Shown here: one piece after another, positions 1 through 64,000 of the stretch
Position numbering within the stretch: the first letter of the stretch is position 1
Layout: every line of letters begins with the position of its first letter
Source: Eledone cirrhosa
Taxonomy: Eukaryota
DNA: 64,000 nt
Direction: 5' to 3'
Assembly: GCA_964016885.1 (NCBI GenBank)
Contig: OZ024742.1
Coordinates: 289,788,001-289,852,000, forward strand
Made by a program: the position numbers and the translations under genes
Notes under the pieces: model-generated
Told to the model about the DNA's origin: nothing
Database searches by the model: none
Seen by the model: the letters and a program-made list of their open reading frames with translations, nothing else

Positions 1-84
1 CATATATATATACATATATATACATATATATATGTACATATCATCATCATCATCATCATCGTTTAATGTCCATATATATATACA

Positions 85-380
85 TATATAGACAATATCC
101 CCCCCACACCCCTCACTGGAATGTGGTCGTGGAGGTGCCACGGCAAAAAAGCACCCAGCCCACACTGTAAAGTGGACATGTAGGCGCCACGAAAAAGCAC
201 CCAGCACACACTGTAAATGAGGTTGGTGTTAGGAAGGGCATCCAGCTGTAGAAATCAAGCCAAATCAGTTCTTGTATGAGCAAGGCATGGTCAGCCGACC
301 AGACACTGCCCACAACAGGACAACCCGTCTAACCCATGCTAGCGTGGAAGAACGGACGTAAAACGGTGATGAAGATGATG
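85..380 (+). mobile_element. Non-autonomous RTE-derived element or RTE 3' end (family A) with (GAT)n tail
   Basis: Near-identical copies at about 2495-2798 and 24130-24444; ends ACCCATGCTAGCGTGGAAGAACGGACGTAAAAC-(GAT)n, homologous to the 3' end of the RTE at 18919-18981. Confidence 0.8.
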
Positions 381-490
381 ATATATATATATACATATAT
401 ATACATAATTATATATACATATATATATATATACATGTTGCCAATAAGAAACACACGCACCAGTTGCTTTCACTTCAATTTATTATAATA

Positions 491-709
491 AATTTATAAA
501 TTTCCGGTTGGTTGGTTGGTGCCTCTCCTTTGTTCTGTCCTACGCCATCAACAAGATAGCGTAGGACAGAACAAAGGAGAGGCACAAAAACAAAGAAAGG
601 AATCCCCAGTCACTGAAGAGGTCACAGAATGTGTGACGAAAGAACTCTGACAATATATAAACAATCATCTGGTTGTGGAACCAACCAACCAACCGGAAAT
701 TTATAAATT
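491..709. mobile_element. Probable Penelope-like pLTR remnant with inversion
   Basis: Inverted repeats 491-520/680-709 and 520-545/559-584, plus a minimal hammerhead-like motif at 609-651. Confidence 0.5.
609..651 (+). ncRNA. Candidate minimal type-I hammerhead ribozyme
   Basis: GTCA-CTGAAGA-G-GTCACA/TGTGAC-GAAA-G(AA)C-TC-TGAC. Both core boxes and stems I and II are present; stem III is very short and there is an extra G after the CUGANGA box. Confidence 0.45.
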
Positions 710-715
710 CGTAAA

Positions 716-1188
716 CGACCTCACACACTTACACCTCTCCAAGACAATGTCACTGGACCAAGATCTTTGGCGCTACACAGTAATACAGAAGACCCGCCTT
801 ACCTAAGTACAAAGTGAAACCTACTACAGTCAGTAGGCACCTCTAACAAAATACACCCCCGTCCCACTACCCCCTCCCCATCCACACCACCCCTTTCAAT
901 GTAAAGTTATGTTGGTACCAAAACTTCCAGCCCGAAACAAATGAGGTCGTGTAGGTGTCACGACAAAAAAAACACACAGTCCACGCTGTAATGTGGGCGT
1001 GTAGGTAACACGGTAAAAACCTCCCAGTTGCACACTGTAAATGTGGTTGGTGTTAGGAAGGGCATCCAGCCGTAGAAAACCCGCCAGACAGTCCTATGCG
1101 AGCAAGACAACCACTCTTGCCTCAAATGGGAAAATTCCCGTCCAAACCCATGCAAGCGTGGAATATGGACGTTAAACGATGATGATGA
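716..1188 (+). mobile_element. 5'-truncated RTE LINE (family B) 3' end
   Basis: Matches about 40265-40860 (end of ORF plus 3' UTR); (GAT)n tail. Confidence 0.85.
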
Positions 1189-1245
1189 TATATATATACA
1201 TACATATAGATATATATATACATACATACATATATATATATATAC

Positions 1246-1568
1246 ATGGTGGCTGCCAACTCGTTTTCGAGTACGACCACTACTTTATATTCATGTAGGA
1301 GAACTCCTACCGATGCCCTGAACAAGTGTGACTTTTTAGTCCAGCCAACGTATTGAAAACTCTGGTACAAACACTACACTTGTGACAATTATTGACACAT
1401 AGTGCTGGGCCCATGGTACCACGTGACAACAAGTGCAGAGAGATCTCCAGATATAAAGCAATGCCTGTGCCGTGAAGCTTTTATAGTGAGCAAAGGCACT
1501 GCACAAAGCCAGTCCCACTCTCTTAACCAAGATGATATTTACCAAAAAGATATATATACATACATACA

Positions 1569-1604
<36 letters not shown>

Positions 1605-3472
1605 TACATACACATACATACACACATGTATATATACATACATATATACATACATACACAACTAGTTAGGAAATTACAAGTACAATCCATTAATGGAACA
1701 GTAAAAATATGTAAAACATTCCAAAAATTTTGCATCTAATAACTGCATATACACATGTACAGATACAAAGCATATACACAGGCACACATACAATAACATC
1801 CATATCTACACATGCATGCATACATAATCTACCTAGTTGATGTTGTGTAAATTCCAATGAGAGAGTCTTGTGTCTACGTTAGAAACCGACTCTCTCTCTA
1901 TTGGGAAAAAATTTGTGAAATCATAAAACCAGAAGAACATACATACATACATATATGGTGACAATTATTGACACATGGTGCTGGGCCCATGGTACCATGT
2001 GACGTCAAGTGCAGAGAGATCTGCAGATACAAAGCAATGCCTGTGCCGTGAAACTTTTATAGTGAGAAAAGGCACTGCACAAAGCCAGTCCCACTCTCTT
2101 AACCAAGATGATATTTACCAAAAAGAAGATCAAGTCAACATCATTGGATACCATCAGGGTTGCAGGTGTTCTATCAGAGTTTTCCTTCTCCTAAAATTCT
2201 GCCTTGACAAAGGCTAAGGGGTCATCTCTCCCGGTGATTTTGGATGGCCATTGACTCTTAAGAGCTCCTTTGCCCTTCGACAGGTTTTGTTTTTAGTCCT
2301 GCAGGATGTCCAAAGTCACCCTCCTCACCAAGAAACCTTGGTGGGGTTGCCAGTTTAGTCGCCAACAACCCGACCATGAGACAAGTTGTACTGGGATACA
2401 TGTTACCAGTAGCACATATATATATATACATACATACATACATACATGTATATATATACATATTTACATATATATATATACATACATACATATATGCAAG
2501 CTGAAGCATATAGACAATATGCCCCCACACCCCCACCGCAAGGTGGTCGTGGAGGTGCCACGGCAAAAAAGCACCCAGCCCACACTGTAAAGTGGACGTG
2601 TAGGCGCCACGAAAAAGCACCCAGCACTCACTGTAAATGAGGTTGGTGTTAGGAAGGGCATCCAGCTGTAGAAATCAAGCCAGATCAGTTCCTGTATGAG
2701 CAAGGCATGGTCAGCCGACCAGACACTGCCCACAACAGGACAACCCGTGTAACCCATGCTAGCATGGAAGAACGGACGTAAAACGGTGATGATGATGATA
2801 CATACATACATACATACATACATACATTTATACATACATACATATATATATATACATGGTGGCTGCCAACTCGTTTTCGAGTACGGCCACTACTTTATAT
2901 CCATGTAGGAGAACCCCTACCAATGCGCTGAACGAGTGTGACTTTTTAGTCCAGCCAGCGACTTGAAAACTCTGGTACAAACACTACACTTGTGACAATT
3001 ATTGACACATAGTGCTGGGCCCATGGTACCATGTGACGACAAGTGCAGAGAGATCTCCAGATATAAAGCAATGCCTGTGCTGTGAAGCTTTTATAGTGAG
3101 CAAAGGCACTGCACAAAGCCAGTCCCACTCTCTTAACCAAGATAATATTTACCAAAAAGAAGAACAATTCAACATCATTGGATACCATCAGGGTTGCAGG
3201 TGTTATATCAGAGTTTTCCTTCTCCTAGAATTCTGCCTTGACAAAGGCTAAGGGGTCATCTCTCCCGGTGATTTTGGACGGCCATTGAGCTCCTTTGGCC
3301 TTTGACAGGTTTTGTTTTTAGTCCTGTAGGATGTTCAAAGTCACCCTCCTCACCAAGAAACCTTGTATATACATGTATGTATGTATATATATACATATAT
3401 ATATACATACATACATGTATATATATATATACATACATGTATATATATATACATATATATATACATACATAC

Positions 3473-3503
<31 letters not shown>

Positions 3504-3860
3504 CATATATATATACATACATACATATATATATACATATATATATACATACATACATGTATATATATATATACATATATATATACATACATATATATAT
3601 ATATACATACATACATATATACATGGTGGCTGCCAACTCGTTTTCGAGTACGGCCACTACTTTATATCCATGTAGAGAACCCCTACCGATGCACTGAACG
3701 AGTGTGACTTCTTAGTCCAGCCAGCGACTTGAAAACTCTGGTACAAACACTACACTTGTGACAATTATTGACACATAGTGCTGGGCCCATGGTACCATGT
3801 GACGACAAGTGCAGAGAGATCTCCAGATATAAAGCAATGCCTGTGCCGTGAAGTTTTTAT
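1246..3860 (-). repeat. Four partial copies of a non-coding RTE-like retroposon (1246-1549, 1957-2414, 2856-3365, 3623-3860)
   Basis: Near-identical blocks, three beginning ATGGTGGCTGCCAACTCGTTTTCGAGTACG; they contain GAGTTTTCCTTCTCCTA...GCCTTGACAAAGGCT, resembling RTE 5' UTRs; a diverged relative lies at about 43020-43270. Confidence 0.6.
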
Positions 3861-3994
3861 ATATACATACATACATGTATATATATATATACATATATAT
3901 ATACATACATGTATATATATATATACATATATGTATATACATATATATATACATACATATATACATACATATATACATACATGTATATATATAC

Positions 3995-4029
<35 letters not shown>

Positions 4030-4169
4030 CATATATATACATACATACATGTATATATATACATATATATATACATACATACATACATGTATATATCTAC
4101 ATATATATACATACATATATATACATACATGTTATATATATGCATACATACATATATATATACCACTGC

Positions 4170-5072
4170 TGATGGGTGACAAAATCAGCAGTGGGGGAGG
4201 GTGCTCTGAAAGTACAGTAGCTAGAGTCGGAACTGGATGGAAAAAGTTCAGAGAGCTTATACCACTATTAGCCGCTAAAGGGTTCTCCCTAAAAATGAAA
4301 GGCAGGTTGTATGATGCCTGCATACGGACAGCAATGTTGCATGGCAGTGAGACCTGGGCATTGTGTGCAGAGGATATACGCAGACTAGAGAGGAACGAAG
4401 CTTGCATGCTCCGCTGGATGTGTAATAGTAATATACGTGAACGGCAAAGCATAAACGAACTAAGGGAAAAATTAGAAATAAGAGGGATCAGATGTTGTTT
4501 ACTCAAGAGAAGGCTACGTTGGTATGGTCACGTGATGCGCATGAAAGACGACAGCTGTATAAAAAAGTGCAGGGCAATAAAGATAGACGGTAGCCACGGA
4601 GTAGGCAGACCCAGAAAAACCTGGGACGACCTGATAAATTCAGACCTCAGACACTTACACCTCTCCAAGACAATGTCACTGGACCGAGATCTTTGGCGGA
4701 ACTCAGTAATAGAGAAGACCCACCTTGCCTAAATACAAAGTAAACCTACTACAGTCGTCAGTATGCATCTCTAACAAAATACGCCCCCGTCACGCCACCC
4801 CCACCCCATCCACACCGCCCCTTTCAATGTAAAGTTATGTTGGTGCCACAACATCCAGGCCGAAACAAATGAGGTCGTGTAGGCAACACAGTAAAAACCT
4901 CCCAGTCCCACACTGTAAATGTGGTTGGTGTTAGGAAGGGCATCCAGCTGTAGAAAACCCGCCAGACAGTCCTATGCGAGCAAGACAACCACTCTTGCCT
5001 CAAGTGGGAAAACACCCATCCAAACCCATGCAAGCGTGGAACATGGACGTTAAACGATGATGATGATGATGA
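4170..5072 (+). mobile_element. 5'-truncated RTE LINE (family B): RT C-terminus plus 3' UTR
   Basis: [10 protein letters not shown]...[11 protein letters not shown]...GRPRKTW is nearly identical to 39797-40356; (GAT)n tail. The N-terminus of the track ORF is microsatellite. Confidence 0.9.
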
Positions 5073-5243
5073 TATACATACATACGTATATACATATATA
5101 TACATACATATATACATATATATACATACATACATGTATATATATACATACATACATATATACATATATATACATACATACATATATATACATACATACA
5201 TGTATATATATACATACATACATACATATATATACATACATAC

Positions 5244-5282
<39 letters not shown>

Positions 5283-5313
5283 CATACATATACATACATA
5301 CATACATGTATAT

Positions 5314-6271
5314 ACTAGACATGAAAAATGCGCAAGCTCAAAAGTGCCACAGAATGTTATAATAAACCTTCAAAAGTGTGGGACTAGAGTTGTTGCTAAA
5401 AAATATTGTAATCATTACATATCGTACATTCTGTGGCATCCTTTATAAAAAATAGCTTAAACCAACGAAGCCTTTATTTTTACGCTATTTCACTTAGTTA
5501 ATTCTTAGAGTGTAACATATAAAAATATGATTTACAACTATAAAATAAATTAATTAATATAATAACAGAGCTGCGGAGCTGAAATTTAGGAAATAATGGA
5601 GTATCGGATCCTGAGTTGGAGCCAGTCAATTTTTGGCCGACTCCGCAGCCCTGTATAATACATTTCATATTAAAGTTATTAATAAGCCTATTTTACACTG
5701 CATGCAAATTACCATGAGATATTGATATTAGATATAAGATACAGCGCAATATCTACAGCTGTAAAAGTACGAAAGCGAAGTAATAATAAGTGGCTTAAGG
5801 TAATTCCAATATGAAAGTTTGTAGTGATAAAAATTTGATAATGCAATACGATTGTTAATATTATAGTTCTATGAAAATGTAACAATAGATAACTAAATTA
5901 TTTTACTATTAGTATATTTAAGAAATTATCATTATAGATTTGATCGTTCATATAAGCATCATATTAATTTTCAACACAATTATTTTGTTACTATGAGTAT
6001 ATGATAATAATATTACGTAATTATTTATAGCTGTTATTACATTAAACATAGATGTATTTATTTTTATATGTTACACTCTAAGAATTAACTAAGTGAAATA
6101 GCGTAAAAATAAAGGCTTCGTTGGTTTAAGCTATTTTTATAAAGGATGCCACAGAATGTACGATATATAATGATTACAATATTTTTTAGCAACAACTCTA
6201 GTCCCACACTTTTGAAGGTTTATTATAACATTCTGTGGCACTTCTGAGCTTGCGCATTTTTCATGTCTAGT
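5314..6271. mobile_element. Foldback/MITE-like element with about 213-bp terminal inverted repeats
   Basis: 5314-5527 is the near-perfect reverse complement of 6059-6271; no clear TSD; superfamily not assignable. Confidence 0.75.
5566..5653. mobile_element. 88-bp hAT-type MITE
   Basis: TIRs CAGAGCTGCGGAG / CTCCGCAGCCCTG; flanks TATAATAA / TATAATAC match at 7 of 8 positions, consistent with an 8-bp TSD. Confidence 0.65.
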
Positions 6272-6842
6272 TTAATATTTTTTTAAGGCAACGCTTGTAA
6301 TAACTCTAGTTAAACAGGATATATATTAATAATAAATTATCGTTGTAATGTAATTAGATTATGTAATTGTTATTATAAATTATCTTATAAATATTAGTGT
6401 AAGATGTATAAAAATATTTTCAGACTTTTAATATAAACAACTACAAAAAACAATCAATATTAAATCAATATATTATACATAATAGAAAACATAAAATAAA
6501 CAATACAAAAACAAAATATTTACATACAATTGCAATTATCAGTGTATATACATTTTCTTTATATTCCCTGAGCAAATTAATAAGATTTGTTTTTATTGTA
6601 CATAATTTGATGACTTGTTGGAGTGTATTAAAAGATAGCAACAATTTGTGATTAAATTGTTATCTCACTTTTTAATAGTTGTTGGCAACTCACTTTTTAA
6701 TAGTTGTTGGCTGAGCGAAATTGTAAAAGCCTATGAGCAAATATAAAAAAAAATACACAAACAACATTTCCTTGTGTTATTACAACATTAGATAAAATAA
6801 TTGAGCAATGTCGTTATATTTTGCTCTTATTGCACATTAATA

Positions 6843-7010
6843 GTGTTTCTATTTTTCGGCACAAATCCATTACGGCAGTCCATTACTGGTACTTTATTTT
6901 ATCGAATTAGTAAGTATGAAAGTCGAAGTTAACCTCGGCAGGATTTGAACTTAGAATGCAAAGGACCATAACAATACTGCAAAGCATGGTGTCTGACGCT
7001 CTACCAATAC
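6843..7010 (-). mobile_element. tRNA-derived SINE copy, diverged
   Basis: Same family as 48276-48468 (CTGGTACTTTATTTTATCGA...AACCTCGGCAGGATTTGAAC). Confidence 0.75.
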
Positions 7011-7477
7011 TTGTGTTGAGCTGGTCATTAATTTATGGTGGTCGTGCGTGGAGTAGAGCAATCGCTAGTTGAAATATTATGAACAAAACATTTTTATTTG
7101 CCGAAGAACATATTTTCAATACTGTTTGTGAATGTGACGAAGGAAATACATTCTGATATGGAACAGTGTACAAAGTGTGTCTGTGAATAACATAATGTTA
7201 CCTCATGTTGTTGTCAAGACATAATGGATTTCGTATATCCAGTTAGAAGATGAAACCTAGCCATCTCGGATTAGTTATATTTCATGCTATGTGTAAACGT
7301 GTTTGAGGATAGCAAAATATGCGTGTTTCTTGTCTGGAAACTTTCTGCTAAACTGATTGGTTTCGTTTTTGGCACTATACAATACTCATCCAACAGATAG
7401 CTGTATTGGATCCTTGATTGGTTAATATTTAGGTGAGGGTGCTTGATGCAGAGTTAGTGCAAAATGGATCAATGAGT

Positions 7478-8132
7478 GTAATAATAATAATGATAATAAT
7501 AATGAAAATATTGTGTACAATGCTGAGGTGCACTACAACTCATCAAAAGTGCATATATAATACATAGGGTAATATAAAAACGTCAGGAAAAAAGAACAGT
7601 GCATGAGTCATGATATACACATATGTGCATGTGTATGGAAGGGGGACATCAGGTGTAGTTTTGGTGTATTTCGGAATGTATGATGGTTTTAAAGGATGCA
7701 GTGTGTCATCAGCTAACAACTGATGCAGGAAGTTTGTTCCATCCTTCAGCAACTCTGAGCATGAAGAAATATTTCCTAAAGTCATGGGAGCTGTGTTGTT
7801 TTCTGACTTTGTAGGCATGTCCACGTGTTAGACACATGGAGATCAAAAAGGTGTTCGGGGTTGTTGTTGGTCGGATGGTTAATAACTTTGTGGGTGTTTA
7901 CCAAGTCCATTGCCAGAGGGAAGCAAAATATTCAGGGTATGGTAGGTGTCTGATGGAGGGTATGCGCTTGGTTGCATGTCTCTGAACAGTTTCCAGGAGG
8001 TCAATGTTCTGAGCAAGATAGGGGTTCCAGACTGATGACGCGAACTCCAAGTGTATTCGTACCATAGATGTATACAGCTTTAAATAGATGGCTGGAGAGC
8101 AGCTAATGAAGGTCTTGCTGATTGATGCCAAG
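7478..8132 (-). mobile_element. CR1/L2-group LINE 3' fragment
   Basis: LYTSMVRIHLEFASSVWNPY...LETVQRHATKRI, the post-RT motif of CR1-group LINEs; (ATT)n tail near 7478-7503. Confidence 0.8.
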
Positions 8133-8836
8133 TCAATCTTAATAAATTGACTGATTTATCTGTTCACTACTGCTAATCCACCGCTGTTTGTACAATTTTT
8201 TAGATAATGTCAATTTGAGCTTGAATCATTGGCGTAATGAAATTTGAAAAGATTATAAGCAAATCTTTTTTAAAATACACAGACAACATTTAACTGTATC
8301 GTTGCAACATTAGATCTAATAATGGAGCAACATTTGTGCAGAATTATTGTTTGTGCAATAAGATATTTGCAGATCTGTACTTGGTCTGCTCTTTAGCCAA
8401 CTCGGTACGTTTAGAAGCTCTACGCTCGGCTTGCTTTTGAGATATAATAGCTGAATTTGCAGATCTATACTTGGCCTGCTTGTTTGCCAACTCATACCGT
8501 TTTGAACATCTATACTTGGCCTGTTTTTGTGTTAATTTAGCAAAATTCACAGCTCTATAATCGGCCTGTTTTTGTCTCAACTTCTCCCGATTCCGCATCC
8601 GGTAAGCTGCTTTCACATCCAATTTAATACGCCCATCTAGATTATTAGCACAGGAATGTGAACAAGCTTGTGGGACCGCATCATTGTAAGTATATGAACT
8701 GCCTGCAACATCAAGACCCAATTCACAAGTGCAGCGTTGCTCATTCACATCGGCAGTGGGGACACCAAAATCAGTGACATGTCTCGATTCACTCGCGAGA
8801 AACATCACAGCTACACTATATATTTAAACATATATA

Positions 8837-8900
8837 CAGTGATACCTCGCTACTTGGCGGTTCAACTATCGCGGATTCATGATTTCGCGCATTTTTAGAA
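8837..8900 (+). mobile_element. Single pogo/Tigger-like TIR end
   Basis: TA|CAGTGATACCTCGCTACTTGGCGGTTCAACTATCGCGG; no partner end found. Confidence 0.35.
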
Positions 8901-9079
8901 TATATATATGAACACCTAAAATTTTTCATTAAATCCATTAAAATATTAATAATAAACACAGTTCTAATCATACGCTATATATATATATATATAAGTAATT
9001 AATACCGTATAAATGGTACAAAGACTGTTTATGTAAAATGTATTTCTCAACAGAGTATTGAATACTTAGGAGAAATTCA

Positions 9080-9390
<311 letters not shown>

Positions 9391-10404
9391 TCTAGTCCTT
9401 CGCTCAAGATTAATCTATAAGTTTAGATGTCTGCCTTCGTTTAAGTAAATATTACAGTAAGATTTTTAATATAAACAACTACAAAAAACAATTAATATTA
9501 AAACGAAAAAATTATCAATGATAAAAGAAGCGGATGCAACTTTTTTTTTTATAAAGTTATATTCCTGTTTCTTTAAAGAACATTTCATTTTTGTTCTATT
9601 GTAGGCGAAATAATGCAATGGTTTAATAGGGAAGATATAACTTACCAATTATGTCTCTAACCGTGTAACGCTTTTTAAGTAGATAACTACAATTGAAAAT
9701 ACTAAAGAAATGGAACCAACAATTCAATTTGAAAGTCGTCTACTTATAGTGACAGTGTATTACTGGTACTTTATTTTATCGACCCCGTAACGATGAAAGG
9801 CAAAAATGCAAATGCTTAAAATTTAAATTGCCTTAATTCTATCGTCTGCTGTTTCATTAAAGGGAGATTCTCGTCTGTATTTAATTCTATCGTCTACTGT
9901 TCCACTAAACAGATATACCTCCACTATCGTCTCTATTTATACATTTTAACTTATAACTTATACACATTTGATTTGAAATATTTTATCTAGTTCCCCCCTC
10001 TCAATATTATGATGATTTCTTTCGAATGAAACAGTTCTAGTCCTGTAGAAGCCATTTATATATATAATTGAACTGAGTTAAAAATTCACAATATTTATAA
10101 TTAAATAAGCTCATATATATATGTGTGTATTTATCTGTTTATTGTATTATATATAATGTGTGTATATACAGGATGTCCCCCAAAAATATATACACACTTC
10201 AACAGCATTCTAATAACTATTGCCTGTACAGGTAATCAAAGTGTCAATCGAATGTTAGTTTCGTGTTTTAACAGTACAAATTTACAATACACACATAAAA
10301 CCAGTGTATATACATACATGAGTGTGTATACACATACATGAATGTGTATATACAATATATATGTATATATATATAGACACATATATTCACGGTGCAACGG
10401 AACA

Positions 10405-10781
10405 TTAAAATATAGATGCGGGGGGGGGGGGGTATATATAGGGGCGCTGGGGGTAAAGGAGTGTAAAGCGTAAGTGTGTAATTGATATATTGAAGGAGAG
10501 GAGCGTGCAGCGATAGAGTAACAAATATATAGAGAGGGGGAGAGATGGTATTGAAGGGGAGGAGTGCAAAGCGAAAGAGTAAGAGAGATATATATAGAGA
10601 CGGAACAGATAGAGAGAAACAGGCGTAAGTAACAGTGGAAGAGATATAGAGAGAGGGGGTAATAAATAAATGGAAATATAAGTGTAACAGTATAAGAGAT
10701 ATATAGAGAGGGGGAAATGTGTTATTGAAGGGGGGGAGTGTAAAGCGAAAGCGTAAGATATATATAGAGAGAGGGGGAATA

Positions 10782-10820
<39 letters not shown>
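10405..10820. repeat. GA-rich degenerate minisatellite plus (TA)n
   Basis: Recurrent TATTGAAGGGGAGGAGTG...AGAGTAA...ATATATAGAGAGGGGG units. Confidence 0.7.
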
Positions 10821-10825
<5 letters not shown>

Positions 10826-10974
10826 ACTTACTCTGATTGGTTGAAAATTAGCCAATGACATACGATCACCACCACCATGGCTATCCCCGGAAAATTTATG
10901 AAGAAGTTAGGCATATATGTTAGAACACGCAAAGTGAACATTCTGTTGTTTCACACTTTTCGTGTTCTAACAGA

Positions 10975-11477
10975 TATACATACATGTATATATATACATA
11001 CATACATATACATACATACATACATATACATACATACATGTATATATATACATACATACATATACATACATATACATACATACATGTATATATATACATA
11101 CATACATACATATATATATATACATACATACATGTATATATATACATATATACATATATATATATATACATACATGTATATATATACATACATACATACA
11201 TATATATATATACATACATACATGTATATATATACATATATACATATATATATATATACATACATACATGTATATATATACATACATACATACATATATA
11301 TATATACATACATACATGTATATATATACATACATACATGTATATATATACATATATACATATATATATATATACATACATACATGTATATATATACATA
11401 CATACATACATGTATATATATATATACATATATACATATATATATACATACATACATACATATATATATACATACAT
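10975..11477. repeat. (TACA)n/(TA)n microsatellite array
   Basis: About 500 bp of simple repeat directly upstream of the R4-like element. Confidence 0.95.
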
Positions 11478-14400
11478 TCATGACTCTACTGAACAAACAG
11501 AACACCAAAAACTTGTGGACACCCTACAAGTGATATGGAACGATATGTTTCAAGAGATAGACAGCCTTAATGTGAGTGACAGACCATACAACACCAGAAT
11601 GAGTAAAGAACCCACTAAATCAGAATTGGAAGCGGTGAACGAAATAGCTGGCAATTATCTGAAGGCTATACGATCTAAAGGTGTAGAAACGACATTTGAA
11701 ACGCTCAATGTTTTGTTATATGTTTCAGCTGTCACATTGCTATCATATAACACACATCTAAAACCACGCAATCAAGATACAAACAGATAGCCTGAACCAG
11801 CGTGGATGCGAAATTTAAAACGCAAAATTTTGTCCCTGAGATGAAGTATCTCACACATTGCAGTCGTTATGAAATGCAACATAGAGAGCAACTTCACACG
11901 ACACCAGGAAGACCTAAAAAAAAAAGTTAGAGAGGCGATTTGGAGATACAAAATTTAAAACTTTGAACTTCAAATTACACCAGTTGAAACAATAACTCAC
12001 AGCTACAACAGAAAGACTAAAATATAAGTCAACAGCACATAAACGACAAGTGCTAAATAGATTGTTTGCCAGAGATCCTAAATCAGTTTATCGCAGCTTC
12101 GGTGGCAAAAGTTCAATCCCTGTAAATGACACCCCTTCAAAAGAACAGGTTGAGAGCTACTGGAGATCTGTATGGGAAACGGATGACGGATTCAACAGAC
12201 AAACTAATTGGCTAAAAGAACTGGAACAGAACTACTGCCAACATGTCCAGACAAAACAATATGACATAGATGGGTCAATACTGGAAACAGCTCTACAGAA
12301 AATGTCGAATAGGAAATCGCCAGGCCCAGACCTCATTACAGGATACTGGTTGAAGAATTTCACTTTCTATCGGCAAGATCTCATACGGCTGTTTACAGAA
12401 ACCATTAAAGGCGCACAAGAACTGCCCAGATGGTTATCAACTGCCACTACTCTCCTCATTCCCCAAAATAGCCAAACCACCCTTGCTAAAAATTACCGCC
12501 CAATAGCCTGCCAAAATATCATGTATAAATTATATACTGGGTGCCTTAACCTGTTCTTACAGGATCACTGTGCTACCAACAACATCATAACACCTGAGCA
12601 AGCTGGTGGAAAGAGGGAGGTGTGGGGTTGCATAGATCACCTACTAACTAACAAAATGATTCAGGAAAAAACAACAAAGAATCGCAGAAACATGACTGTG
12701 GTGTGGCTGGACTATCAAAAAGCATTTGATAGTGTACCTCGTGAGTGGATTATTAAGGCTTTACAGTTAGCTAAAGTCCCACAACCATTGGTAGCTGCTG
12801 TTGAACGCCTGACCAAGAACTGGTACACCAATTTGATCCTTAGAGGTGAGAAGGAGCAAGTTAAGACTGATAAGATACATTTCCAGAAGGGCATCTTTCA
12901 GGGTGATAGCTTGTCAGTGCTACTCTTCGTTCTCTCACTGAATCCACTATCTTACCTACTCAGGAAACAAGGTGGACAAAGAAGTGGGCCCAGAAGTATC
13001 TCCCATCTTTTCTTTGTTGACAACCTGAAGTTGTATGGGCCAAATATCAATGACATCAAGAAACAATTGGACCTCATTACACAATTTTCAACCGACATCA
13101 AAATGAAATTTGGTGAGTCCAAGTGTGCATATTTGGCAGTAAAACGTGGAAGAGCTGTGCCCTCCTCTAGAAATCTAGAGATGAACGGCCTGACAATACA
13201 ACCTCTACAGTCAGGTGACAACTACAGATATCTTGGACAGGATGAGAATGTCAGATATGATGGACCCATAAATAAGGAGAGAACCAGAACTGAATACCTC
13301 AGAAGAGTAAAGAAAATATGGTCATCAGAACTGTCAGCGTACAACAAATACATTGCCCACAATACTTATGCTGTGCCAATTCTAACGCCAACATTTGGCC
13401 TGCTGAACTGGTCATTGCAAGAACTAAGTGAGATGGATGTTAGAACTCGAAAACTTCTCAGTGTTACTGGGAACTTTAACATCAATGGTGATGTGGATAG
13501 GCTATACTTCTCACACAAGGAAGGTGGCCGGGGTCTAAAATCAATATTAACAACATATGAGACCCGGATAGTAACACTGAAGCAACACCTTCAACAGAGG
13601 AAAAAGGTTGGCAACCATCTTGCCCAGGTTTATGAGCATGAAAAAAAAAATATCATTAGAATAGCGACTGATCTGGAGGAGAGATATGGAATAAAGCCTG
13701 ATATAAATCTCTCACCCAGAGAAATCGGAAGATCCTATTCAATGTTCAAACAAGATTAAAAAATTGACCAATTTACAGAAAAAGTTGTGCATGGATACTT
13801 GAGGCGTAAAACACAGACCATAGAGGGGATAAACCACTCAAAAAGCCTGGCATGGAGTTCCGACAAGTTTATGACATCACACCTTGAGGGATATCTCTAT
13901 GCAATACAGGAACAAGAACTCCCTACCAAATATCTGCTGCACAAAAGAGGAGGGCCAGCAGCTGACAATAAATGTAGGCTATGTAAAACAAAGATCGAGT
14001 ATGTAAGCCACATTGTTGCCAGCTGCGAAAGAATGTCATCTCGCTACTACCTCCCCATGAGACACGATGGGATAGCTAGAACCATCTGGAACGCACTTCA
14101 GAAAACAAAATTAACAACAAACGAGGAAGAATATATTGAGACAGATGGCACTAAGGAATACTGGTGGAACCTGAAAATAAAAACTGCCACCAAATTAAAG
14201 CACAACCGGCCTGATATTGTTGTTTGGGACCACTCATTGAAAACGTGTTCTGTTGTGGAGATCAGCTGCCCACTTGATGTAAACGTTGTCAGAAAAATAC
14301 AGGAGAAGGAGGACATCTACGGACCATTGATGAGGAGTTTACAATTCCAGTATCCAAGATACACCTTTAGCTTCATACCCATCATTATTGGAGCTACGGG

Positions 14401-14625
14401 TTATATACCAACCCGCTTGGACCAAAGTATGACTGAACTTGGATTTGCAGACAAAAAGCGCAGCTCCATAATTCATAGTCTACAAATGGCTGCGATAGCT
14501 GGCACCTTCAAAATTTGCAAAACATTCTTGCGATTCAAGGGATGACAATTTCTTTTCTTTTACAACCTTGCCACCAGGAAGGTGGCCGGTCAAAAAAATA
14601 TACTCGAAATTAAGAGAAAGAGAAA
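11478..14625 (+). mobile_element. R4/Dong-like non-LTR retrotransposon (RT plus restriction-like endonuclease), 5'-truncated and disrupted
   Basis: RT motifs SPGPD, NYRPI, WLDYQKAFDSV, GIFQGDSLS and FVDN (catalytic DD altered); CRLC..H..C knuckle, RHD and PD..(VEISCP)..K REL motifs in 13787-14545; stops and frameshifts near 11790, 11840-11930 and 13759. Confidence 0.9.
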
Positions 14626-14628
14626 ACA

Positions 14629-14662
<34 letters not shown>

Positions 14663-14735
14663 TACATACATACATGTATATATATATATACATACATATA
14701 TATATATATATATATACATACATATATATATATAT

Positions 14736-14818
<83 letters not shown>

Positions 14819-15087
14819 CATATGTAGGAGGTGAGTTTTATTGTAGTACAATAAAGCAATGCAGATATCGGATAAGAAGCACTCTACAGTTTGTGGGACT
14901 GGAGTATGCATAATATAAGATCAAAAATGCGCATAATAAAATATATGGAACTCCTTTAACCATCTTTTGATCTTATATTATGCATACTCCAGTCCCACAA
15001 ACTGTAGAGTGCTTCTTATCCGATATCTGCATTGCTTTATTGTACTACAATAAAACTCACCTCCTACATTAACTTGCTCCTTAACGG

Positions 15088-17550
15088 TTGAGCGCTTACT
15101 CTCATATTGGATACCTTTTGATGGTCCTTCACCTCTTCTTCTACAACATGGATTATTACAACATAACCAATTCAACTAAAGACATTCCTATACCTGGTAA
15201 ATCTGAATTCACCAAACTTCTTATTGAAAAAACTGACTCCTTCGTAAGAAGACTTAGATGGACAGCCTATTTCTATGACCAGCGCCTAAAAGGGAACTTT
15301 CATACCAAAGAACACAACTTCCTCGATCATCTTTTTAATTCTAGACGAAATCCTCCTTCCAACAAAAATCTAGCACAATTCGAGGAAGAATTAACTAAAA
15401 TTATAAAAAATCTTAAATTCAAGAGATACCCTTACAAAGGACAAGAGCACCTTGTAAATCTCAAGAACACAATCTCTAACCTAAATTCCTCAAAAAATGT
15501 TTTAGTCCACTCTGACAAAACCAATAACCTATATGGTATTTCCAAGGATAATTATAACAACCTTATCCTAAAGGAACTTAGGAAAAAGTATCGTAAAACC
15601 AACCATGAAAATTTAGAATGCATAAACCTTGAAGCCTATGAGATTATGTCAAAACTTGGCATTGAAAAAAAGACCGAACCATTCCTCCCAAGAACTCCGA
15701 GGATAAATCTCAAGGATCACAAAAACAATTTTCGCACTGAACTACCTGTTAGATTAATCGCCCCCTCTAAATCTGATCTGGGGGTTGTTAGTAAAGCCAT
15801 CTTGGATAGGATTATCCCACAGGTTAGTTCTAATTGCTCTTCTTTAAACCTAAATTTATGGTTTGGTACTTCTGAAGTGATTGGCTGGTTCAACAAATTG
15901 GATAATAAAAACAAACTAAAATTTATTCAATTCGATATTGCCAGCTACTATTCCTCCATTTCGCCTTCACTTCTCAATAATGCTCTATCTTTCGCACTTA
16001 AATATTCTGACATCACCACAGATGAACTTCACATCATCCTCACCGCACGTAAAACCATCCTAGAGTTCAACAACGAATATTGGACCAGAGCCGATACCTC
16101 TAACAACTTCGACATCACAATGGGAGCATCCGATTCATCCCAATTGACTGATTTAATTGGTATCTTCATTTTGAACTCTTTGAGTCGGAAAATTCCTCAA
16201 CTTCGCGGTCGAATTTATCGTGACGATGGACTCTTTACTATCCTAAATTGCAATATAGTTAAACTTAATATTATTAAGAACAATATACGTAATCTCTTTA
16301 ACCAACATAACCTAAAAATTGAATTTGATAATAGTATCAAACTAGCTAATTTCTTGGATGTATCTCTTAATCTTGACACTGGCCTATATTACCCTTACCA
16401 TAAAAACAATGAGAATCTTAATTATGTTAACTTTAAATCTAACCATCCTACCAATATCAAGAATGCTATAGTTAATAATATTGGAAATAGAATATCTAAC
16501 ATATCTTCTAATAAAAACATCTTTGATGCTAACGCCAATTACTATAATAACGCACTTTCTAAAGCCGGCTATCCAGATAAAATCAAATATAATAAAGAAA
16601 CAAATTCTAGGAAAACTTACAGTAGAATATTTAATCATAACCATTCCAATAATTTTAATAAAAGACCTAGATACAAAAACATAATCTGGTATAATGCTCC
16701 TTTCTCCATCTCTATTAATAACAATATTCCTAAATTATTTTTTAGTGCCTTAAATAAATGCTTCCCTCCCTCACATATCTATAGTAAAATATTTAACAAA
16801 CACACCATCAAATTTTCGTATTCTACATCCTCCAATATTTCCAACATCATCTCTAAACACAACAACAAAATATTAAATACTAAATCTCTTCCCTCCAATA
16901 TTGAATTTCATAATAACAGTAATAGTACTCCCGACGTCATTGTAAACCCTAGGCTAACTTCTGTAAACCCAAATGCAACGTCAAACACAACTTCGCTAAA
17001 TGTTCATAATCCAACTCTAAATCAAGAAACTATTATTCCTATTATTCCTATCGCAAACAACTTCTCCAATCCAATTCCTTCTATAGATAACACTAGATCA
17101 CTCATTAATAATCTCTCTAATTGCAACTGCCGCATTAAAAATAAATGTCCTCTCAACAACCATTGCCTCGATAAAAACTTAATTTATGAATGTAAAATTA
17201 TAACTAGCACCAATTCCTTCACCTATTTTGGCTCCACTTCCACCTCTTTTAAAGCTTGTCTCTATAATCATCATTCATCTTTCAAATACAAACTTAAAAG
17301 AACTAACACTGCTCTCTCAGAACTCATATGGTCCTTAAAAGACAAAAACATTAAATATAACATCTTTTGGAAAAAGATTTCTTCTGCATCCTCATACTTG
17401 AACAGCTCTCTATCTAAAATCTGTAATCTCTGCCTAAATGAAAAATTTACCATTATCTCTAACCTAGAATCCATAATAAATAGACGCTCAGATTTGTTTT
17501 CTATCTGCCTGCATAAATTCCATAGAACTTTTCACAAAGTATACAGTTAA
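15088..17550 (+). CDS. PLE reverse transcriptase-GIY-YIG endonuclease
   Basis: SDKTNN, QFDIASYYSSI, ITMGA, IYRDDGL and FLDV RT motifs; CNCRIKNKCPLNNHC linker; LIYEC...TYFGST GIY-YIG; C-terminal CNLC...C.H. The real start is probably the ATG at 15148 or 15121. Confidence 0.9.
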   Translation: MSAYSHIGYLLMVLHLFFYNMDYYNITNSTKDIPIPGKSEFTKLLIEKTDSFVRRLRWTAYFYDQRLKGNFHTKEHNFLDHLFNSRRNPPSNKNLAQFEEELTKIIKNLKFKRYPYKGQEHLVNLKNTISNLNSSKNVLVHSDKTNNLYGISKDNYNNLILKELRKKYRKTNHENLECINLEAYEIMSKLGIEKKTEPFLPRTPRINLKDHKNNFRTELPVRLIAPSKSDLGVVSKAILDRIIPQVSSNCSSLNLNLWFGTSEVIGWFNKLDNKNKLKFIQFDIASYYSSISPSLLNNALSFALKYSDITTDELHIILTARKTILEFNNEYWTRADTSNNFDITMGASDSSQLTDLIGIFILNSLSRKIPQLRGRIYRDDGLFTILNCNIVKLNIIKNNIRNLFNQHNLKIEFDNSIKLANFLDVSLNLDTGLYYPYHKNNENLNYVNFKSNHPTNIKNAIVNNIGNRISNISSNKNIFDANANYYNNALSKAGYPDKIKYNKETNSRKTYSRIFNHNHSNNFNKRPRYKNIIWYNAPFSISINNNIPKLFFSALNKCFPPSHIYSKIFNKHTIKFSYSTSSNISNIISKHNNKILNTKSLPSNIEFHNNSNSTPDVIVNPRLTSVNPNATSNTTSLNVHNPTLNQETIIPIIPIANNFSNPIPSIDNTRSLINNLSNCNCRIKNKCPLNNHCLDKNLIYECKIITSTNSFTYFGSTSTSFKACLYNHHSSFKYKLKRTNTALSELIWSLKDKNIKYNIFWKKISSASSYLNSSLSKICNLCLNEKFTIISNLESIINRRSDLFSICLHKFHRTFHKVYS

Positions 17551-17605
17551 TATTCAATTCTTTATCAATTTAGAATCTTTTCTCAAAGGCACATATACAT
17601 ACACC

Positions 17606-18660
17606 TCTTTAAAATATACCCATCTACCTTACTTTAAAGGGCATTATACACTCTATAATACTCGTTTACTCATTACCCTCATTCTATCTTCTCGTAAAAC
17701 AATAACATTTGTTTTTGACATTTTGAATATTCATCCGCAATCATTATTATTTTTTCTCTCTATCATAAATCTTTTTAATCTCAATTTCATCCTTAATTTA
17801 TTATTATTTTTTTTTTTAATATATACTCATATTTTCTTTAAAATATACCCATCTACCTTACTTTAAAGGGCATTATACACTCTATAATACTCGTTTACTC
17901 ATTACCCTCATTCTATCTTCTCGTAAAACAATAACATTTGTTTTTGACATTTTGAATATTCATCCGCAATCATTATTATTTTTTCTCTCTATCATAAATC
18001 TTTTTAATCTCAATTTCATCCTTAATTTATTATTATTTTTTTCTCCCCATCAACGAACTCATTATTAATACATATGAATTCAATATACAAACTTTAACTT
18101 CACATTATTTTTCTCAAATCCTTCTACACATAAACCTTAACATTTTTCTCTTAGCTAATTTTGAAATTGCCACAATACATACATTTCTTCTTTTGACGTT
18201 AGAATATTCACCCACAATTATTATTTTTTTCTCTCTATCTTCATACATAATTTCCCTTCGTTAATTTTCAAATTCCTTTAATTTATACATTATCTTCCAA
18301 CGATTCCCAACCTCTCTATATTAAAACATTATATCTTTTTCTCAGTTATAAAAACTATCTCTTTCTCTCTATCACCCATCTCTCCCTTTCCACCTTCACT
18401 CTCATCTCCTCCCCCTTTTTTTCATCCTTTCCACCCCCCCCTCCCTAAATAAAATATTTTTTCCTCGCACATATCCTCCCTTCGTTAATTTTCAAAATTT
18501 TTAATTTATACAGTATCTTCCAACGGTTTTCAACCCCTCTATATAAAATATATCTCCTCTCAGTTATAAAAACTATCTCTTTCTCTCTATCACCCATCTC
18601 TCCCTCTCATCTCCTTCCCTTTTCATCCTTTTCCCCCCCCTCTCTAAATAAAATATTTTT
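17606..18660. repeat. Two tandem duplications in the PLE 3' region
   Basis: A unit starting at 17606 repeats at 17835 (period 229); a unit at about 18254-18460 repeats at about 18477-18660. Confidence 0.85.
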
Positions 18661-18755
18661 CCCAATATCACACATCAATCTAAAACCACTTTTCATATGT
18701 TGATTTAAAACTGCACTATCAACAAGTGTTTTTTAGCCTTCATATCATGTTCTCC

Positions 18756-18826
18756 TGTTTTATCTGATGAAAACACAAATATTATTGTTTGATGATGTTT
18801 GTTTTTGAAATGCGCATAATAAAATA
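18756..18826 (+). ncRNA. Type-I hammerhead ribozyme in PLE pLTR
   Basis: Stem I TGTTTTAT/ATAAAATA; CTGATGA at 18764-18770; about 15-bp stem II; GAAA at 18807-18810; palindromic stem III TGCGCA; predicted cleavage after AUA (18818). Confidence 0.8.
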
Positions 18827-18918
18827 TATGGAACTCCTTTAACCATCTTTTGATCTTATATTATACATACATATATATATATATATATATACATACATAT
18901 ATATATATATATATATAC

Positions 18919-21900
18919 ATCATCATCATCATCATCATCATTTTACGTCCGCTTTTCCCTGCTTGCAAGGGTGGGACGGGTCTTATTCAGCACAGCATCT
19001 CTCCACTCGTCACGGTCCCTCGTCATCTCCACCGTGAGCTTCAATGATCTGAGGTCTGTTCTCACCACCTCCGCCCATGTTTTTCGTGGTCTACCTCTAC
19101 TACGTCTTCCTTCAACTGGCATTTCCTGGCACTTCTTCACCCATCGGTCATCCTCCATGCGCATCACATGTCCATACCACCTCAGTCTCCTCTCCCGTAC
19201 ACTACATTCTATCCCTCTCAGACACAGTTTCTCTCTCAACACATTTATGCTGGGTCGTTCACGCACATTTACACTGCACATCCAACGGAGCATGCTTGCC
19301 TCATTTCTCTCCAGCCGTCGCATATCTTCTGCGGTAACTGCCCATGTCTCACTACCATGCAGCATCGCGCTCCTCACACAGGCATCATACAACCGGCCTT
19401 TCGTACGCAGGGAGAAACCCTTCTTCGTCAACAGAGGAAGCAGCTCCCTAAACTTCTTCCAACCCGTCCTTATTCTAGATACTATGGCCTCGGAACACCC
19501 TCCTCCCATGCTAATCTGATCTCCTAGGTACCGGAAGCTATCCACCACTTCTATAGCGCCCTCTCGCATTTGAAAAATGTGTCTATCAGTGCGACTTCTA
19601 CTGTCTAATTTCCCTGTACATCTACTGCATACATATTTCTCCCTACCTGTTAGTTTGCCTGCTATCCCGCTACATCTCTTGTGTACCCAGGACCTACATT
19701 GTGTGCATTTTATAGAATTTATGCCAGTTCCTTTTCTGCATATCGAACATGGCCATTTCCCTGACGGAATCAGGGTTTTGTCCTCTTTTCTACTCATCAA
19801 CACTTTTGTCTTAGCTAGATTTACTCTCAGTCCTCTTGCTTCCAACTGCTGTTTCCATAGCCGGAATTTATTCTCTAGCTCCTCTACTGATTCTGCCATA
19901 AGAGCCAGATCGTCAGCATAGAGAAGTTCCCATGGACAGCCAGTCTTAAACTCCTCTGTTATGGCTTGGAGGACTATAATGAACAAGAGCGGGCTGAGGA
20001 CCGAACCCTGATGTACTCCTACTTGTATCTGGAATTCCTCACTAAACTCCATTCCTACCCTGACTTTACTGAGAGTACCTTTGTACAAAGTTTGCACTGT
20101 CCTCACAAGCCATTCCTCAACACCCAGCTTCCTTAGAGACCACCAGATGACAGATCGGGGTACCCTATCAAAGGCCTTCTCTAGGTCAACAAAGGCCAAG
20201 TATAGTGGCTTATTCTTCTCTAAGAACCTCTCTTGCATTTGTCTCACCAAGAAGAGGGCATCTGTTGTACTCTTCCCAGGCACAAAACCAAACTGCATCT
20301 CATCTAGTTTGACCCTTTCTCTAATTAGTTGTGCTAAAATCCTTTCTGCCACTTTCATAACCTGATCTATCAGTTTTATACCCCTATAATTGCTCCTCTC
20401 CAAAGCATCCCCTTTACCTTTGTAGCAATTTATGAGAATACTGCTGCACCAGTCTTTGGGTAGGACACCACCATATATAGCCTGATTGATTATGCGTGCA
20501 ACCAGTTTAGTGCCTACGTCCCCTGATGCCTTCAGCATCTCAGCAACTATTCCCGATGGTCCGGCCGCCTTACCATTTTTCATTTCCCTAATCGCCTCTT
20601 GGACCCTATATTCGTCAATCTCAATAGCTGGTCCCTCTGTCGGATCTACCAAGGGTAATTTCTCTCTCTCCCATTCGTTCTCCACATTCATCAGTCTCTC
20701 ATAATGACATTTCCAGGCCTCCTTTTTCTGGTCATTCGTGACACTAAGTACACCGGCATCATCCCGGACACATTTATCACCAACAACATCCTGATTTGCA
20801 TTGACACACTGCCTTGCAATGTGGAACACCGCACGCCTCTGATCTTCCCGTCGCAGAACATTGGCAAACCTCCTACTCTCTGCCTCCCTGCGTGCTAAGT
20901 ACACCTGACGTCTAGCTTCTCTCTTAGTGGCTGTATATTCTTCCCTACTCCCACCCTTATTCCAAGCCTTCCATGCTAGTCTTTTGTCTCTAATAGCCTT
21001 ATCTACACTGCTGTTCCACCACCAGGTCACTCTCTGTCTGGTTGGGGCTCTGCTCCAGCCACAAGTTTCATCAGTAGCCTTCAGCAAGTTGTCACGTAAG
21101 AACTTCCAGTTATTATCTATGTCATACGTCTCTAAATCGTCTTCTTTTTCGTCATATACATCTTGAAGGGCTTTCCTAAATTTGAATTTTAGTGAAAGGT
21201 CTTTTAGCTTCCAGACCTTTCTTCTCCACACCTTCCTATATGGCTCATTCCATCTCTTGCTTACTGAGATATCACTAACAACTAACCTATGCTGTGGGGT
21301 ACATTCTTCCCCAGGGTATGCCTTGGTATTAGACACTATCTGCCTGTCCCGCTGCCTAACTAGCAGGAAGTCAATCTGGCTTATGTGCTCACCAGATTTG
21401 TAGGTTATTAGGTGATTGGCAAGTTTCTGGAAGTTTGTGTTGCAAATAGTCAATGTACTTGCATCACAAAATTCAAGAAGTCTCACTCCTTCTTCATTTC
21501 TTGAACCGTAACCATGCCCACCATGTACCCCAGTGTAACCATCCTGGAGCTGTCCAACATGACCATTGAAGTCTCCTGCTAGCATAACGATGTCTCCGTC
21601 CTCTGTCATTGTGGTTGTTTGCAAAAGTTGCTCATAAAAGCAGTCTTTCCCATCTTTGCCTAGGCCTGCTTGGGGAGCATAGACCGAGATGATTGTCAGT
21701 AGTCTCCTACCTACAACTAATCTAAGCTTAATTATTCGATTACTAACTCGAACTACCTCTATTGTCTTATTGATCCATTTCTCAGCCAGGAAAATGCCTA
21801 CTCCCCCTAACCCATCATCCTTACCTACCCAGAATAGCTTATAGCTAAGACGCTTGCCTACGACTAGTCTCGCAGAGGCACCTCTCCATCTCACCTCTTG

Positions 21901-22202
21901 CACGCAGCACACATCCACCTGCCTTCTCTCCAGCATCTCCGCTATTTCAGCAGATCTACCTCTGAGAGTGCCAACATTAAGTGTTGCAACTCTGAGATGC
22001 GACGTCTTCATATTTTTTTCTATGCTGTTTTATTGCTGTGCTGATAAGCTTTTTGGCATTGATACACTGGTTGGATGCCCTTCCTAACACCAGCGCCACT
22101 TTACAGCATGGACTGGGTGCTTTTATTTGTGCCACCAGCACTAGAGAGGATATCTTACTAGACTCAAGGGCCCTCTCTACCCCTCCATTTTACAGCATGG
22201 TC

Positions 22203-22204
<2 letters not shown>
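18919..22204 (-). mobile_element. Full-length, apparently intact RTE-clade LINE
   Basis: Single 1022-aa ORF, about 190-nt 5' UTR, and a stop codon followed almost immediately by a (GAT)n tail. Confidence 0.95.
18943..22011 (-). CDS. RTE ORF: APE endonuclease plus RT with inserted PHD finger
   Basis: TLNVGT, QE, GDFNGH, IDF and HRLV (APE); NYRGI, FVDLEKAFDRV, GVHQGSVLSP and YADD (RT); C4HC3 at 19618-19749; RLRWYGHV...GRPRKTW. Confidence 0.95.
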   Translation of the reverse strand: MKTSHLRVATLNVGTLRGRSAEIAEMLERRQVDVCCVQEVRWRGASARLVVGKRLSYKLFWVGKDDGLGGVGIFLAEKWINKTIEVVRVSNRIIKLRLVVGRRLLTIISVYAPQAGLGKDGKDCFYEQLLQTTTMTEDGDIVMLAGDFNGHVGQLQDGYTGVHGGHGYGSRNEEGVRLLEFCDASTLTICNTNFQKLANHLITYKSGEHISQIDFLLVRQRDRQIVSNTKAYPGEECTPQHRLVVSDISVSKRWNEPYRKVWRRKVWKLKDLSLKFKFRKALQDVYDEKEDDLETYDIDNNWKFLRDNLLKATDETCGWSRAPTRQRVTWWWNSSVDKAIRDKRLAWKAWNKGGSREEYTATKREARRQVYLARREAESRRFANVLRREDQRRAVFHIARQCVNANQDVVGDKCVRDDAGVLSVTNDQKKEAWKCHYERLMNVENEWEREKLPLVDPTEGPAIEIDEYRVQEAIREMKNGKAAGPSGIVAEMLKASGDVGTKLVARIINQAIYGGVLPKDWCSSILINCYKGKGDALERSNYRGIKLIDQVMKVAERILAQLIRERVKLDEMQFGFVPGKSTTDALFLVRQMQERFLEKNKPLYLAFVDLEKAFDRVPRSVIWWSLRKLGVEEWLVRTVQTLYKGTLSKVRVGMEFSEEFQIQVGVHQGSVLSPLLFIIVLQAITEEFKTGCPWELLYADDLALMAESVEELENKFRLWKQQLEARGLRVNLAKTKVLMSRKEDKTLIPSGKWPCSICRKGTGINSIKCTQCRSWVHKRCSGIAGKLTGREKYVCSRCTGKLDSRSRTDRHIFQMREGAIEVVDSFRYLGDQISMGGGCSEAIVSRIRTGWKKFRELLPLLTKKGFSLRTKGRLYDACVRSAMLHGSETWAVTAEDMRRLERNEASMLRWMCSVNVRERPSINVLREKLCLRGIECSVRERRLRWYGHVMRMEDDRWVKKCQEMPVEGRRSRGRPRKTWAEVVRTDLRSLKLTVEMTRDRDEWRDAVLNKTRPTLASREKRT

Positions 22205-22238
<34 letters not shown>

Positions 22239-22459
22239 TATTGACACGACTCACACACTAATACTCATGCATACAAACCACAACCACACATACCAACTCA
22301 TTCATGCATACAATCACACACACAACTCACAAACACATATATATATATACATATATTACCGACAGTACTGATACAAAATCAAAATCAAAGTCAAAATCGT
22401 CAAAATCACTATCATGTCAACTGTTGACCTTTCCCAGTCCAGTTCGGCTTGTATATAAT

Positions 22460-22860
22460 AACAATAACAATAATAATTGTTTGTTTACGCTGGTAATGGC
22501 GGTGGTGGATGGTGTCAGTGTGGTGGTGGTGGATGGTATCAGCGTGGTGGTGGTGGATGGTCAGTGATGGTGGTGACAGTTGTTGGTGCTGTAGTTGTTA
22601 TTGTAGTTGTTACTGTTGTTGTTGTCCTTCATTTCACTGCTGCTGTTGCTGCAGACAATGGTGTTGATGCTGTTATTGCTGTCGCATATATACAAATACA
22701 TACACACACATTCAACACAGACGATGGTGTTGTTGCTGTTGTTGTTGTTGTTGGTGTTGCTGCTGTTGTTGTTGTAGTTGTTGCTGTGTTGAAATCTGGT
22801 CGCATCCACAGAGATATACACATACACCCACATACACATATGTATATACACATACATACA
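22460..22860. repeat. (GGT)n/(GTT)n low-complexity tract
   Basis: Trinucleotide-rich sequence giving spurious poly-V/T/N ORFs. Confidence 0.8.
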
Positions 22861-23669
22861 TCAAAAGATAGTCAGCAGTATGTCAACAGGGGACAGGACA
22901 GCGACCTTAGAGTAATGTGGTGATGGTGGGGAGCGAGTGTAGGCGTTATTGTTATTGTGGTGACGGGGGGGGGGGGTCAGTGAGATGTTACAAGTTCATA
23001 GATCACTTCTCTCTTTTCCCCTCTCTTCAAAATTTTGAATTTATGGCCTTTTGCAATGGCGGCCAAGTATATATAATATATATGAAGCAAAGAAAAGAAA
23101 ATTTTTAAAAATATATATATATAACACATATATATCCTAGAAACGATCGTTAAATAATGAACTTTTTTTGTTTAATATAAGGAATTGTTTATTCATTATT
23201 TGTTTAATATTTTATCTTGACTCTGTATACCGTTTATCTTTCACCGAAAGTGGTTTTTCATTACATCTCTTCTTTCCATGATATCCGGAATACATTGAGT
23301 TCTTCATACGGATTGGACACTACCGTAAACTCTTGGTAGATTTATCTACATATATATATATATATATATATTTTTAAAAATTTTCTTTTCTTTATATATA
23401 TATACATATATATATATATACATACATATATATATATATACACATATATATATATATATATACACATACATATATATATATATATATACACATACATACA
23501 TATATATATACACATACATACATATATATATACACATACATACGTATATGATGGCTGCCCCCTCGTTATCGAGTATGGCCATTGCACGAGAAAAAAAACC
23601 CCCATAATAATAATAATAATAATGACAACAACAACAATAATAATAATATACATATATATTTATACACAC

Positions 23670-24444
23670 AGATTGTATGATGCGTGTATTTATACATGCA
23701 GACTGTATGATGCGTGTATCCAAACAGCAATGTTACATGGTAGTGAGACCTGGGCGCTGAAGGTGGAAGACTTACGTAGATTAGAAAGAAACGAAGCCTG
23801 CATGCTCCGATGAATGTGTAATAGTAATATACGTGAATGGCAAAGCATAAATGAATTGAGAGAGAGACTGAGCATAAGAGGAATCAAATGCTGTGTGCAG
23901 GAGAGGCGGTTGCGTTGGTATGGACATGTGATGCGTATGAAGGATGACAGCTGCATAAAAAGGTGCAGAGCACAAGAAGTCAATGGAAGCCGCGGAGTGG
24001 GGAGACCCAAGATGACCTGGGATGAGGTGATAAAAGCCGACCTTACCCAATTACACCTCTCAAAGGTGATGACACACGACCATGACCTCTGGCGTCACGC
24101 AGTAATACAGAGTACCTGACCTCCCATGGGTACAAGCTGAAACATATAGACAATATGCCCCCACACCCTCCCACTGCAAGGTGGTCGTGGAGGTGCCACG
24201 GCAAAAAAGCACCCAGCCCACACTGTAAAGTGGACGTGTAGGCGCCACGGAAAAAGCACCCAGCACTCACTGTAAATGAGGTTGGTGTTAGGAAGGGCAT
24301 CCAGCTGTAGAAATCAAACCAAAATCAGTTCCTGTATGAGCAAGGCATGGTCAGCCGACCAGACAACTGCCCACAACAGGACAACCCGTCTAACCCATGC
24401 TAGCATCGAAGAACGGACGTAAAACAGTGATGATGATGATGATG
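23670..24444 (+). mobile_element. 5'-truncated RTE LINE with family-A 3' UTR
   Basis: [16 protein letters not shown]...[11 protein letters not shown] with an in-frame TGA near 23811; the 3' UTR equals the element at 85-380. Confidence 0.9.
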
Positions 24445-25350
24445 ACACACACACGATAGCAATTAACAGCGCTGCGATCGAATGTGGCTTTTTAGCCCAG
24501 CCAATGATCTAAAATGTCTTGCACAGAGTGGGCAACCAAAACATTCACTGGGAATTGGAGTTCATGTACTTTTGCATGTCTTTTGAGCCCTCCTGCTGAT
24601 TTACATTTTCTACCACATGCTTGGCAAGCATGATGAGTAGCATCTCCAACAGCAGCCTAGTAGTCAACCACTGGTCTTACTTTATGACTGTGAAGATGAC
24701 TTCCGCGTCCAACTTTGCTCCGGCAGTCTCGCACAGGACCTGCATGTCAACGCTATAGGAGGACCTTCGCCGTCTGGTAATGCAACAGCAATGCCCTTCC
24801 TCACATCCCGCTTTACTTTCTCGTATGCGATTCGAGATGCCTCAAAGGCAACTTTCCCCTCATATACAGTCTTTCTCTGTTTATTACAATCAGCAGCAAC
24901 ATTTCCCCATGTATCAGTGAGATGTTAGCGTCTTTCAAAGAAGCTTTCAACGAATCCTTATATCTCTTTTGGGGTTTATGTGGAGGTTGTTTTCCTTTAA
25001 CTAACTCTCCATAAAGGAGTTGTTTTGGTATTCTAGAATCCTTCATCCTGGCGAGGTGACCACTCCAATGGAGTCTTTGCTTAAGCACAAGAGCTTCTAT
25101 ACCAGAGGTGGGGAACCTTTTTACCATTAGAGGCCACATTTAAATTAGGCAGTAATAAAGGAGGCCACATTTAAATTAGGCAGTAATAAAGGAGGCCGCA
25201 TAAGTTGATATACCTATAAATGCGACTTTTGTGAAATTATTATAGTTTTGTATAGTTTTATAGTCATTTATTTATTATTTAACATAAAAAGTTACAATAT
25301 AAAATATTTTTGTATTCACATAATTATAAAGAAATACTATAGAAAAATAA

Positions 25351-25480
25351 TTGTTTCTACTTTAGGCACAAGGCCAGCAATTACCCAGTACATTACTGGT
25401 ACTTTATTTTATCGACCCCGTAAGGATGAAAGGCAAAGTCAACCTCGGCGGGATTTGAACTCAGATCGTAAAGGGACGTA
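25351..25480 (-). mobile_element. 5'-truncated SINE inside the hAT
   Basis: 15-bp TSD ACTATAGAAAAATAA at 25336-25350 and 25481-25495. Confidence 0.9.
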
Positions 25481-25567
25481 ACTATAGAAAAATAATAATA
25501 TTAAGTTAAAAAAACTAACATAGCAACAATACATAAAATAATTTTAAAATCCGATGGAAAATTCAAG

Positions 25568-27290
25568 TTAGTGGGATATTTGCATTTGTTTCTTGCTTGA
25601 AAGTAATTGAATATTTGGATCAAGCTTCATAACGCGCAGCCTTAATTGATCCTCTAAATGAGCATCTGTGGTTTGCGTTCTTAAAGTAGTTTTAATTTTT
25701 GTCATGAGAGAAAATGTTGACTCGCGTAAGTACTTCCAAAGCAGGAAAGTAAACGGTGTGCATGCTCTCGTAGGTGTGGATATTCAACAGCATTTGACCA
25801 GATTTCTATGGGATCCTTTTTAGCGTCAAAAAGGGATTTGAGGATATTATCTTCCCCCAACTCAAATAACTCAACTTGTAGTTCCGTTGAAGCCTTGGAT
25901 ATATCTACTAAATGTGGTTCAAATACCAGTTTCATAGCAGGTGAAAATCTGAAAATCTTTCAGTATATTCTTCTATTAAAGAATCCAAGACCCTTACATA
26001 TTCATCGAATATTTTATTTTCACATTTCTGCTCATTCAACATTTTTGCTAGCTCTGGGAAGTGTTCTGCAGATATATCCGAGCAAGAGAGTAATGTTTTG
26101 AAAAATGTTAATTTTTTTCGAAACGCTTGGATCTATTGCCACATTTCATATATATGCTTTGTTTTACCTTGCAGGCAAATATTTAAATTGTTTTGTTTTG
26201 TCATGATATCAAACAAAAATGCTTCATCTGATAGATCACAAAGTTTTCCTTGTTCTTGATAAAAGTTTAAAACTTTTATTAAAACCTGTCCTGTTGATAG
26301 CCAGTGAACCTTGCAGTAGTACGGTAGATCAACAATGTACATTTCCTCGTCTAAAGTTAGCATCTGCCTAAATTCACGATGACACATTGCATTAATGCGA
26401 ATATGGTTGACAATCGCAATTGCTCTATCCAGAGCGTCTTGCAAAATGGTGGATTTTGCTGATGCAAAATGCAGTGAAATGATATCAATTTTTTCAAGTT
26501 TAAGTTTTCCTTTTTTAATAAAGCAACAAATCTTTCTTTTTTACCTTTCATAGAGGATGCGCCATCGGTGCAGACACTGGCTAAATTACTGACATTTAAT
26601 TGTAATCGATGACATACCTCTCTGAAGTTTTTGAAAATGTCAACTCCGCAAGTTCTTCCAGTTAGTGTACCCAGCGCAAGAAGTTCTTCGTAACACTGAA
26701 AATCTTTAGTTACAGCACGAATAAAATATAAAACTTGCGCCAAGTCAGTTTTATCAGTGCTTTCATCCAATGCAATTGAAAAATAAACATCTTCATTTTG
26801 TATAATTGTACGAAGTTGCTCTGTTACATTTTGAGCTAATTTGTGCTGTCAATCTGTTATAGTTCTTCTTGAAAGAGGCAATTGTTTGTATTTATCAACT
26901 TTTTCTGGATCTAACATACCCACTTTAATTATTTCTACGTCACTAAATGGTTTGCCTCTTTTTCCAAGTATATGTGCTATTTTGTATAATATCAACTGCA
27001 GTGGAATTATTCTTCACAAAAGCACTAAAAGACGTCTGTTGATGATGCTTTTCATTTTTCAATTTTTGAAGTGCAGCTTGTCGAGATTCACCTTCTAAAT
27101 TGAAATATTTATGTTCTTTATGAGTTAAATAGTGTTTATTTGCATTCACTTTTTTCAAAGTAGTTAAAACTGTATTGCACAACAAACACGCCCATTTTAT
27201 CTTTCACAGAAATAAAGAAAAAATATAACCCCACTGTACATTAAATGTTCTGTTTTCTTCATTTACTTTTCTTCTCTTACAATTTGACAT
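25568..27290 (-). pseudogene. Frameshifted hAT transposase
   Basis: DESTD, CTDGA, HCILHQ, VHWLS and FGSTY motifs spread over several frames. Confidence 0.9.
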
Positions 27291-30200
27291 GATGGAGTAA
27301 AAACAAATATCAAATAATATCTTTAAGAAAGCATATACTTGCTAGCAATACAATAACACTGTGTACTAGTAAAACCACAAATCTACATTATATATTAAAA
27401 TGTTTGGAGAATAATTTATTTATGAAGATGGTCGTGTACACAAAAAATGAGTAAAGATTGGTAAAAAAATTCACGATTTGATTGGTCAATTAATGCTTTA
27501 AAATGGCTTCCCTTTTTACCCATTTTCCTGGTAAGTATATGAATGTCTCCTTTATGTTTTGTATAAATGAATTTAAAACAAATTGTTATTTGTAGTTAAA
27601 CAAATTATGTCTTTTGTAGTTTTTGATTTATTTGTTGCTATGTTGCTGTTACACTGCCTTTTACTTTTTCTAGACTACAATTACCTGTCCAACTGGCTTT
27701 TGCAATGACTACCAACAAATCGCAATGTCAAACTCTTAGCAAATATTGGCATCTATCTCCCAACTCCTTTTTTTACACATGGCCAATTATACGTTACTTT
27801 ATCAAGGACACAAAATGGACCATCATCTATTATAACTATGTCTAGAAAAGTACGAAACGTAGTCTATGATTCTGTTTTTCAAAATTCATAATTTTTCATA
27901 TTTTACATTTATATAATACTATATGTGTGTACTTTTAATTTTGATAGAATAAATTGGTCTTTAATTGGTTAATTTAACCAATCAATATCTATTTGATTTT
28001 TAACATATTTTTATTCATCACGCACAAAGAGCGGGTAACTTACTCGTTAATTAAAACAATATAACTAGATTTTCACAATGGCCGGTAGCAATACGAAACG
28101 AGACTGTCACAAGCACATTACAAGATTGACAAATGACAAGTTACAAGCGTCTTTTTTAGAACAGCCAATTGTAGAACGCCACCTGGCATTCTACAATTGG
28201 CTATTACCACCAGTAGTCACATTCATACCATTCTCATTTAATTCCATTAATTTTGAAATTGTCGTAATCTAAATGATAAATTATTAATACAAGAGCTAGC
28301 TTTTATGAAGGCGGCACAAGAAACTCACAGAGGCTGCAGGTTCCCCACCTCTGTTCTATACTGTCACACAGAGAGCTTTCTAAAATCTCGACATCACTGA
28401 TGTGGTCCCACCAGTGAACACCATGGATCCGTCTGAGACACATCTGATGGAAACGCTCCAATTGTTTAAGGTGGTGTTGATATGTGACCCAGGTCTCGCA
28501 GGCATAAAGAAGAGAAGAGAGCATACGTCTCGTACACCTTTACCTTTGTCTTCTTGCATATGTCTCGCTGACCCCAGAGTCGCCTTTTCCGAAAGCATCA
28601 TTTGCTTTCCTAATCCTGAGTGGGATTTCATTATCAAGGTTGCTGTATCGATCGACAGTGCTTCCCAGGTAGACAAACTGATCAACCACTCTAAGTCGTT
28701 TACCATACACATAGTTATTTGGCTCACTGTACTCCTTACCAGGGGCATGATGGTTTTCTTGAGACTGACAGTCAATCCTAGAGCAGTGCAAGCATCAGAA
28801 AATGCATTCAAAATGTGCTGCATATCACTCTCTGTGTGCGCGACAAGATCGGATTCATCTGCATACAATAGGTCTCTTATGATTGATATAAATACTTTTG
28901 TTTTTGCAGCAAAGCACCCGATGTTAAATATGCTGCTTGAGGTTCGATATTGGATGTAAACATCATGCTCGCAATTCCTGAATGCAATATAAAAAAACCA
29001 TTGCAAAGTATATGGCAAACAGGGTCGGTGCTGGAATATCCCCGTTTCACTCCATTTTTTTACTGAGATAGGCTCCGACATGTTACCTCTGACATTAACC
29101 CAAACCTTCATGTCGTCATGGAAAGACCTAACCAAAGCAAGGAACTTATCAGACTAATCAAGTTTCTGGAGAACCTTCCACAATGCATTTCTGTTGACAG
29201 TATCGAAAGCTTTTGTCAGATCGACAAAAACCTGATACGGATCCAAACCTTGTTCCATGCACTTCTCCTGGAGCTGTCTAGCTGAGAAGATCATATCAGT
29301 AGTGCTGTGTCCAGCACGAAAACCAGATTGACTTTCAGGAAGAACACAATCGGCAATGTGTGTCAGCAGACAGTCCAGAAGCACCCTACATAAAATTTTT
29401 CCTACGACAGAAAGCAATGATATACCTCTGTAGTTTCCACAATCATTCTTGTTACCCTTTCCCTTGTACAAGACCACCATTACTGCATCTCTCCAGTCCT
29501 CAGGTACGGATTCACTAGTCCATATCCTGCCAAACAAAGAGTGAAGATGTTGCAGAAGTCTCTCACCACCATATTGTAGGAGCTCTGCATGTATGCCATC
29601 CATACCTGGAAACCTTCCACTGTTCACCTTCGAGATAGCTACTGCAACCTCCACAAGCGTCGGTGGTTCTGCGAGAGCTACTTTCACAGGTTTTTCAGGA
29701 ATGAGATTGAGGAAATCTTCATTGACGACAGACAGCTGATTCAAAAGTTCATGAAAGTGCTCTCGCCACCTTCGTAGAATTCCTTGTGAGTCACAAAGAA
29801 GTTCCTTGCCATCCTTGCTGCGAAGCGGTGTCACCAGAGAAGACGGTCCATAAACTTCACGCAAGAGACTGTACAACAGCTTTGTGTTAATGGAATCTGA
29901 TGCAGCTTGTATCTCATCAGCCTTCTTACTCCACCACTTATCCTTCATCTGAGAAAGACTCCGCCTAACACGTGATTTCAGATCTTTGAGTTCCTTATGC
30001 AACATATTCTTCTCTTGTGGTTTTGCTGTCAAGTGACAGAGCACGCCTCTTATCAGCCAACAAGTCATTTATATGTTCATCATTCTCATTAAACCAGTCT
30101 TGATGTTTTCTCTGCACCAATCCCAGAACACGCCTGCCTACATCATAAACCGACTTTTTAAGGGTCGGTCAATCCTCACCAAGATCTGCAACATCCATCT

Positions 30201-31202
30201 CTTCTCGCAAAGTCCTCTTCACATTTTTATCTCTAAGACCAGCAGCATTCAATCTTCAGGGCAGGGTAACACCAGGAGCCCGGATTTTACGTTTAGTGAT
30301 TAGTTTCACTTTTGCGTGTACCAGGCGGTGGTCCGTCCAGCACTCAGCTTCACGAAGAGCACGAACACACAGCACATCCCATCTGTCACGCATCCTGACA
30401 AGGACGTAGTCCAAAAGATGCCATTCCTTAGATGCAGGATACATCCATGTGGTCTTAAATTTGTTCTTTTGCTGGAACATGGTGTTGGTAACACATAGAT
30501 CCAGCTCCAGCAACAGGAGCATACCATTGTTGTTACACTTTCCCACCCCATGCCTTCCGATTGCATTCCATGTGTTAAAATCCCTAACCACTCTAGCATT
30601 AAAGTCACCAAGCACGATGACCTTGTCTGCCTGAGGGATATTTCTTAAAACACCTTTCAAAGCATAGTAAGAAGACACTTTTTCTCATCGACAGAATTCA
30701 TAGTTGGAGCATAACACACTCACCAGGGTCGCATATCTTTCTTTGTCCAGCGGAATTCTCATGGACATAAGACGCTCACTAATCCCCACCGGGAATTCTT
30801 CTAATTTATCCACAAGAACAGTCTTAACAGCAAATGCTACCACAGCCTCTCTTCTGGTTCCTTCAGCTCTTCCTTTCCAGAAGAATGTATATTCTCCACA
30901 AAATTCTGTAAGATGACCATCTCCAGCTAACCTCGTCTCAGATAAAGCTATGAGGTCAAGATTGTAACGTCGAAGCTCCTTTGAAACAAGAGCAGTCTTT
31001 CGTTCAGGACGTTCCAAGGAAACCCTGTCAAGCAGTGTCCGTACGTTCCAGCAGCTAATATTAAATGCCTTGTTTGGCTCTATTACAGTTGCATGATGAC
31101 GAGTGGGCCCAGGCTATGATACCCTGGAGCCCCTGCCCTTATTGCCAATTATCTCTTTTATATTGTTTTGGAACATCATTGAATTTTGAAATAAAAAAAA
31201 AG

Positions 31203-31306
31203 TAATAATAATAATAATTGTTTCTACGTTAGGCACAAGGTCAACAATTACCCAGTGCATTACTGGTACTTTATTTTATCGACCCCGTAAGGATGAAAGG
31301 CAAAGT
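31203..31306 (-). mobile_element. SINE 3' fragment abutting the Tx1 tail
   Basis: Same family as 48276-48468; truncated at AAGGCAAAGT. Confidence 0.8.
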
Positions 31307-34300
31307 AATAATAATAATAATAATAATAATGCTTTCTTTATTAACCACAAGGGTTTACATAAAGTAGACATTAAAGACAGTACAGGACAATACAGGACGG
31401 TACAAATGGGCATTTCTGCGTGTAAAAAAACAAAAACAGAGGATGTAACAAAAAAATAACAATGAAAAATTCCTCAATAGGAGGGAGACTTCCGAGGGAC
31501 ATTTGTGGAGAAAGCCCATTAAAAGGCCACAGTGACCCTGATCACCAGGGCAAGTGCCCTCTCCCAGTTTTCCACCTTTAATTTACAGACACATACTCAG
31601 AGTAGGCCCATTCATTCGGGCCATACTTGCTTCTCTCACCCATCTTTCAACAAAATGCTGGGAAGAGAGCACTTCCCTCTCTACCCTGATTTTCCTTTTC
31701 AAATGAAATTTGAAAAAGTTAATCAGGGCATCACCGAAGAGGTAAGTGCTTGTCTTCAGCCCTTTCAAACGTATCCACCATACTATCTCTTTCGCCATGG
31801 CCACCAGTCAGATAAAAACTGCCTGCCCTTCCCGGCTAAAGGAAGAGGGCGGGACTATCCTCACGATGGACTCAGCTGATAGCTGGATCCGTCCTACACG
31901 TGACAGCAGGTGTTCGATACAAACCCACAAGTCAGCAATGCTCGGACACTGGACGAGTGCGTGCAGGACGGTTTCGTCGCTCTGCGCGCATGTCGGACAT
32001 GCCCAGCTGACGACACCTCCATGCCTGTAGAGTTTATCCCGAACTGGCAAAGCTCCTTGGTAGCACTGCCAAGCCAGGGATTTCTGGAAGTTGTCCATAG
32101 GCCCCGGTCAGAAAGTTCTTCCGAAGAGATTGGTTAGTTGATTTTGTCGCTCTTCCCCTCAACTAATCCTCTATAGAACGCCAAGGTGGAGTTTCCACCG
32201 ATCACATTGCCCGATTGGTCGAGGGTTGAGAGCGCCTGAAGACATTCCAGTCTCCAAGCGCTCCCTCTCGGTCTTCGCTTGACCCAGGACTGCAGCTCCG
32301 TCAAGGAGACGAGCTGGGGAAATACGTGTCTAGCAAACGGCGACCACACCTGATCACCGTCGAGGAAGAGGTGGAGATGTCGTAGCCTGAGCGCGTGTCT
32401 GCGCATCATCAGCCACAGCATGCCCAGCCCTCCACGTAGCGGGTGTTGACAGCAGATGGACCGCCTGACCATCGGAGCGCGTCCCTTCCACAAAAAGCGA
32501 AAGAGCAAACGCTTCAGCGCAGTCGGGCGGGACTTAGGACAAGGTACAATGGTCAAGCGGTAGTAGATGACGGACGCGATGTACGCGTTAGCCACCTCCG
32601 CTCGACCTTTCAGGGATAGCTTCCTCTCGGCCCATTTCTGGGTGAGAGAAGCCACCCTGCTCGTGACCTCATCCCAGTTTTTGTCCGTCTGGAGGTCTGG
32701 ACCGAACCAGACCCCTAGCAATTTAACCGGTCCGTCCGTCCGTCCAGTGCCCGACGACGCTGTTGGACGGCATGGACCTGCCCCTCCAGGTGCCGAGCTG
32801 CAGGCCCACTGACTTTTCCTGGTTGATCATTGCTCCTGTCACCGCTTCGTATTCTCTTAGTGTAGTGCCAATCACCTCGATGTGTTTGGCATTCGACACC
32901 ATTACGGTAACATCGTCCGCATATGCTGACACGGATCTTCCGCATCCTAGTTCGCGCGGGACCCCCCTCAACGTCTCCAGTTTGTGCAGTAATGGCTCGA
33001 GAGTCAATACGTACAAGAAGGACGAGAGGGGACATCCTTGGCGGACCGAGCGCATGATGTTGAACGGTTGCGAAAGGTGACCGTTCACTCTCACCACAGA
33101 GCAGATGTCGCTGTGCATGGCAGCGATCCAGCCTCTGAAGACGAGCCCAAAGCCAGCCGATTTCAGGACTGCTGCTAGGTAACGATGGTCGACCCTATCG
33201 AAAGCTTTTGACTGATCTAAATTGATCAAGGACCCACCTGTGCCAGGTTCCCTAGATACCCTCTCTACGATGTATCGCATGAGGTGGAGGTTGTCGTGGA
33301 TGGATCTGTCGGGAATGGCGCATGTTTGCGCCTCTCCCACCAGACCACCAACGACAAGCGCCAACCTCTTTGCTAGCACCTTGGCCAAAATCTTGAACTC
33401 TGTGTTTAGCAGAGTTATGGGCCTGAAATTATCTATGTTATCCCCCTTGCTCGGATCCTTTCTCAGCAGCGCCACAGTTCCTCAGTTCACAGAGCTGGGA
33501 ATTCTCCCGTTCTGTTGCCAGTTGCAGTAGACGTCCGCCAAGAGGCCTCCGAACAAGTCTGGCACCTGTACGTAAAGTTCATAGGGCAGACCATCCAAAC
33601 CAGGCGATTTACCCCTTGTGCAGCCAGTCATTGCCTCCCGTACTTCAGCGGCTGTTATCGGCTTTTCGCAACACTCCGCCTCAGTGGCCGAGAGCTGTGG
33701 CAGTCCGTCGAGGTAGACACTAAAGTCCATCCCTCGATCCGGCCCGCCGCTGTCCCCAAACAGCTGAGCGAAGTGTCGCTGAAAAGCTTCATACATTTGC
33801 TCGGGATCGAGTAGCATGCGCCCGTCGTAGTCCACCAAAGACTGGATTGTGGCTTTGTTACCACAACACGCCTCCGCCACTCGGGCCCATTGAACGGCTT
33901 TCGTCCTCTCGTGTCTGAGAGCACGCACCCTAGCTCTGACAATGCAGCCTTCGTGCTTTGCATTGAAGAATTGGTCAAGGGCCAATTTCGCCGCAAGTAC
34001 GTCGGTCGCGATGCCTTTGCTAAGCACCTCGTCTTATTTTCTAACTAGTTCTCCCTCTGCTCTATTTTTCTCTATTGCTAAAGCCTTACTAAACCTAATG
34101 GACTCTATTCTAATCGCTCTTTTCAGAGCAAACCACCACTTGTTGTTGACGATGGCCCCCGTCAACGCTCGCTTAACTAGTTCGCTAATCCGGTCTCTGT
34201 AGGCCTTGCGCGCTGGTAAGGACGCGTTTAGCTTCCAGTAGCCGGGTCCTCGTCTATGAAGCCTATCTAAGTCAAGCACACAGATCACGAATTTGTGGTC

Positions 34301-36855
34301 CGTGTAGCTGACTATCTTGAATTGTGGACAGCCTATGCTAGACCTATCTATTTCCCTACAAAATACTCTATCTAGATATGATCTGGATGACCAGATACGG
34401 TTTGTCCAAGTCCACATTGGCACATTCGGGAAATCCAATCAGTATATGTCAGACAGTTCAAAACGCCTGAGCAGGTTGGTGAGGCTCTTGCACCCTCCTC
34501 CCCTATCTGCTAATCCCACAGTCCCAGCGTGCATCTAAGATCCTGTTCCAGTCACCCACTAACACTAAAGAGCGGGATGTTCCTAGAAAGGTCTCCAGAC
34601 GCCGGAAGAAATCAGACCGCCCTGCTCCTGTCGGGGCATAGACGGCCACTAGCCTGAAAGCTTGCCCGTCTCCGCTGGTCACGTCCAGCACCACCAACTT
34701 ACCTTCTGGGTCCAGGAAGATGGCCCGTATCGCGAGATCCAAACCTCTCCGAAAAAGCACAGCAACTCCTCCTCCCGATCCAGGACGGCTGGGAGATGCG
34801 TACACATCGTAGCCGCCAAAGATCGGTGCGAAGGCCCGTGCTTCGGAGATTCTGGTCTCGCTGATGGCCACTACATCTATGTTTAGTGACCTGAGGTCAT
34901 TGAGCAGGTGGCCCTGCTTCAATGACGACCCCAAGCCACGCGCATTTATGCTGCCTATTCTGAGTGAGGTCATGTTGAAATGGAGTGGAAAAGATGGGAA
35001 AGACCACTTACCTTACTTCTCGTAGAGGAAGGATGGTTTCTCCATCCCTTTCCACTTGATCGTCTGGTGAAGGGACCGTTGAATCGTCCCTTCTGCTGGT
35101 CGTCGGCTCTTCTGTGAGTATATCCGAATATACTCTCCGGTTGAGTGTCCCTCCTAGGTCTCTGAAATCACCAACTGCGTTGGGGAATTTTATTTTGATG
35201 TTTGTGTATTGTTTCTGTGCTATTCTTACCAGTCTTATGTTCGTTGGGGTTTTGATTGGTGCTGGTATTATGTAGTCGTGTTGTGAAATGTCTGTGTGTT
35301 CAATTATGTAAGTCATTAGTTTCTTGTGTGTATTTACTGCTGTGCATTTCTTTTTCTGGGGGTGGGGTGTGGTTCTGCTATTTTCTTGTCGTTGTTGCAG
35401 GGTGTGCGTGTTTTGTTGTTGTGTTTGCGATGTTGGTGCTTGTGGTGGTGGTGTTGAAGGTGTTGTTGTTGTTGGCGGTGGGGTTGCCGCCGGTGGTGAC
35501 GGTAGTGCTAGTGTGGGTGGTGATGGTGTTGGTGGTGTTGCTGCTGTAAGTCTCTTTGCAGTAGCCTTTACCCTTTTTTCATTTCTTCCCTCCCTTTTCG
35601 AAGGCGAAGATGCACTGCTTCTGTGTTTGTGCCTTCTTGCGACCTTTTGCCAACCCTCTCCCACCTCACACTCCATGTCCAATTCTGTGAGGTCGGGGAG
35701 GGGTACCAGCTCCACTCTTTCACTTGTTCTTGTTGGTGATGGTTGCAGTGGAGTCTCTGTTGCAGCTGCAGTTGGTATTACTGTTGTTGTTGTTAATACT
35801 TCCACTGCTGCTGCTGTTCTTGATTTCCGTGGCGTGGGTATGGGTGCCACGGACCTATCCTTCCTGCTTGCCGCCTGTCCTGTTGCTGGTAGCAGTGGAG
35901 CCGGTTTCGGAAGGAGGGGGTTTTCTCCTTTCTCTGGGTCTTCTCATTGCAGAAGGCCCTGAGGTGAGTCTTCGACCCACAGCGAAAGCATTTCGGGCGT
36001 TTGCCCTCAACACTTATGGGCAGTTGAGTGCCGTTATCGAAGTCTATCACATCCGGGATAGCTTCGATGCACTCCTGGTTGGTTTGAATTAATATCTCAA
36101 TGGAGGTGCCTACCCAATCTTCTCGTACTTTTTTCTGTACTTGCAGTACAGTTGTTTTGTCCTCGATTCCGACGAGGACAGATGCGGCCAGCCAAGAAGG
36201 GGCCATCCCGGGGGGGACGTGGGTTAGTTTAACCCTCACAATTTTTTGCCCGCAGTAGGAGGGCACCAACACCATTTCCTCGCTCCTTAGGGTCACTAAG
36301 GATTGAGCCTTTGCCTCCTGGAGTGTGGCAAAAAGCACGTCCACGGTGGCATATTTCTTGCCTCGGGTGATATGCGTTTTCCGCTGCCACACAGACCCTA
36401 AGGCTTTTTGTATTTGAGCCCCTGTGGCTCTTTCAACCCTACGTGATTTTGTGCTTACTGTACGGTACGTGACCGTACAGGGCTGTTGGGTTTTGAAAAA
36501 TTTTTCAGCTGCCTTGCAGATTGCTTGGTGTCCGGTTTTCGTTACCATCTTCTTTGCTTCCTGTAATTCCTCATTTGTTATAAGGATGCTTTCCAGGTTC
36601 TTTGCGATACCTGCAAACGAGATTGGTTTTTCTTTCTTGTTGACGTTGTTGTTGTTGTTGTCGTCAAAGTTGCTGTTACTTTTGTTGCTGCTGGTACTAC
36701 AACCGCCACCGCCGCTGTTGCTGTGTTTGTTGTTGTTGTTGCTGCTGCTGTTGTTGTAGCTGTTGCTGCTGCTGCTGCTGTTGTTTATGCTGCTACTAGT
36801 GTTTTCCTTGACACTGTTACGGCTGCTGTTCTTCATGACGTCAGACGAATGAAAT
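31307..36855 (-). mobile_element. Tx1/L1-clade LINE, near full length and frameshifted
   Basis: ORF1 from the ATG at about 36836 to 35008 with a CFRCGSKTHLRAFC knuckle; ORF2 34973 to about 31540 with INARGL, SET, GYWKLN, SPGLDG, NFRPITLLN, DQSKAFD, QGCPLS, AYADD and CPTC..ET..H...C; (ATT)n tail at 31307-31330. Confidence 0.92.
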
Positions 36856-36859
36856 GGCT

Positions 36860-39800
36860 TTCCGATGGGATGGAGCAGAGAGGTTAAGAGTTTAAATAAG
36901 CACTCGAAGTTTTGCGTAAAACTTAGCAAGTTTAACAAAATATATTTAAAAGAATATATATTTTCGTTTATTGTTAAATTATGCCCAAAATACGGGGATC
37001 TTATCTTAAACCTTACCTTCTCGCTAACTACCCAACATCCCTCCCTCCCGTCCCCACGCACCACCATTATTACGTGGACCAATCATAAGTCAGAGGCCCA
37101 TACTATCGCTTAACTGGTTGCTTTTCGATATGATGGATGGACTACGGAATTCTGGAGAGTTGAAGAGAGAAAAATCTGGACGCTCAGCGACAATGCCAAA
37201 GATAAAGACAAATTCACCTCGTGGACGAGAATGCAAGCACTCCTCCTTGTTTCGGCCGAGGATGGCTAACATAACCCTATCCCCCCCTGCCCCCCCACCG
37301 CTCCCACCCTCCAAACGCAATCCAAAACTTCAGAGTTGGTACCATGAATGTAGGCACCTTAAAGGGTCGCTCTAACGAGGTTGTAGAAATGCTTGAACGT
37401 AAGGAGGTCGATGTTTGTTGTATTCAAGAGACCAGGTCGAGAGGGTCTGCTAGATTCATCGTGGGTAAAGAACGATGCTATAAGCTTTTCTGGGTGGGAA
37501 ATGACAATGGGCTGGGTGGAGTAGGATTCATGGTAGCAGAAAAGTGGGCAGATAAGATAATAGACGTAAATAGAGTGAACGACAGAATAATTAAAATAAG
37601 ACTTGTCCTCAATAGAACTACGGTGACAGTAATATCTGCGTACGCACCCCAATCCGGACTGCCCGGCGTTATAAAAGACAGATTCTATGAGACACTGATG
37701 CTCGCTACCTCCCAAATAACCGATAGTGACTATATAATTATTGCAGGCGACCTAAATGGTCACATTGGACAACATTGTGACGGCTATGACGGAATCCATG
37801 GAGGCTATGGGTTCGGTACGAGAAATGAGGAAGGCTCCAGAATCTTGGAATTCTGTGACACAAATAACCTAACTATCTGTAACACTAACTTCAAAAAACG
37901 AGACAATCACTTGATCACCTATAGATCGGGGGAACACACAAGCCAGGTAGATTATATCCTTACCAGAAGACGTGACAGAGTGTCTGTTGTTAACACTAAA
38001 TTCCTCCCCCATGAAGAATGCACCTCCCAACATAGACTGATAATTAGCGACCTCATAGTCAGGACGAGACGTACTAGACAGCAGTAGAGGACTATCCTCA
38101 GGAGAAAAATATGGAAGCTAAAGGACCCCATAGCCAGAAATAAATTTCAAAGCATATTACTTGATGCTTTCGACAGTAAGGAAGAGCAATTAGAGTCGTA
38201 TAATATAGAGGAACAGTGGGAATTCCTGAAAGCAAACCTGCTGACGGCGGCAGACGAAGTCTGTGGCTGGAGCAGGCCTGTAGGTAGGAGGAGAGTAACA
38301 TGGTGGTGGAACAGTAAGGTGGAGGAGTCAATTAAGGCCAAAAAGCAGGCTTGGAAAGTATGGCGGGATGGGGGAAGTAGAGAAGACTATCAAGTGGCCA
38401 GGAGGGAAGCTAGGAGACAAGTGTACTTCGCAAGAAGGGAAGCAGACGAAAGAAAGTTCAAGCATGTTCTACAACGTGAGGACCAAAAACGTGAGGTGTT
38501 CAGGATTGCTAGGCAATGTGTCAAGGAAAACCGTGATATTGTCGGGGAGAAGTGTGTACTTAATGATGATGGCGTACTTGCCATCACTGACGCTGATAAG
38601 AAGGTAGCTTGGAAGTGTCACTACGAAAGGCTTCTAAATGAGGAGAACAAATGGGAGAAAGACAGTCTCCCCCACATCGACCCAATAGAGGGACCAGCAG
38701 TGTTAGTCGAAGGTAGTATAATAAGTAAGGCAATCAAAGATATGAAGACGGGTAAGGCGGCTGAGCCTTCAGAAATAGTTGCTGAGATGCTGAAAGCCTC
38801 TGGAACGGTGGGACACACCATGGTCACCCGGATAGTAAACCAAGTCATACAGAAAGGGGTTGTTCCGAAGGACTGGCATAGCAGCATCATCATTAACTGT
38901 TACAAGGGTAAAGGAGATGCCCTAGATAGGTGTAACTATAGAGGCATTAAATTAATCGACCAGGTCATGAAGGTCACGGAAAAAGTAATAGCGCAACTAA
39001 TAAGAGAGAGAATTGATCTAGATGAAATGCAGTTCGGGTTTGTGTCAGGCAAAAGTACCACAGACGCTCTTTTCATTGTACGACAACTACAGGAGAAGTA
39101 CCTAGCTAAAAGTAAACCCCTATACTTAGCTTTTGTCGACTTGGAGAAAGCCTTCGACAGAGTCCCCCGTTCCATTATCTGGTGGGCTCTTAGAAAACTA
39201 GGTGTTGACGAATGGCTTGTGAGAGCTATACAAGCCATGTATAAAGAAACAGTCAGCAAGGTTAGAATTAACAACGAATATAGTGAAGAGTTTAGCGTAA
39301 AAGTTGGTGTCCATCAGGGTTCTTAGCCCCCTACTATTTATTATTGCCCTTCAGGCTATAACAGAGGAGTTCAAGACTGGCTGCCCATGGGAACTCCTAT
39401 ACGCAGATGATCTAACGCTCATAGCTGAATCAATGACCGAGCTAGAGAAGAAATTCCAAACATGGAAGCACGGCCTAGAATCAAAAGGCCTTAAAATTAA
39501 CCTGGCTAAGACTAAAGTTCTAGTTTGTAGGAAAGAAAATAAGGCGGCGGTCCCTTCCGGGAAATGGTCATGCTCAGTGTGTAGGAAAGGCGTAGGTAGA
39601 AACTCCATTTTATGTCCCAAATGCAAAGTATGGGTGCATAAAAGATGTAGTGGGATCACAGGTAAGCTAACTAAGAACATAGATTTTACATGTGGCCGGT
39701 GCTCTGGTGCAATAAGTAGCAGCAAGTGCCCACAAAATACTTGCTCTTTCAATTGCGCAGAGGGTTCTATAGAAATAGTGGACAGCTTCCGTTACCTGGG

Positions 39801-40860
39801 TGACAAAATCAGCAGTGGGGGAGGGTGCTCTGAAAGTACAGTAGCTAGAGTCAGAACTGGATGGAAAAAGTTCAGAGAGCTTATACCACTATTAGCCGCT
39901 AAAGGGTTCTCCCTAAAAATGAAAGGCAGGTTATATGATGCCTGCATACGAACAGCAATGCTGCATGGCAGTGATACCTGGGCATTGTGTGCAGAGGATA
40001 TACGCAGACTAGAGAGGAACAAAGCTTGCATGCTCCGCTGGATGTGTAATAGTAATATACGTGAACGGCTAAGCATAAACGAACTAAGGAAAAAATTAGA
40101 AATAAGAGGGATCAGATGTTGTTTACTCGAGAGAAGGCTACGTTGGTATGGTCACATGATGCGCATGAAAGACGACAGCTGTATAACAAAGTGCAGGGCA
40201 ATAAAGATAGACGGTAGCCACGGAGTAGGCAGACCCAGAAAAACCTGGGACGACCTGATAAATTCCGACCTCACACGCTTACACCTCTCCAAGACAATGC
40301 CACTGGACCGAGACCTTTGGCGGTACTCAGTAATAGAGAAGACCCGCCTTACCTAAATACTAAGTAAAACCTACTACAGTCAGTAGGCATCTCTAACAAA
40401 ACACACACCCGTCCCACCACCCCCACCCCATCCACACCGCCCCTTTCAATGTAAAGTTATGTTGGTGCCACAACATCCAGGCCGAAACAAATGAGATCGT
40501 GTAGGTGTCACGACAAAAAAACACACAGTCCACGCTGTAATGTGGCCGTGTAGGCAACATGGTAAAAACCTCCTAGCCCCACACTGTAAATGTGGTTGGT
40601 GTTAGGAAGGGCATCCAGCTGTAGAAAACCCGCCAGACAGTCCACGCTGTAATGTGGCCGTGTAGGCAACACGGTAAAAACCTCCCAGCCCCACACTGTA
40701 AATGTGGTTGGTGTTAGGTAGGGCATCCAGCTGTAGAAAACCCGCCAGACAGTCCTATGCGAGCAAGACAATCACTCTTGCCTCAAGTGGGAAAACCCCC
40801 GTCCAAACCCATGCAAGCGTGGAACACGGATGTTAAACGTTGATGATGATGATGATGATG
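36860..40860 (+). mobile_element. Near full-length RTE LINE (family B), disrupted, with PHD finger in RT
   Basis: APE at 37344-38087 ending in an in-frame TAG; RT to 40356 with a frameshift near 39320; YADD; C4HC3 at 39571-39702; about 500-nt 3' UTR and (GAT)n tail; 5' boundary approximate. Confidence 0.92.
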
Positions 40861-41344
40861 ACCACACACATTTTTCATCGTTGTCGTCGTCATGGAGAAA
40901 TGTTCCACGGAATGCACGTTCTCTTGGTGAAAGCTACCAGAAACTATATTTTTCTTTTTCTTTAATGGCGTTGCTTGCAAAAGAGGCAACACCACATTTA
41001 GAGAAGGGAGGGAGAGAGACAATCTTCTCTCTGATGTAGTGACGATTGAGGAAGAAGAAGACGGAATGAGTGGGAGTGACTTGTGAAAATTCATCTTTGT
41101 AGCCATGTTTTTTTTACGGTTTAAAATGAATATTGGGCACAAAACCCCAATAAGCGGTTATTTAACCCCGAAGGGCCAAATAACGGGCAGAAGACCCCTC
41201 TCACAAGGAGGAGGGTGTTTTTATCTACAATTTGGTTCAAGTTTTAAACAATTTACAATTGTTATAGCGGTTAAAAATTACTATACCTTACAGAGCCGAG
41301 CCTCCATCAACCATGGCATTCAATAATAATAATAATAATAATAA

Positions 41345-42890
41345 AGTTCAGACATTAATCTTGATCGGGGTATGTGATAAGAGAACTTGATCAAGAGGAA
41401 ACTTACAAATATCTAGGTGTTTGTGAAGGATACGGAATCAAGCACTCGACAATGAGGGAAAGGATAAGGAAGGAATGTTACCGCAGAGTAAGAGCAATCT
41501 TAAGAATGGAATTGAATGCAAGGAATAGGTTCGATGCCATAAACACGCTTGCCATACCAGTAGTAACCTACAGTTACAATGTCATCAACTGGTCAAGCAC
41601 TGAGATCTGTAGACTCGATAGAAAAATTAGAAAATTCTTAACCACGCACAGATTGCATCACCCCAAGGCAGACACAGATAGAATATATCTCCCTAGGAAA
41701 GAAGGAGGACACGGATTAATCCAGTTAGATATTGCTTTGAAAACTGCAACAATTGGATTATCTACATATCTAAGGGAGACACATGATTGGATGATCAAAC
41801 TTGTTTTGAAACACGAAAGCATCAAAAGATCAAACTCCATTACAAAAGATGCACAAAGATACAGTAATGGACTACAAATTTCAGAAGTTCCCTTTACTGC
41901 TGAAATGGAAAACACAGAAAAAGCAAAGCAGGTAAAAGTAACTGCAAAGAAAGAACTGCTACAGAAACTGGCTAAGAAATGGCAAGAAAAGCCTCTGTAT
42001 GGAAAATACCCAGAAAGAGCTAACAATCCTGATGTTGACAAAACTTTAACCCATCAGTGGTTGGCATCCTCTGGACTGAAATCGGAGACTGAAGGACTGA
42101 TTATATCAGCACAAGATCAGTGTTTGCCAACAAAAAATTACCAAGCCAACATAATAAAAAATGGATGCAACCCATTATGCCGTGTATGTAAAAAACAACC
42201 AGAGACGATTGATCATATAATTTTAATGTGCAGTCCTATAGCTCAAACCGAATACCTAAACAGGCATGACAGAGCTGCACAATACATACATTGGATAATG
42301 TGTAAGCATTTTGACCTGCCCCATCAAAAGAATTGGTGGGAGCATCAACCACCTCCCATACTTGAAAAAGATCACATCTCAATCTTGTGGAACTTTAGCA
42401 TCCAAACAGACCGAAAAATAGATGCAAATAGACCTGATATAATACTGAAGGACTTTAAAAAGAGGGTATGCCTGCTAATTGATATGTCCGTTCCAATAGA
42501 CAAGAATGTATCTATAAAAACATTTGAAAAATTGAGCAAGTATAAGGACCTGGAGATAGAAATTGAAAAAATGTGGAAATTGAGAACTAAAACAATACCA
42601 GGGGTTGTAGGCGCACTAGGAATGATACCTAAGGGGTCTAATGATTACTTATCGCAAATCCCAGGAATTCCGCGTATAGGAGAAATACAAAAGATAGTAC
42701 TAATGGGAACTGCCCATATACTAAGGAAGGTTCTGTCAATATAAGTACATCACAAGTCTAAACACCTAAAGATGCATGTGTGTGTATGTATGTTCTTTCT
42801 TGAACATGGCGGGCCTTGTTGTCTCTTGAGGTCACTGGTTGTGACCTGGTGATAACTCGTATGAACATAAAGCAAGATAAATGCAACTGT
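41345..42890 (+). mobile_element. 5'-truncated R4/Dong-like element (RT thumb plus REL endonuclease)
   Basis: ORF 41374-42744 has YKYLG, CRVC..ETIDH...C, RHD and RPDII...IDMSVP...K..KY; flanked on both sides by (TAA)n. Confidence 0.92.
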
Positions 42891-42904
42891 AATGATAATA
42901 ATAA

Positions 42905-43015
42905 TAATAATTGTTTCTACTTTTGGCACAAGGCCAGCAATTCCCCAGTGCATGACTGGTACTTTATTTTCTCGACCCCGTAAGGATAAAAGGCAAAGTT
43001 AACCTTGGCGGAATG
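42905..43015 (-). mobile_element. SINE fragment
   Basis: Same family as 48276-48468. Further copies occur at about 43497-43650 (+), 47095-47205 (-) and 53638-53768 (+). Confidence 0.8.
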
Positions 43016-44045
43016 CAATCGTGCTATGCCTGTGCGTGAAGAATATTTTTAAAGTGAGGAAAGACTGTACACTGAGCCAATCCCCCTCTCTGAGCGACAG
43101 TAGCTATAACCCGAAAAGAAGAAAAGATCAACATCATCGGTAACTACTGAGCCGCAGGTTTTATGTCAGAGTTAACCCAGTTACCCGAGATGCCTTCTCC
43201 TAGAAGAATGCCCTGACAATGGTTAGGGGTCCTTCACTCCCAGTGGTTTAACTGTGCGATCGGGTATCCAGCCTGATTATTTCTATGTCACCGCGCATAA
43301 AATAAAACCAAAAAAAACTCACTTATTGACACTCATACGTACGACTCGCTCACACACACCACTCACTTACACACACACACATATATATATATATTACCGT
43401 CATTACTGATACAAGATCATGTCAATTGTTGACTTTCGAAAGAGTTTGTATAATTGAAGCTGTGTGCTACTGTTCAGTATTATTATAATTGCTTTACAGC
43501 ATAGAGCTATGGCCCTCTACGTTTCGAGTTCAAATCCCGCTGAGGTCAACTTTGCTTTTCATCCCCACAGAGTTGACAAAACATAGCACCAGCAATGCGC
43601 TGGGACAATCACTGGCCCTGTGCCAAAAGCAGAAAAATTATTATTATTATAGTTGTTTTTTTAAGGCCCGATCGCTGGTGATGGTGGTGGTTGATGGTGG
43701 TGGTTGATGGTGGTGGTGATGTTGATGGCAGTTGATGTTGTTTATTTGTTTTTTTTTATTGTTTTTTTTTTATTTTATCGTTTGATGCCACAGTTATAAA
43801 TGTTGTAAAAGTCATTACTCTATTTAGACTAAAGTCACTGACCTGTTGCCAAACTCTCTACTCTATGTTGAATGTGTGTGTGTATATATATATGTATGTA
43901 TGTGTATATATATATTTCACTCAGTCAAAACGACCAAATTTCAACCCCTACATCTATATATATATATATATAAGTAGTAACACAACAGTTAGTTCACCAT
44001 ACCAAGAACAATTGTTTCACCTTAGCGGATCTTCAGCTTGGACTC

Positions 44046-44083
<38 letters not shown>

Positions 44084-44399
44084 CACACACACACCATCAT
44101 CTCCGTTTAATATCTATTTTCCATGCTTGCATGGGTTTGATGAGCTGTTATGTCAATAAGGCCAGACAAGCACTGCCTAGCCACAATCTGCTAACCTCAT
44201 TAGGTGTGGTGAGATTTGGGATAAATACTAACAAGCAGATCAACAACTGTGTACCACACAACAGTAAAAATAAAACTCATGCTCAAAAGCTGGAACATCA
44301 GACAATGGCACCTGGCTTCACTGCCAACCTAGAACAAGTGAGTGGCCCTTGCTAGATGGTAGTCATAAACATGGAACTGATCAAGATGTACAAATGGAT

Positions 44400-45630
44400 C
44401 AAGCAGGCACTGTGTCCAATGTAGAGGAAAACTGCTCCTCAAAAGTCTCCATAGGAATAAGGTGCAGCAGATGGAATGCTGGATAGAGCATTACTCTGAG
44501 CTCTATGTCCAGAAACACATGATTACCAAAGATGCTTTGAATGCTATTGAGTGCCCACTTGTGTTAGATGAGCTCAACGGAAAACCAACTTTTAAGAGCT
44601 CTGACCTTCCTTGCTCCTGGTAAAGCAACAGAAAAAGACAGTATCCCTGCTGAAGTTTTGAAATGCTGTAAGGGTGCCATTATCACGGAGCTGCAAGGGA
44701 TCTTGTGTCTCTGCTGAAGAAAAGCTAAAGACAAGGTTTTGCAAGACATGATGGATGCCGATATCATCACTCTTTACAAAACCAAATACAACAGGATTGT
44801 AACAACTATTGGAGCATCTCCCTTCTTAACATCATCAGGAAACTCTTCCCACAAGTTACACCAAAGAGGTCCTTGCAGGAAGGATTTTATGCCAACAGGT
44901 ATAGCAAGTGTTGGATTACTCAGCTAATTTTTTTTTTTTCAAATGATATGGTGTTATTTAATTCATTGGAAAGTAATCCCCAGCATGCACTGGATAGGTT
45001 TGATGCCAAGTATTGCATGGCAGGAATGAAAATCAGTGCTGTGAAAATTGAGACATTCGTCTTCTTGAGAAACTCTGAACAGTGCACTCTGCATGTGTGT
45101 ATATTTACACTGAAGCAGATGGAGAATTTCATGTATTTCAGGACTATTGATGGAAGGTAGGGGGTGGAATTAAATGTAAAAATTGCAGGGGCTGGCGTAA
45201 TAATACACCAGCTTCAGTACTTGATAATCAGAAGAAGGGAAGTAGGTGAAAAAACCAAATTCGCTATCTTCAATTCAGTATTCATGCCAACCCTTACCTA
45301 TGGTCATGAATCTTGAGTAATGACAAGAACACAATCGTGAATACAAGTGGCCAAAACAGGATTCCTCCGAAAGGTCTTTAGAGTGCATAGTTCAGAGATC
45401 ACAGAGTTACTCCAGGAAGAGCTGCTACTTCTCTGCATCAAGAGATCACAGCCTGGTATTATAGACATGTGACTAGAAAATCTAAGGAAAAAACACTACC
45501 AGCCAGCAGGAGACCTAGCGGCAGACCACGAGCAAGATGGTTGGATAACATCCAAGAGCTCAGTTGGTCTCACTTGGTTATCTAGCTGGATCATTTGTAG
45601 ACGGTTGCTTCTGATAGGATCCTTGGAAAG
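44400..45630 (+). mobile_element. Old degenerate RTE LINE fragments
   Basis: Scattered RTE-like motifs (IITLYK, GMKIS..K.E, PTLTYGHES, GRPR.RW.D) in broken frames. Confidence 0.6.
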
Positions 45631-45707
45631 GCATGTCTGAGGACTCTGCCCCCACAACCCTGACAGGAATAAGCAAGCAAAGAATAAGAAAAAGAAACTA
45701 CACATAC

Positions 45708-45881
45708 CATATTCTTCAGGTTTGCATTTGTGTGAGCATTGAGCATAGTATTAAGAATCTCTAAGTGGTCATATTGTACAGCAAGGTGTAATGAGGTGTT
45801 TCCATCGCCATCCCTCGCCTCTCCATCCACTTTATAACTAAGAAGGACTTCAACAACATCTAAATGACCACATTGGACAGC
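45708..45881 (-). CDS. Ankyrin-repeat protein, coding exon 3 (174 nt)
   Basis: ctccag|G acceptor and ATG|gtatgt donor; encodes AVQCGHLDVVEVLLSYKVDGEARDGDGNTSLHLAVQYDHLEILNTMLNAHTNANLKNM. Confidence 0.9.
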
Positions 45882-46413
45882 CTGGAGAACAAATAGAGAA
45901 ACATTTCAATTAATCAAGATACAAAGAGATTATTCACAGATCTCCAAGAGTTAATACAATAATTAAAACAACTACAAATTGTTAGATTGGACCAAAAAAC
46001 TATGTTTCCATTGTTTTTTTTCCATTGCTGCTAGTATCTGTCTGTCACAACTCCTGGCAGAAGAAAGGTTCTGATCATCAGATTCGACCAAGGAAACGGT
46101 TTCCTTGGTCCAATCTGATGATCAGCTCTTTTGAAGCAATTATGACATTAAGACATTATTCACACATCTCCTAGAATTAATACAATAATTAGAACTGAAT
46201 CTTTACATAAATGAGTTTGAGATTAGGAAATAAGTTGTCTTCATTCATAGAAGAAAAGTAAGACTTCTGTAAAGAAGTCAGTTTCAGCTCCCAGTTGGAG
46301 CAATTTCACTTTTTTCTTACAGGTCATTTGTCCAAATAATACATGACTATAACAATTCCAGCACCCACAACTGAGAGAAAGTAAATCATAAACAGTTAAT
46401 TACATATTAACAG

Positions 46414-46870
46414 TCATCATCATCATCGTTTTTATTTCTGTTTGTCCATGCTTACATGGGTTGGACGGGTCCTTCTCAGCAAGGCATCCCTCCACATTTA
46501 TGTCTTGTGCTCACCCTGTAAAATGGTCATGTAGGTGTCATGACAAAAAGCACCCAGTCCACACTGTAAAGTGGTCATGTAGGAGTCATGACAAAAAGCA
46601 CCCAGTCCACATTGTAAAGTGGTCATGTAGGAGTCATGACAAAAAGCACCCAGTCCACACTGTAAAGTGGTCATGTAGGTGTCATGACAAAAAGCACCCA
46701 GTCCACACTGTAAATGTGGTTGGAATTAGGAAGGGCATCCAGCCGTAGAAACCAAGCCAAAATCAGTTGTATGAGCAAGACATCTGACCTGGCTTGTCTT
46801 ACAACAGGACAGCTCGTCTAACCCATGCTAGCATGGAAAATGGATGTTAAACGGTGATGATGATGATGAC
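46414..46870 (+). mobile_element. Non-autonomous RTE-derived element with 42-bp tandem units, preceded by an inverted RTE 3' end
   Basis: GTGGTCATGTAGG(T/A)GTCATGACAAAAAGCACCCAGTCCACACTGTAAA occurs four times at about 46515-46715; (GAT)n tail; 46414-46470 is a minus-strand 3' end. Confidence 0.8.
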
Positions 46871-47221
46871 TAGCAGTTTCACAAACAGAGACATTCATAA
46901 TATCTCCTTGACTTGAAGTACCGGAGTCGATATGATCAACTAAATCCCTTTGAGGTGAGGCCGCAGTATGGTTATAGTCTAATATGTGAAACCAATAAAA
47001 GAAGAAATGGACTCAATTAACAGCCACAATTAATTACACCACTGATAGCCATAATTAACCAACAACAAAAACAATATATAAAACTCAATAAAATGTGGTT
47101 CCAAATTTGGGCACAAGGTCAACAATTCAGTGGGGAGAAAAGGAAAGTTAACTAAATTGATCCCGGTACTTTATTTTATCAACCTTGGAAGGATGAAAGG
47201 CAAATGAAAAGACAGAATTAC

Positions 47222-47336
47222 CTTCATGAATGGTGTTTTGCCTTCTTTGTCACTGATACTGGTTCGAGCATTCCACGCTAGAAGTTCTTGGACAATATCT
47301 GCATGGCCTTGGCAACATGCCAGATGCAATGGTGTT
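47222..47336 (-). CDS. Ankyrin-repeat protein, coding exon 2 (115 nt)
   Basis: tgtag|A acceptor and AAG|gtaatt donor; encodes (R)TPLHLACCQGHADIVQELLAWNARTSISDKEGKTPFMK, a canonical ankyrin repeat, in frame with exons 1 and 3. Confidence 0.9.
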
Positions 47337-47352
47337 CTACAATAACAACAAC

Positions 47353-47395
<43 letters not shown>

Positions 47396-48275
47396 ATAGC
47401 AGCAGTAGAATGATTTTTTTTTTATTTGCCAAAAGGGCTTCAAGTGAAGGGGACATTACAAAAACAAGTTACAACATGAATATGAAAGTTTATATGATAA
47501 TCAGGGCGGAAAATTAAATTTTATAGAATTTTATCAACATAATCATAATATACACCGTTGAAAAACTATCTGAAAAATTTCATTAAATATTGAGAAAGTT
47601 ATGGGGAAACAAAGTCCGTTGCTGCACATTAAATTAAATTAGAGTTATTGTCCTACACTAAGCCAGTCATGGGCAAATTGCAGCCCATTTGGGTTTCTGA
47701 ATTACCTTAATTATTTTAGCAAAGCGGCCTGCCTTATGATGAGCCATATATCATGAGACCCACTGCCCATACCTGCACCAAACTGTAGTAATGTTAGGAG
47801 ACACTAAAGTGGAGTTCTATTGGGAGTCATTAAACTACAATTAACGTCAGAAAACATAGGAACGAAAAAGAAATTTTCTGAAAGAAAAACAAAAACAGAA
47901 AAATTATGGGAGAGAGAGTCAGGTTTTGAAACTTGGCCTCATTCTGATTTATTCTTTATGAACAAAAAAAAGTTTGTAACAATTTTACGATACGAAAAAA
48001 AGTTACATTTTTTTTAATTATTAAAATTATATGAAGTGTTCATAGTTTGAAGGCCACAACTTAGGGAAACTGCAGCCCGTTTGAGAGACCAGTGGCTCTG
48101 CCTCACTACTAACTTGGTCTTTGACAACCTTTCCATCTCTTTGAAGCAAGGAAAACCTTGGTAAGGCACTGAAACAACCAGGTACCCTCACGGGCATCAT
48201 CTGACACCTAGGTGAGGCCAGCCGCCAACGATGACAAGATCTTCGCTGTCAGCGCCCCAGCTCTACCATTTGTAA

Positions 48276-48468
48276 TAATTGTTTCTACTTTTGGCACAAG
48301 GCCGGCAATTACCCAGTAATGTACTGGTACTTTATTTTATCGACCCCGTAAGGATGAAAGGCAAAGTTGACCTCGGCGGGATTTGAACTCAGAACGGAAA
48401 GGGCCGTAACTCTATGCGTCAAAGCCTGACGTCCGACCCTCTAACGATACTGCCAATCCACCGCCCTT
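48276..48468 (-). mobile_element. Full-length tRNA-derived SINE
   Basis: Head GGCGGTGGATTGGCAGTATCGTTAG, B-box GTTCAAATCC, (ATT) tail and 12-bp TSD TACCATTTGTAA (48264-48275 and 48469-48480). Confidence 0.88.
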
Positions 48469-48959
48469 TACCATTTGTAAAATAAGATAACACTTATAGC
48501 GCCATAAATCTACCAAAACGAATCCACCGCCTCTACTATTTGTAATAATAAGATAACACTTATAGAGCCATAAATCTACCAAAACGAATCTCCAGAGACG
48601 TACTAACCGTTCGTTCATTTACATAAATATATCATTCACTAATAAATAAATATTTCCTTTCACTGTTGTTCTTTTTTCCAATATTAAAAATATACTGTTT
48701 ATCTAAATTTTAAATTATGGAATAATTTCAGTGGAAAATTATTCAAATGCACGAATTTTTTACATAATTTACTTTACGGATGAATAACATTTAGAGGCGG
48801 TTTTGATATGTAAAGGTAGTTAAATGGATTCTGGTACAGAATAAGAAGTTTGAGATAGTTTGCCCTTTCATTGTCATGATTCTAAATAAATACACTGTCA
48901 AAATGTTGAAAAATTTAATTTAATAAAATAACTTTTTCATCATCAAAAAAAGTAAAGTT

Positions 48960-48990
<31 letters not shown>

Positions 48991-49132
48991 TATATATATA
49001 TTGTGGTAAGAAACTCTCAGGAGAGCTGAACAGAAGGTCTTCAGAGAAGAAATCTCCCACCCCTACCTCTCGAGCGAGTGTTTCGGCTCTTAAATTATAA
49101 AGGTTTATTAAAAATAAAAGTAGTTACGAAAC

Positions 49133-49392
49133 CTGTGGCATTTATCCAAGGGACTGGGATCTCTTCTGGCGAGAGTTTTAACCTTTTCCAACTGTCCATA
49201 CCAAGCAGCTTTGTGTAATTTCCCAAACTCTTTATCGCGGACAATATACGTTCCATTACTGAGTGCATTACATGAGGCATTGCTAACTTCATTCTCTAAA
49301 CATATACTGTCAGACCGCTTTCTACTTTTATCGAAGGGAAGCCGTCCCCCAGAGGGGGAGAACTTCCCTAAAGTTTTAACAAACTTGAGCAT
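49133..49392 (-). CDS. Ankyrin-repeat protein (ANKRD26/ANKRD7/POTE-like), coding exon 1
   Basis: ATG at 49392; translation ends YIVRDKEFGKLHKAAWYGQLEKVKTLARRDPSPLDKCH(R), resembling the N-terminal ankyrin unit of the ANKRD26 family; donor AG|gtttcg after 49133 (260 nt, phase 2, compatible with the next exon). Confidence 0.85.
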
Positions 49393-50100
49393 CGAGACCA
49401 GATATCTGTTTGTAAAATTACGCTAGGTTGTAAAAATCAATAGAGTTCCTGCCATTTTAAAAACATCAACAACGATGTTGTTAGGGAGAAATGTTAGCTA
49501 CGCACTGAAGGCATTTGTTTTTATAGAAAAAAATAGTCAGTCAAAGCAAAATAATTTATTAGAATCCGTTGAAATTACACATCTTATATCTTTTAAAGTA
49601 AAATATTTCAATATTAGAATATATTTCTCGATGATATTTTTATTCTTAGAAAAAGTTTATAATTTCTTTTTATGGAAGATAATGAAAAGGTCAAAAAAAT
49701 TATATAAAGGGAAACAACTCTTGTTTTTTACTTTCATATTACTTCCCTTCAAAATGTGATTTGAACAGATGAGATTTAATTTTTACTAGCAGTTTAGCCG
49801 GGCGTTGCTCGGGTTTGTTCAAAATGCTAGGAAAAGTTACAAACAGGTAAACGTGGCTTGAAAGCGAATAAGCTTATCAATTAAGTGCATAAAGCAGTTG
49901 AACCGGTTATTAAAAGTTACGAACCAATTAGCATTTTGGACAATCAATGATGGGTTAATAATCTTCCAATAGCGAATTTAGTAGACCAAAGTTGCAAGAT
50001 GGTGGCCCTGATGCCACTGGGTGTCAGATTTGTCCGCCATGGGATATCCTACCAGGAAATAATGTTCCAGACGGCATAGCTCCAACACCTGCACCAACAT

Positions 50101-53041
50101 CTATAGCACCTCTTTGTAGACGATATTGCGTGTCATCCCTTGAGGAGTGTAAGCAAAAAGTCCATTCCTGCTCCCTACGCGCGAACAGGCAACATAAAGT
50201 TGGCCATGGGAGAAGCATGGCTCCCCCAAATGGATGCCCGCCACCGACAATGTTTGCCCTTGTGACTTGTTAATGGACATGGCAAAACATGGTCTCACCG
50301 GGAATTGGGATCGCCGGAAATCGAACGGGATATCTGACGGCGAGAGGAAAAGGTTCATCCTTGGAATGAAAATATTCTCCCCTCTCCCGCACCCCGTTAC
50401 AATGGGGCCTCAATCAAGTAGGGCGTCAGTGACTTTACGACCATGCGAGTACCGTTGCACTGCTTTGGTGGACACAAGTTCCTTATTAGCACAATGGGAC
50501 AGCCAAGCCTAAGCTTAAGAATGTGAGGTGGGGCCCTGGGGGCTCAAGGGAATTTAATAACTCAACCAGATAATTAACGATATCATTAATTACTAATCTA
50601 TCTGACGTCCGGTCGATAGATTTGAAGATGTGCTTCTCAATCAGCTCAATCTGCTTCTCAATCAGCTGCTCGTTAATAAAATTAACCATGGTATTTTTCG
50701 GAGCAAGGATGGCTCTTTCGCTGAGCCAATCGATGTTTTTAAAGTTAGATGAGACATTAGGAAAAACTGCTTCCCAAAGGTCAGAAGGGCTGCTCACAAT
50801 GTTGCACAGGGAGTCGATTGCTATGCCGCCCTTGTCATCCGCAGGGACCTTTCCCTCACCAAGTACTAAAATGTTCTGAGCAAATGCTGCAGACATGTTG
50901 TCACCATGCAAATGAGCACGCATATTTGTGCTCAGGTACAAACTCTTCACCTGGAGCCACAACATGGACGACTTAAGGCAGGCACGCACTTCATCAGCTC
51001 TTGTCCCTTTGGGGATGACAGGCAGTGTTTGCCGAAAATCCCCTGATAGCAGAACGGTTACGCCACCCATAGGAGCCGTAAAATGCCTAATGTCTTTCAG
51101 GGTCCTGTACAATGCCTCAAGAGCACGCTTGTGTGCCATTGTGCAATCATCCCAAACAATGAGGCAACATTTTTTGAGAACCAGAGCTTCGTGTGAACTC
51201 TTGCTGATATTGCATGTTGGTGTCTCAGTTTTTACTAAATCCAAGGGGAGTTTAAAGGTTGAATGTGCTGCCCTGCCTCTCGGCAGCAAAGTAGAAGCGA
51301 TCCCGGACGATGCAACGGCCAATGCAATTTTTTTCTCCTGACGAATCTTAGCGAGAATCAATTTCGTTACAAAACTTTTTCCGATACCCCCAAGAGCATC
51401 GAGAAAGTAAATACCCCCAGTCTGATTTTGAACCGCGTCAATGATAGTTAAATAGGCCAACCTTTGGTCCGACAGAAGTTTGGGATCATTTTCCTCTAAG
51501 TATTGGGAAAGAGATTCGATGTCATATGCTGTTTCCCGCAACAAATCCGGGGCCAACGTGTTAGCTTCCTCTCTGACGGTTGACAGCTAGCCATACGTCG
51601 CCAACTCACTCCCACCCATGTCGAGGAGGGCGTCCTCGATATCAATGAGTGCCCTGTTGTAGATAATGTCACTGTAACCAACTTCCACTGAAGGATACTG
51701 CAGATGAGCCAGGCGCAGGAAGTCCGCAGAGATGAATTCTCTGTACTTGACCCATAAAGATTTGGAATCACTCAATTCACACTTTTGAAGGAAAATGGCA
51801 AAGAGTTCCCGTAGACCTTTAGGTGATTTCAGCAAAGCACCATCTGCTAAAGTGGAATCCCATTGCGAATCATCTTCCAAAAGACCACGCTTAAAGCAGG
51901 CTTCCCGGTACTTGTCACATATTTCCTCATCAACAGTTTTGAGGTCCTGAAAACTTTGTGGGCCTACAACTTCATGCAGAAGAAGGCGGAGATGAAAGCA
52001 CTCATGCTGAGTTGGGGCACAGTGTAAACCCTTCCAAGACAGCTGTCAAATTTTGCACCAGGATGTCTTTCAACAGCCTGACCTGACTTTCTTCGCACCA
52101 AGTGTTTTTCGACCATATAAAGTAGGATGGAACCTGGGGGTACACAATTGTTTGCGCAAATGTATCGAACTGGCAAAGTTTGAAGAAACCCGTCAGAGTG
52201 GTCGCTTTCAGATCGGCGGCCAGCTTGGTGGCGGTTTGGTCCGTAAATTAAACCCTTTGCCCATTTTCCAAATGTATCACAAGCTGTACAATGGCGGGAT
52301 GCCGTTGGTGTAGGGGTAAACCAAATAGGCGCCAAAAAGCTTCATTGCTACTGATGTACCGCCCCGCCAGGTATTCTGTGACCTCGTCCCTGCTATTTTC
52401 AGCTTGAAATGCGAACATTGCGGTATCAGAGTCCTTATTTACATATTTGCATATGTATTTTATCGACTTGACGGAGTTGCAAAACTCAACGTTGATGTGG
52501 GCGTTGAACATCTTCAAGAGAAGCGGGCAGTAAGGGACCACTCATCTATTGTCGACTTGACCTCCCTTTACTGTCGTGGTGAAGCCACCGTTCTCGGGCC
52601 ATCTCCGCCTGTACAGGGGGTACCCGTCGCCACCAGTCTGAGTCTGGTCAACAAATGTTTTGGGGTATCCTTTACTGCACGACCTCCCTTTCAGACACGT
52701 GTGATGCTCATTAGGACCCGACGCACGCGGACCATGTTAGCTTTGACGATGTCATGTAATTCCTGGTCAGTTGCTGGGTTAGGGATTTCAGCCGAAATGA
52801 AGCTGTCTATAGCATTTGAATTGATTTTATCAGCTAACCAAATCAAAATATGAGCATGTAGCAGGCCTCGTTTTTGCCATTCAGCAGTGAACATGTCACA
52901 TTTTACAACCTCAAATACCCGACCCTTTTTGATTAAAGCCATGAGTTTAGCCAGTTTCAGTCTGAACACTCTGGCAATGAGGTCATGTCTGTTCGAATAA
53001 TTTTGCCCAGGAAAAAGTTCACGGGTTACATTCCGATTCAT
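50101..53041 (-). pseudogene. Helitron RepHel fragments (HUH Rep plus PIF1 helicase)
   Basis: EWQKRGLLHAHILIW and KYICKYVNK (Rep); DALGGIGKS, ASSGIAS, GDFRQTLPV, AMSINKSQGQT and HGQLYVACSRV (helicase); multiple frameshifts. Confidence 0.92.
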
Positions 53042-53136
53042 ATGTCTATAGCATTAATCTGTTATATGAAGTATTATTTTGCGGGTTGTTATTTGCAATA
53101 AGCCGATTGAAAATGCCCCAGATAAGCCGTATGCCA

Positions 53137-53448
53137 ATACGGAACGCTCCACTGCAGTGTTGTCATATAGGGAGTGAAGAGCGACAGAGAGAGTAAAGCA
53201 GTTAAATTATAGAGAGAGGGAATATACGGAACGCTCCATTTGATCATACACACTGTTTCTCTCTCTGTAGTGTTGTCATATAAGGAGTGAAGAGCGACAG
53301 AGAGAGTAAAGCAGTTAAATTATAGAGAGAGGGAATATACGGAACGCTCCATTTGATCATACACACTGTCTCTCTCTCTGTAGTGTTGTCATATAAGGAG
53401 TGAAGAGCGACAGAGAGAGTAAAGCAGTTAAATTATAGAGAGGGGGAA
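53137..53448. repeat. About 112-bp tandem repeat (about 3 copies) in the Helitron 5' region
   Basis: GTGTTGTCATATA.GGAGTGAAGAGCGACAGAGAGAGTAAAGCAGTTAAATTATAGAGAG occurs three times. Confidence 0.9.
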
Positions 53449-54195
53449 TGATCATGATCAATTTTTGCCCTTATTGTCGATGGATTTGAAATTTTTTTGC
53501 CTCATTACTTCTTCCTGACCAAAAGCAATAATTGTCCTGACTTTGAATAGAATCCGTTGGAAATTGTGGACGTGCATACGTTACAAACCTTAACACACAC
53601 ATCCTCAGATTTATATATATAGATACAAGGCATAAAGTGTGGTGGATTGGCGGCAGCTCAGATAAAATGTCATTACGGTATTTGTTCCTGCTCTTTACAT
53701 TCTGCGTTCAAATCTCACTAAAATCAACTTTGCCTTTCATCCTTCTAGGATCGATAAAATAAAATACTATTCTGTCCGCCGGGGTAGTCAACGCGTGGGC
53801 CCCATTTGCTCATTCTTCTTATCATGTCCACAAGAGTGTCGGCTACACAGCTTGGCTAGATGTGGTCTGCCACAGCTGGACACATTGATGTCCTTTCTCA
53901 TTAAACTCTGCCAAGTCCAATGTTGTGCAGGGGTTTTCCAACAGTGAGCATATCAGAAGGTGCTGCGTAGTCTGTGGTTCGATGCCGCAGTCACACACAA
54001 CGTCCCCATCCTTTAAATATACCTATTTTGCCAGATTGGCTTTTATACGACCAACAACAGATCTTAATCTGTTGAGGTATTTTCACATTGCATAGTTTGT
54101 ATCTGCTCCGGGGTAGGGCAGTGCCTCGCTCGCCTTTAGCTCCATTGTTGTTACAGATGGGAGGTTGTTAAGTTTTTCTTCCCAGTGAGTGACTC

Positions 54196-54647
54196 TGTGG
54201 TAAAATGGTGTATCCTAGTTGGATTGTTTATCGGCATAGACATGAGGGAAGGTCCCTCGTCTATTTACCATTTTTGTAAGTGAGAATTATAACAAAGTGA
54301 GTGGGTGTGTGCGTAAACAAGACAATAACCACAACGAGAGTTATATTCAACAAATGTAAATAATGCTGATGTTTATTTTGTTTATATGTGTTTATTATAT
54401 TACAAATGGAACATACCAAATATAGACGCGGTCAGTTGTGGTGAATTACAATTACAAAGATATTGTGGGGTTTGCTGTTTGCTGTTCCCTTGGCTGTTTA
54501 TCGTTTCGTGGTACAGAGGTTGTTTTCTGTGGCGTGTATTTAGTCTGCTTTCCCGTGGCTGTCTGTTTACCTCTGGTGTTCTCAACCAGGGGGAGACAAC
54601 TAGGGTTGTTCCATTATCCGCCAGGAGGCGTGAGGCGTCTTACTACA
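54196..54647 (-). repeat. 3' LTR
   Basis: Direct repeat of 59457-59908; three substitutions counted by eye. Confidence 0.95.
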
Positions 54648-54867
54648 GTATCCCCTGCCAGATTTTCAAATCATCGAAAATCGATGTTATTACTCACACG
54701 TGGAGTAAGATGGCGAACAATGCAACAAGGGGGAGCTATTCGCTCTACCAATCATTAAATCCAAAATAAGGATTTGAAAAATGTTAAAAAAAAACAACAT
54801 GCATGCATAAAAAACAGGCAAAGAAAAAAGCAGAAACACAAGCAAAAAAAAAGGTGCAGCTGACAGT

Positions 54868-57800
54868 CTAAATATAGACGGTGTTGCAAATTCTTTTGGG
54901 CCAGTGGACCCTACGACCTGAACGGGTCGTGGTCTTGTAACGTGGCGATGGTGGTGGTGTAGGGACAGGCGATGATGGTGGTTCAGGAACAGGCGTTCGC
55001 TCAACAGGCAAATACGAAGGGGTTCGTGGATCAGGAACCACAGCGTCCGTGTCAAGGTGTGCCTGCTTAAGCCTGTCTATTGTAACTGTCTCCCTGGACC
55101 CTTTAATATCTAAAGTGAAATGCTTAGCCGAGCGCGCTAAGACACGGTAAGGTCCAGTGTAAGGCTGTGTGAGCGGGGGCTTCACAGAATCTTTCCTTAC
55201 AAAGACATGCGTCCACGAGGCAACATCCCTAGGGACAGCAGTCTTGACAGTTTGTTTCCTAGTGTTCATTGGCGGCAAATCCTGGAAATAGGAGCGCAAA
55301 CGGGACACGTAGGAAGCGTGATCTTGGGCATCGAGATCGATAGGGGCAAGCATTTGCCCGGGAAACGTCAGAGGGGCACCGTACAGTACTTCGGCCGGTG
55401 AAATCCAAAGTCGACCTTCACCGTTGACCGAATCCCTAGTAGCACAATAGGGAGGTACTCGCTCCAATGCGCCGAGTCCATTGAGGCCATTAAGGAGGCC
55501 TTCAGTTGTCGGTGAAAACGCTCCACCAAACCATTCGAAGCGGGATGGTACGCCGTAGTTCTAATGCGCTTAGCACCAATTAATTTTGACAGTTCGAGGA
55601 AAAGGCTCGACTCGAACTGTCGTCCACGGTCGGTAGTTATTGTGGATGGAACTCCATAACGAGAGATCCATCCAGACACAAGAGCACTGCGCTGTTGTCT
55701 CAGCGGTGATGTTTTTCAAGGGGATGGCTTCAGGCCATCTCGAAAAACGGTCAATTATGGTCAGCAGATAAGAATAACCATCGCTGACAGGCCAAGGTCC
55801 CACTATATCAATATGAATGTGCGAAAAACGCGCATCTGGGTTAGTAAAGGTACCCAGGGGAGCCTTGACGTGTCGATGGACCTTTGATTTCTGGCAAGCG
55901 ACGCAGGAACGGCACCAAGCAGCAATTTCACGCCTCATATTTGGCCAGAAAAATCTAGCTGATATGAGCTTTGCTGTGGCAGAAGATCCTGGATGCGAGA
56001 AACCATGTAATGCCAGAAACACGGTCCGACGATGATTCTCTGGAACGAAGGGCCTAGGCACGTCCAAAGAGACGTCGCAGAGAATTTGGCCAACTGCAAT
56101 CGACAGAGGCAAGTATTTCATCTCGCAATTCGCAAACTCGGGTGATGTAACATCCAATGACTCAAGGGGAGGCTGATCCGCAGCCAAACGAGTCAGATCT
56201 ATGTCAGAGGGTGACGAGATCGCTGTCACGGGTAAGCGGGACAAGGCATCGGCCGCTGTATTTAGTGAACCCGGAATGTGTTGGATATCATTCGTATATT
56301 GCGAGATGAAATCAAGGTGTCTCGTCTCTCTGGGCGAGTATTTATCAGCCTTCGCTCTCAACGCAAAAGTCAATGGTTTATGGTCAGTGAGGATAGTAAA
56401 TAGTCTACCCTCTAGCATATGTGAAAAATGTTTCACGGCCAAATAGATGTCTAAAAGCTCCCTTCCAAAGGTGCTGTAGCGCGTCTCAGCAGGTTTCAGC
56501 TTTCTGGAAAAAAACTCCAGCGGTTGCTGGTAACCATTGATGTTTTGCTGTAGCACTGCGCCCACAGCGATATCCGATGCATCAACACAAAGCGTTAGCT
56601 TTGCACCGGGTACCGGGTGAGCCAGTAACGAAGCATTAGCCAAAGCAGTTTTGGCGTGCTCAAAATCAGCAAGTTGAGTGTCTGTCAAAGAAATGTCTTT
56701 GTTCTTCTTCCGACAATTTTTTTAAATTTCTGTCAGGGAGAAAAGCAATCTTGCACAATTTGGCACGAAACGCCTATAAAAGTTAATCAGGCCTAAGAAC
56801 TGGCGTAACTGACGTAGTGAGGTCGGTGGAGGCAAATCCTCTATGACCTTAACTCGCTCAGGCCGGGGTCGAATACCGTCAGCATCGATGACGTGACCCA
56901 AGAAAGTCAGTGACTCAACACCAAAAACACATTTGGGTGCATTAATCTGCACGTTATACGCCTTCAATCGGCGGAAAAGAAGATTCAAATGGTGCGTATG
57001 TTGCTCTTGAGAAGAACTAGCAATGAGCAGGTCGTCAATATAGGTATAGACGAAATCGAGGCCACGAGTAACCTCATCCATAAACCGCTGAAACGTACTA
57101 GCGGCATTCCTTAATCCGAACGGCATGGTCAAAAACTCAAATGACCCAAATGGCGTAACTATAGCTGTTTTGGGAATGTCATTTTTATGGACAGGAATTT
57201 GATGGTACGCACGAATTAAATCCAGTTTGGAGAATATCTTGCATCCCTGCAACGAAGACGCAAAGTCTTGTAGATGAGGGATAGGATAACGGTCCGGTTC
57301 CGTTATCGAATTTAAGCGTCGATAATCTCCAGTAGGTCTCCAATCGCCAGTCGCTTTCGGTACCATGTGTAATGGGGACGCCCACGGGCTCGTGGACGGA
57401 CGAATAATCCACAACTGCAGCATATAATCAAACTCTGATCGTGCTGCTTTGAGTTTGTCCGGAGGCAAGCGACGAGGACGAGAAAAAACGGGAGCACCAG
57501 TTGTAGATATGAAGTGCTCCGTGGTATGAGTTGACTCATCAACTCGAAAATTTCCCTGAGTCAGTTGCGGGAACGAGTTCAACAACGCATGGTAAGTATC
57601 ACCGGTGTTAGCAAGAAAAAAGGTCGGGCTAACCGTTAGAACTCCTGCTGCCTTGCCAACAACAGTTAAACCAGTGATGCCATCAATTAGGCATTTACGA
57701 CGGAGGTCCACCGTCAATGAAAAATGGTGGAGAAAATCCGCGCCTAGAATCGGATACAGTAAATATCCATTTAAATTCACGCCGCAGATTACGGAACTGC

Positions 57801-58792
57801 AAAGGTAGCGAGATTTGTCCGAAGGTTCGAATCGGCGAACAATTTACTGCCTGCAACTCAATAGGTGTCTCAGGGGATGTTTCCTTCATACAACACACAG
57901 GCCATACTGAACAAACTGCACCTGTGTCAACCAGAAAGGCTCTACCTGATAGTAGGTCCTCGGTGAAAAAGTGGCGGTTGGATGATGTTTCGCAGAGCGC
58001 ACTATCCGCCGTTAGTGACTCTGGTCGTCGTTTCCCTTGTAAGCACAAGGAGGCCTACAACGGGCGGCTTTGTCACCATATTTGTCATGGTAATAACAAT
58101 ATGGTGGTTTTGGTGTTTTGGAAGGGCTACGGTGGCGAGGAGTTGAATAACATCGTGAGCGGCTCCTCTGCCGTCCAAAAGACCTGAATTCCTGGCACAA
58201 CTCCACCATTTGACGAGTCATGGCTTCCATTGTGGTGACTAATTTCTCATCACTCGCTGATGAGCGTGATTGAGGAAGAGAAGAGGAAGCAACGTACTTT
58301 GGCTTCGAAGTGTCTCTCTTCGTCACTTCTACAATTTTGTCAGCAGAGACAGCAATGTGGTCGAGGGTATTTACCTCTAGCATATGGGCTAGGATCGCCT
58401 GTACCTCTTGAGGTGGGCGAGAGAAGAACAATTGCTTCAGGAAAGGGCTATCCTGATCTTGGGAATCGCTCAAATCCCGCAAATGCCGGAGAAAAGCGGT
58501 AGGGGTCCTGTCACCTAATCGTTCGTCCTCGATCAATGACCGAAAACGACTCTCTACCGACTTACAGTTCCTTCTCAAGATCTCGCCTTTTAAAGACTCA
58601 TACGTTAAATCAGAGGGGGGAGGGGTCTGTAATTAGGTCTTGGACCGAATCTGCTAGATTAGGGGGAAGTCCGCTAATCAAGACAGCGAGGCGCTGGTCA
58701 GACTCGGTCTTACAGACCGTAAAATACGCCTGTAGCTGGGCAAACCACAGCTTAGGGTTTCCGGTAAAGGCGGGCAAATGTGGCGCATTCAT
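54868..58792 (-). pseudogene. gag-pol of the Gypsy element, broken into seven pieces
   Basis: gag 58792-58610 and 58578-58012; pol 58048-57695, 57780-56722, 56688-55570, 55679-55368 and 55467-54868. Confidence 0.9.
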
Positions 58793-59456
58793 TGTGGAAC
58801 GTTTAAAATTAAAAAAAAAATATATATATATAAACAGTAATTAATGTTTCCTCGTACAGAGAAAAGCAAACACCGAAAATGGAGAAAAAAATGAAAGATC
58901 AAAAAGAAACAGACATTCAAAACATTAGGAAATAGGAAAAATACATAAAATACATATATATATATTTTTATTTTTTTTATTTTTCTTTCAACGTCTGTCC
59001 CCTTGTGTTGCTTCAACGAGCCAGCCAAATCAAATAACCCGTGAAAAAGAGAAAATAAAAAAAAATTTTTGTTTTAGAATATATCCACGTTGGATATCAA
59101 CAATAGGTAGCCTGTGGCTAAAAATCCCTTAGAAAAAAAGTAAGGCATGTATATCCCCTGCGGGGCAGTAATGTTCACAAAAAAGTTTTTTTTCCCTTGA
59201 TCAGTTATGGAACACACACGCAATTGAAAATGTCCCTGTCCTGGCGGAAAATTACAAAACGGGGAAGGAAAGCAACGCCATCTTTGAAAAATTTTTTGGC
59301 TGGTTTGTATACCTTGTCAATACGGTATAAACACTTTATTATTTCTCTGTCTTTTTTTTGTATTTTCGTAAGTTGCGAAAAGGTTGGCAACGTGGTAATA
59401 ACAGTGAAGTTCAACTGAATAAAAAGGCTGCGTAAAATTCTTACGTCGGTCACCAG

Positions 59457-59908
59457 TGTGGTAAAATGGTGTATCCTAGTTGGATTGTTTATCGACATAG
59501 ACGTGAGGGAAGGTCCCTCGTCTATTTACCATTTTTGTAAGTGAGAATTATAACAAAGTGAGTGGGTGTGTGCGTAAACAAGACAATAACCACAACGAGA
59601 GTTATATTCAACAAATGTAAATAATGCTGATGTTTATTTTGTTTATATGTGTTTATTATATTACAAATGGAACATACCAAATATAGACGCGGTCAGTTGT
59701 GGTGAATTACAATTACAAAGATATTGTGGGGTTTGCTGTTTGCTGTTCCCTTGGCTGTTTATCGTTTCGTGGTACAGAGGTTGTTTTCTGTGGCGTGTAT
59801 TTAGTCTGCTTTCCCGTGGCTGTCTGTTTACCTCTGGTGTTCTCAACCAGGGGGAGACAACTAGGGTTGTTCCATTATCCGCTAGGAGGCGTGAGGCGTC
59901 TTACTACA
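59457..59908 (-). repeat. 5' LTR
   Basis: Adjacent to the PBS; direct repeat of 54196-54647. Confidence 0.95.
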
Positions 59909-60596
59909 ACTCTTTCACTACTTATGATTGATGTTCCAAGGGATGTGACGCTCTTTAGGAAACTTTAGGCACATGGCCAAAGATATGATGTTTTTGATCT
60001 GTAGTCTGTTGTTGATGCTCTATCTTGCCTGCTGCACTTCGTCGTATCTCTGGTGGGATACGACTGGATATACAGACGGCCCGTAAGTGTAGATTGCTGG
60101 CAGCCTGTGATGAGGGCGGGATCTAGCTTCTGGACATAGACAGCTCGCTCCCATCCTGGGTATACATACTCGGCGGCTGAGTAGCAAAGGGCTAGTGCAG
60201 TTGACTTCAGAGTCTGTGAGTTTACACCCCAGGTTGTGCCAGTGAGTTTGCGGATGATGTTCCTCGCATTCACTTTGCACTTGTTCTTCTCAATGTGAAT
60301 CTTAAAAGAGAGACCAGGGTTACACCTAGATAGACTGGGTGCTCACAGTGTTCATGGGGTGTTCCTGACCAGTTAACCTTCAGTTGGCGCTTGGCTTCAT
60401 GGTTTCGCAGGTGGAAGGCACACACCTGTGTCTTGGATGGATTTTCACGCAGGTAGTTCTCTTCATAATAAGGTGTTAGCTCTCCTAGAACATTGGAGAG
60501 TCTATCTTCCACAACTTTGAAATCAGTGTCTTGTGCACCTATGCCAAGATCGTCTGCATAGATAAAGCGGCGGATGTCTGCACTTTTTGGTTGGTT

Positions 60597-61180
60597 ATGG
60601 GGAGGGGGCGAAGGGTTTCTTCACTTTTTGGTTAGTCGAGGGGAGGAAGGGGAGGAATGAGAGGAAGGGGAGAAATGAGAAGAAGGGGAAGAATGAGAGG
60701 AAGGGAGGAAGAGGGGGGATGGGTGAAAGGGAAGAGAGGAGAAAGAGGAGGGGGAAGAGGGGCTGAGAGTGGGAGGAAGAGCGGGAGGAGGAGGGAGGAT
60801 GGCAGGAAGAGAAGGAATGGAAGGAGGGGTGGAAGGGGAGTAAGGGGGAAGAATAAGAGGAATGGGTGGAGGGGAAAGAGCGGAAAGAGGGAAGAGGGGA
60901 GAGAGAGGGGTATAAAGAGAGGGAAAGAAGTGGAAATGAGGAGTTTAAGAAGGGGAGAGAGGGAAAATGGGAGTGGGGAATGAGGGGGAATGTGGGGAAG
61001 GGGGAAGAGGGTGAAAGAGTGAGAAAGGGCAAGGAAGGGTGTATGAGGTGGAAAGGGAAAGAAAGCAAAAGGGAGGAGAGTGAGGAAGGAGATGAAGCGG
61101 AGGTAGTGGAGGAAGAGGGGAAGGGGAAGAGGAGGCTGACAGTTGGGGATTTAGATAGTGAAGAAGGTGGGGCAGCAGAG
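60597..61180. repeat. Polypurine (G/A) low-complexity tract
   Basis: About 580 bp composed almost entirely of G and A on the plus strand. Confidence 0.9.
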
Positions 61181-62651
61181 TGTTAAGATGGGGACATATG
61201 CATCCAGACAGGCAAGGAGCTAAATGTCAGACTTCTCTCTTTCTTAGTTACCATCCTGTCCTTGCTTATTTCCTCTTGTACATGCAGAAAGGTGAGCCTT
61301 CCGCAATATGTCATGTCTCCAGTCACCTCAATCATGGTTCAGATGAGTGAGTTCAGCCTTCACCACATCATCCCAAGTTTTCCTAGTGTGGTGAGGAAAC
61401 GAATGACCCTACTCTGTGTCTCCTCCTGAATCCGGACTGAATGTCCCTGCGTGAATATCCATTTAACTTACATCCGACCGAGAAATACAGAGCTTCTGTC
61501 ATACACAATCTTAAGATGTCTGCACCGGACCACCTCCTGACGAAAGGGGAAACGGCAGGTGTGTTAACCTAATGTTACGTTACTGTGTAGCAGTGAATGA
61601 AATGTATTTTCCTTCTGCGGCGGAATGGTGTTACGGAGGTAAGTTGGCTGAAGTGTGAGCCAATCGAAACCTTCGGTGCACTAATTCGACTGTCCAGAAC
61701 TACGTCACCAGTGTGAGCGGAGGTGACCAAGAGAGACATTAGTCTACACGCACCTCTCTTATCGACAAGACCAGGCTACACTCATCGCTGCTAACAACAT
61801 ATCCATCTTGCAATGAAGCGGACCAACTACATACTACACATGTAGATACGACCTGTACCTAATGTATCCGTTCAACATGTACGACTAATAAATAGAGTTA
61901 CAACATCGATAATGGATTTAGTCAATGTTCTAAATGCCTTCTGATCTCTATTATGTATATTAAGAATTGACCCTAAAACCCGTTATAAATGGTGACCCCG
62001 ACGTGATACGATACAACAAATCACATTATAAATGGTGACCCGAACGTTTAAGGACATCAACACAGAAGAAACCACATCTTTCCGTTGCAACGAACACATC
62101 AACATTTCGCATCCCCCCCCCCAAAAAAAAAACAAAGCCACTCGCCTTTTTTCGGGGTATGTACGCGATTAGCGTGAGTCCTAATATGTATTTGATATAG
62201 TATCTTATTGTTACTAAATCTGCACATCACACCTTCACTTTCTAACATCACCGAACACATGCGTTAATACAAAAATCTTATTTTTCCCTCTCAATTTCCG
62301 ATTGGGCGACGCTATAAAAAAACTAAAAAAAAAAACTGTTGGCGCTGATAGCCGGTCAGAGCAAGATGGCCGACTTCCGTCTTCTTCAGCTGTTTTCCCG
62401 CCAAAACGACGGAGGCAACGCCATTTTGAAAAGTACACAAAAAGAAAAAAAAAAAATAATAGGACAAAGATAAATCATAATTTTTTTTTAAAGCTTGACG
62501 TTTTTCCCTCCAACATTGTTTTTGATATATTTTTCTTTTTCTGTCCTTCACTCGGATTATATTTTTTCTTGGCCTGAATTTTCACTTTTATCTCGGTGAC
62601 AAGTGCAGAGTTGTCCTGTCTTTGCCCTTTGCTTTTACATCAGTATACACA

Positions 62652-63560
62652 ATGGGTAGCACTTCATTGCCACCGTTTACCGGTGACGTCACTGTCTGGT
62701 TCGCCCAGATAGAAGCACATTTCACAGCGAATAACATCACCAGTGACCACAGACAGTTAAATCTCCTGTTAAGCGCTTTTCCAGCGTCATTGACGTCGGT
62801 CGTCAAAGACTTAATTACAGATCCTCGCCCTGGGGCCTCCTATGAGAGCGTGAAGCTCGAAGTGTTGCGGCGGACCACATTGTCCGCAGAAAAAAAATTT
62901 CAGACGCTCGTCAATGACGAACATTTGGGTGATCGGACGCCCACACAACTACTGCGTCGGATGAGAGAGCTGGCGGAAGATGCCCCAGCTGACAGTGCCC
63001 TCCTTAGACAGCTTTTTGTCTCAAGGCTACCCCCCGGAGTTCAGGCGACCTTAGCGCCCATGATGGAGGCTGCTCCTGTCGACCAGCTAGCGGCTTCGGC
63101 CGACAGGGTTATGAGTGTCATCGGACACCCAGCCTCATTTGCCCCCTTCCAGGCACCTCAGCCACCGGCTGCGGTCAATCCGTTCTCTCCTGCCTCCTTC
63201 CAGGCACCTCAGCCACCGGCTGCGGTCAATCCGTTCGCTCCTGTCTCCTTCAATGTATCCCAGCCGCCGACTGCGGTCGCTTCCTTCACTCCAGCGGCTG
63301 CTAGTTATACCGACCAGTCACTTGCAAATGCAGCAATGCTGCAAGCAATAGAGCAGCTAACCAAGAAAGTGAGAAAACTAAGCACTCACAGGGCTCATTC
63401 GCCCAGACGCCGTTTCCAGAGCCGTTCACCCTCGCCACGACGCCGTCACACAAGCAGTTCAGGTTTGTGTTACTACCACAGCCGTTTTGGCGTAGCAGCA
63501 CGCTCCTGTAAACGGCCTTGTACATTTTCAGACCAGGGAAACAGATTTCAGGAGACCTGA
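62652..63560 (+). CDS. Gag (CHCC-type Cys-His box)
   Basis: LPPF...WFAQIEAHF, LGDRTPTQLLRRM and CYYHSRFGVAARSCKRPC; homologous to the gag at 58012-58792. Confidence 0.9.
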   Translation: MGSTSLPPFTGDVTVWFAQIEAHFTANNITSDHRQLNLLLSAFPASLTSVVKDLITDPRPGASYESVKLEVLRRTTLSAEKKFQTLVNDEHLGDRTPTQLLRRMRELAEDAPADSALLRQLFVSRLPPGVQATLAPMMEAAPVDQLAASADRVMSVIGHPASFAPFQAPQPPAAVNPFSPASFQAPQPPAAVNPFAPVSFNVSQPPTAVASFTPAAASYTDQSLANAAMLQAIEQLTKKVRKLSTHRAHSPRRRFQSRSPSPRRRHTSSSGLCYYHSRFGVAARSCKRPCTFSDQGNRFQET

Positions 63561-64000
63561 GCACGGCACAGTCTCCTCTGACCCTCCCTAATAACCGTGT
63601 GTTTTTCATCACAGACACTGAGTCGCAAGCACGTTGTCTGATCGACACCGGCGTGGCTTGTAGCATTTGGCCGCTAAAACTTCTCAAAGAGAAGCCCCAA
63701 CTCTCAACCGTCTCTCTGCAAGCAGTAAACCAGTCACCGATCCCCACGTACGGTCAGATTTCTCGTTCTTTGAACCTGGAATTGCGTAGAGATTTCACGT
63801 GGATCTTCACTGTTGCTGATCTGCCTTACCCCATCCTAGGCTCAGATTTCCTGCACCACTATAACTTGATAGTGGATATGCGCAGACGCCGGTTGTTGGA
63901 TGCCAACACAGAACTGTCTGTGCCGGGTACCAGATCGACTGTCTCGTCGGTCAGCCCGGTCTTCTTTATCGCTGCTACAGAAGATCCTTACCAATCACTT
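63536..64000 (+). CDS. Pol N-terminus (aspartic protease) in the -1 frame, partial
   Basis: Open from the GGGAAAC site to the window end: LIDTGVACSIWP...LQAVN.SPI.TYG...PILGSDFL. Absent from the ORF track. Confidence 0.88.

Follow-up and report, generated by a model that had tools for sequence, protein, structure and literature searches.

How can one short RNA element lie in the 5' untranslated region (UTR) of one family of RTE retrotransposons, in the 3' UTR of others and within a SINE, and which role would be compatible with all three places? The question is raised by the minus strand at positions 22045-22200 of a 64,000-nt window (the whole stretch of DNA that was analysed) from an animal genome of 3.0 Gb, whose repeats would seem, by impression, to be of an octopus-like kind, where a first-pass annotation had proposed a covarying pseudoknot module. 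The sequence that it quoted is present as given, and the module recurs at the sites that it named, with GGAAGGGCATCC at 232, 1056, 2652, 4934, 24291, 40605, 40717 and 46729 on the plus strand and at 22084 on the minus strand. The module consists of two parts, a tandem unit upstream, whose period is 48 nt and not about 42 nt as first given, and the GGAAGGGCATCC domain downstream.

The module in the window and in the genome

The module occurs beyond chance, since a profile search of 1.48 Mb (148 random 10-kb stretches of the genome) returned 133 domain matches, a few weak or old-family ones included, and the same 1.48 Mb reversed returned none. The density of the repeat in the genome is about 90 copies per Mb. 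The 1.48 Mb contain 146 RTE-type tails: the module stands just upstream of 97, another 13 directly follow an ORF, and the remaining 36 look by eye mostly like stubs truncated at the 5' end, among which no module-free body recurs. The random stretches, the twister loci and the window with its flanks together gave 126 unit arrays, of which 114 carry one to three units and six carry 11-44. Minisatellite expansions of 11-44 copies, their stems often broken, are found at L350, L354, L155, L339, L268 and L242. All young families examined (A, A', B, C and the SINE) keep at least one unit beside the domain.

The intact element of the window lies on the minus strand and belongs to family A, a young family whose N-terminal 270 aa are 99-100% identical in 142 scored matches. 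The element's single ORF of 1022 aa (18943..22011) comprises an APE endonuclease, a reverse transcriptase and a PHD-like finger, and its 3' end is a bare tail (18933..18980) that overlaps the end of the ORF, is followed by (GAT)n and carries no module. The ORFs of families A and B both match Pfam Exo_endo_phos and then RVT_1, with a single ORF and a short tail with (GAT)n; by this architecture, and by the UTR domain shared with RTE-2/4_EBu, they are probably RTE-clade LINEs. A PHD-like finger follows the reverse transcriptase in both ORFs (aa 755-798, 851-894).

Upstream of this ORF, the domain occupies 22049..22093 on the minus strand, recognised by its pairing register and by the same sequence in hagfish RTE and SINE consensus sequences. 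It contains a bulged hairpin, GTT-A-GGA / loop AGGGCA / TCC-AAC, with a flanking CTG/CAG stem (22067-22093), then a purine-rich linker and ATGCC (22055-22059), which complements loop GGCA(T). The 48-nt unit lies at 22096..22147, with stem 1 GTGC/GCAC (22129-22141), an A-run, GCACC (22116-22120) and a second half that reads CAG-T-CCAT-G-CTG-TAAA-GTGG (22096-22115). Farther upstream on the same strand are an A-lineage-specific hairpin, TAGAGAGG...CCTCTCTA (22142..22179), which belongs to a longer repeat of about 89 nt in older A copies, and the last 16 nt of a former first unit (22185..22200). The remainder of the 5' UTR (22202..23103), a poly-T junction and a microsatellite-rich leader, is common to other copies.

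The domain lies near the ATG in 29 of 30 family A copies, and in the window copy the module ends 43 nt before it. The module is not the 5' end of family A; it lies far inside a leader of about 1.6 kb. The full 5' UTR measures 1608 nt and holds 33 upstream ATGs, and four copies (L285, L287, L288, L011) begin at one common site; the window copy is truncated at about -1095 of the 1608-nt leader. The older subfamily A' (40 scored matches, its ends known from the seven aligned copies only) has two full units and, upstream of them, sequence that resembles by eye the conserved RTE/Ceph 5'-UTR domain of Kojima. Given this layout, young A would have lost the Ceph-like part and gained a new leader, joined at the poly-T inside the first unit. 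A reading of the partial unit at 22185-22200 with the following GAGGG as a deleted twister was rejected, because A' copies retain a whole first unit, of which this is the end.

Families B (37275-40838) and C (23690-24425), both on the plus strand, carry units, domain, linker and tail in the 3' UTR, so that the placement given by the first-pass annotation, 5' UTR in A and 3' UTR in B and C, stands. The family B ORF (37275..40356) has one stop and one frameshift, with no module in its 5' region, and is followed by a 3' UTR (40493..40838) of two units, domain, a 112-nt duplication of unit and domain, linker and tail. A B subfamily with this 112-nt duplication of the last unit and domain (40605-40750 in the window) is also seen at L233, L256, L284 and L196. 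The family C copy (23690..24425) is 5'-truncated and retains the ORF end, a decayed original tail, two units (24181-24282), domain, linker and tail.

The ORF-less copies of the window had been counted as non-autonomous. Those at 126-260 and 2546-2680 share the upstream 3' UTR of family C, and those at 946-1087 and 4873-4963 that of family B, so these four are 5'-truncated LINEs and form no separate family; elsewhere in the genome, a true tRNA-headed SINE carries the module (23 of 126 arrays). The elements concerned, all on the plus strand, are two family C copies reduced to the 3' UTR, each with two units and domain (88..364 and 2500..2784), an older family B copy with ORF end, 3' UTR, two units, domain and tail (716..1177), and a family B copy with one hybrid unit and domain (4132..5055). 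A further plus-strand copy (46523..46852) has four 48-nt units, domain and a B/C-type tail, with neither ORF nor tRNA head upstream, and abuts an inverted RTE 3' end.

Several other features of the surroundings may be recorded. Several module copies have an inverted RTE 3' tail immediately on their 5' side (41-70 and 46415-46520 in the window; L008), an arrangement that resembles twin priming or head-to-head insertion, and long fold-back palindromes with inverted flanking DNA occur at RTE 5' junctions (490-710 in the window; L018, L155:9000-9300, L195, L029). Other transposable-element ORFs, assigned by eye, lie at 11996-14545, 15085-17550, 26133-26848, 28380-31113, 32134-37082, 41365-42744, 50486-53053, 54868-58632 and 62526-64000; they include R4/Dong-like, Penelope-like, hAT-like, another RTE-like, Tx1-like, Helitron-like and Ty3/Gypsy-like fragments. 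ARAGORN found no tRNA genes in the window.

Pairing and constraint in the two parts

The domain fits the register G-x-GUY-A-GGA / loop AGGGCA / UCC-RRC-Y, which is 94.6% paired over 24 hand-picked sequences (7 from this genome and 17 from metagenomes, the search pattern having prescribed the inner three pairs in the metagenome sequences, where they are uninformative). One pair reads C-G in 12, U-A in 7 and U-G in 3 sequences. A rival register, TG/CA with GTTGG/CCAGC, was discarded at 72% pairing with no excess over shuffles. Downstream of the A-rich linker, GCC is found in 77 of the 87 strong matches of this genome and TGCC in the hagfish sequences covered; the sequence suggests a loop-tail pseudoknot of loop GGCA with TGCC, one that is without supporting covariation. 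The sequence of the conserved hairpin that had been noted downstream of the units was already printed in the portion of the Kojima 2020 supplement covered here.

The unit reads GTG-x-loop(GGTG)-x-CAC, A-run, GCACC, CAG-Y-CCAC-R-CTG-TAAA-GTGG, where the last segment is a second paired element per unit that had escaped the first-pass annotation. Among 338 near-full units, 26 rows were picked by hand for scoring; pairing reaches 78.5% in stem 1, 86.5% in stem 2, and 93.6% and 88.5% in the two second-half helices, and the overall score exceeds all 500 shuffles, a control that ignores relatedness. An H-type geometry of the first half, with two interleaved stems, a short loop 1 and an A-rich loop 3, can form, the stems measuring 4+4 bp in A, 6+5 bp in C unit 1 and the SINE, and 5-6+4 bp in B unit 1. 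B unit 2 has only two aligned stem-2 pairs (3 of 5 are broken) and C unit 2 a C.A mismatch, and many long arrays have a broken stem 1.

The covariation that had been claimed for stem 2 mixes registers and nearly vanishes in aligned columns, where the GGTG/CACC core (columns 12-15 with 31-34) has a single cell changed on both sides among 26 rows. Column pair 16-30 goes from C-G to U-A in B unit 1 only, where another pair is broken, and is unpaired in seven rows. The proposed AGG/CCT stem needs a register shift, and a complement of at least 3 bp arises by chance in about 35% of cases. TCATG/CATGA, offered as compensation, is CpG decay and not even its commonest outcome (locus-weighted, CA/TG 1.3 versus the pair-breaking CA/CA 3.0 and CG/CA 2.2). 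In stem 1, one pair appears as U-A, U-G and C-G, an inner pair as C-G, G-C and U-A but unpaired in 18 of 26 rows, and a change from G-C to A-U belongs to the CpG-decay class. The second half, CAG/CTG interleaved with CCAC/GTGG, is 90.7% paired; CAG/CTG has no change on both sides and is uninformative. The clearest compensation outside CpG is CAC/GTG to CTC/GAG in the last helix (an A-U/U-A transversion pair), which is probably one event, as each compensatory pair probably is a single historical event. Contigs of three runs held no further informative paired change.

Folding energy does not decide between a pseudoknot and a nested fold, because the ranges overlap: by our own approximation the pseudoknot reaches -11 to -18 kcal/mol in C unit 1 and -4 to -11 in A, and nested folds of the whole unit reach -16 and -10, respectively. 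Nested folding z-scores are unremarkable (-1.7 to +1.5). An alternative long hairpin may also form, in which GCACCCAG pairs either with YTGGTGT on its downstream side or with GTGCTGGTG on its upstream side; it competes in energy, but the upstream pairing shows no covariation. Altogether, steric considerations allow the H-type pseudoknot in A, in C unit 1 and in the SINE; aligned covariation, however, is nearly absent from its stem 2, which is broken in B unit 2, so that the sequences support the covarying-pseudoknot claim in part.

Constraint between families is clearer. Divergence at four-fold sites is 59% for B versus C and about 65% for A versus either of them, whereas the 26-column domain core differs at 0/26 and 3/26 positions, respectively, and in the units 7-15 of 49-50 columns have changed (binomial P 1e-6 to 6e-11). 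Between A and A', one of 47 unit columns has changed, against 12% of four-fold sites. Changes between A and unit 1 are commoner in unpaired columns (Fisher p=0.01); between C unit 2 and B unit 2, paired columns are kept no better than unpaired ones (p=1.0). Part of this conservation could stem from families trading 3' ends at a later time, yet such trading would not account for an identical domain beside a linker that has diverged. The description of a selected, tandemly expandable element at either LINE end is thus upheld by conservation far beyond four-fold sites, by arrays of up to 44 units and by the two placements, and the sequence patterns indicate that the module is probably structured.

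Probable relocation between LINE ends, and relatives elsewhere

The 5' regions of B and C lack the module. Among 30 family B upstream stretches, many of which are truncated near the ORF and about half of which share at least 650 nt, there are two domain matches, both in flank not common to other copies; neither of two full-length family C copies has a 5' module. The family B leader seems to be built of tandem monomers of several hundred bases (L201-L205, L210, L211). A midpoint-rooted tree of 15 rows, to which 40 fragments had been condensed at 95% identity, unites B and C in a single clade with a support of 99/100, apart from A and its tail-only relative. The C ORF ends in RPPMGTS where the tail-overlapping end of A reads RPTLAS, and so the old C tail seems to have decayed before the new 3' UTR.

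Occurrences outside the genome indicate that the domain is known as a sequence and is probably ancestrally 5'. It is printed within the 5' UTRs of the hagfish element RTE-2_EBu as well as of RTE-4_EBu and within their SINEs, in the part of the Kojima 2020 supplement covered. The domain described here belongs to the same type, with the GYGTYAGGAAGGGCATCC core, an A-rich linker or A-run and TGCC or GCC, in LINE 5' UTRs and SINE bodies alike; the hagfish domain follows a twister-like or other 5' module, and here it follows the 48-nt unit. The hagfish source text, in the passages covered, proposes no structure, describes no LINE with the domain in its 3' UTR and does not use the word ribozyme in the main text. 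Old decayed copies in this genome have GGAAGGGCATCC after a different 5' module that matches hagfish RTE-4_EBu (L169:5340, L345:6819, L352:9366, L329:5257, L232:5564, L165:4146), and at the three of its loci scanned this module matched no Rfam class.

Outside this genome, at least 120 metagenome stretches match a fixed 18-nt domain pattern, in which flanks and two positions were free to vary. A regular-expression sort of the 121 matches listed gives 85 of one short element type, 4 that follow a twister-like sequence and 32 others, which include tRNA-headed elements and a few chance bacterial hits; a profile of the 48-nt unit has no match in the 120 metagenome loci listed. The short element (L033, L038 and some 85 similar ones among the matches listed) is non-autonomous, about 250 nt long, with a sharp start some 29 nt upstream of the domain, target-site duplications, an RTE-like tail and first bases that complement the domain loop, and it is a candidate for a so far unrecognised 5'-processing structure. 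Pattern scans of viral and prokaryotic collections found nothing.

The SINE of this genome consists of a tRNA-like head (a weak match to Rfam tRNA, E=0.015), a CORE-like body, the module and a family-A-type tail, and thus has the bipartite layout of RTE-derived SINEs, a small-RNA head with an RTE 5'-UTR part and an RTE 3' tail. In the portions of Kojima 2018 (PMC5786205) covered, pieces of RTE 5' UTRs become SINE bodies, as in bipartite and Ceph-domain SINEs, and their function is only speculated upon. The conserved domain there is a different segment, the covered supplement does not contain AGGGCATCC, and no autonomous LINE with a 5' part in its 3' UTR is described in those portions. In the material covered on CORE-SINEs (MIR), the CORE 3' end, CAG...CCAT-CTGTAAAATGG, matches the second half of the unit by eye over about 20 nt.

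The 13-mer AGGAAGGGCATCC is in no main text searched, and the domain motif is absent from the searched supplement files of PMC5786205, PMC4758252, PMC4824008 and PMC9115989. Titles and abstracts yielded nothing on point on the structure of the domain, on 3' relocation or on a CORE-SINE pseudoknot. Within the literature covered, the fold proposed for the domain, the 48-nt unit and an RTE clade with a leader module in its 3' UTR are new, the domain sequence itself being known.

From the outgroups we infer that the 5' UTR is the ancestral place of the module and that it moved from 5' to 3'. In another host, L100 shows a module-plus-tail element inserted in an RTE ORF fragment, and the move to the 3' end would most simply have come about by capture of such a downstream element. 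The ancestor of B and C may have read through into, or switched template onto, a downstream module-plus-tail copy, which would then have been kept as the new 3' end while the element's own tail decayed. This ancestor could then replace its leader without losing the function of the module.

Candidate roles of the module

Three roles had been suggested at the outset, namely translation initiation, self-processing and RNP binding. Initiation at the adjacent start codon cannot explain the placements in 3' UTRs and in the SINE. Self-processing is contradicted by the ends of the copies: of 30 family A copies, 19 continue beyond both module and poly-T (four of these share one start about 1.5-1.7 kb upstream), three start in the poly-T and eight break at scattered points, and B and C copies are joined across the module. 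At twister-P1-like loci in this genome, by contrast, an unrelated flank lies directly 5' of the ribozyme in 9 of 9 cases. Self-cleavage is also unlikely because a cut in B or C would part the ORF from the tail, yet copies with ORF, module and tail are abundant (28 of 126 arrays).

Searches for known ribozymes agree with the statement of the first-pass annotation that the motif does not map onto the HDV fold. Rfam matched the complete window 170 times at E<=5, and none of the 150 matches listed, which are miRNA models that mimic microsatellites together with a few further weak ones, lies at the module; short scans of the A and C modules gave chance-level matches only and the A' leaders no ribozyme, and the same Rfam twister model does detect twisters in L064, L144 and L171. 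A descriptor of the HDV double pseudoknot (P1-P2-P3-P1.1-P4 with catalytic C), written for this analysis and run without a positive control, gave 0 strict and 0 relaxed fits in five regions. The module contains no hammerhead core and no twister core (UAA cleavage loop, UCCCAAGC loop, GAGGG strand).

Twister 5' ends of RTE elements (Schistosoma Perere-3, PMC8501958, in the part covered; RF03160) hold the same position relative to the domain in other animals, but the module differs from them in having neither a twister core nor an Rfam match nor a sharp 5' end. The HDV-like ribozymes of R2, L1Tc and RTE leaders are likewise pseudoknotted leader RNAs with a proposed role in translation (PMC6765202, as covered); the module could not be fitted to a nested double pseudoknot, and the elements that carry it are not cut there. 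In this genome, two or more RTE-like families start with a twister-P1-like ribozyme that scores below the Rfam gathering threshold (L171-L179, with an open frame of 1043 aa in L173), after which come a hairpin whose loop is of the TTAGCAG type and GTAAAAAC. These twister-bearing families lack the exact domain, their hairpin being only loosely similar, and count against necessity of the module.

RNP binding remains as the one proposed role left once self-processing and initiation are weakened, and a binding site is suggested by a module that is constrained, probably folded, uncut and indifferent to its position. Our preferred reading, to which we give about an even chance on the strength of these sequence comparisons, is that of a position-independent, probably folded RNA element needed for copying, brought from the 5' to the 3' end when a non-autonomous copy lying downstream was captured. 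The module would fold into a small RNA structure, to which the element's own protein or a host factor may bind wherever it lies on the RNA. The 48-nt unit would add one or two small pseudoknots or hairpins before the domain, and would expand as a minisatellite.

The Alu domain docks RNA on ribosomes for L1. Ribosome recruitment would be a more general alternative for the module as well, in which A is translated behind its 1.6-kb leader, the 3' copies of B and C act as translation enhancers and the SINE docks on ribosomes that are making RTE protein. It would suit a module that stands 43 nt before the ATG of A, behind the 33 upstream ATGs of its leader, and cap-independent translation is reported for R2, L1Tc and Perere-3, whose leaders are structured, in the parts covered of PMC6765202 and PMC8501958. 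We nevertheless consider it unlikely, although it is the best of the alternatives, as the spacer between domain and ATG appears free (about 165 nt in A' versus 43 nt in A, with 25 of 46 aligned columns different), B and C have an unrelated leader without the module and the SINE encodes nothing.

A slightly less probable possibility is that only the GGAAGGGCATCC domain is functional and that the 48-nt unit, a minisatellite, hitch-hikes beside it, part of the unit coming from a CORE-SINE 3' end and its apparent stems going back to one ancestral palindrome. The long arrays with their broken stems, the lack of covariation in stem 2 and the likeness by eye of the second half to the CORE 3' end CCTCAGTTTCCCCATCTGTAAAATGG of MIR1_AMi (in the material covered) all fit this idea, as does the domain without the unit in the 120 metagenome loci listed and in the hagfish sequences covered. 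Against it, four-fold sites are much more variable between families than the units are (P 1e-6 or smaller), a difference that is repeated between A and A', and all the young families examined have retained at least one unit by the domain.

Improbable by comparison is a promoter or enhancer motif that works at the DNA level from either end. Independence of position would suit an enhancer, and Kojima 2018 (PMC5786205), in the portions covered, speculates that conserved parts of RTE 5' UTRs bind transcriptional regulators; against this, the compensatory changes and the highly paired register of the domain point to a single-stranded structure, the module lies about 1.45 kb downstream of the shared 5' start of A, and a SINE of the Pol III type has retained it. 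That the module is a novel self-cleaving ribozyme, standing in for the twister of related elements, whose position in L064, L144 and RTE-2_EBu (as covered) the unit does occupy, is very improbable in view of the copy ends, the ORF-module-tail arrays and the missing ribozyme cores and Rfam matches described above.

If the preferred reading of a position-independent element is extended, RTE LINEs may need a second, pseudoknotted and portable docking site besides the 3' tail, which one lineage moved from leader to trailer and which left that lineage free to swap promoters; we put this forward tentatively, as something that is rather doubtful. If true, such a site would be a transferable module for RNP assembly or for 3' translation enhancement, half of it perhaps borrowed from a CORE-SINE body. 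It would also explain why SINEs mobilised by RTE retain a 5'-UTR piece, a question on which the covered portions of Kojima 2018 (PMC5786205) only speculate, for RTE non-autonomous elements and SINEs alike. The UTRs of RTE gene writers have been optimised via reconstruction and mutational screening (PMC13708176, in the part covered), and a defined fold for a domain that hagfish and marine invertebrates have in common would inform the design of their templates. This genome offers a natural experiment, in which one piece lies 5' in a young family, 3' in a sister clade and inside a SINE, such that its function would be separable from position, promoter and start codon.
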